Numbered from the stretch's first letter, positions 1-64,000 are shown. The stretch is DNA of 64,000 nucleotides from an uncultured delta proteobacterium (GCA_963827955.1 CAWHDJ010000018.1:1373297-1437296), one strand, 5' to 3'. Notes: generated from the sequence alone by a model not told the origin. Translations and numbers: made by a program.

Positions 1-1561
1 CGGCGCTCCCTACATCCGTTCTTGCGATGAAAAGAAGCAAGAGAGCGCCGAGCACCTCCAAGGTGCGGCGGGATGCGACGGGAGGCAAGCGTGGCGATGG
101 CAATGAACGACGGCGGCGGGTGCAGCGCCCGGACCCAGCGACGATCCGCGCGGGCGCACCCGATCCCAACCTGACGGGCGTCGCCGGCCTCGTCGGGTTC
201 GGGGTGCACCTGCGCCACCTCGGCGTCGATCGCGAGCTGCGCGAGAAGCTCGGCAGGCTCAAGGCCGGGCCACGCGTCGTCTACCCCATGGGCGCGCAGA
301 TGCGGCTGCTCATGGACGCGGTCGCCGTGGGCGAGCCTCGCGTCTTCGGCGTCGAGGCCCTCGCGGCCGACCCGCTGTTCACGCACCTGGCGGGCGGTGT
401 CGTCCCGAGCATCGACACGCTCTACGACGATCTCGCGCGGTTCGACAATCGAGCGCTCTCCGACCTCGAGGGCATGGTGGCCGAGCACGGCCTCGTCCGC
501 GTGCCGCAGCTCCGGGGAACGTTCGTGCACCTCGACGTGGACACTTCGGTTCTGCCCGTCTTCGGCGAGACTCGAAGGCGCCTTGCCCGGCCCGAACCCG
601 CGCTACCACGGGCGGCCGAGTTACCACCCGATGATCGCGCGCATCGCCGAGACGGACACCATCGTCGGGGCGCAGCTCCGGCCGGGCAACACGGGCTTTG
701 GGGCGGACGACACGGCGACGCTGACGCGCTGGGTGAAGCGTGCGCAGAAGAAGCTCCGGCGTGGCAGCTCGCTCTGCGTGCGGATCGACTCGGCGGGTGA
801 CTGCGCCGAGGTGCTCCATGCGCTGCACGAAGCGCAGGCGTTCTACGTCATCAAGGGACGGGTCACCAACGACCTCTACAACGCCATCCTCGCGGTGGAG
901 AGCTGGAAGACGGTGGACATCGATGCGGAGAAGCAGCCCATCCGACAAATCGCCGAGGTCGACTTCGTGCGTGGGAGCTGGCGTGAGCTGGGCCTCCATG
1001 TCCGCGTCATCGTGGTCCGCTCGCTCGAACGCCACGGCAGGCAGTTGCCCCTGCTGGACGGCCACGACTGGACGGTCCAGGTGTTCCTCACCAACCGCAC
1101 CGACGACGCCAACGACATCGCCTGGGACTACGACCAGCGCGCCGGCATCGAGCCGCTGATCGCCGAGTTCAAGGGCGCGTGGGGCATCGCCCACGGCTCG
1201 ACGTATGGCTTCGCCGCCAACCACGCCATGTTCCTGCTCAAGATGCTCACCCACAACCTGCTCGATCGATACACGACCGAGCAGTTCCCCCACCTTGCCC
1301 GCTGGCGAACGCCGTGGCGACGACGCGTGCTGCTGCGCGTCCCCGGCCGCCTCTCGCGCTCAGGTCGAGGGCGCAAGCTCCACCTCCTGCCTGGCTCGCC
1401 GCTGCTGGAGTGAGCAGATCACAGCTTCGTGCGGTGTGGGGGTAAGGGGGTCGTGTCGGCGCGGGATGCTCGGCAGGGTGCACCGACGCGACGGCGGTGC
1501 GCATCGAGGGTCAAATCCGCCCGCCGGCGCTCTGGCCCGTCACCGAGCCCGAAATGTACGT
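1..1561 (+). mobile_element. IS1380-like insertion sequence, copy 1 (partial; left end lies before window start)
   Basis: Nearly identical to the elements at 10771-12407 and 26248-27884 (reverse complement). Right terminus ...CCCGAAATGTACGT at ~1561. First bases of window (CGGCGCTCCCTACATCC...) match the interior of the other copies, so the left IR is off-window. Confidence 0.8.
27..1413 (+). pseudogene. IS1380/IS4-superfamily DDE transposase, copy 1, interrupted by 1-bp insertion (~pos 568)
   Basis: Two overlapping ORFs (27-800, 397-1413) that together equal the 461-aa protein of copy 2. Copy 1 reads GGCGAGACTCGAAGG where copy 2 reads GGCGAGCTCGAAGG (extra A). Y-x2-R-x3-E-x6-K signature (YDQRAGIEPLIAEFK) present. 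Could be a sequencing indel. Confidence 0.7.
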
Positions 1562-1716
1562 TCAATCCTAACCGCGCCCGGAGCGTCCCGCCGAAGGCGG
1601 GACGCGGAGGAAGCGGGGGCCGCTGGTTCGCACGACGCGCCGTTGAGCAGACCTGCGGCCCCCGCTTCCTCCGCGAGCTGCCGCAAACGGCAGATTGCGA
1701 AGGGCGCGGTTAGGAT
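1562..1716. repeat. MITE1 copy 1: nested-palindrome element (~150 bp; two ~60-bp inverted arms, each containing its own hairpin)
   Basis: Arms ATCCTAACCGCGCCCGGAGCG[hairpin]CGCGGAGGAAGCGGGGGCCGC ... GCGGCCCCCGCTTCCTCCGCG[hairpin]...CCGGGCGCGGTTAGGAT. The same element recurs at 55219-55385 and 60753-60904. Confidence 0.8.
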
Positions 1717-1781
1717 TTCAAGTCCCTGGCGCAGGTGAACGCGTATCGGAACCGGGGGGTGCGGGCGCGCGCAGGGAAGCC

Positions 1782-2039
1782 CTACCGCCGCACTGGCGCC
1801 CCGAACATCAGCTCCTGCACCGTCGTCTCCAGCGCCTCCGCCACCCGGCACAGCATCCCCACGGTGAGGTTCTGCTGCCCACGCTCCATGTTGCCGATGT
1901 TCGGGCGCGTGATGCCGAGCCGCGCCGCGAGCTCGTCCTGCGTGAGCCCGAGTTCCTTCCGGCGCCGGACGATACGGATGCCGATCTGGTCGAGAAGGAC
2001 GTCCCGGTCTTCGGCCATTTGTCTTGCCAATCGAACCAA
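1782..2039 (-). CDS. XRE-family helix-turn-helix transcriptional regulator (85 aa)
   Basis: Translation contains a classic Cro/C1 HTH: LGLTQDELAARLGITRPNIGNMERGQQNLTVGML. Good GC3 bias. Divergent from the 2177 ORF. Confidence 0.75.
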   Translation of the reverse strand: MVRLARQMAEDRDVLLDQIGIRIVRRRKELGLTQDELAARLGITRPNIGNMERGQQNLTVGMLCRVAEALETTVQELMFGAPVRR

Positions 2040-2176
2040 TGGCGGATATAACTTACGGATGTTGCGCCGCTCCGTCAGCCCTTCGCGAGATGCGGACCGG
2101 TGCTCAAACGCCGCCCGTGGGAGTTAGCGCCCCCACGGGCGACTCGCCGAAACCCCAAGCGAACTGAGGTCCCGAC

Positions 2177-2428
2177 ATGGCCGAGGTACACCAACCCCCA
2201 CGCGGGGGCAAAGGCACCACTCCGTCCTCCAGCATCACCCCCGAGGCCTGGTTCCGCGCCCTGCGCGACGACATCGAAGACCTCTACGCCGCCGCCGAGG
2301 ACGCCACGCGCCCGCCCTCCAAGCGCGACCTCGGCCGCCACCTCGCCCGCAAGCACATCCTCGCCGCGGGCCGTGGCTTGCGCGCGCTCCTCGCCTCGCC
2401 CCCGCCGCCGCTCAGCGCCAAGCCGTGA
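2177..2428 (+). CDS. small hypothetical protein (83 aa)
   Basis: ATG preceded by GAGGT. Coding-like GC3 bias. No recognisable domain. Sits between the XRE gene and the Mrr-like gene. Confidence 0.35.
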   Translation: MAEVHQPPRGGKGTTPSSSITPEAWFRALRDDIEDLYAAAEDATRPPSKRDLGRHLARKHILAAGRGLRALLASPPPPLSAKP

Positions 2429-2525
2429 GCGCGCGCAGGAGGCGCCCCAATCCGAATCTTCCAGACTCCGGCTCGGGCTCGGAAAGGCGCCCCTCCCCCT
2501 GCTCATCCGTGTACTCTCCCCGCCC

Positions 2526-3873
2526 ATGGCGAGGATCGCCCTCCCGCGCATCCCGGCCCCCGGCCGCGAGCTGGAGGAGTACGTCGCCGGCCTCTTCCAG
2601 GCGGCGGGTTACTTCGTGGAGAAGAACATCCGCCAGCGCGACGTGGAGGAGGTGCTCGAGCTCGAACGCCGTCGCCACGAGCTACGCGGGGCTCCTGCCG
2701 ACGTCCGTGCTCGCCGAGGCGAAGGGCGGCCGCTGGGGCTTCCCCAATCTGTTCAAGGTGGCGGGCTGGATGCGCTACCTCGGCATCGAGCGCGGGGGCT
2801 TCTTCGTCAAGGAGCACCCCACGGCGGCCCCGCGCGACGTCGCCCGCATCCACCACAAGGTCGCGCCGCTCGGCGTCTCGCTGGTCGACTTCGGGGACTT
2901 CAGCGACCCCGGCGCGCGCTTCGGCGAGGCCGGCTTCGCCGGCAACGGCGCGGGCGCTCCCCCGGCGCTCGTCGATCCGCTCCTGCTCGAGGTCTGGCGC
3001 TACTCCTACTGGGCCGAGCGCACCCTGCTCGAGCGGGTCCGGCACGCGCGGCGCGAGGCGCCCGAGCGCGAGGGGCCCGCGGCGGTGCTCGCCTACCACG
3101 ACGTGGTGAACGACCACGTCTTCTTCCTGCACGACGCGGCCGAGCGCCTCCGCCGGCTCTACGACGCCTACAAGGCGCACCCCAAGCTCTCCGCCGCCGT
3201 GGCCGGCGAGATCGCCGGCGCCCCGTACGCCGCGGTGGCGAGGCCGCGCCGGCGCGGGCCCCTCGGCGACATCCGCCCGCTCGCCGAGGCGATGTACGAG
3301 GGCAAGCACCCCGCCGTGCAGGCCGCATTCTACGTCGAGCACCGCGCGCGCCTCTGCATCCTCAAGGCCGCCATCGACCTCGAGAGCCTCGCGGCCGCCG
3401 GCCGCATCGCCAATCGCGCCGCCGCGCGCGCCGCCCTGGCCGCGCTCCCCGCCTCCTTCCGCGAGGGCCTCCGCCGCCTCCGCGCGCGGCCGAGCTTCCG
3501 CCGCTACGCGCTCGTCTGGCAGGTCTTCCTCTGGGGCTTCGGCGGGTTCTACCTCGCCGACCGCGAGGCGGAGGAGCTGGGCTGGCTCTCCCGGCAGACG
3601 GGCGTGCCACGCGAGGAGGTCGGGGAGGCCCTCCGCGCCTTCGACGACCTGTTTCCCCTCGCGCACGGTTCGTGGATCGTCCCGGTCAAGAACACGCCCA
3701 TCCGCCTCACGCGGATGATGCCCTTCGCCTTCCGCGGCGTGGGCGCCGTCCAGCGCCTGCGGTGGCGCGGGGCCGCGAGCTACGACGGCTTCGGCCTCGG
3801 CGGGGTCGGGCGGCGCCACCTCATCTCGTGGCACAACGGGCTGGTGCGCCTCCTCGCGGATCCCCCCGCCTAG
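2526..3873 (+). CDS. Mrr/restriction-endonuclease-like (PD-(D/E)xK) N-terminal domain protein with ~350-aa uncharacterised C-terminal region; apparent frameshift at ~2668
   Basis: N-terminus MARIALPRIPAPGRELEEYVAGLFQAAGYFVEKNIRQRDVEEVLELE reads in frame 0. The protein-like sequence ...ATSYAGLLPTSVLAEAKGGRWGFPNLFKVAGWMRYLG... continues in frame +1 to the stop at 3873. The pattern (EELVAxLxxAxGYxV ... D ... E-A-K) resembles the Mrr_cat / restriction-endonuclease fold. An alternative GTG start at ~2706 cannot be excluded. Confidence 0.5.
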
Positions 3874-3904
3874 GGCGAGCGGCGGATAGAACCCCGGGCG
3901 TCAG

Positions 3905-5468
3905 AGGCTGGCCCAAGATGACCACCGTCATGCGTAGGCTGGCGCACCCCAGGCAAAGTGGCCGTCCTTCCAGGCTTGGTGGAGCTTCCTCAGGTTGAAG
4001 GCGGTGCAGGCCAGCGCCCACTGGGCGAGGACCTTCGCGAACCCCCGGACGGTGAAGCGACGGAAGCCGTCGTTGCCCTTGATGCACCCGAAGACGTGCT
4101 CGACGATCTCCTTGCGGAGCTCGTACAGGTTGCGCATCTCGGGCTTCGCCATCAGCGCGCGCTGGCGCGCGAGATCGTCGTCGAAGGGGGTGCGGCTGAC
4201 CGCCCGCCCTTTCGGGTCGCGGGAGCACGCGGCACGCTCCGGGCAGTCGCGGGTGTGGCATCGGTAGATCGCTCTCTCGTAGGAAGCGTCGCAGCTCTTC
4301 TTGTTGTGGCCGACGAGGGTCAACAGTTCGCCGCGCGGGCAGACGTAAGCGTCGCGTTCACGGTCGTAGACGAAGCTCGACTTCGGCAGCAGCCCCTTGT
4401 CGGACTCGGCCTGCAGCGAGACCAAGACCGGCAGGTGCCTCTGGTGGGCCTGCTGGAGTTGCTCTCCCGAGGCGTACCCGGTGTCCGCATCGGTCAATCT
4501 CGCGACGGCACCGAGCACCCGCTTGGTCTCCTCCATCATCGGCACGAGCTGGGCGAGATCATTCTCGTCCGCGGAGAGGCCGAGCGCGACGATCAGGTCC
4601 GACTCGTGATCGACGACCGCCTGCGCGTTGTAGGCAAAGAGCCCCCGTCCGTTGCACTTCATCACCCGCGCGTCGACTTCTTTGGGGTGGAGGTGCTCGG
4701 TGCCGTGTTCATCGAGCAGCGTCAGCTGCTCGACCAGTGTCTGCCGGAGCTCAGCGACCTGCTGGTAGTCCCAGCGCTGCTGCCGTACGGACAACGCCGA
4801 GCGGCGGTCCTCCAGAGCTTCCAGATCGTCGTCGACCTCTTTCAGTTTTTTTTGGTCGAGACGCGATGTACCCCCGTGTTCACCGAGCAGACCGCCTGCA
4901 CCTTGGTGCCGTCGAGCGCATGGAGGTCCATCCCGACGCGCCCGGTCTCGGCCGCACGCCGGACCAGCGTGTCGAACACGGCCTCGAACGAGGCATGGAA
5001 GTAGCGCCAGAAGCGTCCGATCGAGCTGCGTCTCGGCGGATCGCACTCGCACAGGTACAGAAGGCGCAAGTCCGACGGGCAGGCTCGCGCCATGGCCCGC
5101 AGGCCACGGTTGCCTACGAACCACGAGAAGAGGAAGACCTTCAGCAGCCTGGCTACCGGGTGCGGCGACCGCCAGTTTGGACGGTGCCGCTCGACGAACC
5201 CGAGCGCACGCAGATCGAGCGAGTCGACAAACTCACTGACGAAACGCGCCGGATCGTCCGGAGGTACAAGGAGGTCTCGCGGGACCTGACGGAGCAGTTC
5301 GAGGACGGGGGGCGCAGCGGCATCGGGCATGCGACGCGATCTGACGCGCGGCTCCCTTCCAGACGAGCCACGGGTGCTTCCGCGGTGAGCCAGCCTCCGA
5401 CCACGCCGCAAGTGCTGCCCTTGGGCTACTGCTCAAGACAGTCCCGGTTGTCCTGCGCCAGCCTCGTC
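3905..5468 (-). mobile_element. IS1182/IS5-superfamily-like insertion sequence (~1.56 kb), boundaries approximate
   Basis: Encodes a transposase with an InsH-like N-terminus and a DDE C-terminus (…KEIVEHVFGCIKGNDGFRRFTVRGFAKV…). Imperfect terminal inverted repeats GTCAGAGGCTGGCCCA (3906-3921) vs rc GACGAGGCTGGCGCAG (~5452-5468). Confidence 0.55.
3928..5330 (-). CDS. IS1182-like transposase OrfAB produced by putative programmed -1 frameshift at an A8 run (4846-4853)
   Basis: OrfA (…MPDAAAPPVLELLRQ… to …VSTKKN*) and OrfB (…RLDQKKLKEVDDDLEALED… to …GAPAYA*) overlap exactly on the coding-strand sequence ACC AAA AAA AAC TGA. Slipping -1 on A_AAA_AAA gives the fused product …STKKKLKEVDDD…. OrfA start (5330 vs 5411) is uncertain. 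Confidence 0.6.
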
Positions 5469-5552
5469 AGCCCGGTGACCGGAGCCGCGGCCGTCAGGCC
5501 GCGGACCACAGCGTCATGGGCCCGCGCCCTGACGGGCGCGGCTCCGGTCACC
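5469..5552. repeat. 84-bp palindrome (18-bp perfect arms CCGGTGACCGGAGCCGCG / CGCGGCTCCGGTCACCGG), resembles the core of MITE2
   Basis: Arms read directly from sequence. Inner motif GACCGGAGCCGCG..GTCAG..CGCGGA is shared with the MITE2 copies at 17208 and 27885. Flanked on both sides by IS ends. Confidence 0.6.
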
Positions 5553-7143
5553 GGCCTTACGGCTGGGCATTGGTCTCATTTTTGCCGCAGTTTCTCGGCA
5601 TATTCGAACGCGTCGGCCCAGATCATCAGGCGCTCCAACCCACGTCCGATCGTCGTGGAGCCCGGGGGCCCGCCGGAGGACTTGCCGGTGTAGCCGCCGA
5701 GGTCGGCGATCCAGCGGACGGCTTGGGCGATGCTGGGCACGCCCTCCGGGATGGTCTCGGTGCGCATCTTGATCTTGGTCTTCGCGGCGCGGAGCGCCTC
5801 GAATCTCGAATCGCGGACAGCGCGATCGTGGCCGGAGCATCGGGTTGGGTGCGGGCGAGGTGCTTGAGGCGTTCGACGCGAGCAGCCACGGCAGCGAGCA
5901 TTGTAGCCCAGCGGATGACGTGGTCCTTGGTGTGCAGCTGTGTGTCCTCGACGTTGCAATGACCGCGCTTCCAGGCCCGGTGAAAGTCTTCCGCCCGCCA
6001 CCTGTGGCTGTAGCCCGCGATGATGTCCATGGCGTCATCGAACCCGTTCACGTCGGCGTCGGTGAGGAGCATCCAATCGATACGGTCTTCGCCGTGCGGC
6101 GCACGACGCTCGTGGGCCCAGACCACGCGCACGCTCAACGTCGTGCGGCTGTCCGTGGCGTACTCAGGTAGATCGAGCACGACGTCGGCGAAGCGCACGT
6201 CGAGCAGTGCGCGGCGGGCGCGTCGGTTCGGCCCGGCGGGCACGTCGAGGTAGTAGCTGCCCACGGTGCGGCGCTTGTGCATGTGCTTGAACAGCAGGCG
6301 CCGTCGGCCGTTCGCGAGCACCACAGGACGGTCCTGGACGGCGCGAATGGTGAAATGCCCGTGCTTCGCAGCGGCACGCAGAACCCCGGCGTTGTCACCC
6401 TCACGGTCAATCAGGAACCACGGCACACACGAGGGCGCCTCCTGGTGCACCTGTTCGCCGGTACGGGTCACGAAGTCGGCCCATCGTGCCGTCTCGGTTT
6501 CCCCTTCGCGTCGTCGCACGAACCGCGGTTTCTTGCTCTTCGGCCCGCGCGCCCAGAACTCGAGAATCGAGCAACCCCACGGGAGTGCCGTCGGCAGCTA
6601 CCGCGAGCATGTCGAGGACCTTCAACCCTCGCGTCGGCAGCGAGCGCATGCCGATGGATCCGAAGTCCTTCGTCTTCGAGGCGTCCGTGAGCGAGAAGCT
6701 GGTCCCATCGACGATCGCGTAGAAGAACGAGGCGCCGCCCACCACGCGAAGCGACGCCTTCGCGAACCCCGTGATGAGCGCCCTCGAAGAGATGTCGCCC
6801 TCGATGAAGTCGTACGCGGCCTGCAGCTCCGCACGCGCTTCGAAGACCTCCGTCAGCCGACCCGCAGGTTGCTCAGCGGCGCGTCGCAGCATCGACGCTG
6901 CGCGCCGGACTCGCCGTACGTCGCCAAGTTTCGCCGAGGCAACCTGCTCCTCCGCCCATCGCTCAATCTCGCAGCCTTCATCCATCGAGCGGCACGACCA
7001 CCCGCGGGACGGTTGTCCAGTACGACTACATGGACTCCGGCGCGCCAGCCCTCACGCTGACCCGATCGGCCATCATTTTCGCCACCGGCGCACCGCCCCG
7101 CTCGTCCGCCCGCAGATGAGACCAATGCCCAGGCCTTACGGCC
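5553..7143 (-). mobile_element. IS4-family-like insertion sequence (~1.59 kb)
   Basis: 27-bp terminal inverted repeats GGCCTTACGGCTGGGCATTGGTCTCAT (5553-5579) and ATGAGACCAATGCCCAGGCCTTACGGCC (7116-7143). Possible 4-bp flank CCGG on both sides if the ends are drawn 2 bp further in. Confidence 0.7.
5626..6985 (-). pseudogene. IS4-family DDE transposase split into N-terminal (6985-6407) and C-terminal (6519-5626) ORFs (+1 frame change near 6520)
   Basis: N-terminal ORF …FIEGDISSRALITGFAKASLRVVGGASFFYAIVDGTSFSL… and C-terminal ORF …RWADFVTRTGEQVHQEAPSCVPWFLIDREGD…YSHRWRAEDFHRAWK (Y-x2-R-x3-E-x6-K signature). No slippery motif seen at the junction. Confidence 0.6.
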
Positions 7144-7252
7144 GGGGTTCTAGTGAGTAGGTCCGGTTAGGGCGTCTTGCCACGAGGGTGGCGCGAAGGT
7201 AGTTGCTGGGGCGGACCTCGCTTCGCCTCCCTCGTCGTCGTTCCCGAAGGGG

Positions 7253-8767
7253 TTGACAACCCCGACGCCTTTCGCGTCGCCTGTCCCTGCGCCCTCCATG
7301 GACTGCACCGCCTGCCACACGCCCAACACCGACAACGCCCGCTTCTGTGCGAAGTGCGGCGCCCTCCTTCCCGCCAGCCCGACGGAGGAGGATCCGCTCA
7401 TCGGCACCATCGTGGGCGGCCGCTTCCGCATCACCGGCATCCTCGGCGAGGGCGGGATGGGGCGGGTCTACAACGCCGAGCAGCAGATGGGGACCAAGGT
7501 CCGCAAGGTCGCCGTCAAGACGCTGCTCGCCCAGTACGCGAGGGACCAGCAGGTCGTCGAGCGCTTCATGCGCGAGTGCGGGACGGTGAGCGAGCTGGAG
7601 CACCCGAACACCATCAAGGTCTACGACTACGGCAAGACGGACTCCGGCAATCTCTACATCGCCATGGAGCTGCTCTCCGGCATCTCGCTCGAGAAGGCGC
7701 TGGAGGCCGGCCCGCTCCCCTCCGATCGCGTCGACCGCATCCTCGGCCAGGTCACGGGCTCGCTCCAGGAGGCGCACGACAAGGGCATCGTCCACCGCGA
7801 CCTCAAGCCCGCCAACATCTACCTGACGAGCCGCGTCGGGCAGGACGACTACGTGAAGGTCCTGGACTTCGGCATCGCGAAGCACGACGAGCAGCACGCG
7901 AAGCAGGAGGAGAAGCTCACCCAGCAGGGCACCGTGCTCGGCACGCCGCCCTACATGAGCCCGGAGCAGTTCAAGGGCACGAAGCTCGACGCCCGGAGCG
8001 ACATCTACGCGCTCGGCGTGGTCGCGTACGAGATGCTCACCGGGCGCCTGCCCTTCGACGCCGACACGCCCTGGCTCTGGGCGACGCAGCACATGACGGC
8101 GCAGCCCTTCCCCTTCGAGACGCTCCCGCTCGGCAGCCAGGTGCCGACGAAGATGCGGGCCGCCGTGATGCGCGCGCTCGCCAAGGAGGCCGCCCACCGC
8201 CAGCAGACGGTGACGGAGTTCTACGACGAGTTCACGATGGGCGCCCCGCGCCCGAGCGCCACGAGCGGCCCGCGATCGAGCGGGCACGAGGCCGGGCCGA
8301 GCGGGACGGCGTTCATGCCCGTCTCCAGCCCGTCGACGCCCCCGTCCGGGATGCCCCCGACCACGGGGGCGACGCAGTTCCCCCTCGTGGCGCCGACGCA
8401 GGCGGCGATGCCGGCGGCCCCGAAGAGCCGGCTGGGCCTCTACATCGGCATCGCCGTCGTCGTGCTGGGCGGCGCCGGCGTCGGGCTCTACTTCGCGTTC
8501 GGGCAGGACGAGCCGAGCCCCGCGCAGAAGGCGTGCAAGGCGACGATCTCGGCGGCCAACGCGGGCAAGATCGCGGCGGCCGTGGAGCACGTCAAGGCGT
8601 GCGAGGGGCCGCTCAAGAACACAGCGCGCAGCGCGATCGACGCCGCCGCGGTGAAGGCCGCGGTCGAGCGGGGTTGCGCGACGCTGGAGGACGCGAAGGC
8701 TGCGGAGAGCATCCGGCTGCCCGAGGCGGTGAAGGTGCTCCGGGGGAAGAAGTGCAAGGGGCTCTGA
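7253..8767 (+). CDS. Ser/Thr protein kinase (Hanks-type) with N-terminal zinc-ribbon and C-terminal TM plus extracytoplasmic region
   Basis: CTACHTPNTDNARFCAKCG (C-x2-C…C-x2-C). Kinase motifs GEGGMGRVYNA, VAVKTL, HRDLKPANIYL, DFGIA, PPYMSPEQ. TM LGLYIGIAVVVLGGAGVGLYFAF. Start could be TTG 7253 or ATG 7298. Confidence 0.85.
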   Translation: MTTPTPFASPVPAPSMDCTACHTPNTDNARFCAKCGALLPASPTEEDPLIGTIVGGRFRITGILGEGGMGRVYNAEQQMGTKVRKVAVKTLLAQYARDQQVVERFMRECGTVSELEHPNTIKVYDYGKTDSGNLYIAMELLSGISLEKALEAGPLPSDRVDRILGQVTGSLQEAHDKGIVHRDLKPANIYLTSRVGQDDYVKVLDFGIAKHDEQHAKQEEKLTQQGTVLGTPPYMSPEQFKGTKLDARSDIYALGVVAYEMLTGRLPFDADTPWLWATQHMTAQPFPFETLPLGSQVPTKMRAAVMRALAKEAAHRQQTVTEFYDEFTMGAPRPSATSGPRSSGHEAGPSGTAFMPVSSPSTPPSGMPPTTGATQFPLVAPTQAAMPAAPKSRLGLYIGIAVVVLGGAGVGLYFAFGQDEPSPAQKACKATISAANAGKIAAAVEHVKACEGPLKNTARSAIDAAAVKAAVERGCATLEDAKAAESIRLPEAVKVLRGKKCKGL

Positions 8768-8835
8768 TCTGACCCGTCGGGCCGGCGAGCCCGTTTTCAA
8801 GCGCCCCGTGCCCGGCTACCCTCGCCGGCCGAGCC

Positions 8836-10716
8836 ATGGGCTTCTGGGACAAGCTGAAGGCGATGATCGGCGGCGGCGGCGCGGGCGGCGACGAGCCCCC
8901 GGTCGACGACCTCACCCGCCGCGTCGAGGCGGTCGTCGTCCGCTACGTGACGCGCAAGGAGCCCTTCGAGGCGATCGTCGTCGCCGCCGAGGTCGCCGAC
9001 CCGCGCTCCATCACCGCCCTCGCCGCCGCGAGCGGCACCGTCGCGCGCCTCCACGACGAGGGCCGCTTCGAGCCCCTCGGCTATACCCGCACCAAGCTCG
9101 CGGACGGCAACTGGCTGTACCACCCGACGGGCTACTCCGTCGCGCTGTACCGCGGCTCCTCCGGCGCCTCCGCGCCCGCCGCGTCGCCCCCTCCCGCCTC
9201 GCCGCCCGTCCAGTCTCCCCGCGCGGCGCCCGCGCCGGGCCCCGCCGCCAAGCCCAGGGACCCGTTCGCGCCCGCCGAGGGCATCCTCGGCCTCTCCGCC
9301 GACGAGCTGCGCAAGCGCGCCCTCCGCATCAACCCGTACCAGACGGCGTGGATCGGCCGCACCGACACCATCCCCCCGCAGAGCGACGAGCGCACCGCCC
9401 TCATCGACCGCGGGCTCATCCTCCGCGGCCTGCTCACCGAGGCGCAGATCGCCGAGATCCACCGCGTCGGCGACCTCTGGCTCCGCCACCACGAGGCGGC
9501 CCGCATGGCCGCGGCGGTCGCCGCCGGCGCGGCCAACAAGGCCGTGGCGGACCTGGCCGCGGAGCGCGCCGCCAAGAAGGCCGAGAAGAAGCGCGAGGCC
9601 GCGGAGCGCGCCCGCCTCCGCGCCGAGGAGATCCTCCGGCGCAAGCGCGAGGACATCGTCTACCTCGGCGCCGGCGTCTCCAAGGGCCTCGCCGACCGCC
9701 GCGCCCACGTCGAGGAGCTCGCGCGCCGCGGCCTGCCCGTGCTCGCGTCGCCGGCCGACGTCGCCCGCGCGATGGGCATCCCGGTGCCCGAGCTGCGCTG
9801 GCTCTGCTTCCACGCCGAGGCCGCCGACAAGCCGCACTACGCCTACTTCGAGATCCCGAAGCGCAGCGGCGGCAAGCGCCTCCTCGCTGCGCCGCAGCCC
9901 CGCCTCGGCCGCGCCCAGGCCTGGGTCCTCCACGAGGTGCTGGAGAAGCTCCCGACGGAGGATCCGGCGCACGGCTTCGTCAAGGGCCGCTCCACCCTGA
10001 GCTGCGCCATCCCGCACGTCGGCAAGGGCGTCGTCGTCAACCTCGACCTCTCGGACTTCTTCCCCACCATCACGTTCGGCCGCGTCCGCGGCGTCTTCCA
10101 GCGCCTCGGCTACTCCCCCGCCGTCGCCACCGTCCTCGCCCTCCTCTGCACCGAGCCCCCGCGCGCCCCCGTCGAGTACGAAGGCCACCGCACCTGGGCC
10201 GCCGTCGGCCCCCGCGCGCTCCCCCAGGGCGCCTGCACCAGCCCCGCCCTCTCCAACCAGGTCGCGAGGAAGCTCGACCGCCGCCTGCGCGGCATGAGCC
10301 GGAAGCACGGCTTCACGTACACCCGCTACGCCGACGACCTCACCTTCTCCTCCCCGCGCGGCGAACGTCCGGCATCGGACGTCGCCATGCTCCTCGCCCG
10401 CGTCCGCCACATCGTCGGCGAGGAGGGCTTCGCCCTGAACCCCAAGAAGGGCCGCGTCCAGCGGGCCGGCGGCCGGCAGACGGTGACCGGCATCGTCGTG
10501 AACGACCGCCCCTCCGTCCCGCGGGACGAGGTGCGCCGCCTCCGCGCCATCTTGCACCTGGCGGCCAGCACCGGCCTCGCCGCGCAGAACCGCGAGGGCG
10601 TCCCGCACTTCGAGGCCCACGTCCGCGGCAAGCTCGCCTACCTCCACATGGTGGACCCGGAGAAGGCGGCGCCGATGCTCGCGCAGCTCGACGCGCTGGT
10701 CGCGGCGGGGCGCTGA
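8836..10716 (+). CDS. retron-type reverse transcriptase with ~290-aa N-terminal extension (626 aa)
   Basis: RT motifs read in the translation: YAYFEIPKRSGGKRLLAAP (domain 1), HGFVKGRS (domain 2), NLDLSDFFPTI (domain 3/A), LPQGACTSPALSN (domain 4/B'), YTRYADDLTF (catalytic YADD), and RQTVTGIVVN (VTG motif characteristic of retron/retron-like RTs). N-terminal 290 aa has no recognisable fold, then a Pro/Ala-rich linker and a basic coiled-coil (AERAAKKAEKKREAAERARLRAEEILRRKRED). Confidence 0.85.
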   Translation: MGFWDKLKAMIGGGGAGGDEPPVDDLTRRVEAVVVRYVTRKEPFEAIVVAAEVADPRSITALAAASGTVARLHDEGRFEPLGYTRTKLADGNWLYHPTGYSVALYRGSSGASAPAASPPPASPPVQSPRAAPAPGPAAKPRDPFAPAEGILGLSADELRKRALRINPYQTAWIGRTDTIPPQSDERTALIDRGLILRGLLTEAQIAEIHRVGDLWLRHHEAARMAAAVAAGAANKAVADLAAERAAKKAEKKREAAERARLRAEEILRRKREDIVYLGAGVSKGLADRRAHVEELARRGLPVLASPADVARAMGIPVPELRWLCFHAEAADKPHYAYFEIPKRSGGKRLLAAPQPRLGRAQAWVLHEVLEKLPTEDPAHGFVKGRSTLSCAIPHVGKGVVVNLDLSDFFPTITFGRVRGVFQRLGYSPAVATVLALLCTEPPRAPVEYEGHRTWAAVGPRALPQGACTSPALSNQVARKLDRRLRGMSRKHGFTYTRYADDLTFSSPRGERPASDVAMLLARVRHIVGEEGFALNPKKGRVQRAGGRQTVTGIVVNDRPSVPRDEVRRLRAILHLAASTGLAAQNREGVPHFEAHVRGKLAYLHMVDPEKAAPMLAQLDALVAAGR

Positions 10717-10726
10717 GCGGCACGAA

Positions 10727-10766
10727 AAGAGGACCGCAAGGGCGCAAGGGCGCAAGGAATTGGAGA
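10727..10766. repeat. left arm of long tandem-octamer palindrome 3' of RT (GAGGACC[GCAAGGGC]x3-like), interrupted by IS
   Basis: GAGGACCGCAAGGGCGCAAGGGCGCAAGGAATTGGAGA is the reverse complement of 12412-12452 (CCTTGCGAAACCCTTGCGTCCCTTGCGCCCTTGCGGCCTC). Removing the IS and one TTCA copy rebuilds a ~100-nt hairpin starting 10 nt after the RT stop codon. Confidence 0.75.
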
Positions 10767-10770
10767 TTCA

Positions 10771-12407
10771 ACGTACATTTCGGGCTCGGTGACGGGCCAG
10801 AGCGCCGGCGGGCGGATTTGACCCTCGATGCGCACCGCCGTCGCGTCGGTGCACCCTGCCGAGCATCCCGCGCCGACACGACCCCCTTACCCCCACACCG
10901 CACGAAGCTGTGATCTGCTCACTCCAGCAGCGGCGAGCCAGGCAGGAGGTGGAGCTTGCGCCCTCGACCTGAGCGCGAGAGGCGGCCGGGGACGCGCAGC
11001 AGCACGCGTCGTCGCCACGGCGTTCGCCAGCGGGCAAGGTGGGGGAACTGCTCGGTCGTGTATCGATCGAGCAGGTTGTGGGTGAGCATCTTGAGCAGGA
11101 ACATGGCGTGGTTGGCGGCGAAGCCATACGTCGAGCCGTGGGCGATGCCCCACGCGCCCTTGAACTCGGCGATCAGCGGCTCGATGCCGGCGCGCTGGTC
11201 GTAGTCCCAGGCGATGTCGTTGGCGTCGTCGGTGCGGTTGGTGAGGAACACCTGGACCGTCCAGTCGTGGCCGTCCAGCAGGGGCAACTGCCTGCCGTGG
11301 CGTTCGAGCGAGCGGACCACGATGACGCGGACATGGAGGCCCAGCTCACGCCAGCTCCCACGCACGAAGTCGACCTCGGCGATTTGTCGGATGGGCTGCT
11401 TCTCCGCATCGATGTCCACCGTCTTCCAGCTCTCCACCGCGAGGATGGCGTTGTAGAGGTCGTTGGTGACCCGTCCCTTGATGACGTAGAACGCCTGCGC
11501 TTCGTGCAGCGCATGGAGCACCTCGGCGCAGTCACCCGCCGAGTCGATCCGCACGCAGAGCGAGCTGCCACGCCGGAGCTTCTTCTGCGCACGCTTCACC
11601 CAGCGCGTCAGCGTCGCCGTGTCGTCCGCCCCAAAGCCCGTGTTGCCCGGCCGGAGCTGCGCCCCGACGATGGTGTCCGTCTCGGCGATGCGCGCGATCA
11701 TCGGGTGGTAACTCGGCCGCCCGTGGTAGCGCGGGTTCGGGCCGGGCAAGGCGCCTTCGAGCTCGCCGAAGACGGGCAGAACCGAAGTGTCCACGTCGAG
11801 GTGCACGAACGTTCCCCGGAGCTGCGGCACGCGGACGAGGCCGTGCTCGGCCACCATGCCCTCGAGGTCGGAGAGCGCTCGATTGTCGAACCGCGCGAGA
11901 TCGTCGTAGAGCGTGTCGATGCTCGGGACGACACCGCCCGCCAGGTGCGTGAACAGCGGGTCGGCCGCGAGGGCCTCGACGCCGAAGACGCGAGGCTCGC
12001 CCACGGCGACCGCGTCCATGAGCAGCCGCATCTGCGCGCCCATGGGGTAGACGACGCGTGGCCCGGCCTTGAGCCTGCCGAGCTTCTCGCGCAGCTCGCG
12101 ATCGACGCCGAGGTGGCGCAGGTGCACCCCGAACCCGACGAGGCCGGCGACGCCCGTCAGGTTGGGATCGGGTGCGCCCGCGCGGATCGTCGCTGGGTCC
12201 GGGCGCTGCACCCGCCGCCGTCGTTCATTGCCATCGCCACGCTTGCCTCCCGTCGCATCCCGCCGCACCTTGGAGGTGCTCGGCGCTCTCTTGCTTCTTT
12301 TCATCGCAAGAACGGATGTAGGGAGCGCCGAGCTTATTTTCTCGGAAAAAACAGACGATCGGTGCTCAGCACCCGCTCACGCGGTGCTACGCAGCCCGAA
12401 CTCCACG
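10771..12407 (-). mobile_element. IS1380-like insertion sequence, copy 2 (complete, 1637 bp) with 4-bp target-site duplication TTCA
   Basis: Termini ACGTACATTTCGGGCTCGGTGAC… / …GCTACGCAGCCCGAACTCCACG (imperfect IR ACGT-ACATTTCGGGCT vs CGTGGAGTTCGGGCT). TTCA at 10767-10770 and 12408-12411. Confidence 0.85.
10919..12304 (-). CDS. IS1380/IS4-superfamily DDE transposase (461 aa, intact)
   Basis: Single uninterrupted ORF. The same protein is split or frameshifted in copies 1 and 3. YDQRAGIEPLIAEFK motif present. Confidence 0.85.
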   Translation of the reverse strand: MKRSKRAPSTSKVRRDATGGKRGDGNERRRRVQRPDPATIRAGAPDPNLTGVAGLVGFGVHLRHLGVDRELREKLGRLKAGPRVVYPMGAQMRLLMDAVAVGEPRVFGVEALAADPLFTHLAGGVVPSIDTLYDDLARFDNRALSDLEGMVAEHGLVRVPQLRGTFVHLDVDTSVLPVFGELEGALPGPNPRYHGRPSYHPMIARIAETDTIVGAQLRPGNTGFGADDTATLTRWVKRAQKKLRRGSSLCVRIDSAGDCAEVLHALHEAQAFYVIKGRVTNDLYNAILAVESWKTVDIDAEKQPIRQIAEVDFVRGSWRELGLHVRVIVVRSLERHGRQLPLLDGHDWTVQVFLTNRTDDANDIAWDYDQRAGIEPLIAEFKGAWGIAHGSTYGFAANHAMFLLKMLTHNLLDRYTTEQFPHLARWRTPWRRRVLLRVPGRLSRSGRGRKLHLLPGSPLLE

Positions 12408-12411
12408 TTCA

Positions 12412-12464
12412 ATCCTTGCGAAACCCTTGCGTCCCTTGCGCCCTTGCGGCCTCTTCTCTTTCTC
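12412..12464. repeat. right arm of the tandem-octamer palindrome (complement of 10727-10766)
   Basis: See 10727-10766. Ends at the GTG start of the GNAT gene. Confidence 0.75.
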
Positions 12465-12989
12465 GTGACGCCAATCGACGTTCCCTCCATCGACACCGAG
12501 CGCCTCACGCTGCGCGGCCACCGCCTCGATGACTTCGCCGACTCCCTGGCCCTCTGGTCGGATCCCGAGGTCACGCGCCACATCGGTGGCCGCCCGAGTA
12601 CGGAGGAGGAGGTCTGGGCCAGGCTCCTCCGGTACGTGGGGCACTGGTCGCTGCTCGGGTTCGGCTACTGGGTGGTGCGGGAGAAGGGCTCGGGGCGCTT
12701 CGTCGGCGAGGTCGGCTTCGCCGACTTCCACCGGGACATGGACCCTCCGCTCGGGCCCGCGCCGGAGGCCGGCTGGGTGCTCGCGCCCGCCGCGCACGGG
12801 AAGGGATACGCGACCGAGGCCGCGCGCGCGGCCCTCGCGTGGGGCGAGGCGCGCCTCGGCTGGGCGCGGACCGTGTGCATCATCGACCCGGAGAACGCGC
12901 CCTCCCTCCGCGTCGCCGACAAGTGCGGGTTCCGCGAGATCCACCGCGCGACGTACAAGGGCGGTCCCGCCGTCGTCTTCGCGCGCTGA
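12465..12989 (+). CDS. GNAT-family N-acetyltransferase (RimJ/RimL-like, 174 aa)
   Basis: …RLTLRGHRLDDFADSLALWSDPEVTRHIGG…GYWVVREKGSGRFVGEVGF…GWVLAPAAHGKGYATEAARAALAWGE… is typical of Acetyltransf_3. GTG start immediately after the palindrome; the upstream part of ORF 12069.. lies inside the IS. Confidence 0.75.
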   Translation: MTPIDVPSIDTERLTLRGHRLDDFADSLALWSDPEVTRHIGGRPSTEEEVWARLLRYVGHWSLLGFGYWVVREKGSGRFVGEVGFADFHRDMDPPLGPAPEAGWVLAPAAHGKGYATEAARAALAWGEARLGWARTVCIIDPENAPSLRVADKCGFREIHRATYKGGPAVVFAR

Positions 12990-13026
12990 GCCCCCGGCGT
13001 CCGCGGGCGGGACCGGAGCCGCGCCG

Positions 13027-13752
13027 TCAGGGCCCGAGCTCGAGCAGCTTCGGCGCCTCGGGGGTGCCCCACGCCCCGCAGCGCCGCTCCTTCGTCCTCC
13101 GCGGCGTGTCGCAGCGCGAGACGTCGACGTAGAAGCGCGTCCCCGGCGTCGCCGCCAGGCCGAGCGAAGCGAGCGGGATGGCCGCCTCGACCACCCATTC
13201 CTCGTCGTCCTGGCCCGTCGGATCGTTCAGCGTCCCGTCGAGGTCGACGCCCAGCTCGATCCCGCTCTCCCACGACACGTCCGGCTTGCCGCCCGGCGGC
13301 ACCCTCGCGTCCGTCACCGTCCCGGCGGGGTTGATGTCGAACGAGTAGGTGGGCGCCGCGCCCCCGTCGGCGGAGGCGGGCCGGATGTGGAGCGAGAAGG
13401 CGTCGTCGATCCACACCGGCCCGTCGTGCTGTTTCACCTTCGCGTTGATGTCGTTGTCGGCTGCGTAGAGGTACACGTACAGGTTGTTCGCGTCCCACAT
13501 GAAGCGGGACTCGGAGTAGGGAATCGCCTCCTGCCCCCGCGCGTCGACGAAGTGGCCGGCGCGCGTCGCGATCGCGTTCCACGCCGGCTCGTTCGCCTCG
13601 CCGTCGGGCTTGACGGGCGCCGTCGTGCGCGCGACACGGAGCGCCGCGGGAGCAGCGGCGGCGGCGGGAGGCGCGGGCTTGTCCTGCGCGCGCTTGCAGC
13701 CGAGGAGCGCGCCGGCGAGGAGCGCCGCGGAGAAGAGCGGAGCGAGCTTCAC
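13027..13752 (-). CDS. lipoprotein with CBM9/DOMON-like carbohydrate-binding-type domain
   Basis: GTG start VKLAPLFSAALLAGALLGC (lipobox LLGC), then …WNAIATRAGHFVDARGQEAIPYSESRFMWDANNLYVYLYAADNDINA…. The GTG overlaps the upstream gene's TGA (GTGA), suggesting translational coupling. Confidence 0.7.
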   Translation of the reverse strand: MKLAPLFSAALLAGALLGCKRAQDKPAPPAAAAAPAALRVARTTAPVKPDGEANEPAWNAIATRAGHFVDARGQEAIPYSESRFMWDANNLYVYLYAADNDINAKVKQHDGPVWIDDAFSLHIRPASADGGAAPTYSFDINPAGTVTDARVPPGGKPDVSWESGIELGVDLDGTLNDPTGQDDEEWVVEAAIPLASLGLAATPGTRFYVDVSRCDTPRRTKERRCGAWGTPEAPKLLELGP

Positions 13753-14777
13753 TTGGAGAGGTTGTAGTTCTGCACGACCTGATTGCTCATGTAGTCGTAC
13801 TCGTCGAAGTTGATCGTCCGGTTCGGCTGCTGCGACGCGATCACGTACCCGTAGTTGAGATGGCCGGAGAGCGGGGCGCCGCCGTTGCCGACGATCATCT
13901 GCCGCTCGCTCCCGTAGAACTCGAAGGTGTGCGTGTGGCCCGCGATGAGGAGCGTGAGCGGGTGGCTCGACAGGATCGACGTCATCGGCGTCACGCAGGG
14001 CGCGGTCGTCGCGTCGTTCCCCTCGTGCCGCACCACGAACGTGTAGGTCGTCGGCTTCGCCAGCTCGCCGTCGAGCCACGTCGCCTGCGTCTGGTCCCAC
14101 GCGTTGCACGCGACCATCACGAACTTCGCCGTCCAGGCGTCGTTGGTCCCGTTCACGTCGATGCTGTAGTACGGCAACGTCGTCTGCCCGATGGGCGCCA
14201 GCATCATCGACATGAAGTTCGTGTAATTCGTCGTGATGCCGTCCTTGTTCCCCTGTCCGCAGTTCGAGTCCGTGTAGCCGGTGCACTCGTGGTTTCCCAT
14301 CACGGGGAAGACGATGTTCGAGAAGGTCTGGCGCGCGCTCAGGTACGCTTGGAGCTGCGGCTTCGACTGCGTGCCGAACGGGTTCGCGTACTGGTAATCG
14401 CCCGTGGTGACCGCGAAGGCCGGCTTCGGGCTGTGCGCCTCGACGTCCTGCCAGATCTGGGTGATGACCGCGGTGGGGTATCCTGCTGTGTCATCCTCGT
14501 TCGCTGGGCGCGTGTCGCCGACGACGGCGAAGGTGAGCGTGTCGAGCGTCCCCCCGTTCGGCCCGATCGTGCCGACGGGCCCCCCCGAGCTGCTGGCGCT
14601 GGTCGTGCTGCTGGCGGCGCTGCTGGAGCTGCTGGTCGCGGTGCTCGACACGGTCGCCGTGCTCGACGACGCCGTGGATCCCGCCGTCCCCGAGGAGGTC
14701 TCGGTCCCGGCGCTCGAGCAAGCGACGACGACGGCCGCGGCAGCCGCCGCGACCAAGAGCGCACGAAGGTATTTCAT
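13749..14777 (-). CDS. lipoprotein, calcineurin-like metallophosphoesterase
   Basis: Signal plus lipobox (VVVACSS), Ser/Thr-rich linker, then phosphoesterase motifs VVGDTRP, MGNHE, AGHTHT. Confidence 0.8.
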   Translation of the reverse strand: MKYLRALLVAAAAAAVVVACSSAGTETSSGTAGSTASSSTATVSSTATSSSSSAASSTTSASSSGGPVGTIGPNGGTLDTLTFAVVGDTRPANEDDTAGYPTAVITQIWQDVEAHSPKPAFAVTTGDYQYANPFGTQSKPQLQAYLSARQTFSNIVFPVMGNHECTGYTDSNCGQGNKDGITTNYTNFMSMMLAPIGQTTLPYYSIDVNGTNDAWTAKFVMVACNAWDQTQATWLDGELAKPTTYTFVVRHEGNDATTAPCVTPMTSILSSHPLTLLIAGHTHTFEFYGSERQMIVGNGGAPLSGHLNYGYVIASQQPNRTINFDEYDYMSNQVVQNYNLSK

Positions 14778-14869
14778 GTCGAGGAGATGTCCGCTGGGTT
14801 ACTGGAGGGGGTCAAGCCCCCTCCAGCCACCCTTATCGAGCTTCGTAAGCTCGCGCAACGGCTGGAAAA

Positions 14870-15625
14870 TTACATGCAGCCGCCGACGTCGTTGCCCGCC
14901 TTGCCGAACGGCGTGCAGGTCATCCCGCTGGGGCACTCGGAGTCGCTGGTGCACAGGGTGATTCCGGTGCAGCTCCCCGCGGCGACGCAGGCGGTGCCCG
15001 TCATCTTGTGCGCGAAGTTGCCGCAGCCCGGGGTGCCCAGGCCGATGCTCGCGCCGGGGGCGCAGCAGACCTGACCCGAGGGGCAGTCCGACACCGGATC
15101 CTCGCAACCCCAGTCGGTCGAGCCCGTGGGGCACGCCGTGCCCGTGGCCGTGCACGCCGACGGCTCCGTCGCGCCCTCCGGCGTCTCGCAGCAGTGCTGC
15201 GTCTCCGGAGTACAGTACTCGTTCTTGCCGCCGTCGGTCGTGGCGCTGAACGGGCAGTAGATGGTGCCCGGGCCCGCGTCGAGGTTCGGCGGGTGCAGGG
15301 TGGTGACCTTGCTGCACTCGCCGCTGCTGCTGCTGCTCGTGGTCGTCGTCGTCGTGCCGCCGGCGCCGGTCGTGCTGGCCGCCGTGCTGGTGCCGCCCAT
15401 GCCGGTCGTGGTCGTGGCGGGGCTGCTGCCGCCCATGCCCGTGGTCGTGCTGGGCGAGCCCGTGGTCGTGCTGGGCGAGCCCGTGGTCGTGCTGGGCGAG
15501 CCCGTCGTCGACGACCCGGCCGTGCCGCTGACGCCCGTCCCGCCGCCGCCCGAGCTACACGCCACCCCGCTGACCCCACCCACCAAGCCGAGGAGCGCCC
15601 CGGCGATAAGCAACTGCTTGTTCAT
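14870..15625 (-). CDS. Cys-rich secreted lipoprotein with TGSPSTT repeats
   Basis: MNKQLLIAGALLGLVGGVSGVACSS lipobox, 3x TGSPSTTTG repeats, C-terminal domain with >20 Cys. Confidence 0.75.
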   Translation of the reverse strand: MNKQLLIAGALLGLVGGVSGVACSSGGGGTGVSGTAGSSTTGSPSTTTGSPSTTTGSPSTTTGMGGSSPATTTTGMGGTSTAASTTGAGGTTTTTTSSSSSGECSKVTTLHPPNLDAGPGTIYCPFSATTDGGKNEYCTPETQHCCETPEGATEPSACTATGTACPTGSTDWGCEDPVSDCPSGQVCCAPGASIGLGTPGCGNFAHKMTGTACVAAGSCTGITLCTSDSECPSGMTCTPFGKAGNDVGGCM

Positions 15626-15814
15626 CGAAAAAACCTCCGAAACTCTTTTGCGGCGCGGACCCTAGAGGATTTCTCGAACGCTGTCGCCCCCCTTTCTCAC
15701 GGGGGCGAAGTGGCCCTGGGGCGCGGTGCCGAGGGCCCGTGTCGTGAGCTCGAAGAAGGCCGCTAGCTTCGAGTGTTTACGTCACGAAGACTCCACCAAG
15801 ACGGCTCCCGTCGA

Positions 15815-17135
15815 TCATTGCGTTTGGCCCGCTACAGGCTCACGAACGCCTGGTATCCCACGTCCGCAGTGTCGCCCACCGCGAGGAGGGCCGCGGCGCA
15901 GGGCCGCACGATTCTCGTCGAGCGCGCGGGCGGTCGCGGCGCGCAGCGTCGGAGCGTCGAGGCGGCCGTGGGCGGCGAGCACGGACGCGTCGACTTCGGC
16001 GCCCTCCGCAGGGAAGGCGAGGGGCGCGGTGAAGGCCTCCTCGACCGCGGCGCGCACGGGAGCGCCGCCTCGCTGCAGCGCCCAGGCGACGGTGCGCCAC
16101 GCGAGCGCCGCATGGCGGGACTCGTCCTCCGCGATCCTCGCGAGCGCGGCGCGGACCGCCGGGTCCTCGGCCCGCGCGAGCTGCTCTGCGGCTTGCACCC
16201 GCGGCGAGCGTCTCACCGACGCAGCCCTCGCGCACGGCCCGCGCCGCGATGGCGCAGAGGTCCGCGCTCACCTCGACGCGCCCATCGAAGGGGAAGGGCG
16301 CGGGCGCGATCGGCTCGCCAGCGTAGGCGCCCGCGAGGCCCAGGCAGAGGCGCGCGTGCTCGATCTCGTCGAGCGCCGCGCGGTGGGTCTCGGCGACGAG
16401 ATCGGCCGGTGCGCCCGCCGCGAGCAGCTCCAGCGCGACCCGGCCGAACGCGGCGACCGACGCGTGCTCCACGAGCCCGTCGGACGTCCAGGCGGCCGCG
16501 AGGCGAGGCTCGCTGTGCGGGGGAGAGGGCGTCGACGTGGGGAGCGGCCGCGGCGGCGCTCCAGGCGCCCGCGGGCGCGTCGCGCCGCGGGGCGGCGGTG
16601 CGCGCGGTGGTGCCCTCGATGTACGGGCGGCCGGAGAGGATGGCGGACGAGCCCCCGACCTCGACCTCGTAGCAGCAGTAGCCGTCGCGGTAGCTGCCGT
16701 CCGTCAGGACCGTGAACGACCCACTGCCGACGTTGGAGAGGTACATGGGGGCCTCGCTCTGCGAGGGGCACACCGTGCCGGCGTCGTCCTGGGGCCAGGC
16801 GAAGCAGCTTTGCTGGGTCGACGCCCCACCGGCGCCGGAGCCGCCGCTGCCGTCGACGCCCCACCCGCCGATGAGGGCGGCGGCGAAGGGGAGCGAGAGC
16901 GCGGTGGCCTGAAGGATGCGGACGCAGAGGGTGGCCGCGCGGGCGGTCGGCCAGTCGACGCGGCCCTGGTAGTACGAGACTCGACGCCGCGCACCCGCTC
17001 GCGCCCCATCGGCCCCGAGGGAGGGCAGCGGCCGAGCGCCTCGTCCTCGGCGCCGAGGTGCTCGGCGGGCGGTGCCGGGCCGGGGGCGCAGGTGGTGAGG
17101 GCGAGGAGCACGGCGCCAATCGCGGGAGGCTTCAC
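15815..17135 (-). CDS. secreted ferritin-like (diiron EExxH) domain protein; reading frame switches >=3 times (pseudogene or indel errors)
   Basis: GTG start with lipoprotein signal VKPPAIGAVLLALTTC. Protein-like segments lie in three frames: …YLSNVGSGSFTVLTDGSYRDGYCCYEVEV…; …EHASVAAFGRVALELLAAG…DEIEHARLCLG…; …AEDESRHAALAWRTVAWAL…. Confidence 0.5.
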
Positions 17136-17207
17136 CGCTCCAGCGTAGCGGGGCCCGCGCGGCGTGGCCGGGAGAGCACGTTCCCGTCGGCCACGCGAGG
17201 AGGGTGC

Positions 17208-17420
17208 TAAATCACCGAGCACGATCCTCGTTCAAGGAGCCGGGAGCAACGTATGGAACCCCGGGCGTGAGCCCGCGGACCGGAGCCGCGCGCGTCAGCA
17301 CGCGGAGGCCGCGGCACAGCCCCTGACGTCATGGTCCCCGCGCTCACGCGCGAGGCTCCGGTCCGCGGGCTCACGCCCGTGGGTTCCATCGTTGTGTCAG
17401 GATCGCGCTCGGTGATTTAG
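17208..17420. repeat. MITE2 copy 1 (~213 bp palindromic element, TIR CTAAATCACCGAGC(A/G)CGATCCT)
   Basis: Reverse complement of 27885-28100 at roughly 90% identity. Long internal palindrome around CCGCGGACCGGAGCCGCG. Confidence 0.8.
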
Positions 17421-17929
17421 CGTTCGCGGCGGCGCGGCACGCCGTCGTGCGGTCCGAGGGGGCGCTTCGGGACGTCGTCCCACCATCGGCTCCAGGGCAT
17501 GTCGTCGCGCCGGCCGGGGTGCAGCGGGTAGTAGATGCGGCTGTCGCTCTTGGCTTGCTCACCCCCCACCAGGAGCAGCGCGTCGGCGGCGCCGTTGTTG
17601 AGGAAGGTGTGGTTGATCCCCGTGCCGCACGGGAAGGCAGCCAGGTCGCCCTTCTTCATCGGGAAGAGCTCGCCGTCGACCCAGGCGTCGATCTCGCCCT
17701 CGAGCACGTAGACGAACTCCTCCTCGTCCTCCTCGGCGTGTGGCCAGGAGGTGCGCTGCCCGGGCGCGACGCGCTCCACGTGCAGGCCGATGCGCAGGAG
17801 GCCCGCCGCCTTGCCGATGGCGCGGCCGGCGGAGAGCACCTCGTCGCTCCGCGGGTACTTGCCGGGATCCTCGGGGACGCTCTCGGACGAGATGATGAAC
17901 GGGGGCCGCTTTCGATCTTGGTCGCTCAT
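17417..17929 (-). CDS. cupin-domain protein
   Basis: …EEFVYVLEGEIDAWVDGELFPMKKGDLAAFPCGTGINHTFLNNG… is a cupin beta-barrel signature. Confidence 0.7.
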   Translation of the reverse strand: MSDQDRKRPPFIISSESVPEDPGKYPRSDEVLSAGRAIGKAAGLLRIGLHVERVAPGQRTSWPHAEEDEEEFVYVLEGEIDAWVDGELFPMKKGDLAAFPCGTGINHTFLNNGAADALLLVGGEQAKSDSRIYYPLHPGRRDDMPWSRWWDDVPKRPLGPHDGVPRRRER

Positions 17930-17994
17930 GCGCACGCACTCTAACGTCCCGGCGCTCGCCCGGTGCCCAGAAATCCCCTACCCTCCGCCCCGCC

Positions 17995-19581
17995 ATGCTC
18001 AAGCCGGGCGACACCTTCGAGCGCTACACCGTCAACGCCGTCCTCGGGCAGGGGGGCATGGGCACCGTCTACCGCGCCCACGATGCGCGGCTCGATCGGC
18101 GCGTCGCCATCAAGGTCATCACCGACGAGGCCTGCCCCGAGGAAGCCCGCGCCCGCCTCCTCCGCGAGGCGCGGTCGGTCGCGGCGCTCGACCACCCGAA
18201 CGCGGTCTCCATCTTCGACGTCGGCGAGCTCTCGGGGTCGCCGTACATCGTCATGGAGCTGGTCACCGGCCGCACGCTCCGCGAGGCCATCGCCGACGCG
18301 TCCACGCCCGTCTCGGTGCGGGTCGGGTGGCTCGCCGACGTCGCGCGCGCGCTTCTGACGGCGCACAAGAAGGGGCTCGTCCACCGGGACATCAAGCCCG
18401 AGAACGTGATGGTCCGCGACGACGGCGTGGTGAAGGTGCTCGACTTCGGCATCGCCCGGCGCGCGCAGGGCAACGTCGATCCGAGCGCGCCCACGCAGAA
18501 GACGGCGCTGCCGACGCTGACCAAGGAGGGGGTGAAGGTCGGCACGCCGCTCTACATGGCGCCGGAGCAGATCCGGAGCGAGCCGCTCGACGGGCGGGCC
18601 GACCAGTTCGCCTGGGGGGTGCTCGCGTACGAGCTCTTCACCGGCAAGGTGCCGTGGAAGAACCCGCGGGATCCGCTCGCGGTGGTGGCGTCGATCCTCA
18701 CCGACGCGCCGGACGGCGCCGCGCTCGACGCCGCCGGCGTGCCGGCGGAGGCGAAGGTCGCCGTGCTCCGCGCGCTGTCGAAGAAGGCGGACAATCGCTT
18801 CGCCTCGATGGACGACCTCGTGCGCGCGCTCGATCCGACGGTCAAGGGCGAGGCGCCCTCCGAGCGGGCGCGGGTCAGCGTGCGCCCGCCGAACGCGGCG
18901 CCGGCCTCGCCGGCGGGCGCGACGCAGCTCCAGCGCTACTCGACCGAGGAGGTGCGCCGGATCCTCTCGCGCGCCGTCGAGCAGCAGGAGGACGAGCGGG
19001 TCGACGCGCGGCTCGGCTTCGACGATCTCGTCGCCGCCGCGCGCGAGGTCGGCGTCGACGAAGCGACCCTGCGCGAGGCGACCCGCGAGATGCGCGCCCG
19101 CGGCGAGGTGCCGCCGCAGCGCGACGACTTCGAAGCGTGGCGGCGGCGAAAGCGGCGCAAGTTCCTCCGGCACCTCGGCGTCTGGGCCGTGGTGAGCTGC
19201 GTGATGATCCTGTTCGCGCTCGTGATCGGCGAGAGGGACGCGCTGATCGGGATGGTGCAGGTCCCGCTCTGGTGGGGCATCGGCATCGGTATCCACGGCC
19301 TGAGCGCTTTGATGGCCGACGAGGACGGCTGGCGCGAGGAGATGGAGAAGGAGGCGCGCAAGGCGCGCAAGCAGCGCCGGCGGCGGGAGGTGGTCGATGG
19401 CCTCGTCGAGCAGGGCGCGTCGCTGCTCACCAGCACCGGCGCGGCGATCCAGCAGAGGGTGCAGGCGATGCCGGAGCCCGCGCCACGCGCGCGGATCGCG
19501 ACGGACACCCGCGCCGCGGCCGAGCAGGAGGCAGCGGCCGAGGCCGAGGCCGTCACGCGCGAGGCCCAGCGGCGGCGCTGA
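17995..19581 (+). CDS. Ser/Thr protein kinase (Hanks-type) with C-terminal TM segments
   Basis: LGQGGMGTVYRA, VAIKVI, HRDIKPENVMV, DFGIA, GTPLYMAPEQ. C-terminal hydrophobic LGVWAVVSCVMILFALVIG. Confidence 0.85.
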   Translation: MLKPGDTFERYTVNAVLGQGGMGTVYRAHDARLDRRVAIKVITDEACPEEARARLLREARSVAALDHPNAVSIFDVGELSGSPYIVMELVTGRTLREAIADASTPVSVRVGWLADVARALLTAHKKGLVHRDIKPENVMVRDDGVVKVLDFGIARRAQGNVDPSAPTQKTALPTLTKEGVKVGTPLYMAPEQIRSEPLDGRADQFAWGVLAYELFTGKVPWKNPRDPLAVVASILTDAPDGAALDAAGVPAEAKVAVLRALSKKADNRFASMDDLVRALDPTVKGEAPSERARVSVRPPNAAPASPAGATQLQRYSTEEVRRILSRAVEQQEDERVDARLGFDDLVAAAREVGVDEATLREATREMRARGEVPPQRDDFEAWRRRKRRKFLRHLGVWAVVSCVMILFALVIGERDALIGMVQVPLWWGIGIGIHGLSALMADEDGWREEMEKEARKARKQRRRREVVDGLVEQGASLLTSTGAAIQQRVQAMPEPAPRARIATDTRAAAEQEAAAEAEAVTREAQRRR

Positions 19582-19627
19582 GGCGCGCGCGGAGGAGAGC
19601 GCGCTTCGCCCCGAGGCCGACGTGGCC

Positions 19628-20335
19628 TCACGCCGCCGATGTGACGGGCGAGAGCGGGGGCGGGGGGACGACGAGATCCGCGAACACGAAGCCGTCCCGC
19701 TCCACGACCTCGCCTGGAGCGACCGCGACCGGCCGCCGGAACATGGGGCCGTCGTACGCGAACGTGTGGAACTCGCCGCGCTCGCCGCAGGGGTCCGCGG
19801 ATCGAGGCAGGTCGGCGAGGAGGTTGTCGTCGAAGTCGCGGCCCGCGAGCGCTCCCGGGACCTGCTTCGGGTCGACGCACGTGATCCTCGCCCTGAGACC
19901 CGCCGCGATCATCGCGCGCGCGAGCGCGTCGGTGGGGAGCCCCCAGAGAGGGAAGACCGGCGCGAGGCCGGTCCCCTGCATCCGATCCTCGCGGTAGCGG
20001 CGGATGTCTTCGAGGAAGAGGTCGCCGAACGCGACGATCTCGACGGCGGCGTCCCGCGCCCTCGCGAGGGCCGCCTCCATCGCCGCCTCGTACTGTTCGT
20101 TGCTGCACGGGCTCGGGATGGGGACCTCCCACAGCGGGAGGCCCACGGCGTCCGCCTGCGCGCGGAGCAGCTCGACCCGCACGGCGTGCATCGCGACGCG
20201 GGCATAGACCTGGTTGACGGTCGTGAGCAGGCCGACGACCTCGATGTCGTCGCGGCCCCGCAGGGCGTGGAGCGCCCATGCGCTGTCCTTGCCGCTGCTC
20301 CAGGAGAGCAGCGCCTTTTTCCTAGGAGGGGGCAT
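19628..20335 (-). CDS. PP-loop ATP pyrophosphatase (Dph6/MJ0570-like adenine-nucleotide alpha-hydrolase)
   Basis: MPPPRKKALLSWSSGKDSAWAL (SGGKDS PP-loop) …EFHTFAYDGPMF…. Confidence 0.7.
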   Translation of the reverse strand: MPPPRKKALLSWSSGKDSAWALHALRGRDDIEVVGLLTTVNQVYARVAMHAVRVELLRAQADAVGLPLWEVPIPSPCSNEQYEAAMEAALARARDAAVEIVAFGDLFLEDIRRYREDRMQGTGLAPVFPLWGLPTDALARAMIAAGLRARITCVDPKQVPGALAGRDFDDNLLADLPRSADPCGERGEFHTFAYDGPMFRRPVAVAPGEVVERDGFVFADLVVPPPPLSPVTSAA

Positions 20336-20626
20336 CCGATGGGTCCGGCGGGTGGGGCCGGCCTCATACCACGTCGCGCATGCCGGTGGGCGACGCGAGC
20401 CCGCTCCACCCGGCGACGGGCCATGGCGGCCAGCGCGGCCCACAACCGCCGGACCAGTCGGGCGGGGTCGGGTTTCATGCGGCTCCCCTCGACCGCGAAG
20501 GCGAGGGGCTCGGGGACGTGCGTGCGGCCGGCGCCTTCGGAGCGGTAGCGTGCTCGGAGTCCGGCGGGGGGCGTCGCGCCCTTCCCCGGCGCGCCCGGGC
20601 GCGTCCTCTCTGCTACCGTCGCCCCC

Positions 20627-21157
20627 GTGACCCAGGAGCTGACCATCCGCCCCGCGCGCCGCGACGAGCTCGGCGCGGTGGCGCGCCTCGCAGGCAAGCT
20701 CGTCCGCATGCACCACGCGCTCGACCCGCGCCGCTTCCTGCTAGAGGAGAAGGTCGAGGAGGGGTACGCGTGGTGGTTCGGGCGCGAGATCGCGCGGGAG
20801 GACGTGGTGCTCCTCGTCGCCGTGCGCGGCGACTCCCTGGTGGGCTACGCGTACGGGCGGCTGGAGGAGCGGGACTACAACCAGCTCCTCGACGCGTGCG
20901 GCGCGCTCCACGACATCTGGGTCGAGGAGCCGGAGCGCCGGCGCGGGGTCGCGTCCCTGCTGGTCGAGGCAGCCGTCTCCGCGCTCGTGGCGAAGGGCGC
21001 GCCGCGCGTCGTGCTCCACGCGGCGGTGGGGAACGAGGGCGCGCAGGCGCTCTTCGCGCGGCACGGCTTCCGGCGCACGATGATCGAGATGACGCGGGAG
21101 GCGGACGACAGCGTCGGAGGATCGGGTGGTGTCGAGAAGGGGTCCGACGCCAGAATC
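20627..21157 (+). CDS. GNAT-family acetyltransferase; 3' end uncertain (ORF runs stop-less to 21457 and overlaps next gene)
   Basis: …VVLLVAVRGDSLVGYAYG…HDIWVEEPERRRGVASLLVEAAVSALVAKGAPRVVLHAAVGNEGAQALFARHGF…. A TAG stop in the +1 frame at ~21157 suggests an indel hides the true stop. Confidence 0.55.
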
Positions 21158-21183
21158 CAGATAGGGAGTGCGGAGGGGCGCGC

Positions 21184-21531
21184 CCGCCTCAGTTCGGCAG
21201 GCCGGGCTCCTCCCGCGGGCCGAAGATCGCCTCCCAGTTCTCCCGGTACGCGTCCGTCGCCACCTGCGCCGGGCCCGCGTGCTGCCGCGACCCGGGGATC
21301 TCCTCGCGCGGGAGGACGACCTCGACGTCGAAGAGGCGGTCGTGGTTCTTGCGCGGCGTCAGCTTCACCAGAATCGCCGTGGAGGGGCTTGCCCTCCTGC
21401 ACCGAGCGGATCTCGCCCATCTCGAGGACGTCGTCGCGCTTGCGGATGACGCGGTAGCCGTCGCCCCCTTCCGAGGGGCTGTGGACGAAGACCACGTCCT
21501 CCTTCGGCCCTGGGGGATCGTGCTCGCTCAT
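21184..21531 (-). CDS. small hypothetical protein (~115 aa), apparent frameshift at ~21385
   Basis: MSEHDPPGPKEDVVFVHSPSEGGDGYRVIRKRDDVLEMGEIRSVQEGK… in one frame, continuing …ILVKLTPRKNHDRLFDVEVVLPREEIPGSRQHAGPAQVATDAYRENWEAIFGPREEPGLPN* in another. Confidence 0.45.
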
Positions 21532-21740
21532 CGATTCAGCTTGTCACGTCCCGGGGGCTCCGCGCCAGCGCACGCGCAAAACTTGGCCGAAAAGGCGAAC
21601 ACGCCGTACTGCCGGGGGAGACCCGCGCTGGTCGCCACGCCTTTTGAGGGCCCAAGGGCCCGAAATCCGCGGTCGCCGGAGGCGTGTGCAGAGGCCCGTG
21701 GATCGGTCATCGAGGCCGGTCCCATCGGAGGAGATGGCGT

Positions 21741-23582
21741 ATGAGCATTCGAAGCGCAGAGGGTGCCGGCCCGTCCGGCGAAGAGGCTGGTCGTGACGGC
21801 GAGCGCCGCGCGGCCACCGCGCCGCGCGTCCACTTCGAGGCGCTGGTCGCCGTGGGAGAGGACGCCGGCAACAGCTTCGAGGCGGAGTCGGTCGACGTCT
21901 CGCCCGACGGGATGCGCATGCGCACGGCGTACCTGCCCTCCGAAGGCGACAAGCTCGTCTGCCGCTTCGACGGCATGGGCAGCGAGATCGTGGCGGAGGG
22001 CGAGGTGCTCTGGCGCAGGGAAGAGGCCAAGGGCGGCGAGTTCGGGATGCGCTTCGTCGGCCTCGACGACGCGACGGGCGCCGCGCTCCGGGCCATGTGC
22101 ATGACGCTCGGCGACCCCGGCGAGGAGGCGTCGGCCGAGGCCGAGGCCGTGGTGGCCCGGGGCTCGCGTGTGCGGCTGCACATCGAGGGGCTCGGCTCGC
22201 CGATGAAGGCCCGCGTCCGGGAGACCGGAGCGCGCGAGATCGCGGTGGGATCGAACCTGGAGTTCCTGAAGGTGGGGCGCGCCCTCGAGATCGAGGACGT
22301 GGAGGCCGGCGCGAAGCGCGAGGCCACCATCGACGACGTGAAGGTGGACGTCGACCCGTCCACGCACGTGCCCCAGCTCGTGGTCAAGCTGCGCTTCGAG
22401 CGCGCGTCCGCCGCGGCCGAGAAGCAGGACGTGGCGCGCGCGAGCGTCGCCCCGGCGACCCGCCGGGCTTCGGCGCCGCCTTCGGCCGCGGGCCGGTCCG
22501 CGGAGGCACGGCGCACCGGCGGCGCGCCGAAGAAGACGGAGCGCATGCCCGCGGCGAGGGACGCCGAGGCCGACGACGCCGCGTCCGCGGCGGTGGCCGG
22601 CTTCGCCGCGCGCGCGGCCATCGCGGGGCGTGCAGTGGCCGACAAGGTGGCGCCGGCGCTCGCCGGTTTCGGCGCGCGCGCCAGGACCGCCGCGCAGGGT
22701 GTGGCCGCGTTCTACGAGAAGCGCCGCGCGGAGCAGGCCGAGGGGCGGAAGGTGCCCGCCCAGCGGCGCACGACGGCGCCGCCCCCCGGGGGCGCGCTCA
22801 CCTCGGACGGGCGCCGGCTGGTGCGCGACGAGGCCATGTCCGAGGACGAGATCGTGCTGCCGATGCGGAGCAACCGCCGCGCGGCCACGACGGGCGCGGC
22901 GCTCGGCCTCCTGATGGTGCTGGCGATCTTCGGCATCGTCCGCCTCGCGGGGCGCGGGCACGTGGACGCCGCGGCGTCGAGCGCCGCCGCCGACGCGCAC
23001 ACCGCGACCGCCCTGACGGCCGTGGCGGCGCTCCCCGCGGCGCCCGAGGCCGCCGCCGCGCCGGGCACGCCCACCGCCAACGTCCCGCTCTTCGGCGTCA
23101 CGCCGCTCTCGACCACCGAGCCCGCCCCGGGCGCGGTCGCCTCGGCCGCGCCCTCCGCCGCCCCCTCGGCCCAGCCGTCCCCCGACGACGAGCCGGCCCC
23201 CGGCGACGGCCGCATCCAGAAGGAGTGGGGCCAGGGGACGGTCAGCCACCCGGTCGTGCTCAAGATCAAGATGGACGGCGCCATCGAGACAATCAACGGC
23301 GCCTCGGGCGCGATGGGCTTCACCATCTCCGTCCCCGGCCGGCGATCCATCTCCTCGACGACCGACCTCACCCGCAAGGACAAGCGCCTCGCCTCGGTGA
23401 ACGTGGTGAACACGTCGCACGGCGCCGAGGTGACCATCCAGTTCAAGGACGGGGTGCCGCCCTACCTCGCCAAGGTCAAGGGCGACCGCCTCGAGATCGC
23501 CCTCGGCAAGGAAGGGCACAGCAAGATCGCCAAGAAGAAGAAGCACAAGAAGAAGTCGCACCACGACGACGACGACGAATGA
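21741..23582 (+). CDS. PilZ-domain protein with central TM segment and C-terminal AMIN-like domain
   Basis: Two PilZ-like segments (RVHFEALVAV…DGMRMRTAYLPSEGDKLVCRF…; …RVRLHIEG…). TM AALGLLMVLAIFGIVRLAG. C-terminus …TISVPGRRSISSTTDLTRKDKRLASVNVVNTSHGAEVTIQFKDGVPPYLAKVKGDRLEIAL… then a KKKKHKKKSHHDDDDE tail. Confidence 0.65.
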   Translation: MSIRSAEGAGPSGEEAGRDGERRAATAPRVHFEALVAVGEDAGNSFEAESVDVSPDGMRMRTAYLPSEGDKLVCRFDGMGSEIVAEGEVLWRREEAKGGEFGMRFVGLDDATGAALRAMCMTLGDPGEEASAEAEAVVARGSRVRLHIEGLGSPMKARVRETGAREIAVGSNLEFLKVGRALEIEDVEAGAKREATIDDVKVDVDPSTHVPQLVVKLRFERASAAAEKQDVARASVAPATRRASAPPSAAGRSAEARRTGGAPKKTERMPAARDAEADDAASAAVAGFAARAAIAGRAVADKVAPALAGFGARARTAAQGVAAFYEKRRAEQAEGRKVPAQRRTTAPPPGGALTSDGRRLVRDEAMSEDEIVLPMRSNRRAATTGAALGLLMVLAIFGIVRLAGRGHVDAAASSAAADAHTATALTAVAALPAAPEAAAAPGTPTANVPLFGVTPLSTTEPAPGAVASAAPSAAPSAQPSPDDEPAPGDGRIQKEWGQGTVSHPVVLKIKMDGAIETINGASGAMGFTISVPGRRSISSTTDLTRKDKRLASVNVVNTSHGAEVTIQFKDGVPPYLAKVKGDRLEIALGKEGHSKIAKKKKHKKKSHHDDDDE

Positions 23583-23734
23583 GGCCTGGCGCCGCGCTCG
23601 TCCCCGAAGCTCCGAGCGCGATTCCGGGCTCGGAGCTTTTCAGCAGGTCACCATCGTGCAACCCGGGCATTGGCGGACGTCCAGGGGTGGGCGCCTTTCC
23701 TGGAACCGAGTGTTGCGCGCCGTAGAACAACCCT

Positions 23735-25416
23735 TCAGGGAACACGGCCGGCGAACGCGGCGAGGTCGTCGATCACGGCCGCGTCCACGTGCGCAGGGTC
23801 CTCGTACTCAGAAGGGCCCGGGGTGCCCGTGCCGGCCATGAAGAGGTGGTTCAGCGCCGGGTACTGCTTCAGGGTCACGTTGTGCCTCCCGGCCAGCGCC
23901 TTCTTCCAACCGTCGAAGTCCGGCGCGGTCACCTGGTAGTCGCGCTGGCCCTGGAGCACGAGGATGGGGATCGTGAGCTTCTTGGCGACCTGTATAGGCT
24001 GGTAGCCGCGCATGAAGAGGAAGTAGCGCCCCTTCTCCATCTCGCCGAAGGGGACGCCGATGGAGGCTTCCGGCGCGAGCGCCGGGGCCTCGACGGCGGC
24101 CTTGAAGGCGCGGGCGGACGCGACGATCTGGGCGCCGTCGGGCGCGGGATGGAGCTTGGTCAGGTAGACGAGCTGATCGACGATCGAGTCCTGAATGGGA
24201 CGCGAGGGGCCGGCGAGCAGCACGATGCCCGCCACAGCCGGGTTCTCCGCAGCGATGCGGGGTGCGAGGTAAGCGCCCTGGCTGTGCCCGACGACCACCA
24301 CGCGCCTGGGATTCAAGCTCCGGGGTGTGGGTCGCGAGGTCGATCGCCGCGGCGGCGCCGTCCAGCACCTCCTCCTTGATGGTGGCCGCGCCCGCCGCCG
24401 CGAGCTGGGTGCGCTTGACGTAGCGGAGGACGGCGACGCCGCGCTGGGCGAGGCCCCAGGCGATGTCCTTGAAGGGCTTGTTGGGCCCGATCGTCTCGTC
24501 CATGTCCTGCGGGCCCGAATCCGTGGACGAGCACCACGACCGGAAAGGGCCCCGCGCCTCCGGGGAGCGTGAGGAGGCCGGGGAGCGCCGGCGCGCTGCC
24601 CACGGTGACGTCGCGTTCCACGAACGCCTCCGGCTTCGCGTAGGGCGGCGGCTTCCACGGCGGGAGCGGGGCGCCGTGGAGGAAGTGGAGCCCCGCCACG
24701 TGATCGCGCAGGTCGTACACGACCTTGATGACGACCTCGGTCTCGCCGAAGCGGGAGGTGAGGAGCACCGCCGAGCGCACCAGCTCCACCTTGCGGACCT
24801 CGGCGAACGCCCCCGACTGCCAGGAGAGCACGTTCCATGTCTCGCGGAGCTTGTCCGGCGGGAGCGCGGCCTTCATGCTGGCGTCGAAGGTCGTCGTCGC
24901 CGCGGCGAAGTCCGCGTGCGCGAGGCGGTCCACGAGAGCGCGAGCCTGGTCCTCGACTTCCCTGGGGACGGGGCCGAAGAAGAGGCCGGCGACGCGGCGG
25001 TCCTGGTCGAGGGCGATGCGGAGGACCTTGCGACGGTAGGCGAAGCGGCAGGTGACGCGCGCGACCGGTACGCCACCCTCGGCGGTGACCTCGATGGTCT
25101 CCACGGCCTGGAAGGCGCCGGACGCGGCCTCCAACTCGCGCCAGTCCTCGGCGAGGGCCGGCGCCGACACCGCCTTGGCCATGGTGGAATCGAAGCGGCG
25201 GAAGGCGTTGTCGAAGCGGCGGGCGGCGAGGTCGGCGACGATGGCACGGGCGATGGCGTCCGGCGTGTCGACGGGATGGGTGGCCATGGTGGTGGCAGTG
25301 GGTGGCGCCACGGGCAGCGCGCTCGCCGGGGCCGGGGACGAGGGCGGGAGCGCCGGAGCCGAGCAGGCCGCGAGGAGCAGGGGGAGGGCGAGGCGGCGCA
25401 GCATGGGTGAAAGCAT
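23735..25416 (-). CDS. lipoprotein: 2x DUF3887-like N-terminal domains plus alpha/beta-hydrolase (two apparent frameshifts at ~24520 and ~24310)
   Basis: [21 protein letters not shown] lipobox. …VVVLVHG… / …[32 protein letters not shown]… / …[13 protein letters not shown]… (GxSxG nucleophile) lie in three frames. Confidence 0.6.
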
Positions 25417-25653
25417 AGCCGCGCCGGCTACCCAGGCGCGCGGACACGAGCGTGTGCTTCCCGGTCCCCCCGAGAGCACGGTACAGGCCGTCCGCGCACG
25501 CGCACGCGCACGCGCAGGCCCACGAACACGACTCCGACCACGAGAACGACCACGACCACGACCACGGCGGAAGCCCTACGGCACTCGCCCGACGTGCTGA
25601 TCCGGCAGCTCCGTGAGTGCGCGGATCGCCCGGCTTTCTAGACTGCGCGTCCG

Positions 25654-25800
25654 ATGCTCTACCGTCGACTTGCCGTGGCCTTCGTGCTGAGCGTGACGCT
25701 CGCAGCCGCCGCGACGCTTGCTGCGTGCTTCGTCAATCCCGTCCCACCCGACCTGCACAACCACCCCGACCCCGACAAGAAGAAAACGGCGCCGGGCGGA
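25654..25800 (+). CDS. mini-lipoprotein, paralog A (only the first ~45 aa are convincing)
   Basis: MLYRRLAVAFVLSVTLAAAATLAACFVNPVPPDLHNHPDPDKKK… is paralogous to 28113-28292 (~80% nt identity over ~130 bp including the upstream TAGACTGCGCGTCCGATGCTC). The ORF then drifts into Arg/Pro-rich junk. Confidence 0.3.
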
Positions 25801-25831
25801 AGGCCACGTCGAGCGCAAGCCGCTGAGTCGC

Positions 25832-26119
25832 TCAACCCGTTGGGGGCTGTGTGCCCGGTGCGACCCCATCGAGCGCGACGAGCACCTCTCCCAAGTGAGA
25901 GATGGCTTCGGCGGAGAAGGGTCCCGCCCCGGCCCCGGCCTTTGGCGGGCGGAGTACATCCATCATCTCGACCAGCGTCGGTCGCAGAGCAGTCAGGTCG
26001 ATACCCGCCGCTTCCGTGGGCGATGGCGCAGAGCGCAGCCCGCGCAGAAAGGCGAGCGCATTGATGCCGGCGAACAACGCGCCCGCGAGCTTGGTGGCGT
26101 CCTCTTCCTTTGTGCTCAT
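25832..26119 (-). CDS. hypothetical protein (96 aa)
   Basis: MSTKEEDATKLAGALFAGINALAFLRGLRSAPSPTEAAGIDLTALRPTLVEMMDVLRPPKAG… has a plausible composition. Conflicts with extended ORF A. Confidence 0.3.
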   Translation of the reverse strand: MSTKEEDATKLAGALFAGINALAFLRGLRSAPSPTEAAGIDLTALRPTLVEMMDVLRPPKAGAGAGPFSAEAISHLGEVLVALDGVAPGTQPPTG

Positions 26120-26247
26120 GATCCATCCGTCAGGGGTTGATGGGGTCGAAGCACTGCTCCGGCGGTGTACCCCTCGTAGCTGTTTCCAAAGCCCCACTGG
26201 TTTCCGTCGCAACCGATGACGAGCCAACCGAAAAGCACGACGGCTAA

Positions 26248-27884
26248 ACGTACATTTCGGGCTCGGTGACGGGCCAGAGCGCCGGCGGGCGGATTTGACC
26301 CTCGATGCGCACCGCCGTCGCGTCGGTGCACCCTGCCGAGCATCCCGCGCCGACACGACCCCCTTACCCCCACACCGCACGAAGCTGTGATCTGCTCACT
26401 CCAGCAGCGGCGAGCCAGGCAGGAGGTGGAGCTTGCGCCCTCGACCTGAGCGCGAGAGGCGGCCGGGGACGCGCAGCAGCACGCGTCGTCGCCACGGCGT
26501 TCGCCAGCGGGCAAGGTGGGGGAACTGCTCGGTCGTGTATCGATTCGAGCAGGTTGTGGGTGAGCATCTTGAGCAGGAACATGGCGTGGTTGGCGGCGAA
26601 GCCATACGTCGAGCCGTGGGCGATGCCCCACGCGCCCTTGAACTCGGCGATCAGCGGCTCGATGCCGGCGCGCTGGTCGTAGTCCCAGGCGATGTCGTTG
26701 GCGTCGTCGGTGCGGTTGGTGAGGAACACCTGGACCGTCCAGTCGTGGCCGTCCAGCAGGGGCAACTGCCTGCCGTGGCGTTCGAGCGAGCGGACCACGA
26801 TGACGCGGACATGGAGGCCCAGCTCACGCCAGCTCCCACGCACGAAGTCGACCTCGGCGATTTGTCGGATGGGCTGCTTCTCCGCATCGATGTCCACCGT
26901 CTTCCAGCTCTCCACCGCGAGGATGGCGTTGTAGAGGTCGTTGGTGACCCGTCCCTTGATGACGTAGAACGCCTGCGCTTCGTGCAGCGCATGGAGCACC
27001 TCGGCGCAGTCACCCGCCGAGTCGATCCGCACGCAGAGCGAGCTGCCACGCCGGAGCTTCTTCTGCGCACGCTTCACCCAGCGCGTCAGCGTCGCCGTGT
27101 CGTCCGCCCCAAAGCCCGTGTTGCCCGGCCGGAGCTGCGCCCCGACGATGGTGTCCGTCTCGGCGATGCGCGCGATCATCGGGTGGTAACTCGGCCGCCC
27201 GTGGTAGCGCGGGTTCGGGCCGGGCAAGGCGCCTTCGAGCTCGCCGAAGACGGGCAGAACCGAAGTGTCCACGTCGAGGTGCACGAACGTTCCCCGGAGC
27301 TGCGGCACGCGGACGAGGCCGTGCTCGGCCACCATGCCCTCGAGGTCGGAGAGCGCTCGATCGTCGAACCGCGCGAGATCGTCGTAGAGCGTGTCGATGC
27401 TCGGGACGACACCGCCCGCCAGGTGCGTGAACAGCGGGTCGGCCGCGAGGGCCTCGACGCCGAAGACGCGAGGCTCGCCCACGGCGACCGCGTCCATGAG
27501 CAGCCGCATCTGCGCGCCCATGGGGTAGACGACGCGTGGCCCGGCCTTGAGCCTGCCGAGCTTCTCGCGCAGCTCGCGATCGACGCCGAGGTGGCGCAGG
27601 TGCACCCCGAACCCGACGAGGCCGGCGACGCCCGTCAGGTTGGGATCGGGTGCGCCCGCGCGGATCGTCGCTGGGTCCGGGCGCTGCACCCGCCGCCGTC
27701 GTTCATTGCCATCGCCACGCTTGCCTCCCGTCGCATCCCGCCGCACCTTGGAGGTGCTCGGCGCTCTCTTGCTTCTTTTCATCGCAAGAACGGATGTAGG
27801 GAGCGCCGAGCTTATTTCTCGGAAAAAACAGACGATCGGTGCTCAGCACCCGCTCACGCGGTGCTACGCAGCCCGAACTCCACG
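26248..27884 (-). mobile_element. IS1380-like insertion sequence, copy 3, with 4-bp target-site duplication CTAA; inserted 4 bp inside the terminus of a MITE2 copy
   Basis: Same termini as copy 2. CTAA at 26244-26247 and 27885-27888; the downstream sequence continues as the MITE2 terminus (CTAA)ATGGCCGAGCGCGATCC. Confidence 0.85.
26364..27782 (-). pseudogene. IS1380/IS4-superfamily transposase, copy 3, 1-bp insertion near C-terminus (frameshift over last ~60 codons)
   Basis: Copy 3 reads TATCGATTCGAGCAGG where copy 2 reads TATCGATCGAGCAGG. There is also one substitution (FDDRAL vs FDNRAL). Could be a sequencing indel. Confidence 0.65.
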
Positions 27885-28100
27885 CTAAATGGCCGAGCGC
27901 GATCCTGACACAACGATGGAACCCACGGGCGTGAGCCCGCGGACCGGAGCCTCGCGCGTGAGCGCGGGGACCATGACGTCAGGGGGCTGTGCCGCGGCCT
28001 CCGCGTGCTGACGCATGCGGCTCCGGTCCGCGGGCTCACGCCCGGGGTTCCATACGTTGCTCAGCGGCTCCTTGAACGAGGATCGTGCTCGTTGATTTAG
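27885..28100. repeat. MITE2 copy 2
   Basis: Reverse-complement match to 17208-17420. Ends …GAGGATCGTGCTCGTTGATTTAG, directly upstream of mini-lipoprotein gene B. Confidence 0.8.
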
Positions 28101-28112
28101 ACTGCGCGTCCG

Positions 28113-28292
28113 ATGCTCCACCGTCGACTTGCAGTGGCCTTCGTGCTGGGCGTGGTGTTCTCCGCCGCCGTCGCCACATCGCTCTCCGCGTGCTTCGTCG
28201 ACCCGATCCCGCCACACCCGCACGGCGACGCTGGATGGACCGACGACTTCCTGACGGCCGATGGTGGGGACGTAGGGGAGGCCGGACAATGA
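28113..28292 (+). CDS. mini-lipoprotein, paralog B (59 aa)
   Basis: MLHRRLAVAFVLGVVFSAAVATSLSACFVDPIPPHPHGDAGWTDDFLTADGGDVGEAGQ*. Its stop overlaps the next ATG (ATGA). Confidence 0.5.
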   Translation: MLHRRLAVAFVLGVVFSAAVATSLSACFVDPIPPHPHGDAGWTDDFLTADGGDVGEAGQ

Positions 28293-28594
28293 ACCTCGTC
28301 GCGCTTGCAAAGGCCACACAGATCGCCGCGGCGGTTTCCTCCATCGCGCTCGCACGCCGTCGCGCCGAGCACGTGCCCGCCGCCATCGCCCTCGTCGTGC
28401 TCGCGGCGATCCCGCTGCTCCGAGACCCGCTGCGAGATGTTCTGCGACCAAGCGACGCGCGGGGTGAAGAGTACGTTCCTGCGGCTCTGCGAGCCGGGTC
28501 TGACGGAGGCGAGCGCGCGCGCTACGGCGCGCTCACTTCCGTCGTTTGCCGGCGTCACGGCGCGAACCGCGAAGGTGCTACGCTCGTCGGATGA
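28289..28594 (+). CDS. hypothetical small membrane protein
   Basis: MNLVALAKATQIAAAVSSIALARRRAEHVPAAIALVVLAAIPLL… has two hydrophobic stretches. ATGA overlap with the previous gene. Confidence 0.3.
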   Translation: MNLVALAKATQIAAAVSSIALARRRAEHVPAAIALVVLAAIPLLRDPLRDVLRPSDARGEEYVPAALRAGSDGGERARYGALTSVVCRRHGANREGATLVG

Positions 28595-29553
28595 GGCTTG
28601 CCTTGTCCTTCGTGCTCCTCGGCGGCGCCGCCGCGCTCGCCGTCCCTGCCTGCTCTTCCACCGGCGGATTCCCCGCCGATGCCCTGCGGTTGTGCGCGCT
28701 CACTTCGGGCTGCACCCCGGAGAATGCGGCGGGCGGCTTCGGCTTCATGTGCTCCAACATCGTCATGGCCGCGGCGTTCGCGCCACCCGCCGGGATGTCT
28801 GGGTCCGGCGGGAGCATCCCGGGCTTCCCGAGCTTCGCGTGCATGGAGCAGGCCACGACGTGCGCCGAGCTCTCGGCGTGCTCGGCGCCGACGCCGGCCG
28901 ACGACGCCCTGTGCGGCGGCAAGACGGGCAACGTGTGCGCGAACGGCGTCGCGCTCGAGGGGTGCCCGAAGCCCACTTCCGTGACCGACTGCACCGCGCT
29001 CGGGGTCGCGTGCCAGGCGAGCGCTTCGGGCGCCTCCTGTGCCCCGGTCACGTGCGATGCGTCGAACGCGCTGCACTGCGAGGGCAACACGCTCGTCGGC
29101 TGCGATCCCATGACGGGGTCGATCGTCGACCAGGACTGCACCCTCCCGACCAGCTACGTCGATTCCAACGGCGGCGTCTATCCCTACCCCCTCGTCGGCG
29201 CCTGCGTGAACGCGCAATGCACCGGCGCCGGCGCGCCCTGCACGAGCATCGATCCGGAGGACTATACATGCCAGGGGAGCGTCATCGCCGGGTGCGGCAA
29301 CGGCCACGCCGCGACGTTCGACTGTACGACGCTGAATCTCGGGCTCACCTGCTCCGACCAAGGCGAGGGCGCCTACTGCATTCGGCCGAACGCCGAGTGC
29401 GACAGGCTCGCGCAGGAGACGTGCAACGACGGCGTCATCACGTTCTGCCTCTTCGGGGTGACGACGACGGTCGACTGCAAGAGCTACGGATTCTCCGGGT
29501 GCGGCGTCCTCACGGGCGACCCGCTCCCCGCGGCGCCGTTCTGCAAGAATTGA
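28591..29553 (+). CDS. Cys-rich secreted lipoprotein (myxobacterial Cys-repeat type)
   Basis: MRLALSFVLLGGAAALAVPACSS lipobox. About 40 Cys in repeated C-x-G-N-x-L-x-G-C-like modules (CEGNTLVGCD, CQGSVIAGCGNG, CNDGVITFC). Confidence 0.75.
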   Translation: MRLALSFVLLGGAAALAVPACSSTGGFPADALRLCALTSGCTPENAAGGFGFMCSNIVMAAAFAPPAGMSGSGGSIPGFPSFACMEQATTCAELSACSAPTPADDALCGGKTGNVCANGVALEGCPKPTSVTDCTALGVACQASASGASCAPVTCDASNALHCEGNTLVGCDPMTGSIVDQDCTLPTSYVDSNGGVYPYPLVGACVNAQCTGAGAPCTSIDPEDYTCQGSVIAGCGNGHAATFDCTTLNLGLTCSDQGEGAYCIRPNAECDRLAQETCNDGVITFCLFGVTTTVDCKSYGFSGCGVLTGDPLPAAPFCKN

Positions 29554-29570
29554 TTGCGGAGCGCTCGCCG

Positions 29571-29897
29571 CTACTTCGCCTCCCCATCGCTCGAGTTGAG
29601 CACCCAGCTACCGTTCGCGTCCACGTAGACGAGGCGGTGCCCGCAGCCGTCGACGCCGATTTGCTTGGCGGCGTTCATCTTGACGTCGTGGGGGCCCATC
29701 GCGGCGAGCAACGTGAGCTTGAGCTGCTCCTTCGGGCACCGCAGCTCGAACGAGGCCCGCTGTCGCACCTCGGCCTGCGCGTTCTCCCAGCCGTCCTTGT
29801 CCAGGTTGTACCCCTCGACCTCCACCGTCCGGAAGAGACAGCCGGTCGAGAGAAGCGCGATCGAGGCCAAGAAACCGCCGAAGGGGCGCACGTACAT
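29571..29897 (-). CDS. small lipoprotein (108 aa)
   Basis: MYVRPFGGFLASIALLSTGC lipobox. Non-repetitive composition. Confidence 0.6.
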   Translation of the reverse strand: MYVRPFGGFLASIALLSTGCLFRTVEVEGYNLDKDGWENAQAEVRQRASFELRCPKEQLKLTLLAAMGPHDVKMNAAKQIGVDGCGHRLVYVDANGSWVLNSSDGEAK

Positions 29898-30030
29898 GCC
29901 GGCAACCTATCCGAGGCGGCGAGGCATCTCAACGGCAGCTCGAGCCCGGCGGGCCTGCTCGTCCAGGTGGAAACGGCATGCTCACGATGGCGACGCCGCT
30001 CGAGCAGCCAGCGGAGGACCGCCGCCGCAA

Positions 30031-30678
30031 TCAGTGGATGGTCAGAGGGAACGGCGGCGTCCAGTCGACGACGGTCGTGCCCACGGTCGCCGCGGCGCGG
30101 AACAGGTAGGACCCGGGCCCTGGGCTCGGGAGCTGGTCTCGGCGTACGGCGTGGAGGGCAGGCTGGTCCAGGTCTTGCCGTTGTCGGACGACATCTGCCA
30201 GTGAAAAGCTCACGAGCTTCCGGGTCTGGCCGAGGAACGCCTTGGCGTTGAGCACCAGGTGCACGACGTTCGCCGTGGGGTCGAGCGTCGCGACGAAGAG
30301 CTTCTTGACGTACCCGCCGACCCCGCCGACGACGAGACCGGCCTGGTTGATCAGGGCCAGGCCGCTCGCGTCGTCGACCTGGTCCACCAACCCTTGCACG
30401 TAGACGCAGAGGAGGTTCATCGCGTTCCACAGGGGCGTGATCTTGGTGTTGCGCACCGCCGCCAGGCCCTTGGCCCGGGAGGCGGAGGCCGTCTGGGCCG
30501 CCTGCGCCGCCTCGATCAAGAGGAGGAACGCGGCCATGGTGATCGGCGTGGCGTCGAACGTGGCGAGCGCCGCGAGGATGGCCGCGTACATGATGTTGGC
30601 CCGGCGGATGACGCCGGGGGAGTTGGCCCTCTTGACCCCGAGGGCGGCCCTGGGGTGCGAGTTCGCTTCGGTTCCCAT
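30031..30678 (-). CDS. hypothetical protein (215 aa)
   Basis: Strong SD AAGGAAGGA 5 nt before the ATG (MGTEANSHPRAALGVKR…). The upstream in-frame stretch consists of the 21-bp repeat array. Confidence 0.6.
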   Translation of the reverse strand: MGTEANSHPRAALGVKRANSPGVIRRANIMYAAILAALATFDATPITMAAFLLLIEAAQAAQTASASRAKGLAAVRNTKITPLWNAMNLLCVYVQGLVDQVDDASGLALINQAGLVVGGVGGYVKKLFVATLDPTANVVHLVLNAKAFLGQTRKLVSFSLADVVRQRQDLDQPALHAVRRDQLPSPGPGSYLFRAAATVGTTVVDWTPPFPLTIH

Positions 30679-30844
30679 GATGTTCCTTCCTTGCGAGGGG
30701 TCGATGCCGGCGGCCGGATGGGATGGACGAGCACGGCGAGCCGCCGCCGGCGGGCGGCCTCCGTGCCTGGCCGATTCAACAGTGGCTACGCGGAGGACGT
30801 TTGCCGGGGCGAAGCACGAAAACGGCGCGCTTTTCCTCCAAGCC

Positions 30845-31455
30845 ACGGCCGTGATGCAGGGCACGGCGTCCGGGATGCGGAGCACGGCCGCCGTGATGTA
30901 GGGCACGGCGTCCGTGATGTAGGGCACGGCGTCCGGGATGCGGGGAACGGCGTCCGGGATGCGGGGAACGGCGTCCGGGATGCGGGGAACGGCGTCCGGG
31001 ATGCGGGGCAGGGCGTCCGTGATGCGGGGAACGGCGGCCGGGATGCAGGGCAGGGCGTCCGTGATGCAGGGAAGGGCGTCCGGGATGCGGGGAACGGCGG
31101 CCGGGATGCGGGGCAGGGCGTCCGTGATGCAGGGAAGGGCGGCCGGGATGCAGGGCAGGGCGGCCGGGATGCGGGGCAGGGCGTCCGTGTTGCAGGGAAG
31201 GGCGTCCGTGATGCAGGGAAGGGCGTCCGCGATGCAGGGCAGGGCGTCCGTGATGCAGGGAAGGGCGTCCGCGATGCAGGGCAGGGCGTCCGTGATGCAG
31301 GGCAGGGCGGCCGCGATGCAGGGCAGGGTGGCCGGGATGCCGAGCAGGGCGTCCGTGTTGCAGGGAAGGGCGTCCGTGTTGCAGGGCAGGGCGGCCGGGA
31401 TGCAGGGCAGGGCGTCCGGGATGCCGAGCAGGGCGTCCGGGATGCGCCGGAAGGG
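30845..31455. repeat. tandem array of ~29 x 21-bp units (consensus ~ AGGGCGTCCG(G/T)GATGC(A/G)GGGC)
   Basis: Read directly. The units are degenerate but phase-preserving (21 = 7 codons) and open in all six frames. The minus strand would encode (I/N)(P/T/A)DALPC heptads. Confidence 0.85.
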
Positions 31456-31559
31456 GGCCCTCATGTGCGAGACAGGGGCCGTCGTGCGGACGGCGACCCA
31501 ATGTGTCCGAGCACCCTGGCCATGGACCGCGTCCCTCGGGCTCGGGCTCGGAAAGGGGA

Positions 31560-32783
31560 CTAAAGCCCGGGAAGCTTCAGCTCGCAGCCCACCCCCACCC
31601 TGGGCGTGATCTTCGCCGCCCCCAGATCGCGGGCGTTAGCCTCGATCGACACGCCCACCGTCGCCGAGCCCCCCACCATCTTCTGGGCCATGTCCCCCGC
31701 GAGCTCGCCGAGCGCGCCCAGCTCGTTCCTCGCCACCCTGCGGGCCAGATCGGCGCAGGCCACGGGGCCGCTGAGCTCGAGCCGCACCATCGTGCGGTTG
31801 TTCTCGTCGGCGATCTTGCCCGATCCCTTCATCGCGAAGCGGCCGGCGTGCACCTCGAGATCGTCGAGCACGATGTCGGCGATGCCCGCCTTGTCCTCCG
31901 CCAGGCGGATCTTCGTCCGCACGCTCGTCTTCTTGCCCGTGATCACGCCGTCGAGGACCGAGGGGTGCGGCGGCACCCAGCCGTCGACGTCGAGCGAGGC
32001 CGAGCCCGCGATCCCGCCGCGGTCGAGCCTGAGGTCCGCGCGCCCGGAGGCCCGGGCGCCGTGCGCCGGCAGGGTGAGCCCGAGCGTGCTTCCCAGGGAC
32101 GAGAGCTCGACCGAGCGCAGGGTGACGGACGCTTCGGGGGCGCGTGTCCGGGTGTGGACGGTCGCGGTCACGAGCGCGTCGCCCCCGTTCTTCTTGCCGG
32201 CCTCGATCGTCAGGCTCGAGCCGTCGAGCTGGAAGCCGGCGCCCACCGCGCCGATGGCCGAGCCGAACGCGGTGGTCGCCGTCGCCTGGAAGCGGGCGGC
32301 CTTGCCGTCGGAGGTGAAGGTGCCCCCCGACATCGAGAGCCACGGGCGCGACCCGTCGTGCCCACGCCACTCGACGTGCACGTCGCGCGCGGCGCCGGGC
32401 AGCGCGTACGTGTCCGCGTGCTCGCCCGACCACGCCAGGATCTCGAGCGCGCGATTGCTCGCGTTGCCCTCCAGCGTCACGGCCACACCCCTCGCGTCCA
32501 CCGATTCGACCGTGAGCCAGTGGGTGCGCAGGTCGACCGTGCCCGCCGCGGCGCGCACGCCGTGTACGCCGTCGAGCATGACGCGCGCGCGCGTCAGCCT
32601 CACGCCGTCGGCGGTCGTCTCGAAATCGTCGTAGTCGAGGTCGAAGCCGAGCGCCGCGGCCCGGTGCCGGAGGACCGCGTTGGTGATGGGACGGTGCGCC
32701 ACGAGGAGCCCGAGCGCCAGCGTGACCGGCGTGGCCACCGCCGCGACGAGCCAGCGGCGGCGCGGCGGCTCCGGCTCCGGCAT
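31560..32783 (-). CDS. hypothetical membrane-anchored protein (407 aa)
   Basis: MPEPEPPRRRWLVAAVATPVTLALGLLVAHRP (N-terminal TM anchor) followed by a non-repetitive Gly/Ala/Thr-rich domain. The upstream 280 codons of ORF 31560-33623 are Arg-rich junk. Confidence 0.55.
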   Translation of the reverse strand: MPEPEPPRRRWLVAAVATPVTLALGLLVAHRPITNAVLRHRAAALGFDLDYDDFETTADGVRLTRARVMLDGVHGVRAAAGTVDLRTHWLTVESVDARGVAVTLEGNASNRALEILAWSGEHADTYALPGAARDVHVEWRGHDGSRPWLSMSGGTFTSDGKAARFQATATTAFGSAIGAVGAGFQLDGSSLTIEAGKKNGGDALVTATVHTRTRAPEASVTLRSVELSSLGSTLGLTLPAHGARASGRADLRLDRGGIAGSASLDVDGWVPPHPSVLDGVITGKKTSVRTKIRLAEDKAGIADIVLDDLEVHAGRFAMKGSGKIADENNRTMVRLELSGPVACADLARRVARNELGALGELAGDMAQKMVGGSATVGVSIEANARDLGAAKITPRVGVGCELKLPGL

Positions 32784-32927
32784 GGGGAGCGTCGGGCGGA
32801 GCGGTTCCGGGGGGGATGGGGGTCTCCCCCCGTCGGGACCGCCGCCACGTTGCTGGGGTCGTCCATCGCGCGAGGAGTAGCACGCGATCGGCTTGGCGTG
32901 GCGGCCTGGATCGAGCATCCTCGCTGC

Positions 32928-33464
32928 GTGCGCCGCGCCGCCCTCGCCGCCGCCCTCGCGCTCGCCGCGTGCGGGCTCGCCGCCTGCGGCTCCGGCGCAG
33001 CCTCGGGCGGCGCGGCGTCGCACGGCGCCGGGTCGACGAGCGGGTCTGCGTCTGCCGGCGCCGGGGCCGCGAGCGGGGTGGCTTCGGCCGGCAGCGCGTC
33101 GTCTGCGTCGGCCGGCAACGCGTCGTCTGCGTCGGCCGGCGCCTCTTCGAGCAGCGGTGGTCAGGGCGGCGCCTCCGGTGCGTGCGGCACGTGCGAGGGC
33201 ACCTGCGCCGACCTCGCGAACGACCCGCGCAACTGCGGTGCCTGCGGCCAGGCCTGCGCCCCTCACACGCTCTGCGACCGCGGCGCGTGCGCGATCCCCA
33301 CGTGTCTGGTCGTCGAGCCGCAGTGCCCGACGGACCACACCTGCTGCGGGGACGCCTGCTGCCCGCCGTGGGAGATGTGCTGCAACGCACCGGATGCCGG
33401 CGCCCCGATCTGCGTCCCGGTGGAAGCGGGCGCGTGCCCGACGAGCTGCGCCGGGTGCCTTTGA
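32928..33464 (+). CDS. small Cys-rich secreted lipoprotein
   Basis: GTG start VRRAALAAALALAACGLAACGSG lipobox, Ser/Ala/Gly linker, then CGTCEGTCADLANDPRNCGACGQACAPHTLCDRGAC…CCPPWEMCC. Confidence 0.65.
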   Translation: MRRAALAAALALAACGLAACGSGAASGGAASHGAGSTSGSASAGAGAASGVASAGSASSASAGNASSASAGASSSSGGQGGASGACGTCEGTCADLANDPRNCGACGQACAPHTLCDRGACAIPTCLVVEPQCPTDHTCCGDACCPPWEMCCNAPDAGAPICVPVEAGACPTSCAGCL

Positions 33465-34058
33465 CCGGCCGCGCTGGAGCTTGACGCAGGCTCTCCGCCC
33501 GCGCTTCGCTGGTCGCCAACGAGCTCCGGAGGGAAGGCTACCTCGGTGGCAGGGGCCGCTGCCGGCGGCGCTGGCCGGCTCGGGGCCGTCCTCTCGCGCC
33601 GGCGCTGCGGTTCGCGGAGTCACGCGATTTCAGGCGGATGCTCAGGCACATCTGGCGCATCACGTGGTTCGCGTCCCAGTCAATCAGCATTCTCAACGCT
33701 AGCGGTCGTCCTTCATCCCGACCATCTCGTACCTCGGGCACCATGCTCGCCTCCGCGGGTACCCCCCAAGAAGCGTCCACACTGCCATCGCCGGTCGGCC
33801 GACGTGAGCGATGCTTCTCGACGGCCCTGTCGGGAAGCGACGGGCGCCCCATGATGAAGCGCATCGGGGCGCGCTCCTTTCGCCATGTCTCATCCGTTGG
33901 GCAGAACACCGCCGCACCGCCCGTGCTCGGCAATTCCTGCCGCGGCGCGAGGCGGAGCACTGGCCTCGCGCCCGAGGGCGCGGTTCCTTGTGCCCCATCA
34001 TGCGGACGAGACGAGGGAGCGCGGCGCGGGAGCCTCGTCCCGGCGAACGAGCCAGGCG

Positions 34059-35316
34059 GTGAGGGACACGGCCGGCAAACCCCTGCACCCCGTGGTCTGG
34101 ACGGTCCTGTACGTGCCTTACGGCGCGCTCTCCGGGTTCGTTCTGGTGGCGCTCACCTACCTCGCCACGGAGCACGGCCTCTCCATCACGGAGGGCGCTC
34201 TCTTCGGCGGTGTGGAGGCTCTTCACCCAGTGGCTCAAGTGGCTGTGGGCGCCGATCGTCGACGTCACGCTCACGCCCAAGCGGTGGTACGCGATCGCGA
34301 CCGCGCTCTCCGCGCTCGGCCTCGGGGCGCTGTCGGCCATCCCCATCGCGCCGGCCACGCTGCCCGCGATCCTCGCGATCGTCGCCGCGGCGGGCGTCGC
34401 CCGGTCGATCGTCGGCATGTCGGTCGAGGCCCTCATGGCCGCCGTCACCCCGCGCTCCGAGATCGGCCGTGTCAGCGGCTGGTTCCAGGCTGGAAACCTC
34501 GGCGGCATGGGCTTCGGCGGGGGCGTCGGGCTCCTGCTCATGAAGTGCTTCCTGAAGCGGGGGACGCCCTGGATGGCCGGCGCCGTCATGGCGCTCGCGC
34601 TCGTGGCCTGCAGCGTCGCGCTCGTCCCCCTGCCCGGCATGAAGGCGCGCGCCGGTGGGGCCGGCCCGCTCGCCGCGGTGCGCGGTGTGACGCGCGATCT
34701 CCGGGAGATGATGCGGACGCGCGCGGGGGGCCTCACCGCGCTGCTCTGCTTTCTGCCCGTGGGCACCGGGGCCGCGCAGTTCGTCCTCACGCAGGCGAAG
34801 GTCGCGGCGCGCTGGGGTGCCGGGGCGCCACACGTGGAGATGACGCAGGGCCTCGTCGCGGGCGTCGTCACGACGGCCGGCTGCTTCGGCGGCGGCTGGA
34901 TCTGCCAGCGTGTCCCCCCTCGGACGGCCTACGTGGGCATCGGGCTCGCGCTCGCGCTCGTCGCCTGCGGCATGGCGATCACGCCGGCGACGGTCACGGC
35001 CTACGTGACCTGGAGCCTGGCCTATGCCTTCCTCTGTGGGCTCGGCTACGCGGCGTTCACCGCGGTCGTGCTCGACGCGATGAGCCCCGGCTCGGCCGCC
35101 ACCAAGTACAACCTCTTCGCCTCGCTGGCGAACTTCCCCACCTGGTGGCTGGGGCTCGTGCTCGCGCGCGTCGCCGACACGCACGGCGTCCGGGCCATGC
35201 TCATCACCGAGGCCGCGTTCGGCTGCGCCGGAGTCGCCGTCTTCGTCGCAGCGACGCAGATCTTCAAGGTCCCGAAGCCGGCTCCTGCCTCGCAGCCGGT
35301 GGTGGAGATCCCGTAG
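34059..35316 (+). CDS. MFS transporter (apparent +1 frame change at ~34205)
   Basis: …VVWTVLYVPYGALSGFVLVALTYLATEHGLSITEGALFG | AVWRLFTQWLKWLWAPIVDVTLTPKRWYAIATALSALGLGAL…. 12 TM-like hydrophobic segments. GTG start. Confidence 0.65.
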
Positions 35317-35559
35317 TTTCTCGTACCGCCTTGCCGTTCCTCGCCGAACCGCGACCGCCAGGGAGCGGGTGCCAGGCCGTCGCACGCGAGGCGCTTCGAC
35401 GTGCAAGGGCCTGTGTACGGTATGGCCACATGGCACCCGCTCCCTTGCGGTCGCGGTTCGGATTGCGTTTGCTCAACCTGGATGGCCGCTGCTCCAGGCG
35501 ATCGCGACGCCGCAGGCGTCTTCGGGCGCTACGACGAGGCGCCCGCCCACGTCCTGGAC

Positions 35560-36329
35560 CGGGACGCTTCCCTTGGTGAGCGCCGCGCGGCACGCGTCGA
35601 GATCGCTCACGACGATGTTCCAGCCCGACGGCTCCGGCACGCCGCGGCGCCTCTGCGAGACCGAATCGCGCCGCCGCGGACACCGGCTCCAGCAGCAGGG
35701 CCGCGTGCGCGCCGAGGGCGACGCGAAACCCTCCTGCCACGGCGGTCACCGAAGACCCGACCAGCGCGCGTCCCCATGCGTCCGTCGCTCCGCACGGATC
35801 CGGGGTCGCGATCGTCACCGCCCGGACGGCAACGGCCGTGTTGGTATGGTCCAGCAGCTCCGGCAGCCAGACCGCCTCGCGCGTCAGGTGGCCGCAGGCG
35901 AACACGTCCGCGCCCGGAAGGGTGCCCTCCGGCAGCGCGGTGATTCTCGAAGCGAGCCTCGATGGGGACGCCGCCGGGCCGGTCGACCGGACGCGAGAGG
36001 CGAAGCATCTCCTCCGGGCGCACTCCGAGCGCGTGCCAGGCGGAGCGCGCGCTCGCTGCGGCCGGCGTCGCGAGCGCCACGCCGACGATGCCCTCGCCGC
36101 AGGCGAGCGCCTCGCGGTAACCGCGGTTCTCGTCCGTGCTCGTCGTGACGGTGAGCAGCTCCAGGTAGTCGCGCCGCCCCATGATCGTGTGGTTCGACGT
36201 GCCCAGCGGCGGGCTGTGATCGCCGCGCGGCGAGAGGGTGAAGCCGAGGCGGGCGTACGCCTCCCTCGCCCGGTCGAGGTCGAGCACGAGGATCACGACG
36301 TGGTTGATGCCGGAGAGCGGCGCCGTCAT
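35560..36329 (-). CDS. two-domain VOC (glyoxalase/bleomycin-resistance/dioxygenase) family protein (frameshift ~35910; 3' end uncertain)
   Basis: MTAPLSGINHVVILVLDLDRAREAYARLGFTLSPRGDH…TSNHTIMG… then …FACGHLTREAVWLPELLDHTNTAVAVRAVTIATPDP… in a second frame. Confidence 0.55.
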
Positions 36330-36755
36330 GCGCGGGGCTCGGGCGCGAGCGTGGAGTACGTTCCCCGACCCACCGCGACGATCCGGCGCGCGGCGTCATG
36401 GACCTCGACGTCGACCACGCCGACCGACCTGCCGGCGCGCAGGGTCCGCGCCGTCGCGACGAGGTTGGTGTCGATCGCGGGTCGCACGTAGTTGACGTGC
36501 AGATCGATGGTGGGGATGCCGCGCCCGAGCAGCGCCACGAGCGCGAGGTCGCCGGCGATGTCGACGAGCGCGGCGATCGGGCCGCCGTGCCACTGCTTCG
36601 TGCCCTCTTCCCGCTCGAACGCGCGCCGCCAGCGGAGGAGGATCTCGACCGATCCGGCCTCCTCGTCGTACCGGACGAGCCTCCATGCCCATCTGCTCGT
36701 GGAAGGGGCCGGTGCCGAGGATCTCCCGCAGGATGGTCTCGATGTCCCTGGCCAC
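36326..36755 (-). CDS. hotdog-fold thioesterase (PaaI/4HBT-like) (frameshift near N-terminus, ~36690)
   Basis: VARDIETILREILGTGPFHEQMGMEAR | LVRYDEEAGSVEILLRWRRAF…WHGGPIAALVDIAGDLALVALLGRGIPTIDLHVNYVRPA…. Confidence 0.6.
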
Positions 36756-36766
36756 CTCAGGCCTCC

Positions 36767-37771
36767 ACGATGACCTTGCCCACCACCTGCCGGTCGTCCA
36801 GGAGGCGCATGGCCCGAGCGCCGTCGGCGATGGAGAAGCGCTGCGGGTGCAGGACGGGCTCGAGCCGGCCGGCCTTCACGAGGTCGAGGAGCGCGTTCAC
36901 GTCGTCGCGCGACCAGCCGTCCGAGCCGATGACGTTGAGCTCGAACGTCCAGATGTAGCGGAGATCCTCCCTGGGATCGTAGCCCGCCGTCGCGCCGCAC
37001 GTGAGGAGGCGCCCGTCGCGGCGCAGGACCCGCAGCGACTTCGTTCCACGTGTCTCCGCCCGTGAAGTTGACCACCACGTCGATCCCGCCCTGATCCTCG
37101 CCGTAGGCCCGCGCGCGCCCGAACCGCTCGTGGCACACCTTCACCCAGTCCGTGGTCGCGTAGTTGATGCGGACGGACGCCCCGAGCGCCGCGAGGCGGT
37201 CGAGCTTCTCTTCGCTGGAAGCGCAGGCGATCACGGTCGCGCCGGCCTGCTTGGCGAGCTGCACGCAGCACGTCCCGACCCCGCCCGAGGCCCCGAGGAC
37301 GAGGACCTTCTCGCCGGGCTGGATGCGGCCGCGGGTCAGCATCATGCGGTAGGCCGTGCCGTAGGCGACCGGCAGGGCGGCCGCCGCGTCGAAGTCGATC
37401 GCCGGATCGAGCTTCACCAGCATGTGGGCCGGGACGCGGACCAGCTCCGCGAGGCCGCCGTCCATGGTCTCGCCGAGGAGGCCCCCGTCGACCCGATCGA
37501 TCGGATCGACGAGCACCCGATCGCCGGGCGAGAAGCCGCTCACGCCGGCGCCGACCTCGAGCACGTCGCCCGCGACGTCGATGCCGGTGACGAGCGGCAG
37601 CGGCACCGTGATGCCGGGCATGCCCTTCCGCGTGAAGACGTCGTGGTAGTTGAGCGAGCAGGCGCGCATGGCGAGGAGCGCGTCCCCCGCGCGCGGCGAG
37701 GGGTCGGGGTAGCTTGCCTCGAAGACGAGCTTGTCGAGGCCGCCGTGCTCATGGAGGACGAGGGCACGCAT
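36767..37771 (-). CDS. zinc-type (MDR) alcohol dehydrogenase/quinone oxidoreductase (frameshift ~37045)
   Basis: MRALVLHEHGGLDKL…VLVLGASGGVGTCCVQLAK (GxGxxG) …VVNFTGGDTWN | KSLRVLRRDGRLLTCGATAGYDP…VVGKVIVEA*. Confidence 0.7.
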
Positions 37772-37801
37772 GGGGGATCTCCTGGTGGGTGGAAGAGCGT
37801 C

Positions 37802-39325
37802 TCAGCCGTGCGCCGCGGCGCGGCGCCGGGAGGCGATCTCCTCGGCGTCACGGGTGAGGCGGTTCCGGTCGGGTTTGTTCGTCGCGGCGAGCGGGATGTC
37901 CTTCACGACCTCGACGAAGCGGGGATGGGCGAACGCGGGGCCGTTCGCGATCGCGAACGCCTTCACCACCCCCTCGTCGAGGGCCGCGCCGGGCGCAGGC
38001 ACGACGAAGGCGAAGGGCAGCGCGCCCTTGATTCTCGTCCGACACGGGGACGACCAGCGCCTGATGGACGCCCGGCATGCGCTCGAGCAGGCGCTCGACC
38101 TCGCCGGGCCAGAGGTTCTCGCCCCCGACCACGAACATGTCGTCCGCCCTGCCGACGAAGGAGTAGAAGCCGTCGGCGTCGCGCCGCATGATGTCGCCCG
38201 ATTGGTACCAGCCGTCGCGCATCACCTCGGCCGTCCGCTCCGGCAGGCCGTGGTAGCCGTTCATGAGCATCGGGCCCCGCATGTAGAGCACGCCCTCGTC
38301 GGCCGAGGGCCCCTCACGCAACGCCACCTCGGACCCTTCGGTGGGGTAGCCGACCGAGAGGGGAGGGCAGGGGAGCCCGTCCGGATGGTCGAAGAAGGGC
38401 AGCGGTCCGGCCTCGGTCGTGCCGTAGCCGTTCTCGACGCTCGCGCGCGGGAACATCGCCTGCACCTTGTCGACGAGCGCTTGCGTGAGCGGCGCGGAGC
38501 CCATCGTCACGCCCTGGACCGACGAGAAATCGGGGGAGAGCCCGCGGGCGACCTCGCGCGCCACGAGCGCCAGCATCGTCGGCACGCTCGTCAGCCACGT
38601 CACCCGGAAGCGCTCGACCGCGCGGGCGTAGAGCCGCGCGTCGAAGGCGGGCATGAGCACGACGCTGCCCCCCGTCGCCAGCGCGTGCGCCACGCTGAAG
38701 GTCGCGTTCATGTGGAAGAGCGGCGCCGCCACGAGGTAGCGGTGACGGGCCCGCTCGCCGGAGCGGGCCAGGATGTGCTCGAGCGGCCAGCGCTGCGCGT
38801 CGTGGGAGAGGAGGACGCCCTTGGGCCGGCCCGTGGAGCCGGAGGTGTAGAGCACCATGCCGACCTCGCGCGGGCCGGGCTCTACCGTCTCGAAGCGACC
38901 CGCGCGCACGACGAAGGCGGCGTAGCCCGAGGGGTCGTCGAAGCCGATCCGCCGGATCCCGGACGGGCAGAGGGCCCGCCGCTCGCCGTCGTGGAAGACG
39001 GCGCGGAGCCCGGCGTCGCGCGCGATGGCATGGATGGTCTCGCGAGGGAGCTTGAACGAGACGGGCACGGCGACGAGCCCGGCGCGCATGGCGCCGAGCA
39101 TCGCGGCCAGCATCTCGAAGCGGTTGTGCGAGAGGATGCCTATCCGGTCGCCCCGCCGGAGCCCGGCGGCGAGGAGCCCGCGCGCCACCGCAGAGCACTC
39201 GTCGTCGAGCGCCCGGTACGTGATCACCGGCGGGTGGTCCCATTCGCGGAGATTGATGAGCGCCACCGCGTCGGGGGTGGCGGCGGCGTCGAAGCAGCGA
39301 CCGAGGTTCTTGGACGGGATGGGCA
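37802..39325 (-). CDS. AMP-dependent acyl-CoA synthetase/ligase (frameshift ~38010)
   Basis: MPIPSKNLGRC… LYTSGSTGRPKGV (AMP-binding motif) …GYGTTEAGP… …VVPVSDENQGR | …VKAFAIANGPAFAHPRFVEVVKDIPLAATNKPDRNRL…. Confidence 0.7.
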
Positions 39326-39397
39326 TGGGGGACGCGGGCAAGGACGGGAGGGATGGCACCTCGGCCCCCCACCGCAAGCTCCCCGGGGAGCGCGCCC

Positions 39398-42300
39398 TCA
39401 CGCGTCCGGGAACGCTTCCGCTTTCTTCTTTCCCAGGATCCACTCCCGCGCCGACTCCACCAGTACGTACAGGACCGGGATGAAGAAGAGGTTCATGAGC
39501 GTCGAAACGAGCATCCCGCCGAACACGGCCGTGCCGAGCGAGTGCCGCCCGCCGGACCCTGCCCCCGTCGCCACGAGCAGCGGAGACGCGCCGAGGAGGA
39601 ACGCGAACGACGTCATCAGGATGGGGCGGAGGCGGGTCTCGGCGGCCTCGATGGCCGCGTCGCCGAGGGCGCGGCCCTGCTCGCGGAGCTGGTTCGCGAA
39701 CTCGACGATCAGGATCGCGTTCTTGCTGGCGAGGCCGATCAGCATCACGAGCCCGACCTGGCAGAAGACGTCGTTCGGGTAGCCGCGGAGCCAGGCCGCG
39801 CCGAGCGCGCCGGCGACGGCGATGGGCACGGCCAGGATGACCACGAAGGGGAGCGCGAAGCTCTCGTACTGCGCGGCCAGGACCAGGAAGACGAAGAGCA
39901 GGCCGAGGCCGAAGATCAAGATGGCCTTGCCGCCCGACTCGATCTGCTCCCGCGAGATGCCGCTCCATTCGAAGCCCATCCCGCGTGGCAGCGTCTTCTT
40001 CGCCACCGCCTCCATCGCCTTCATCGCCTCCCCCGAGCTCACCCCTTCGGCCGGCGATCCGTTGATCTCCGTCGAACGGAAGAGGTTGTAGTGGTTGATG
40101 GTCGAGGCCGTCGTCGAGGGCTCCACCTTGAGCAGGCCCCCGAGCGGCACCATGGAGCCCGAGGCCGCGCGGACGTAGAAGCGCGACATGTCCGACGGGC
40201 TCTTCCGGTAGGGCTGGTCGGCCTGCACGTAGACGCGGTAGATGCGGTTGTTGAAGTCGAAGTCGTTGACGTAGGCCGAGCCCATCATCACCTGGAGCGT
40301 GGTGAAGACGTCGCTCACCGCGACGCCCAGCGCCTTGGTCTTGAGCCGGTCGAGGTCGACGACGAGCTGCGGGTCGTTGGCGGTGAAGGGGGAGAAGACG
40401 CCGCGGAGCGCAGGGACCTTGTTGCCCTCCGCCGTGATCTCGCTCATCGCGTTCGCGAGGTCGTGGAGCGTGCCCTGCCCCGACCGGTCCTCCAGCTCGA
40501 ACGCGAAGCCGCCGAAGTTGCCGACGCCCTGGATCGACGGCGGGTTGAAGGGGAACGCCATCGCGCCCGAGATGCCCATGAGCGGGCCGCGGAGGCGGTC
40601 GACGATGGCGCTGGCGGTGTGATCCGCGCCCCGCCGCTCTGCCCAGGGCTTGAGGTTGATGAAGAGGATGCCCTTGTTGGGCCCGCTGCCGCCGAACGAG
40701 AAGCCGCCGACGGAGAAGACGCCCTCGATCTCCGGCTGCTTGTCGAGCACGTCCTCGACGCCCTTCACCGCCTCCTCGGTGTGCGAGAGCGAGCTGCCCT
40801 CGGGCCCCTGTACGATTGCGATGATGTAGCCCTGGTCCTCGTCGGGGACGAAGCCGCCGGGGACGCGCTGCACGAGCACGTACGTGCCGCCGAGCGCGGC
40901 GACGAACGCGACTGCGACGAGGAGCCTGCCGCGCACGAGCACGGTGAGGGTCCTGGCGTAGCCGCGGCGGAGGCCGGCGATGGCGGCGTCGACGCCGCGG
41001 AAGAAGAGGTTCTTGTGCTCGGGCGCGGCGCGGAGGAGCAGCGCGCCGAGGGCCGGGGAGAGGGTGAGGGAGTTGAAGGCGGAGATGCCGACGGAGAACG
41101 CGATGGTGAGGGAGAACTGCTGGTAGATGCGGCCCGTCGTGCCGGGGAAGAACGAGACGGGGACGAAGACGGCGATGAGGACGAGCGAGGTCGCGATGAC
41201 CGCGCCGAAGACCTCGCGCACGCCCTCGGCGGCGGCCTTGCGCGGGGAGAGGCCCTTCTCCTCGATGAAGCGCGAGACGTTCTCGACCACCACGATGGCG
41301 TCGTCGACGACGAGGCCGGTCGCGAGCGTGATGCCGAAGAGGGTGAGCGTGTTGATCGAGAAGTTGAACAGCTTGACGAAGGCGAACGTGCCGATGAGCG
41401 ACACCGGGATGGTGACGGCGGGGATGACGGTGACGCGCAGGCTCTGGAGGAAGACGAAGATGACCAGGATGACGAGGAGGATGGCCTCGCCGAGCGTGAC
41501 CAGCACCTCGCGGATCGACTCGCCGACGGCGAGCGTCGTGTCGAACGCGACCTTGTAGCGGAGGCCCGGCGGGAAGTTCCTGGAGAGGCGATCGATTTCC
41601 TTCTTCACGCGCTCGGCGACGTCGAGCGCGTTGGCGCCCGGGAGCTGCGTGATGCCGAGGCCGCAGGCCTTCTTGCCGTTGAAGCGGAGGAAGTCCGCGT
41701 ACCCCTCGGCCCCCAGCTCGGCGCGCCCGACGTCGCGCAGGCGCACGAGATCGCTGCCCCCCGTCCCGGCTCGCAGCACGATGTCCTCGAACTCGCTCGG
41801 CTCGGTGAGCCTGCCCTTGGCGAGGACGCTGAGCTGGTAGCTGAGCCCCGTGGGCGCAGGCGGGACGCCCACCGCGCCGGCGGCGACCTGCACGTTCTGC
41901 TCGAGCAGCGCGTTCACCACGTCGATGGCCGTGAGCCCGCGCGCCGCGAGGCGGTCCGGGTCGAGCCAGATGCGCATCGAGAACCGGCGCGAGCCGAAGA
42001 TCTGGACGTCGGCGACGCCCGAGACGCGCTTCAGCGCGTCGACCATGAAGACGTCGGCGTAGTTCGAGATGAACTGCTGGTCGTACCGCTCGTCGTCCGT
42101 GTAGAGCGCCGCCGCGAGGACGAACGAGCCCGCGTTCTTCCCGATGACGACGCCGGTCTGCTTCACCTCGTTGGGCAGGCGGCCCTGCGTGGCGCTGACG
42201 CGGTTCTGCACGTCGACGGCGGCGATGTCGACGTCCTTGTCGACGTCGAACGTGATGCTGATGTTGCTCGATCCGTCGCTGCCGCTCGACGATTCGATGT

Positions 42301-42532
42301 ACTTCATCCCCGGCACGCCGTTGATGGCCAGCTCGAGCGGCGTGGTGACGGCGGTCTCGACGACCTCGGCGCTCGCGCCCGTGTAGAACGACGAGACGGA
42401 GACCTGCGGGAGGGCGAGGTTCGGGTACTGCGCGACCGGGAGCGTCGGGATGCAGACGGCGCCGATGAGCGTGATCAGGATTGCGCAGACCGTCGCGAAG
42501 ACCGGCCGCCGGATGAAGAAGTCGACGAACAT
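39398..42532 (-). CDS. RND efflux transporter, AcrB/HAE1 family (1044 aa, intact)
   Basis: MFVDFFIRRPVFATVCAILITLIGAVCIPTLPVAQYPN… full length with two large periplasmic loops and 12 TM-like segments. Confidence 0.9.
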   Translation of the reverse strand: MFVDFFIRRPVFATVCAILITLIGAVCIPTLPVAQYPNLALPQVSVSSFYTGASAEVVETAVTTPLELAINGVPGMKYIESSSGSDGSSNISITFDVDKDVDIAAVDVQNRVSATQGRLPNEVKQTGVVIGKNAGSFVLAAALYTDDERYDQQFISNYADVFMVDALKRVSGVADVQIFGSRRFSMRIWLDPDRLAARGLTAIDVVNALLEQNVQVAAGAVGVPPAPTGLSYQLSVLAKGRLTEPSEFEDIVLRAGTGGSDLVRLRDVGRAELGAEGYADFLRFNGKKACGLGITQLPGANALDVAERVKKEIDRLSRNFPPGLRYKVAFDTTLAVGESIREVLVTLGEAILLVILVIFVFLQSLRVTVIPAVTIPVSLIGTFAFVKLFNFSINTLTLFGITLATGLVVDDAIVVVENVSRFIEEKGLSPRKAAAEGVREVFGAVIATSLVLIAVFVPVSFFPGTTGRIYQQFSLTIAFSVGISAFNSLTLSPALGALLLRAAPEHKNLFFRGVDAAIAGLRRGYARTLTVLVRGRLLVAVAFVAALGGTYVLVQRVPGGFVPDEDQGYIIAIVQGPEGSSLSHTEEAVKGVEDVLDKQPEIEGVFSVGGFSFGGSGPNKGILFINLKPWAERRGADHTASAIVDRLRGPLMGISGAMAFPFNPPSIQGVGNFGGFAFELEDRSGQGTLHDLANAMSEITAEGNKVPALRGVFSPFTANDPQLVVDLDRLKTKALGVAVSDVFTTLQVMMGSAYVNDFDFNNRIYRVYVQADQPYRKSPSDMSRFYVRAASGSMVPLGGLLKVEPSTTASTINHYNLFRSTEINGSPAEGVSSGEAMKAMEAVAKKTLPRGMGFEWSGISREQIESGGKAILIFGLGLLFVFLVLAAQYESFALPFVVILAVPIAVAGALGAAWLRGYPNDVFCQVGLVMLIGLASKNAILIVEFANQLREQGRALGDAAIEAAETRLRPILMTSFAFLLGASPLLVATGAGSGGRHSLGTAVFGGMLVSTLMNLFFIPVLYVLVESAREWILGKKKAEAFPDA

Positions 42533-43675
42533 TCAGGTTTTGGGTGTGTTCGGAGCGACGGGCGCGCCTTCGTGGAGCTTCTGCACCGCCGAGACGATGA
42601 CGCTCTCGCCGGGCTTGAGGCCGTCCTTGACCGCGTACGTGTTGCCGACGATGGCGCCGAGCGTGACCTTGCGCTGCTTGGCCACGAAACCCGCGCCGAC
42701 CGGGTGGGCCGGGGGGTTTGGGGGGTCCGGGTGGGTGGGAGGAGACGCGACTGGCTCCGCGACGTAGACGAAGGTCTGCCCCGACTGGCGCACGACCGCG
42801 AGCGTGGGCAGGAGCAGGCCGGGCTTGGTGCTCCAGACGACGCGGGCGCGGACCCACTGCGCGGCGCGCAGGCTCTGCGAATTGACGAAGAGGCCCTTGA
42901 TGAGGACGAGCTGGGTGTCGGCGTTGGCGTGGTCGGCGATGAAGGTGACGCCGCTGTCGGCGAGCACGGTGTCGCGCGAATCGAGCAGCTCGATGCGGGA
43001 GGTGGGCCCGAGCTCCGGCGCGCGCTCGACGGGCACGTAGACGTAGGCTTCCAGGGCGGCGTTCTGGTCCACCGTCGTCACGCTGGTCGACGTGGTCACG
43101 AGGTCGCCGAGCTTGACAGGCACGTCGCCCACCACGCCGTCGAAGGGCGCGGCGAGCGTGTAGAAGCGCAGCGTCGAGGCCTGCGCGTGGATCTGCGCCT
43201 CCGCCGCCTTGGTGTCGGCGGCGGCCACGTCCCTGTCGCTCATGGCCTGGTCGTAGTCCTGCTTGCTCATGAGCCCGTCGGAGAACAGCGTCGCCGCCCG
43301 CTTCGCCTTCTCCTCCGCGTTCTTGAGCGTCGCGTCCTTGAGCTTCTTCGTCGCGACGCTCTGCTCGAGCGTCGCCTGCTGCTGGCTCGGGTCGACCTCC
43401 ACGAGCGGCGCCCCCGCCTTCACCCGCTCCCCGGGCTTGACGAAGATGCGGCTCACGTGGCCGACCACCTGCGGGTAGAGCGCGACCGACGATTGCGAGA
43501 CGAGCGTGGCCAGGAACTCCGAGGTGTCGCGCACGGGCACGTGCTGCATCACGAGGACGTCGACCGGGAGCGGCGGAGGCTTCGCCTCGGCGGGCTCGCC
43601 GGCGGCATCCCTCGGCTTGCAGGCGGCCGCGGAGAGCGCGATCGCGAGGAGAAGGACGGCAAGGACGCGGGGCAT
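42533..43675 (-). CDS. RND efflux periplasmic adaptor (membrane-fusion protein), lipoprotein
   Basis: MPRVLAVLLLAIALSAAACK lipobox, biotinyl/lipoyl-like and beta-barrel segments. Stop/start overlap with the RND gene. Confidence 0.85.
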   Translation of the reverse strand: MPRVLAVLLLAIALSAAACKPRDAAGEPAEAKPPPLPVDVLVMQHVPVRDTSEFLATLVSQSSVALYPQVVGHVSRIFVKPGERVKAGAPLVEVDPSQQQATLEQSVATKKLKDATLKNAEEKAKRAATLFSDGLMSKQDYDQAMSDRDVAAADTKAAEAQIHAQASTLRFYTLAAPFDGVVGDVPVKLGDLVTTSTSVTTVDQNAALEAYVYVPVERAPELGPTSRIELLDSRDTVLADSGVTFIADHANADTQLVLIKGLFVNSQSLRAAQWVRARVVWSTKPGLLLPTLAVVRQSGQTFVYVAEPVASPPTHPDPPNPPAHPVGAGFVAKQRKVTLGAIVGNTYAVKDGLKPGESVIVSAVQKLHEGAPVAPNTPKT

Positions 43676-43996
43676 GGGTCGAGGCTTTGCTGGCGCGGGT
43701 CCGTCCTGCCGGCAAGGGGCGCGGTGGGAAAGGCTGGGATCTGCCGCAGGTCGTGAGGCCCGCCATGGGAGGCGGTTGCCGCTGCGCGCGGATGTGAAGG
43801 CGCGGGCTTCCTCGCCGCGCGCGTCGTCGTCGCTTCCCTCGTGGTCTTCTTGGCGACCATCGTGGTCACTCGTGGTACCGGCTCTCGACTCACACCGAGC
43901 ACGACATCGCCCGGGACGCCGCGGCGCATCATGGCCCGCTGTTTGCCCTCGAAATCCTCTTGAAGCGCCCGTCGCGCCCGCATTACGGACGATCGC

Positions 43997-44638
43997 ATGG
44001 AGCCGATCGTCAACTGGGCGCTCACGTTCATGCTGGCGTGGGCGCCGCCCGGGCGCAGCCTGATCAAGGACGCGATCGAGACCCCCGAAGAGGGCACGGC
44101 GCGCTACGCCGCGATCGCGCAGGCGGCCACGCGCGTCGCGTTCGACCCTGCGTCCAAGCCCCTGGTGCACGGGCCGCGCGCGCGGACGCAGACGCTCGCC
44201 ATCATGCTCTCGGTCGCGTACCACGAGAGCGGCTTCCGCCGCGACGTGGACCTTGGCATCGGCAGGCTCGCCCGCGGGTCGGGCCTGGACTCGTGCTTGA
44301 TGCAGATCCGCGTCGGGCGCGGGAGGACGGAGGAGGGGTACTCGCACGCCGAGCTCGTCGCCGACCGCGACAAGTGCTTCCGCGTCGGGCTCCGCCTCCT
44401 CCGCCGATCCATCGGCGCGTGCAGGAGCTTGCCGCCGCTCGACTGGCTGAGCGCGTACGCACGCGGGCAGTGCGTCCCCGACGACCCGACGTCGCACGCG
44501 TTGATGGGGCCGGCGTTGCGCGTTCGCCCCGCGCCGCTGGACGATGTGCACGCGTTCGCCGCCGTGGCCGGTCCCGACGCGGGGAGCCCACCCATGCCCC
44601 CGGGCCCAGCCGGTCCCGAGGGCAAACCCGGCTCGTAA
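43997..44638 (+). CDS. hypothetical protein (213 aa)
   Basis: Non-repetitive, protein-like composition (MEPIVNWALTFMLAWAPPGRSLIKDAIETPEEGTARYAAIAQAATRVAFDP…). Confidence 0.5.
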   Translation: MEPIVNWALTFMLAWAPPGRSLIKDAIETPEEGTARYAAIAQAATRVAFDPASKPLVHGPRARTQTLAIMLSVAYHESGFRRDVDLGIGRLARGSGLDSCLMQIRVGRGRTEEGYSHAELVADRDKCFRVGLRLLRRSIGACRSLPPLDWLSAYARGQCVPDDPTSHALMGPALRVRPAPLDDVHAFAAVAGPDAGSPPMPPGPAGPEGKPGS

Positions 44639-44646
44639 CTTCGTGA

Positions 44647-45498
44647 TCACCCGCGCGGCGCGAGGGGTGAGGCCTCCGTTCTGATGTGCAGGTCGCGCTG
44701 GGGGAATGGGATCTCGATGCCAGCCTCGCGGAAGGCGGCGTCGATCGCGAAGCGGAGGTCGCTCGTCACGACCTCGTCGCTGAACGGGTCGTCCAGCCAG
44801 ACGCAGAGCTCGAAGCTGAGGGCGCTGTCGGCGAAATCGCGGAAGTAGACCTCCGGCGGGTGGTCCACGAGCACGCGCGCGTCGCGCCGGGCGACGGAGA
44901 GCAGGGTCTCCTTGACGAGCGCCGTGTCGCTCCCGTACGCGGCGCCCACGGCCACGCGCGCGCGGTAGACCGAGGTCGGCGCGCTCAGGTTGACGACGCG
45001 GCTCGTGATCAAATCGCTGTTGGGCACGATGATGGCTACGCCGTCACGCGTGCTGATCCGGGTCGCGCGCATCGCGATCTCGTCCACGATCCCGACCGTG
45101 TCGCCCGTGCGCACGACGTCGCCCTGCTTCACCGGGCTCTCGATGAGCAGGATGAGCCCGCTCACGAAGTTCTGCACGATGTTCTGCATGCCGAAGCCGA
45201 CGCCGACCGAGAGGAAGGCGCCGAGCGCGGCGATCGATTTCAGCGAGATGCCGAAGTTGTCGAGGCCGACCGCGACGATCGCGAAGACGACGATGTACTG
45301 GGCGATGCGCGCGACCGCGTACGCCGAGCCCTCGTCGCCGCGTCTGCTGAGGAAGCGCTTCGCGAGGCGCTTCACCCACTGACCCACGATCACCGCGATG
45401 CCCATGGACGCGACGAGCGCGATGATGGCCTCGAGCGTGACCGGCGTGCCGGAGAGGTGGAACAGCTCGGTGTGGAGGTTGATGGGAGGGGTGGGCAC
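44647..45498 (-). CDS. MscS-family mechanosensitive channel
   Basis: Three TM helices then the MscS beta-domain: …GMQNIVQNFVSGLILLIESPVKQGDVVRTGDTVGIVDEIAMRATRISTRDGVAIIVPNSDL…. Confidence 0.85.
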   Translation of the reverse strand: MPTPPINLHTELFHLSGTPVTLEAIIALVASMGIAVIVGQWVKRLAKRFLSRRGDEGSAYAVARIAQYIVVFAIVAVGLDNFGISLKSIAALGAFLSVGVGFGMQNIVQNFVSGLILLIESPVKQGDVVRTGDTVGIVDEIAMRATRISTRDGVAIIVPNSDLITSRVVNLSAPTSVYRARVAVGAAYGSDTALVKETLLSVARRDARVLVDHPPEVYFRDFADSALSFELCVWLDDPFSDEVVTSDLRFAIDAAFREAGIEIPFPQRDLHIRTEASPLAPRG

Positions 45499-45589
45499 GC
45501 CGGGATGGATGCTAAAGGATTTTTGGGGTTGTCAGCCGTCGGCCGTTCGGCTTGCTGACAGCCGACGGCACCCCTGGCAGCATGTCGCG

Positions 45590-46288
45590 GTGTCGCGCGC
45601 GCACCGCCTGCTCCGCCTGGTCCAGCTCCTGCGCCGGCACCGGCAGCCCGTCAGCGCCTCCGCGATCGCGGAGGAGCTCGGGGTATCCATCCGCTCGGTG
45701 TACCGAGATATCGACGCGCTGCGGGAGCAGGGCGCCAGCATTGAGGGGGCGGCGGGGGTGGGCTTCGTGCTTCGCCCGGGGTTCGTGCTCCCCCCGCTCA
45801 TGTTCACGGACGAGGAGCTGGAGGCCGTCGTCCTCGGCCTGCGGCTCACCGCCGAGCACGGCGACGAGGCACTCGGGCGCGCGGCGGCCGACGTGGTGGC
45901 GAAGCTCCGGGCCGTGCTCCCGCGCGACCTCAAGGCGCTCGTGGACGAGACCGCGCTCCTGGCCGGGCCCTCGCGGGCGCGCCCCCCCGAGCGGATCGAC
46001 CTGGCCGATGTGCGGCGGTGCATCCGCGGGCAGCGCAAGGCGCAGATCACGTACGCCGACGGGCGCGGCGCCGAGACGGAGCGGGTGGTGTGGCCCATCG
46101 CCCTCGGGTTCTTCGAGCGGGCGCGGGTGGTCGTGGCCTTCTGCGAGGCGCGCGCCGACTTCCGATCTTTCCGGGCCGACCGGATTGCGCGCTGGGCGAC
46201 GCTTCCAGAGCGCTTCGACCGGCCGCGCGCCGCGCTCCTCGCCGAGTGGCGGGGGCGGGAGCGCATCCCGGCCCAGCTCCCGGGGTGA
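45590..46288 (+). CDS. YafY-family transcriptional regulator (DeoR-type HTH plus WYL domain)
   Basis: GTG start. …RLLRLVQLLRRHRQPVSASAIAEELGVSIRSVYRDIDAL… (HTH_11) and …ITYADGRGAETERVVWPIALGFFERARVVVAFCEARADFRSFRADRI… (WYL). Confidence 0.75.
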   Translation: MSRAHRLLRLVQLLRRHRQPVSASAIAEELGVSIRSVYRDIDALREQGASIEGAAGVGFVLRPGFVLPPLMFTDEELEAVVLGLRLTAEHGDEALGRAAADVVAKLRAVLPRDLKALVDETALLAGPSRARPPERIDLADVRRCIRGQRKAQITYADGRGAETERVVWPIALGFFERARVVVAFCEARADFRSFRADRIARWATLPERFDRPRAALLAEWRGRERIPAQLPG

Positions 46289-46398
46289 ACCGGGCGGGGA
46301 GCCGGGCGGCGGCCTGCTGACAGAAACTGTCACGACCGGGATCCATCCTCTCGCTCGTCCCGGGCCACCACTTCCCCGGGGCATCCGGAGAGCGTCCC

Positions 46399-46767
46399 AT
46401 GATCGATCCCTCCTTCGTGCTCGTCTACGTCACCGACCCCACCGCCAGCGCCGCGTTCTACGCAGGTATCCTGGGCCGCGAGCCCGTGGAAGCGTCGCCC
46501 AACTTCGTCATGTTCGCGCTCAAGGAGGGGGTGATGCTCGGGCTCTGGGCGCGCCACGAGGTCGCGCCCCAGGCCACGGCGCCCGGCGGCGCGGAGATCG
46601 GCTTCACCGTCGCCGGCCGCGGCGAGGTCGACGCCACCTTCGCGAAGTGGAAGGAGCGCGGCATGGTGATCGCGCAGCCGCCGACGAAGCTCGATTTCGG
46701 GTACACGTTCGTCGCGCTGGATCCCGACGGCCACCGGCTCCGCGTCTTCGTCCCCGAAGGGCCGTGA
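46399..46767 (+). CDS. VOC/glyoxalase-family protein (122 aa)
   Basis: MIDPSFVLVYVTDPTASAAFYAGILGREPVE…GYTFVALDPDGHRLRVFVPEGP. Confidence 0.75.
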   Translation: MIDPSFVLVYVTDPTASAAFYAGILGREPVEASPNFVMFALKEGVMLGLWARHEVAPQATAPGGAEIGFTVAGRGEVDATFAKWKERGMVIAQPPTKLDFGYTFVALDPDGHRLRVFVPEGP

Positions 46768-46780
46768 CGAGAGACTGAAA

Positions 46781-46856
46781 AACCGCCAAGACGCCAAGAC
46801 GCCAACAAGATGATTTCTTCTTTGCTTTTGGCGTCTTGGCGTCTTGGCGGTTCAAC
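46781..46856. terminator. long hairpin (22-bp perfect stem CCGCCAAGACGCCAAGACGCCA…, AT-rich 25-nt loop): probable factor-independent terminator / bidirectional stop
   Basis: AAAAACCGCCAAGACGCCAAGACGCCAACAAGATGATTTCTTCTTTGCTTTTGGCGTCTTGGCGTCTTGGCGGTTCAAC sits immediately 3' of the VOC stop. The stem is built from two tandem GCCAAGAC octamers. Confidence 0.6.
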
Positions 46857-46942
46857 TCCGGACAGCTCTTGAGTGAATCCCTCCCGAGCCCGATCCCCTC
46901 TCGATTTCGGGCTCGGGCTCGGGCTGAGGTAGCATGCGGGGC

Positions 46943-48001
46943 ATGCACATCGCCGTGCTCACCTCGGGGGGCGACGCCCCTGGAATGAACGCCGCCATCC
47001 GGACCATCGCGGTGGCCGGCATCGCGCGGGGCCACAAGGTCACGGGGATCCGCCGCGGGTACCAGGGGCTGCTCGAGGGTGACACCACGGAGATCACGCT
47101 GCCCGGCATCGTCGGGATCACGCACCAGGGCGGGACGATCCTCGGCTCGTCCCGCTCCGCCGAGTTCCCGACCCCCGAGGGCCAGGCGCGCGCGCGGGCG
47201 CGGCTCGCGGCGATGGGCGCCGACGCGCTCGTCGTCATCGGTGGGAACGGGTCGCTGACGGGCGCGCACCTGCTCGCACGCGATCGCCCGTGCACGATCG
47301 TGGGCCTGCCGGCGTCCATCGACAACGACATCGGCTGCTCGGGCCTGAGCATCGGGGTGGACTCGGCGGTCAACACGATCGTCGAGGCCTGCGACCGCAT
47401 CTCGGACACCGCGCGCGCCCATCGCCGCGCCTTCATCGTCGAGGTGATGGGCCGGCGGTGCGGGTTCCTCGCGATGCGGGCGGGGCTCGCGGCCGAGGCG
47501 GACGCGATCCTCTATGGCGAGAGCGGCCTGGGCGAGGACGAGCTCGTGGCGCGGTTGCGCGAGGTCCTCCGGCGCGCGTTCGGCCCCGACGGATACAAGC
47601 AGCGCGCCCTCATCGTGAAGAGCGAGGGCGTCTCCGTCCCCGCCGCGCGCCTCGCGAAGCGGCTCGCCGACCACCTCGCCGACGACGCGCCCGGCGTCGA
47701 CATCCGCGAGACCGTGCTCGGCCACGTGGTCCGCGGCGGCAACCCGACCGCGCTCGACCGCGTGATCGCGCAGCGCGTCGGCTTCGCCGCCGTGGTCGGC
47801 TGCGAGCGCGGCGCGCACGACGTCATGATGGCCTGGGAGCCCCCCGGCGGCGCCGGCGCGGAGACGGCCGACCCCTCGGTGCGCGCCGTGCCCATCGCCG
47901 AGGTGCTCGCCGAGACGGAGCGCCTCCTCGACGGGACGAGCCCGGTCATCAGGAAGCGCATGGAGCTGCTCTCCCAGGTCGAGCACCTGCTCGTGGCCTG
48001 A
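46943..48001 (+). CDS. pfkA: ATP-dependent 6-phosphofructokinase
   Basis: MHIAVLTSGGDAPGMNAAIR…GGNGSLTGA…MGRRCGFLA… are the PFK family signatures. Confidence 0.9.
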   Translation: MHIAVLTSGGDAPGMNAAIRTIAVAGIARGHKVTGIRRGYQGLLEGDTTEITLPGIVGITHQGGTILGSSRSAEFPTPEGQARARARLAAMGADALVVIGGNGSLTGAHLLARDRPCTIVGLPASIDNDIGCSGLSIGVDSAVNTIVEACDRISDTARAHRRAFIVEVMGRRCGFLAMRAGLAAEADAILYGESGLGEDELVARLREVLRRAFGPDGYKQRALIVKSEGVSVPAARLAKRLADHLADDAPGVDIRETVLGHVVRGGNPTALDRVIAQRVGFAAVVGCERGAHDVMMAWEPPGGAGAETADPSVRAVPIAEVLAETERLLDGTSPVIRKRMELLSQVEHLLVA

Positions 48002-48054
48002 AACCACTTCCGGCCCTGTCCGCGCCCCGCGAGCGCCCCTACCTCGTCCCCCGC

Positions 48055-49859
48055 ATGTCTCTCCGCTCCCGCGCCGCAACGGCACTCGCCTCCCGCCGCC
48101 TCCCCTGGGCCCTCGCCGCCCTCGCGGCCCTGCTCGTCACACCGGCGCTGGGGACGGGGCTCGTGGTCGACGACTACGTGATCCGCGCCATCGAGATCGG
48201 GGCCGTGCCGGTCCCCGGGACGCTCCGGCCCTTCGACGTCTTCCGCTTCACGGACGGATCCGACGTCCGCCGGCTCATGGAAGCGGGCATCGTCCCCTGG
48301 TGGACGTCGCCCGGGGTCCGGCTCGCGTTCTTCCGCCCGCTCTCCTCGGCGTCGCACTGGCTCGACTTCCAGCTCTTCCCCGGATCGCCGGTGGCGATGC
48401 ACGCGGTCTCCCTGGCGTGGCTCGCCGCGACGGTGGCCGTCGCGGCGTTGCTCTACCGGCGCCTGCTCGGCGCCGGGTGGGTGGCGGGCCTGGCCGCGCT
48501 CTTCTTCACGCTCGATCCGGGGCACGCGATCTCGGCGGGCTGGATAGCCGGGCGGAACACCGTGCTCGCAGCCTTCTTCGGGCTCTCGGCCGTGCTCGTC
48601 CACGATCGCGCCCGGCGCGATGGGGAGCGCTGGGCGTCCGTGGCGGCCCCGCTCCTCTCCGCCGCGAGCCTCGCCTCCGGCGAGTCGGGCCTGGCGACGT
48701 TCGCCCTCCTCTTCGCGCACGCCGTGGCCTTCGACGGCCCGCGCCTCGCGGCCCGCGTCCGCGCGCTCGCCCCGCACGCCGCCGTGGCGATCGCGTGGGC
48801 GGCCATCTACAAGGCGCACGGCTGCGGCGCGGCGCACAGCGCGATGTACAACGACCCGCTCGGCGCACCCGCCGACTTCGCGCGCGCCGCGCTCACGGGA
48901 ATCCCCATCAACCTGGGCTCGCGGCTCGGCGGCCCGCCGGCCGCGCTGTCGATGCTCTTCGCAGCGCGCATCCAGCCGGCGCTCGTCGCCGCCGAGCTCG
49001 CGTTCATCCTCTTCGCGGCGATCGCGTTCGTGCCCCTCCGGAAGGAGCCTGCCGCGCGGTTCTTCGTGGTGGCCGCGGTCCTCGCGGTCTTGCCAATCGC
49101 GGGCACCCTCCCGAACGATCGCAACCTCTTCCTCCTCGGCTTCGCCGCGCTGGGCTTCGAGGCCCTCGTGGTGAAACGTGCGGTCGAGCGACAATCGCTG
49201 CCGCTCCGCGCCTACGCCGGCTGGATCCTCTTCCTCACGCTCGTGGTGGCGCCCCCGCTCGCCCCGGCCAACTCGACCACCATGAACCTCTTCTCGCAGC
49301 TCTCGCGCGACCCGCTCTCCCGGGTGCTCCTCGACGAAGGGGTGTCCAGGAAGACGGTCGTCTTCGTCAACCCGCCCACGCAGTTCTTCGTCTCGCACCT
49401 CGCCGCGATGCGCGCGGGCACGGGAGCGCCCATCCCCCGCGGACGCGCGCCCTCGTGCCGGGCATTTACCCCGCGCGGGTCGCCCGCACGCGCGACGACC
49501 AGCTCACGGTGCACGTGGAGGGCGGGATCCTCCCGCCCGTGGGCACCTGGCCGGCGGGCGGCGGGGAGGCGCCGGCGGTGAAGTGGGAGTACAGCGGGCA
49601 GGCGCTGACGAGCTTCGCGCGCGGCGCGCGCGAGCCGATGCACGCCGGTGACGTCGTCGCGCTGGAGGGGGTGCGGGTCGAGGTGACCGCCCTCGCCGGG
49701 GACGGGGGCCCGAGCGACATGACCTTCACGTTCGACCGGCCGCTCGAGGATCCCGTCGCTGCGCTGGCTGGCGTGGCAGGGGGACGGGTACGTGCCGTTC
49801 GCGCTGCCGGCGGTCGGCGGCGCGGTGGACCTCGCGCCGGTGTCGATGGCGCCCCGGTG
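48055..49859 (+). CDS. large polytopic membrane protein of unknown function (two apparent frameshifts ~49440, ~49760)
   Basis: MSLRSRAATALASRRLPWALAALAALLV… with more than 12 hydrophobic segments. The C-terminus continues in other frames (…VHVEGGILPPVGTWPAGGGEAP… / …SLRWLAWQGDGYVPFALPAVGGAVDLAPVSMAPR*). Confidence 0.5.
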
Positions 49860-50057
49860 ACGACGCCCCGGTTACGCCGCCGTCACACCTGCGGCCCGGG
49901 GTGTGACGCTCGTCGCCCGCAACCGTTACGGTGCCGTCCCGGCTCTCCGCGCGAAATTGCTGGTGAAATGCGTTGGCCCGGCGGTTGCTTAGGGTCCGTC
50001 CCAGCGGCGCAACCGGAGGACAGCCCCCCGGGGCCGCATGGAAAAGGACGGCGTGTC

Positions 50058-50330
50058 ATGAAGCTCAATCGTGCCTGGCTTGCTGCGGCCGCTGCCGCCA
50101 TCGTGGTCGGTTCCGTGTCGGCGGTCGGCTTCGCCGGGTCGGACGATGAGAGCGACGACGCGGACACCGCGGCGACGGAGCAGGTGAGCCCGTCGAACGA
50201 CGACGGCGCGGCGACGACGACGGACAACATGGTCGGCGACAGCCAGTTCGGCGTCCACCATCGGCACCACCGCCACCACCACCACCACAGGCATCACCGC
50301 TTCTTCGTGCGGCACCTCTTCTGGCGCTGA
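50058..50330 (+). CDS. small secreted Asp-rich / His-rich protein (90 aa)
   Basis: MKLNRAWLAAAAAAIVVGSVSAVGFAGSDDESDDADTAATEQVSPSNDDGAATTTDNMVGDSQFGVHHRHHRHHHHHRHHRFFVRHLFWR*. SD-like AAGGACGG upstream. Confidence 0.5.
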   Translation: MKLNRAWLAAAAAAIVVGSVSAVGFAGSDDESDDADTAATEQVSPSNDDGAATTTDNMVGDSQFGVHHRHHRHHHHHRHHRFFVRHLFWR

Positions 50331-50377
50331 GCGCGGGCCGGTTGTGTCCCGCGCCCGCCCGGCGGATCCTCCGCCCG

Positions 50378-50980
50378 ATGAGCGCTCCGGACACTGGGTT
50401 CGTGGACCCCGACTGGCAAGCCCCCCTCGACGCCGAGGCCCAGATCGCGCAAACGCCGGAGAGCGGCGTCCTGAAGGGCCTCTTCTACCAGGACATCCTC
50501 GACACCTGCGCCGCCATGCAGGCGCGCGTCACGCCCGCGCGCCCGCGGTACCTGCCGTTCATCGACTACCCGATGCGCGAGTACCTGGACCTGCTCGTCC
50601 AGGCCGCGGGCGCCCTCCACCCGCGTGAGCCGCTGCGCAACGGCCTCCGCAGGATCGGCCGTCTGGCCTATCCCACGCTCGCCGGCACCCTCATCGGCCG
50701 CGCCATCTTCGGCATCGCAGGCCGCAACTTCGGCACCGTGCTCTCCGTGGCGTCGCGCGCCTACTCCGTCTCCCTCAAGCCCGGAGACGTCGAGCTCGCC
50801 GAGCGCTCCGAGGGACGCGGCATCGTCCACCTGCGCAACCTCTGGACGTTCCCGGACTCGTACCAGGTGGGCGTCTTCGAAGGGGCGCTGATCGCCGTCG
50901 GCGTCCGCGGCAAGGTGCTCGTGCGTGCGCTCTCGCGGTGCGACGCCGACTTCGAGGTGACCTGGGACGACAAGGGGTAG
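50378..50980 (+). CDS. DUF2378 / TIGR02265-like (Myxococcales paralogous family) protein
   Basis: …LKGLFYQDILDTCAAM…YLPFIDYPMREYLDLLVQAAGALHP…IAGRNFGTVLSVASRAYSV… recalled family pattern, not a database result. Confidence 0.55.
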   Translation: MSAPDTGFVDPDWQAPLDAEAQIAQTPESGVLKGLFYQDILDTCAAMQARVTPARPRYLPFIDYPMREYLDLLVQAAGALHPREPLRNGLRRIGRLAYPTLAGTLIGRAIFGIAGRNFGTVLSVASRAYSVSLKPGDVELAERSEGRGIVHLRNLWTFPDSYQVGVFEGALIAVGVRGKVLVRALSRCDADFEVTWDDKG

Positions 50981-50992
50981 GCTCGCTCGCGC

Positions 50993-52306
50993 ATGGGCCT
51001 GCTCCGGCTCTCCCTTCGCTTCCTCCGCATCGCGCTGGTCTTCGCCCTCGCGGCGATCGGCTATGCCTGGGCCCGCGTCCGCGCGGGGCGCCTCAATCAG
51101 GCCGGGCTCGAGGCGCTGCGTGGCGGGCGCATCGCCGCGGTCCTGGAGCGGCTCGGGGCGACGTTCATCAAGTTCGGCCAAATCCTCAGCACGCGGCCCG
51201 ACCTGCTCGGCCCCGGCTACACCACCCAGCTCGCGCGCCTCCAGGACGCCGTGCCGCCCGCGCCCTTCGCCGTGGTCGAGGCCGTCCTCGCCGCCGAGCT
51301 CGACGCCACCGCCCGCGCCCGCCTCGCCTGGATCGATCCCACGCCGATCGCCGCCGCCTCCGTGGCCCAGGTCCACGGCGCCCGGCTCGACACCGGAGAG
51401 GCCGTGGCGCTGAAGGTCCAGCGCCCGGAGGCCGAGGCGCAGATCGAGCGCAATCTCGCCATCCTCGGTTTTTGCGCCCGGCTTGCCAATCGGGTGCCGT
51501 CTGTCCGCCTTCTCTCGCTCCCGGGCGCCGCCGCGCGCTTCGGCGAGGCGCTCCGGGGCCAGCTCGACTTCCGGAAGGAGGCGGAGAACAACCGCCGCTT
51601 CGCCGCCAACTTCGCCGGCGTCCCGGGGCTGGGCGTACCCCGCCTCTTCCCGGAGATCTGCTCGCGCCGGGTGCTGGGGATGGAGCTCGTCGCCGGGGGC
51701 AAGGCCACGGACCCGCGGGACGTCGCGCGCGTCGGTGGGGATCCGAAGGCGCTCGCCCGCGTGGGGGGCGAGGCCATCCTGAAGATGGTCTTCGTCGACG
51801 GCTTCGTGCACGCCGACCTGCACCCGGGCAACATCCTGCTCGGCGAGGACGGGCGGCTCGTCCTCATCGATCTCGGGATGGTGACCGACATCCCGCCCGA
51901 CCTCCAGCGGGTCTGGGTCGAGACCTTCGTCTCGCTCTCCCAGGCCGACTTCGTGCGGACGGCCTCGCTCTTCTACGGCTACGCGCCGAGCGTCGGCACC
52001 ACCCGCTACTCCGACTTCGAGCGCGACGTCGCCGCGTACCTCGAGAAACTGTACGGCAAGAGCCTGGGTGAGGTGGAGGTGGGCCCGGCCGTGAGCGGGA
52101 TGATGAACGTCCTGCGCAAGCACCAGGTTCAGGTGGATCCCGAGCTTCACCGTGGTGCACGTGGCGCTGCTGGTCGCCGAGGGCCTTGGCAAGCAGCTCG
52201 ACCCCGACATCGACATGATCGCGCTCGCGGCGCCCTACCTGATGACGGCGATGGTCTCCTCCCCGACTCCGCGCCCGCCCAACCGGCCGACCCCCTCGTC
52301 TGGTTG
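50993..52306 (+). CDS. UbiB/ABC1-family atypical kinase (frameshift ~52145)
   Basis: …LGATFIKFGQILSTRPDLLGPGYTTQLARLQDAVPP…VHADLHPGNILLGEDGRLVLIDLGMV… then C-terminal TM region …FTVVHVALLVAEGLGKQLDPDIDMIALAAPYLM… in the next frame. Confidence 0.7.
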
Positions 52307-52343
52307 ATCGGCCACGTCGTCCGGCTCGCGGCGGGCGCTTCCG

Positions 52344-54959
52344 TCAAGGCTCCGGGGCAGGGGCTCGGGGCACCTGGACGTCGCCGACGTCGGTCGTGCC
52401 TCCGCCGTCCTGCACCACGATCGGCACGTTCACGGGCCCGAAGCCCGGCTCCCTGGAGTACGCGGTCAGGGTCCAGCTCCCGGGCAGCACGCCCTCGAGG
52501 TGAAAGCTCCCATCCGGGCCGCTCACGGCCTCGCGGCCGTTGCCCGTCATGATCACGACATCGCTGTTCCCGTTCACGCCGAGCACCATGCCGCCGATCG
52601 GCGCGCCGCCCTCGGCCGGCACGAGCCGCCCCTCGACGGTCCCGCGCAGCGCGAGCACCAGCGCGACACCGCTCTTCTGCTCCCCCTCGGCGAGCGTCAC
52701 GTCGGCCGTCGCGTGCCCGAGCGGCGTATCCGCGACGAGCTTGTAACTGCCCGCCGGAAGATCGTGCACCATGAACTCGCCGCCCGCGTGGAAGAAGAGC
52801 TCCTCGCGGTAGAAGCTGCCGGCCGCCGAGCGCGCCGTGACGTAGAAGCGCTCGATCGGCGCGCCGTTGGCCGAGAGCGTCCCGGCGATCGACCCGCCCG
52901 CTTCGAGCTTGATCACGAGGTCGCGCGTGCCGGGCTTCACGTGATCGGCGACCGCCTCGTTGCCGCCCTTCCTGGACGCGCGCACGCCGTAGTCGCCGTC
53001 GGCGAGGCCCTCGATCGTGAAGTGGCCGTCCGTGTCCGTGACGATCGGCGCGTGGCCCGAGTCGTAGCGCGGCACCAGGGCGCCCATGCCCCCGGACGAG
53101 AAGTCGATGAAGGCGTCCGTCACCGGCGCGCCCGTGCCGTCGATCACGCGCCCCTGGATCACCCCGCTCCGCGCCTCGACCGTGAGCGTCACCTTCGCGT
53201 GCTCCCCGGCGGCGACCGTGGCCTTGGCCGTGTGGTCATCCTTCGGCTCCCCCGGCTGGCGCATCTCCTGGACGTTCACCTCGTAGTCGCCGGGCGAGAG
53301 GCCGGCCAGCGAGAAGGTCCCGTCGTCGGCCGAGATCGTGAAGTCCCTGCCCGGCCCCGAGGCGAAGACCCGCACGCCCGCGACGGGCCGGTGATCGGCG
53401 TCCTCCACGACCCCGTCGATGACGCCCGCGGCGGGCAGCTCGATCCGGACGTGCTCCTCCCGGTCCAGCGAGGTCGTGATCGTCTTGCGAGCCTCGCCCC
53501 CCTCGGAGATCCGGACCGAGATGTTGTACTCGCCCGCCTTGAGCCCTCCGACGTGGAAGGTCCCGTCCGCCTCGGGGTGCTCCGCGTACCCGAAGGGCAG
53601 GTCGGGGCCCATCCCGTTGGCGTACACGGTGCCCTTCGTGACGGGCCGCCCCTCCGAATCGACGACCTCCACCACGACCCTCGCGCCGGCGTCGACCTGC
53701 CAGGTCAGCGGGGCCATGTCCTTGTCCGCGACGATGACCTGGGGGTAATCGTCGCGCGGCACGTGATCCTGGCAGCTCACCTGGACGCGGTACGTGCCGG
53801 GGATGACGCTCGGCATGCGCGCCCAGCCGTCGGGATCGATCGCCGCCTGGGAGTACTCGTTCTGCTTCCGGTCCGTGATGGTGACCTGGCCGCCCTTGCA
53901 CGGCTCGCCGGTGGCCTTGTCGACGACGCGGCCCTTCACGAGGTACGCGGGGTCGAGCTCGACCAGGACCTCGGACGAAGTCTCGCCCATCGCGATCGTG
54001 GTGCTCACCTTCGAGTAGCCCTCCCGCCCCTCGGAGGTCGCCTCGACGCGGTACCGGCCCGGCAAGAGGCCGTCGATCCGGAACCGCCCCTCCTCGTCGG
54101 TCCGCGCCGACGCCCGCATCCAGGACCCCTCCACCTGGATGCCTTCCACGAAGACGTCGGCAACGGGCTCGTCTTTTCCGGCGATCACCGTGCGCCCCAC
54201 GAGCGTCCCACCGGGCACGAGGTGGATGGCGAAGAAGTGCGTCGGCGCGGTGCCGTACGCCGACCCGGCCGCGTAGCCGGCCGCCGTCGCCTCGACGCTG
54301 GTATGGCCGGGCTGGACCCAGAGCGTGAACGCGCCCTTCGCGTCGCTGACCGTCACGGAGCGGTTCGGCCCGTCCTCGCTCACCACGAGCGCCCCGGAGA
54401 CGGCGCCGCCCGTGACGTCGCTCACGCTGCCCTGGAGCGGCACGCCGGCGTGGCCCAGGACGAGGTCGACCCCGGTGCGCTGCTCCCCCTCGACCAGGCG
54501 GATCGCCGCCGCGCCCTTCGGGTCGTGGTAGCCGACCGGCGCGAACCTGGGCGCGAAGGCGCTGATCGTCAGCGGCGTGGCCGGGAGCAGATCGCCGAGG
54601 GCGTAGGCCCCCGCGTCGTCCACCTTCGCGCAGCGCGGCGCCGCCTGCGCCGTGACCACGGCGTGCTCCATCATGGCCCACGTGCAGACCTGGGCCGATT
54701 GGACCGGTTTGCCGTCACGGTCGAGCACGTGCCCGGAGATCCCCGCGTGGGGCCGCGCCGCCGGGTCGGCGCGCCGGTGCGAACCGTGCGCGTGGGCGGC
54801 GGGCGACGAGGACGCGCCCGGGGCCGAGGGCTGCGCCGGTTTGCCACGGCGAAGCACGAACAGGGCCAGGCAAGCGAGCGCCACCGCGGCGCCGAGGAGG
54901 AGCCCGTAGCGCAGCGAGGGCCATCGCGGAGACGGAGCAGGTGCGTTCTTCGTGGGCAT
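52344..54959 (-). CDS. membrane-anchored protein with ~8 tandem carboxypeptidase-regulatory-like (CarbopepD_reg / Cna-B-like) beta-sandwich repeats (871 aa)
   Basis: N-terminal TM anchor LLLGAAVALACLALFVL, then repeated ~80-aa modules with G-x-V-x-D…G-x-Y-x-V…. Intact ORF. Confidence 0.75.
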   Translation of the reverse strand: MPTKNAPAPSPRWPSLRYGLLLGAAVALACLALFVLRRGKPAQPSAPGASSSPAAHAHGSHRRADPAARPHAGISGHVLDRDGKPVQSAQVCTWAMMEHAVVTAQAAPRCAKVDDAGAYALGDLLPATPLTISAFAPRFAPVGYHDPKGAAAIRLVEGEQRTGVDLVLGHAGVPLQGSVSDVTGGAVSGALVVSEDGPNRSVTVSDAKGAFTLWVQPGHTSVEATAAGYAAGSAYGTAPTHFFAIHLVPGGTLVGRTVIAGKDEPVADVFVEGIQVEGSWMRASARTDEEGRFRIDGLLPGRYRVEATSEGREGYSKVSTTIAMGETSSEVLVELDPAYLVKGRVVDKATGEPCKGGQVTITDRKQNEYSQAAIDPDGWARMPSVIPGTYRVQVSCQDHVPRDDYPQVIVADKDMAPLTWQVDAGARVVVEVVDSEGRPVTKGTVYANGMGPDLPFGYAEHPEADGTFHVGGLKAGEYNISVRISEGGEARKTITTSLDREEHVRIELPAAGVIDGVVEDADHRPVAGVRVFASGPGRDFTISADDGTFSLAGLSPGDYEVNVQEMRQPGEPKDDHTAKATVAAGEHAKVTLTVEARSGVIQGRVIDGTGAPVTDAFIDFSSGGMGALVPRYDSGHAPIVTDTDGHFTIEGLADGDYGVRASRKGGNEAVADHVKPGTRDLVIKLEAGGSIAGTLSANGAPIERFYVTARSAAGSFYREELFFHAGGEFMVHDLPAGSYKLVADTPLGHATADVTLAEGEQKSGVALVLALRGTVEGRLVPAEGGAPIGGMVLGVNGNSDVVIMTGNGREAVSGPDGSFHLEGVLPGSWTLTAYSREPGFGPVNVPIVVQDGGGTTDVGDVQVPRAPAPEP

Positions 54960-55218
54960 GGCTTCCGGAGGGGGCGTGGTGGCGACGAAAGTTCCCTACG
55001 ATCGTAGCGCGTAGACAATCTCGGCCCCGGTCGTCTTGGCCCCGGGGTGCGCGCTGCACCGAGAGAACGCGCGGTCCCCCGGCGTTCTTTCATGGATGCC
55101 GCCGGGAGGCCGCCCCCCGGGCGGCGGATGCGGGCCGATCGCCCCTGGGAGGGCGCCGGGGCCCGCTGAAGCGCGCTGCCGCATGGGCATTGGCGTGCGG
55201 GAGCGCTCCACAAACGCC

Positions 55219-55385
55219 ATCCTAACCGCTCCCTTCGCAATCCGCCGAAGGCAGGCTCGCGGAGGGAGCGGGGGCTTCAGTCGTCATCCACACCGCTACA
55301 GTGAAGACGGCGCCTTTTTCCGACCAGCGGCCCCCGCTTCCTCCGCGTCCCGCCTTCGGCGGGACGCTCCGGGCGCGGTTAGGAT
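55219..55385. repeat. MITE1 copy 2
   Basis: ATCCTAACCGCTCCC…GGAGGGAGCGGGGGC … CGGCCCCCGCTTCCTCCGCGTCCCGCCTTCGGCGGGACGCTCCGGGCGCGGTTAGGAT. Lies in a divergent intergenic region. Confidence 0.8.
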
Positions 55386-55416
55386 TTCGAGGGCGGCGCC
55401 GGGGTATGCTCCGCCG

Positions 55417-56277
55417 ATGTCCGCTCGACCTTTCGGCGCGCAGAGCATGACGGCGCCCCTCCGCGAGGTCCTCGTCAAGCGGCCGGGCCCCGCCTTCGGG
55501 CGCGCCTTCGACGACCCCGCGCACGGTTTCCTCCGCCCCGTCGACCTCGCCCGTGCCCAGCGCGAGCACGACGCGCTCCGCGCCCTGCTCGAGCGCCTCG
55601 GCGTCGTCGTCCACGAGCTCGGCGTCGAGACCGAGAGCCCGGACCTGGTCTACACCTTCGATCCGGCGCTGGTCACCGGCCGCGGCGCCGTCCTCCTCCG
55701 GTCCGGCAAGGCCAACCGGAGAGGCGAGGAGCAGGCGCTCGGCCGCTGGCTCGAAGGGCATGACATCCCCATCGCCGGCCGCATCGAGGCGCCCGGCACG
55801 GTCGACGGCGGGGACACCTTCTGGCTGCGCCCCGATCTGCTCTGCGTCGGGCGATCGCTGCGCACCAACCGCGCGGGAGCGCAGCAACTCGCGGCGATCG
55901 TCGGCGGCGACGTCCGGACGTTCGACGTGCCCTACGGCAACGGCCCGGGCGAGTGCCTGCACTTGCTCAGCCTGATCTCGCCGGTCGCCGACGACCTCGC
56001 GGTCGCGCACCTCCCCCAGCTCCCGGCCGGGCTCCACGAGCTGCTCGGGGATCTCGGCGTGCGCATCGTGCCGGTGCCCACCGAGGAGATGGCGACGCTC
56101 GGCTGCAACGTGCTGGCCGTGCGCCCGAGGGTCGTGATCATGGCGGAGGGGAACCCGCGGACCGAGCGCGCGCTGCGCGACGCGGGCTGCGAGGTTCACC
56201 CGTTCGCGGCGGGCGAGGTGGGGGTGAACGGGGGCGGCGGCCCGACCTGCCTCACGCGGCCGCTCCTGCGGGGATGA
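55417..56277 (+). CDS. amidinotransferase-superfamily enzyme (dimethylarginine dimethylaminohydrolase / arginine-deiminase-like)
   Basis: …GTVDGGDTFWLRPDLLCVGRSLRTN…GECLHLLSLISPV…GGGGPTCLTRPLLRG* ends with the family's Cys nucleophile region. Confidence 0.65.
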   Translation: MSARPFGAQSMTAPLREVLVKRPGPAFGRAFDDPAHGFLRPVDLARAQREHDALRALLERLGVVVHELGVETESPDLVYTFDPALVTGRGAVLLRSGKANRRGEEQALGRWLEGHDIPIAGRIEAPGTVDGGDTFWLRPDLLCVGRSLRTNRAGAQQLAAIVGGDVRTFDVPYGNGPGECLHLLSLISPVADDLAVAHLPQLPAGLHELLGDLGVRIVPVPTEEMATLGCNVLAVRPRVVIMAEGNPRTERALRDAGCEVHPFAAGEVGVNGGGGPTCLTRPLLRG

Positions 56278-56280
56278 GCC

Positions 56281-57492
56281 TCACCGCGCGACCGTGCGCG
56301 ACCACATCTGCATCATCGTGCGCACCACCTCGCCGCTCGGCGGGGGCGCCATCGGTGGGATGTCCATCCGCACCCCGCGGTCCGCGAGGCGGTTGAACGG
56401 GTTCTGCGCGTCCGGCGTCCTGAGCGGCACGGCGAGATCCGCGGGGCGGAAGCCGTAGCTCAGGGCCATCTCCTGCACCGGGCGGCTCCGGAGCCAGCCC
56501 ACGAAGGTGCGCGCGGCGGCGTGCTGCGCGTCGGTGACCCAGGGCGCGGTGACCATGTCGACGGGGTGGTCGCTCCAGAGCGTGTTGGCCGGGTAGTACA
56601 CCCGGAGCTTGCCCCAGCGGCCGTCGGCGGTGCCGATGTGGGAGAGCGCCACGCTCTCGTACACGACGGCGACGTCGTACTTCGACGGACCGAAGCGGAG
56701 CATGTCCGTCATGAAGGCGTCGGTCGACGGCTCCAGCGTGGGCACGCCCTTCTCCACCTCGCGGACGAAGCCCTGGAAGGCGGGCCGGAGCAGGTCGGAG
56801 ACCTCGATCCCGCCGCGCTTTCCGTAGTAGTCGAGGCTCATCGCATAGAGCGCCTGGAGCCCCGAGTTCGACCGCATCGGGTCGGAGTGGCCGACCTTCA
56901 CGAACCCCCACGATGCGCTGCCGCCGAGGGCGGGCCAGCCCTCGGGCGCGGTGACGCCCGCGTGCAGCGTGCGCCACCCCAGGTTGCCGCCCGAGGCCTT
57001 GAGGAGCGCGGCGCCGCGATCCTCCCACGCCACGAACACGAGCGGGGTGATGACCAGCGGCTGGGGCGCGTCCTCGCCGCTCGTCGCGAAGAGGTCGGCC
57101 TGGTGCCTCGCCCTGTAGTCCGCGGCGACGAGGTTCTGCACCAGCGAGTCGGCCGGGCTGAAGAGCGTGGGCTTCTCCTTGCCGTCCTCGATGGCGCGCG
57201 CCATGTCGAGCGAGCCCATCGCCGTGAGCGTGACGCGGATCGAAGGGTGCGTGTGCTGGAACGTCGTGGCCGCGGCCTCGACCCACGCCTTCTTCTCGGA
57301 GCTGTAGAGCATCGAGATCTCGGTGACGGCGGGCGGAGCTGCCGGCGGCGTCGCGGCGGCCTTCGCCTCCGCCGTGAGCGGCGTGGGCACCGGCTCGGCG
57401 TGGGCGGCGCGCTGCCTGCACCCGGCGTCGAAGAGGGCGAGAAGGGCGGCGGCCGCGAGGCCGACGGCGCGGAGGTCGAGCGGAGTCGTCAT
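56281..57492 (-). CDS. extracellular solute-binding lipoprotein
   Basis: Signal plus lipobox (LLALFDAGC), periplasmic binding-protein-like fold, intact 403 aa. Confidence 0.65.
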   Translation of the reverse strand: MTTPLDLRAVGLAAAALLALFDAGCRQRAAHAEPVPTPLTAEAKAAATPPAAPPAVTEISMLYSSEKKAWVEAAATTFQHTHPSIRVTLTAMGSLDMARAIEDGKEKPTLFSPADSLVQNLVAADYRARHQADLFATSGEDAPQPLVITPLVFVAWEDRGAALLKASGGNLGWRTLHAGVTAPEGWPALGGSASWGFVKVGHSDPMRSNSGLQALYAMSLDYYGKRGGIEVSDLLRPAFQGFVREVEKGVPTLEPSTDAFMTDMLRFGPSKYDVAVVYESVALSHIGTADGRWGKLRVYYPANTLWSDHPVDMVTAPWVTDAQHAAARTFVGWLRSRPVQEMALSYGFRPADLAVPLRTPDAQNPFNRLADRGVRMDIPPMAPPPSGEVVRTMMQMWSRTVAR

Positions 57493-57614
57493 GATCCACC
57501 TCCCGTGGTGTTTTTCTTCGTTTTCCCCTGAAGAGAACGTTGGGACGCCGCTTGTCGGGACCGTGACGACAAAGGCTCGGCGCGGCGTCGACGCGCATGG
57601 AGTAGAGTCGGCGC

Positions 57615-59115
57615 ATGCTGCTCACACGGGCCGAATCCACCGGATTCCGCGAGACCTCCCTCCACGCCGACGTCATGCGCTTCGTCTGCGCGCTCGACGA
57701 CCGCCGCGACCCGCGACTCCGCCTGTCGATGTTCGGGATGAGCCTGGGCGGCCTCGAGCTGCCGCTGCTCGTCCTCTCCAAGGACGGCGTCCGCACGCCC
57801 GCGGAGGCGCGGCGCACGGGGCGCCCGGTCGTACTGATGCTCGACGGGATCCACCCCGGCGAGGTCGAGGGCAAGGAGGCGAGCCTCGCGCTCGTCCGCG
57901 ACATGCTCGACAACAAGCACCCCGCCTGGCTCGACGAGATTGTCTTGCTCGTGGTGCCGCTCTTCAACCCCGACGGCAACGACGCGCTCGACCCGGCGAA
58001 CCGCCGCCTCGACCTGAAGAAGCTCAGCGGCCAGCGCGGCCCGGTCGTGGGCACCCGCACCCAGAGCGCGGGAATCAACCTCAACCGCGACTACCTCCGC
58101 CAGGCCGCGCCCGAGATGCGCATGCTCCAGCAGCAGGTCTGCCTCCCCTGGGCGCCCGATCTCACCATCGACAACCACGCGACCAACGGCTCGGTGCACC
58201 GCTTCCAGATGACGGTCGACGTGCCGCACACGATCGAGTCCGGCCGGGCCGAGCCCATCGCGTTCATGCGTGATCGCGTGGTCCCCGAGGTGATGGCGGC
58301 CGTGAAGAGGCGGGGCTTCGAGAGCGGCTGGTACGGCAACTTCGTGGAGGACGAGCGCGTGCTCGACGCGGACGGCGAGGTCGATCCCGACTCCCCGGTC
58401 GGCCTCGGCTGGATGACGTACCCGCACCACCCGCGCTTCGGGTCCAACTACCGCGGCCTCACCAACCGGCTCGACGTCCTGCTCGAGTGCTACAGCTACC
58501 TGCCGTTCGAGGAGCGCGTGGCGACCGCGTTCGGCCTGGCAGATCGAGCTCTTGACCTGGGCCGCCGCGCACGCCGCCGACATCCGCGAGGTCGTGGCGC
58601 GGAGCGCGCGGCCGCCGGAGAAGGTCGCCGTGCGCTACCGGCTCGAAGCCACGGACGCGCCCGTCGACGTGCTCACCTACCGCCCGCGCACCTTCGAGGG
58701 GGAGCCCGTCACGCTGCGGCTCCCGCACCACGCCCGCTTCGTCGGGACCACCGTGGTGGCGCGGCCCGGCGCGTACCTCGTCCCGCCGGCCATCGCCGAG
58801 CACCTCCGGCTGCACGGCCTCCGGGTCGACCCCGCCGACGGCGTGCACGACGTCGAGGTCGCGCGCGTGACCACGGTGGGGACCGAGGGCGGGCGCGCCA
58901 TCCTGGAGGCGGGGAAGGTGGGCGAGGTGAGCGTGGCGTGGCGGGAGGAGGCGCGGCGCGTGCCCGAGGGCTGGTCGCGGGTCGACACGGATCAACCGCT
59001 CGGCGCCATCGCCGTCTACCTCTGCGAGCCCGAGAGCGACGACGGGGTGGTGGAGAACGGCGTCGTGCCCGCGCCCGCCGTCGGCGACGAGCACCCCGCC
59101 TGGCGCCTGCGCTGA
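57615..59115 (+). CDS. M14-family zinc carboxypeptidase (frameshift ~58550)
   Basis: …MLDGIHPGEVEGKEASLAL… (HxxE zinc ligands) …NLNRDY… and the C-terminal domain in another frame (…WAAAHAADIREVVARSARPPEKVAVRY…). Confidence 0.65.
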
Positions 59116-59145
59116 GCGGGCTCCCGTGGTATGGCGCCACCCGTC

Positions 59146-60736
59146 ATGGCGCACGACTTCATCATCATCGGGTCCGGGTTCGGGGGCAGCGTGGCGGCGC
59201 TCCGCCTGGTCGAGAAGGGCTACAAGGTCCTCGTCCTGGAGCGCGGCAGGCGCTTCGGCCCCGAGGATTTTCCCAAGACCAACTGGGACCTGCCCCGGTG
59301 GATGTGGGCGCCCGCGCTCGGGCTGCGGGGCATCTTCAAGATGAGCTTCTTCCCGCACGTCACCGTGGTCCACGGGGTCGGCTACGGCGGCGGCTCGCTC
59401 GTCTACGCCAATACGCTCCCCGTCCCGGCGGATCCCTTCTTCCGCGCCAAACCCTGGGGAGGCCTCGCCGACTGGAAGGCCGAGCTCGCCCCCCACTATG
59501 CGACCGCGAAGCGCATGCTCGGCGCGGTGCGGAACCCGAACCTCACCTACGTCGACGAGGTGATCCGGGAGGTCGGCCGCGACATGGGCAAGGAGCCCGC
59601 CTTCCACCCCACCGACGTCGCGGTCTACTTCGGCAAGCCGGGCGAGACCGTGCCGGACCCGTTCTTCGGCGGCAAAGGCCCTGCGCGCACGGGGTGCACC
59701 TCGTGCGGCGCGTGCATGACGGGCTGCCGCTTCGGCGCCAAGAACACGCTCGACAAGAACTACCTCTACCTCGCCGAGCGCCTGGGCCTCGACGTCGAGA
59801 CCGAGACCGAGGTCACCGCCGTCCGCCCCGAGCCCGGCGGAGGCTACCGCGTCGACGCGCTCTCCGGCCTGCCCCCGGGCCGGCGGCGCGCCAGCGCCTT
59901 CTCGGCCAAGAACGTGATCTTCGCGGGCGGCGTGATGGGCACCGTCCCGCTCCTGCTCCGCCTCAAGGGCGACCCGCAGGGCCTCCCGCGGCTCTCCGAC
60001 CGCGTGGGCGACTTCGTTCGCACCAACTCCGAGTCGCTGATCGAGGTCGTGAGCGAGCGGCGCGACCAGGATCTTCTCGAAGGGCATCGCCATCGGGTCC
60101 ATCCTCGAGACCGACGAGCACTCCCACGTCGAGCCCACCCGCTACGGCGCGGGGTCCGGCTTCTTCCGCCTCCTCGCCGCCCCGCACGTCTCCGGCGCCA
60201 CGCTGCTCACGCGCCTCGCGCACTTCGCCGGCGTGGTGGCGAAGAACCCGCTGAAGGCGCTGCGCGCGGCGGCGGTGCCCGACTTCTCCAGGTACAGCAT
60301 CATCCTGCTCTACATGCGGACGCTCGAGGGCTCGCTCCGGATGAAGCTCGGCCAATCGGTCACGACGGGCTTCACCGAGGGCGTGACCACCGAGCTCGGC
60401 GACGGCCCCGCCCCCACCGCGTCGATCCCCGAGGCGACCGAGATCGCGCAGCGCGTGGCCGACAAGGTCCAGGGTTTCCCCGTCAGCCTGGTCACGGAGA
60501 CCGCGCTGGGAATCCCGACCACGGCGCACATCCTCGGCGGAGCGTGCATGGGGGACTCGCCCGAGACCGGCGTCATCGACAAGGAGCACCGGGTCTTCGG
60601 CTACGAGGGCCTCTACGTGATCGACGGCTCCGCAGTGTCGGCGAACCCCGGGGTGAACCCCTCGCTCACGATCACGGCCCTGGCCGAGCGCGCGATGAGC
60701 CGGATCCCGGCGAAGAGCGCCGGGGCCTCGGCATAG
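59146..60736 (+). CDS. GMC-family FAD-dependent oxidoreductase (cholesterol-oxidase-like) (frameshift ~60080)
   Basis: MAHDFIIIGSGFGGSVAALRLVEKGYKVLVLERG (GxGxxG FAD site) … C-terminal …HILGGACMGDSPETGVIDKEHRVFGYEGLYVIDGSAVSANPGVNPSLTITALAERA…. Confidence 0.7.
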
Positions 60737-60752
60737 GCGTCAGGGAACTTCA

Positions 60753-60904
60753 ATCCTAACCGCGCCCGGAGCGAGCTGCCGTTTACGGCAGCTCGCGGAG
60801 GAAGCGGGGGCCGCAGGTCTGCTCGACGGCGCCTAGTGCGAAGCCGCGCCCCCCGCTTCCTCCGCGTCCCGCCTTCGGCGGGACGCTCCGGGCGCGGTTA
60901 GGAT
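60753..60904. repeat. MITE1 copy 3
   Basis: (TTCA)ATCCTAACCGCGCCCGGAGCGAGCTGCCGTTTACGGCAGCTCGCGGAGGAAGCGGGGGCCGC…GCGCCCCCCGCTTCCTCCGCGTCCCGCCTTCGGCGGGACGCTCCGGGCGCGGTTAGGAT. Lies between convergent genes. Confidence 0.8.
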
Positions 60905-60928
60905 GGTGTTTGTGGCGCGCCTCGCGGG

Positions 60929-63218
60929 CTAATGAGCCTGGAGCCACGGCGCGAGCAGCTCCTCCCCCCGCTCCCACAACAGCCGCCCGTTCCCCTCGTC
61001 GATCGCCGCGGGGGACGCCGTCTTGCGGCGCATCAGGTGCATGTACCATCCGGTGTCGCCGGCCAGCTCGGGGGCGGCCGCGAGGTAGACCACGGGGGCG
61101 GCCGCGTCCTCGGGGCTTCGGAAGAAGGCCTTCATCACCATGTCGAGCGGGCGCTGAACGAAGCCAGGCGCGTCGCGGGCGATGCGCGAGGCGACGGCGC
61201 CGGGGCAGAGGGCGTGGACCGAGACGGAGGGCCGCCCGCCCGTCGTGAGGCGGCGGGCGAGCTCGGTCGCCAGGGTGGTGAGCGCGAGCTTCGTGCCGCC
61301 GTAGACCCGCATCGCGTCCGTGACGCCGTGATCGGCGAAGGCGCCGAAGCGGTCGAAGTCGAGCCCCGCGGACGAACGGTGCGCCTCCGAGGTGACGTAC
61401 ACGATCCGCGGGATCGCCGTCCCCGTGCGCCCGTTCGACGCATAAACGGAGTTCGGGATCACCCCGCTCGCGAGCAGCCTCCGCGGGAAGAGGTGGTTCG
61501 CCAGGTAGTGCACCGCGAACATCTCCTCGAACCCCTGCTTGGTCCTCCGCGCGTTGTTCGCGGCGAGGCCCGCGTTGCCGACGAAGAGATCGAGCGTCTC
61601 CCCGCGGCGCGCGAGCTCGTTCGACAGGGCGACGATCGAGTCCAGGTCCGAGAGATCCACGCGCAGCATTTCCACCGAGCGCGCCAAACAACCGCTCTTC
61701 CGGACGACGTCCTCGCCGGCCTCCGGGATGCCGCTCCGGCACGCCAGCAGAACGCGGGCCCCGCGGCGCGCGAGGTCGACGGCGACCGCCTTGCCCAGCC
61801 CGCTGCTCGCGCCGGTCACCAGCGCCGTCTTGCCGTCGAGGCGCACGCTCGGGTCGAGCGGCGCGAGGCCGCGCTCGCGGCTCCGGAGGTCGTAGATGGC
61901 CGTGAAGACCGCGCCGACCGCGCTGTCGTGGCCGAGGCCGCTCGGCGCGGCCTGCGCCTGCACCTCCTCGCGCTCGGCCTTCTCCCGCCGGATGCCGAAG
62001 CGGGCGCGGTAATCGGCGAAGGTCTCCTCGATCCGCGCGGGGCTCAGGCCGAAGTCGCGCGTCCTGTAGACGTGCCGCCCGTAGCGGTGCTGCACGTCGC
62101 GCGCGAGCACCGCCCGCATCGCGGCCTCCGCCGGGGCGTCGAGCGAGAGGCCCGCGTGCGCGTAGATGCGCGACACCTCCTCGAGCGGGTCCTTCAGGAG
62201 ATCGTAGTACGAGACGTCCACGCAGGAGGCCTCGGCGCCCTCGGCCCGCGCCGAGAGCGATCGGTCGATCATCCGGCGCACCTTGCGCAGCCAGTGCCGG
62301 CCGACCTCGCGCGCGTCAACGTGGTCCGAGAACACGCCCCGGCCGTGGGCGACCATGCTGCAGAAGGAGCCCATCGTGGCGTGCGGATCGCGGTGCGTCT
62401 GGACGATGATCGCGTCGGGGAACACCGTGAGAAGCTCACGCAGGTTCTCCATGTGGTTCGGCGTCTTCAGCACCCAGAAGTCACCCGAGCGCTGCCAGGC
62501 GAGCACGGCGAGCGCGCGGGCCAGCCAGCGGTACGCAGGGACCATGTCCTGCCCCTCCAGCCACGCGGCGTAGGTCGGCACGTGGAGCGTGGCCTCGGGC
62601 GCCTGGCTCGTGAAGGCGTGGTCGAGCAGGAGCACGTCCTCCTCCGGCGCGTCGGACTCGACGGGGTGGATGGCGAAGAACTCGGGGGCCAGCGCGCGGA
62701 GCCCCAGCTCGGCGCCCTTGGCCTCGGCCCGCCGGCGGAAGGAGCCCGTCCGGCCCTCGCCGGGGAGCGGCGCCGGGTGCAGCGCCTCCCACGACATGAG
62801 CGCGCGAGCCCGGGGGTCGGCGGCGATGAGCCGGTGCAGCATCGTGGTGCCGGTGCGCTGGAGGCCGGCGATCACGATGGGCCTCGGGACGGGAGATCTC
62901 GGCGATCTCCGGGTGCGCGCGGTGGAGCTCCTCCACCCGCAGCCGGTTGACGAGCATCGCCACGATGCGCCCGCGCATGATCGCGCGCCCGAGCGCGTGC
63001 AGCCGCGCCTCGCGCTCGATCGACTCCACCAGCACGCCGAGCGGCTCGCGGAAGCTGGGGTCGCCGAAGGCCGAGAGCCCGCTGGTCGCCTCCGCCGCCT
63101 TCAGCATGTCGTCGACGTCGAGCCGCGCCGGCGCGCTCACCCGGTTGTAGAGCCGGGCCGGCGCCGGCCTCTTCGGGTGGGCGTAGTCGGTGGAGGTGAC
63201 GAGCTCTCGCGGGCGCAT
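60929..63218 (-). CDS. sulfotransferase-domain / short-chain dehydrogenase (SDR) fusion protein (frameshift ~62880)
   Basis: N-terminal …GLQRTGTTMLHRLIAAD… (PAPS-binding-loop-like), …WVLKTPNHMENL…. C-terminal TALVTGASSGLGKAVA (TGxxxGxG) and YGGTK (YxxxK). The extreme N-terminus (MRPRELVTSTDYAHP…) lies in a different frame. Confidence 0.65.
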
Positions 63219-63403
63219 GGGATCCTATGCGCCTACCGTGCGCCTACCGAACCGCGAGCGCAAGCGAGCGGATGCCAGGAGGCGCGGCGTCTTCATGCCC
63301 TCGCACGCGTGGCGCTACAGGTAGCGCGGCGCGTGCGAGGGCGTGTCGACGTAGGTGCTCTCTGGCGCCCGCTCCCTGGCGGTCGCGGTTCGGTATGTGC
63401 TGT

Positions 63404-64000
63404 CTAGCGTCGGAGGTCCGCGAGCTTCACGATGCGGGTCCGGGGCACGGGGTGGGCGTCGGCGCGTACCCAGCGGAAGCACATGGTGCCCTGCGGGTGG
63501 CCGACGGTGGTGATCCAGTTCGGGAGGCCCGGGTCGGTGTGCGCCACGACGAGGCGCACCGAGCCGTCCGGCTCGGGCTTCGCGGTGTGCTTGTTCAAGT
63601 GGATGGTGAAGTACCTGTAGTCGAGCGACTCCATCCAGTAGTTGTTGAGCTGGAAGTTCCAGTGCTCGCAGCGCGGCGGCGTGACCTCGATGACCAGGGC
63701 CTCGTCGGGCGCGAGCCTCCAGTGGCTGTGGTAGTAGGCGATGTTGGGGTCGCCCCCGGCGCGGTTCGAGACCTCCTGGTCGAAGCGCGGCAGCTCGTTC
63801 GAGTGCCGCTGGAAGTCGCGCGCCCACTTGGCGAACAGCAGCGACGCCCCCGCCACCAGCGTGCCCGCGTTCTTGAGCCCCTCGTCCACCTGCGCGGGCG
63901 TGATCGGCTTCGGGCGCTGGGGGCCGTCGACCCGCTCGATGCGCAGCGTGGCGAGCTTCTCGGTCGCCCGGTCGAGGAAGGTCTGCCGCACGATGAGCAG
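63404..64000 (-). CDS. hypothetical protein, C-terminal part (gene continues beyond window end)
   Basis: Protein-like, non-repetitive translation (…FDQEVSNRAGGDPNIAYYHSHWRLAPDEALVIEVTPPRCEHWNFQLNNYWMESLDYRYF…). Confidence 0.5.
   Translation of the reverse strand: MLIVRQTFLDRATEKLATLRIERVDGPQRPKPITPAQVDEGLKNAGTLVAGASLLFAKWARDFQRHSNELPRFDQEVSNRAGGDPNIAYYHSHWRLAPDEALVIEVTPPRCEHWNFQLNNYWMESLDYRYFTIHLNKHTAKPEPDGSVRLVVAHTDPGLPNWITTVGHPQGTMCFRWVRADAHPVPRTRIVKLADLRR

Follow-up and report, generated by a model that had tools for sequence, protein, structure and literature searches.

The region of interest, part of a 64-kb stretch of DNA analysed in full (the window), begins with a gene for a zinc-ribbon and Ser/Thr protein kinase (7253..8767, plus strand), which matches Pfam Pkinase (8.3e-44), Zn_Ribbon_1 and the PADLOC PD-T4-6-type kinase models. 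Directly downstream on the same strand lies the gene of a 626-aa retron-type reverse transcriptase (RT) (8836..10716), recognised by PADLOC RT_XIII (1.3e-155), Pfam RVT_1 and its YADD and VTG motifs, with a TGA stop at 10714-10716. The third gene on the plus strand encodes a RimJ/RimL-type GNAT acetyltransferase (12465..12989; Pfam Acetyltransf_3, 6.8e-36), called in the source annotation as a 174-aa protein (P0121). Between the RT and GNAT genes are the two halves of a palindromic repeat, parted by a 1637-bp insertion sequence (IS) of the IS1380 family (10771..12407, minus strand).

The left half of this repeat (type 1; 10724..10770) is made up of a purine tract (GAAAAGAGGA, 10724-10733), an arm with three GCAAGG cores (CCGCAAGGGCGCAAGGGCGCAAGG, 10734-10757) and part of the loop (AATTGGAGATTCA, 10758-10770). 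The right half (12412..12464) contains the loop remainder, an arm with four CCTTGC cores (12414-12449) that reads CCTTGCG-AAA-CCCTTGCG-T-CCCTTGCG-CCCTTGCGG, and a pyrimidine tract (CCTCTTCTCTTTCTC, 12450-12464), directly after which the GNAT gene starts with GTG at 12465. Period-8 arrays were reported by TRF on both sides of the IS, and an inverted-repeat search found the arms to be complementary over 17 nt at 100% and over 19 nt at 95%. We folded the 113-nt sequence reconstructed without the IS, as the earlier note on this DNA had proposed, and obtained a very stable hairpin of -67.4 kcal/mol compared to -36.8 ± 4.0 kcal/mol in 200 shuffles (z = -7.7, no shuffle as good), with the TTCA at the insertion point placed in an 8-nt apical loop (ATTCAATC). 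That note had described a near-perfect hairpin of about 100 nt with three octamers on the left, running from 10 nt after the RT stop to the GNAT GTG. The hairpin itself, its approximate length and its end at the GTG are borne out, while pairing can begin 5 nt after the stop, the left arm holds 2.75 octamers, and the four cores of the right arm versus three in the left mean that the hairpin is not perfect.

The transposase gene of the IS (10919-12304, minus strand) passes the NCBIfam IS1380 model NF033539 (217.3 bits against a cut-off of 180, E 2.7e-64) and matches Pfam DDE_Tnp_1_4 (2.1e-28). Imperfect terminal inverted repeats, found by inverted-repeat search of the window, lie at 10771-10786 (ACGTACATTTCGGGCT) and 12393-12407 (AGCCCGAACTCCACG), within a 22-nt, 82%-complementary pair that also covers the duplicated TTCAA. 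Direct reading of the sequence gives TTCA as the target-site duplication (10767..10770 and 12408..12411), although it fits a 5-bp duplication, TTCAA, just as well, in which case the IS would begin at 10772. The IS1380 family is characterised by terminal inverted repeats, a target duplication of 4-5 bp and a length of 1.5-2 kb, and the window element shows the family-model score, the inverted repeats, the short duplication, the length and an empty site in related alleles. Two IS-free alleles from related strains (L125 and L208), retrieved through GNAT homologues, carry the palindrome intact between RT and GNAT. Their alignments to the window cover 9279-10768 and 8895-10768, respectively, and resume at 12411, so that homology is broken off precisely at both ends of the IS. 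Metagenome contigs contained no exact match to a 28-mer of the reconstructed empty site. The direct reading and the IS-free alleles agree with the earlier description of an IS1380-like copy in the loop of a palindrome between the RT stop and the GNAT start, and the intact palindromes of L125 and L208 confirm the hairpin that had been rebuilt by deleting 10771-12407 and one TTCA.

Two further copies of the IS, 99.8-99.9% identical, are present in the window at 26248-27884 (copy B) and 1-1561 (copy C), and the element is currently active. Copy B is flanked on both sides by CTAA (duplication CTAA(A)). The piggyBac transposase inserts at TTAA, from which the target tetramers of the three copies (TTCA, CTAA and TTGA) each differ by one base. 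IS1380 transposases are distantly related to piggyBac (PMC10140906). All three copies are in or beside palindromic repeats, which cover just a few per cent of the window: copy A (10771-12407) sits within the octamer palindrome's loop, copy C borders directly on one end of an element at 1564-1717, and copy B is 27 nt from an element at 27911-28059. It could thus be that the IS specifically targets hairpins or palindromic repeats, as IS1397 and ISPpu10 recognise REPs as targets, in which case the loop insertion would be no by-product of a preference for AT-rich, TTAA-like sites. We consider this unlikely, as the insertion is in a loop for only one of the three copies, each of the three palindromes comes from a different, unrelated family, the tetramers resemble TTAA, and palindromes abound in the intergenic DNA of this genome, where insertions mainly survive. 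Hairpin-specific targeting is further weakened by copy B, whose insertion point lies outside any hairpin loop when its reconstructed empty site is folded. The loop at the RT-GNAT boundary was probably struck as the sole AT-rich, TTAA-like patch of a very GC-rich stretch, a reading that rests on three insertions.

For the interrupted palindrome, the earlier note offered two options, a REP-like or otherwise generic hairpin used as an IS target, or the structured, msd-like portion of a retron non-coding RNA (ncRNA) that belongs to the upstream RT but has a non-canonical position, the retron having been silenced by the IS. The second option draws on an RT that is genuinely of retron type, on the lack of a canonical ncRNA elsewhere in 6500-13200, and on the long hairpins typical of msd. 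However, the palindrome is not conserved with the RT. Full-length RT orthologues were found in Polyangiaceae, and in seven orthologous loci (L001-L007, RTs 72-85% identical) there is no palindrome downstream of the RT; the kinase is not the RT's upstream neighbour in orthologous loci. The palindrome is also absent from a GNAT orthologue (L126) and from a close RT-GNAT allele (L207), in which the two genes are joined by 61 nt and GNAT is provided with GGAGG and an ATG; in RT orthologues further removed than this allele, GNAT is missing along with the palindrome. Comparing this empty allele with the filled L208 shows that approximately 70 nt have been replaced, with no clean insertion and no recognisable duplication, and presence or absence of the palindrome varies among alleles that are about 90% identical.

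The covariance-model scan proposed for retron ncRNA was run with Rfam, which holds few retron models, so its outcome carries little weight when taken alone. At the gathering threshold, the whole window gave no match, and by E-value, 6500-13200 gave three weak, chance-level matches (two miRNA models and a gyrA RNA). The RT orthologue loci and the IS-free allele L125 returned no retron msr family or other retron RNA by E-value, the palindrome drawing only sub-threshold matches to miRNA hairpins. The ncRNA of known retrons, those of the myxobacterial clade (type XIII) among them, precedes the RT and forms a cassette with it (PMC7736814). Seeking the real ncRNA of this RT family, we aligned the kinase-hyp spacers of L001, L002 and L004, which showed only modest AT-rich conservation.

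To see where else the palindrome occurs, we searched with the pattern CCGCAAGGGCGCAAGGGN{1,2}GCAAGG, whose 23 specified bases are common to both arms, and both arms of the window palindrome match it. It was found at at least 117 other stretches, chiefly in Sorangium and other Myxococcota, and no RT homologue is present in the 117 palindrome-bearing loci among the matches listed. Of the matches listed, Sorangium So ce513 accounts for 27, scattered between 0.14 and 11.4 Mb, So ce375 for 16, and two Myxococcaceae metagenome-assembled genomes for 21 each. At 30 of the loci listed plus- and minus-strand matches lie less than 400 nt apart, with 22-169 nt between the matched 25-nt arm patterns. The copies share a layout of purine tract, three to four GCAAGG cores at 8-9 nt spacing, a variable and AT-richer loop, and the mirror image ending in a pyrimidine tract, with TTTCTCT as the outward flank consensus. 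Among the matches listed, almost all are intergenic. In Sorangium the family-specific flanks extend at least 50 nt, and the consensus is sharply bounded on one side (…CTAG) but lacks a defined boundary on the other. An Rfam search at gathering threshold of 18 copy-bearing loci placed no family on the repeat and found two tRNAs only. Our literature search on Sorangium or myxobacterial REPs and MITEs, the arm sequences, GxxExxY and IS1380 hairpin targeting yielded no description of these repeats.

A second tandem-octamer palindrome of the same architecture, built of GCCAAGAC units (type 2), is found within the window at 46781..46852. Its 25-nt arms (AACCGCCAAGACGCCAAGACGCCAA and TTGGCGTCTTGGCGTCTTGGCGGTT) are 100% complementary by inverted-repeat search, have a period of 8 by TRF and enclose a 22-nt AT-rich loop. 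The stop of an unrelated ORF (46399-46767) precedes it by 14 nt, and it is upstream of a gene starting near 46945. Type 2 arms also occur in Sorangium, beside a type 1 copy, and are the kind found on either side of most GxxExxY genes in metagenomes. CRISPR-like arrays, integron attC sites and protein-coding repeats were considered for the arms and dropped; the arms fall outside GC3-supported reading frames. Tandem-octamer palindromes create spurious N-terminal extensions in gene calls, with AQGRKG- or AKDAK-like peptides.

Taken together, the absence of the palindrome at the RT orthologues and L207 and its presence at at least 117 RT-less sites indicate, on comparative sequence grounds, that it is a dispersed, almost always intergenic repeat and not part of the RT. 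Identity as a retron ncRNA fails both on conservation with the RT and on specificity for RT loci. The earlier note had itself named the same palindrome at many unrelated intergenic sites of related genomes as grounds for giving up the msd reading, and such sites are what the search revealed; by that reasoning the msd reading falls, and we regard it as scarcely credible. Its corollary, a retron silenced through its ncRNA, goes with it, since the palindrome is unrelated to the RT, and the apparent peculiarity of this retron is removed. The first option, a generic hairpin that served as an IS target, is the one that the dispersed copies support.

The start of the palindrome a few nucleotides past the RT stop, the flanks GAAAAGAGGA and CCTCTTCTCTTTCTC, the enrichment of the family between convergent genes (29/75 vs 64/320, Fisher p = 0.0013) and the second palindrome 14 nt after a stop codon would also suit a bidirectional intrinsic terminator of the RT gene that evolved locally, its likeness to sequences elsewhere reflecting convergent selection for GC-rich stems with A/T tracts. 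This is very improbable. Convergence cannot explain 23 identical bases at at least 117 loci in several genera together with family-specific flanks of at least 50 nt in Sorangium, nor does a local terminator sit well with presence/absence polymorphism among about 90%-identical alleles or with the same arms bracketing whole genes. A simple consensus scan called no intrinsic terminator at the element, including the intact element in L125, and its tail resembles TTTCTCT, where such a terminator would have a T run directly after the GC-rich stem. Additionally, about one fifth of the element-bearing spacers (14/75) are between divergent genes, which makes a purely 3′-end function unlikely.

For the GNAT gene, the IS has most likely severed transcription from upstream. 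The earlier note had stated that the IS uncoupled GNAT from the RT/kinase transcription unit, and this is plausible because the GNAT start abuts the element, leaving no room for a promoter, and because a promoter scan of 10500-12700 found no sigma-70-like site and no outward promoter. The hairpin may already have been attenuating read-through before the IS arrived.

The origin of the repeat family is suggested by a gene that keeps company with its arms. In two genome loci, a GxxExxY gene is inside the loop, with type 1 arms in L119 and type 2 arms in L009, and in a third (L077) it has a solo arm on one side and a complete palindrome on the other. The GxxExxY gene of these loci matches TIGR04256 (3.2e-40) and PF13366 and belongs to the PD-(D/E)XK superfamily; the function of the GxxExxY/PF13366 protein is listed as unknown (PMC3424549), and a PDB sequence search with a GxxExxY profile gave no match. 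We fetched 67 metagenome loci by protein pattern alone, and inverted arms flank the GxxExxY gene in 57 of them, compared to 12/67 for arms in direct orientation and 2/99 for shifted windows. Tandem 7-10-nt units, mostly starting ACCGC, make up 51 of the 57 arm pairs. The GCAAGG-armed and ACAGAG-armed GxxExxY genes cluster, a pattern inseparable from shared ancestry. More than 95% of the type 1 copies fetched are without a GxxExxY gene, and none is encoded in the window. The link between repeat and gene is one of co-occurrence.

It has to be asked whether the palindromes are instead REPINs, inverted REP doublets mobilised in trans by a single-copy RAYT (a Y1/HUH transposase), with GxxExxY as incidental cargo or neighbour. 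The copies form hairpins from inverted doublets whose spacer varies, are extragenic, number tens to hundreds and apparently persist vertically across the phylum, all properties described for REPINs (PMC3116915, PMC3337134). We nevertheless judge this improbable, as each arm is a tandem array of 8-9-nt direct repeats whose units are not self-complementary, unlike the short imperfect palindrome of a REP, and as the gene between or beside the arms is a PD-(D/E)XK gene in 3/3 genome-locus cases and 57/67 metagenome loci, not a Y1 transposase. The copies resemble MITEs in being short, numerous and ORF-less with terminal inverted repeats, and the GxxExxY genes bracketed by the same arm types are a candidate parent. 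Since the same kind of arm brackets these genes in many bacteria, the best reading of the ORF-less palindromes is as MITE-like products of deletion, and the palindromes of the window look like ORF-less derivatives of GxxExxY cassettes.

The account we favour, with considerable confidence, is that the palindrome is an ORF-less copy of a dispersed Myxococcota hairpin repeat, unrelated to the RT, into whose loop an IS1380-family element later inserted; its descent from a cassette, its spread and any role of its RNA are what we infer from the comparisons above. Judged from the alleles, a recent ancestor would have acquired the repeat, either within its short RT-GNAT spacer or in place of it. Once the lineage had separated from that of L125 and L208, the IS moved into the apical loop and duplicated TTCA. 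The ORF-less palindromes would be MITE-like deletion derivatives of GxxExxY cassettes that multiplied in Polyangiales. When transcribed, an intact repeat is predicted to form a very stable stem-loop (-67 to -89 kcal/mol), which between co-directional genes may act as an attenuator, processing site or stabiliser of mRNA ends rather than a canonical terminator. The 1.6-kb IS parts the arms and most likely cuts GNAT off from upstream transcription. Mobile DNA would then have reshaped this gene boundary of the window twice, the hairpin repeat coming first and the IS following.

A broader proposal, which we put forward tentatively as possible rather than probable, is that tandem-octamer palindromes are the ends (inverted arrays of 8-9-nt units starting ACCGC) of widespread and undescribed small selfish cassettes. 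Their cargo, a GxxExxY PD-(D/E)XK protein of about 125 aa, may recognise or cut the hairpin or cruciform of its own arms, and ORF-less derivatives, multiplied in Polyangiales to tens or hundreds per genome, would influence how operons are organised and provide insertion sequences with AT-rich loops in which they can land safely. If the link is causal, it would give the GxxExxY/PF13366 family a role and establish hairpin-bounded mini-cassettes with MITE-like offspring as a new kind of element. Apart from this proposal, a large family of palindromic repeats emerges from the work in Sorangium and its relatives, whose genomes are the biggest among bacteria, and is linked to the GxxExxY/PF13366 proteins; for annotation, the work highlights that such repeats can be mistaken for structured ncRNAs.

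Compared to known systems, the window hairpin resembles a retron msr-msd ncRNA (Mx162/type XIII) in being long, GC-rich and adjacent to a retron-type RT gene, but differs in lying downstream of the RT, in lacking conservation with it, in occurring at more than 100 RT-less sites and in having no Rfam msr match. The IS is like other members of the IS1380 family (ISEcp1, IS1247, IS942) in passing the NCBIfam equivalog, in its length of ~1.64 kb, its imperfect inverted repeats, its 4-bp (or 5-bp) duplication and its several near-identical copies. It is unlike them in that no outward promoter towards GNAT is detectable and the transposase gene reads away from GNAT, towards the 3′ end of the RT gene.

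For the repeat, the closest comparisons are with REP/REPIN elements and their RAYTs (Enterobacteria, Pseudomonas), with MITEs, and with the intervening sequences (IVS) of 23S rRNA. As with REPs and REPINs, the copies are extragenic, numerous in each genome and arranged as inverted doublets that form long hairpins with a variable spacer, frequently lie at gene 3′-ends and can be targeted by insertion sequences, but the arms consist of tandem 8-9-nt units (GCAAGGGC, GCCAAGAC and others) and the associated gene is a GxxExxY PD-(D/E)XK gene. The repeat shares with MITEs (Correia of Neisseria, ERIC/IRU, RUP, BOX) its short, ORF-less and dispersed nature, terminal inverted repeats, lineage-specific internal segments, a presumed origin by deletion from a gene-carrying element and a potential to affect transcription and RNA processing of its neighbours. 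In contrast to MITEs, no target-site duplication and no transposase of a known IS family were identified for it, its arms have an internal tandem periodicity, and its candidate parent carries a nuclease-superfamily protein of ~125 aa instead of a DDE transposase. The intervening sequences of 23S rRNA have a long stem, cut by RNase III, whose loop carries a small ORF. The repeats likewise lie in transcribed DNA and form a long stem from the inverted repeats at their flanks, the loop being empty or holding a small ORF; here, however, the stems lie outside rRNA, and the ORF encodes a GxxExxY/PF13366 protein in place of the four-helix-bundle IVS protein.

The spacer between the RT and GNAT genes, in a window with a G+C content of 71.6%, holds a palindrome that has been split by an insertion sequence. 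Past the RT stop codon TGA (10714-10716, plus strand), the left half of the palindrome consists of a purine tract, GAAAAGAGGA (10724-10733), a left arm, CCGCAAGGGCGCAAGGGCGCAAGG (10734-10757), and the left part of the loop, AATTGGAGATTCA (10758-10770), which directly precedes an inserted 1637-bp element of the IS1380 family (10771-12407). Directly past this element lies TTCA-AT and then the right half, made up of the right arm CCTTGCG-AAA-CCCTTGCG-T-CCCTTGCG-CCCTTGCGG (12414-12449) and a pyrimidine tract (12450-12464) that adjoins the GTG start of GNAT (12465, plus strand). An inverted-repeat search showed the arms to be complementary (17 nt at 100%, 19 nt at 95%) and detected the terminal inverted repeats of the element, which TRF found flanked left and right by period-8 arrays. 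The 113-nt empty site, reconstructed by removing the insert and one TTCA, folds at -67.4 kcal/mol, compared to -36.8 +/- 4.0 for shuffles (z = -7.7), and the duplicated TTCA falls within the 8-nt apical loop. The 461-aa transposase matches the NCBIfam IS1380 equivalog at 217 bits (cut-off 180). Sequence, repeats, fold and transposase match thus bear out the earlier note, which had placed an IS1380-like copy in the loop of a tandem-octamer palindrome between the RT stop and the GNAT start. Two more IS copies in the window are 99.8-99.9% identical: copy B (26248-27884, duplication CTAA) and copy C (1-1561, truncated at the window edge and flanked by TTGA). The element in the palindrome inserted recently and produced its duplication. 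Copy C abuts a palindromic element at 1564-1717, and copy B lies 27 nt from another at 27911-28059; these positions at or near palindromic repeats may reflect a target preference or mere survival in intergenic DNA.

The RT open reading frame (8836-10716, 626 aa) encodes a retron-type enzyme (RT_XIII, 1.3e-155 in PADLOC) with YADD and VTG motifs, preceded by a 504-aa Zn-ribbon Ser/Thr kinase (7253-8767) and by IS remnants occupying 3928-6985, while CBM9-like and metallophosphoesterase genes lie 3′ of GNAT on the minus strand. Full-length RT homologues are common in the Polyangiaceae, including Minicystis, Byssovorax, Sorangium, Polyangium and Chondromyces. We compared seven RT-orthologue loci (L001-L007), whose RTs are 72-85% identical. 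Upstream, the order is usually large kinase, hypothetical gene, FKBP_C gene and then the RT, an order not present in the window. The FKBP_C gene precedes the RT in L001, L002, L004 and L005, with the large kinase and hypothetical gene further upstream in L001, L002 and L004; in the window the Zn-ribbon kinase and remnants of IS elements stand in their place. The RT_XIII-like RTs of the window, L001, L002, L004, L005 and L007 share a conserved N-terminal extension of ~200 aa. In L001-L007 a convergent CBM9-like gene lies directly 3′ of the RT, and this region contains neither GNAT nor the octamer palindrome, which is therefore not conserved with the RT. Small unrelated hairpins follow the RT in L001 and L004, and a palindrome from another repeat family in L007. 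An ncRNA belonging to the RT family was not found by Rfam searches by E-value of 6500-13200, the RT-orthologue loci and L125, or by alignment of the kinase-hypothetical spacer of L001, L002 and L004.

GNAT homologues at least 90% identical located three short contigs from related strains. As the earlier note had suggested comparing, two of these (L125 and L208) are true IS-free alleles; their DNA is ~86-92% identical to the window and aligns to 9279-10768 and 8895-10768, respectively, and again from 12411 on. Their intact palindrome, GAAAAGAGGACC-GCAAGGGC-GCAAGGGGC-GCAAGGG-ATCTGAGTTTGATTCCTCAGAAA-CCCTTGCGT-CCCTTGCGT-CCCTTGCG-CCCTTGCGG-TCCTCTTCTCTTCTC-GTG, folds at -89.3 kcal/mol. These two alleles prove that the palindrome is older and the IS the later event. 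In the third allele, L207, homology to the window ends at 10710 and restarts at 12475, and the 61-nt RT-GNAT spacer carries GGAGG and an ATG start in place of any palindrome. The palindrome is also absent from L126, a more distant GNAT orthologue locus. These alleles, the RT-orthologue loci and the window therefore give four boundary states: RT/CBM9-like, RT/GNAT, RT/palindrome/GNAT and RT/palindrome+IS/GNAT. In the palindrome-bearing alleles GNAT no longer has the GGAGG and ATG of L207 and starts with GTG directly 3′ of the pyrimidine tract; thus, the repeat altered the expression signals of GNAT before the IS arrived.

The palindrome belongs to a repeat family that is dispersed and spans several genera. 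The both-arm pattern of its GCAAGG-core (type-1) arms, CCGCAAGGGCGCAAGGGN{1,2}GCAAGG, with 23 specified bases, matches at least 117 stretches in the genome collection, including at least 27 in Sorangium sp. So ce513 (0.14 to 11.4 Mb along the chromosome), at least 16 in So ce375, at least 21 in each of two "Myxococcaceae" MAGs, and at least 7 and at least 5 in two Polyangiales/Polyangiaceae MAGs. Among the matches listed, a few fall in Byssovorax, other "Deltaproteobacteria" and oddly labelled MAGs, and the one in Streptomyces is a plain tandem repeat. Also among the matches listed, 30 loci have matches in the two orientations fewer than 400 nt apart, the matched arm patterns being separated by 22-169 nt; these loci share the palindromic layout of the window copy, and their middles vary. 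In some, the middle contains microsatellites, for example (GATGAGA)n or poly-A. Loops with expanded (GATGAGA)n, (GA)n or poly-A occur in L011, L012, L105, L106 and L009 (678-790), which suggests that they are slippage-prone as well as insertion-tolerant. An outward flank TTTCTCT, mirrored as AGAGAAA, is conserved in 57-88% of listed copies per position, so that in the window copy both the purine and the pyrimidine tract are part of the element; Sorangium copies conserve at least 50 nt on each side, asymmetrically. Neither the Sorangium copies nor the comparison of alleles yielded a target duplication or exact boundaries for the repeat.

Copies are almost all intergenic by a crude GC3-based gene caller and, among the matches listed, are enriched in convergent-gene spacers (29/75 vs 64/320 spacers, Fisher p = 0.0013), with 14/75 in divergent ones. 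No RT homologue was found in the listed palindrome-pattern loci, and no Rfam family at the element in 18 tested loci. The palindrome is independent of both RT and GNAT. The proposal that it formed the msd-like part of a retron ncRNA silenced by the IS is wrong, since the same palindrome stands at many unrelated sites; the other proposal, a REP-like hairpin, was right in spirit. An IS inside such a repeated palindrome is an ordinary event. Exact type-1 arms also occur outside Myxococcota bins (L033, L041, L046, L052 from a Thermoanaerobaculales MAG, L100 from a Pirellulales MAG and L075 from a Chryseobacterium MAG), which could reflect mis-binning or horizontal spread. In L096 (2400-2680) a 24-nt direct repeat including a stop codon, GCTGCTCTAGCCCGCTCGCGGCGC, flanks one copy and may be a gene end duplicated at insertion.

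A type-2 palindrome at 46781-46852 has the same layout with a different octamer: AACCGCCAAGACGCCAAGACGCCAA, a 22-nt AT-rich loop and TTGGCGTCTTGGCGTCTTGGCGGTT, with 25-nt arms that are 100% complementary and a unit GCCAAGAC. It begins 14 nt past the stop of the ORF at 46399-46767 and precedes a gene whose start is near 46945. In Sorangium So ce134 a type-2 palindrome adjoins a type-1 copy, and in L100 one type-1 arm is paired with one type-2 arm. The intergenic DNA of the source genome is rich in palindromic and MITE-like repeats. Another family, with 60-nt arms (CAACG.TGGAACCC..GGGCGTGAGCCCGCGGACCGGAGCC…), is present at 17247-17394 and 27911-28059, and a related palindrome lies 3′ of the orthologous RT in L007 (~6950-7180), where, like the octamer palindrome, it could be misleading. 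Further long intergenic palindromes or MITE-like elements (1564-1717, 55219-55385, 5465-5561, 35344-35461, 63240-63400 and 60787-60873) come from two or more additional families, whose ends read AATCCTAACCGCGCCC… and CCGAACCGCGACCGCCAGGGAGCGG…. At 30849-31445 lies a 21-nt tandem repeat, CCGGGATGCAGGGCAGGGCGT (28 copies, 86% match), which may be a heptapeptide-repeat coding region.

Some arms bracket a gene. In L119 (5225-5775), type-1 arms 524 nt apart enclose a small gene for a TIGR04256 "GxxExxY protein" (3.2e-40; Pfam PF13366, PDDEXK_3), and the cassette separates the S gene of a type I restriction system from its M gene. Both remaining GxxExxY homologues in the genome loci compared also adjoin arms: one is enclosed by a type-2 pair (L009, 5709-6167), and the other has a solo arm on one side and a complete palindrome on the other (L077, 5979-6635). 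To avoid circularity, 80 metagenome loci (L127-L206) were chosen by protein pattern alone, and inverted repeats (local alignment score of at least 30) were counted for the 67 genes that had flanks of 120 nt or more on each side. Such repeats flank 57 of the 67, compared to 12/67 in direct orientation and 2/99 in windows shifted by 700 nt, establishing a statistical association of these arms with GxxExxY genes. Of the 57 flanked genes, 51 have arms built from tandem 7-10-nt units, the commonest being GCCAAGAC-like (33), with GCAAGG, GCAGAG, GCAAAG, ACAGAG and ACGAA types among the others; ACCGC upstream and GCGGT downstream occur in 46/67 metagenome loci. Across L119, L009, L077 and L127-L206, the bracketing arms are inverted arrays of 8-9-nt units, most starting with ACCGC. 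GxxExxY genes that share an arm type tend to be mutual closest relatives, which may simply be ancestry. The function of PF13366 is listed as unknown, with many horizontal transfers (PMC3424549). We found no description of the arms or of their GxxExxY association in the literature searched, and a sequence search found no solved structure of a GxxExxY protein. What merits follow-up is the repeat family and its connection with GxxExxY genes.

Judging from sequence, the ORF-less palindromes are probably MITE-like derivatives of GxxExxY cassettes. A transcribed hairpin may attenuate, undergo processing or stabilise mRNA ends. The IS, whose transposase reads away from GNAT, would now cut off GNAT expression; no sigma-70-like promoter was found in 10500-12700. 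The transposon piggyBac inserts at TTAA, and the IS probably chose the palindrome loop because a TTAA-like AT-rich tetramer is available there. Its three targets are TTCA, CTAA and TTGA, and IS1380 transposases are distantly related to piggyBac (PMC10140906).
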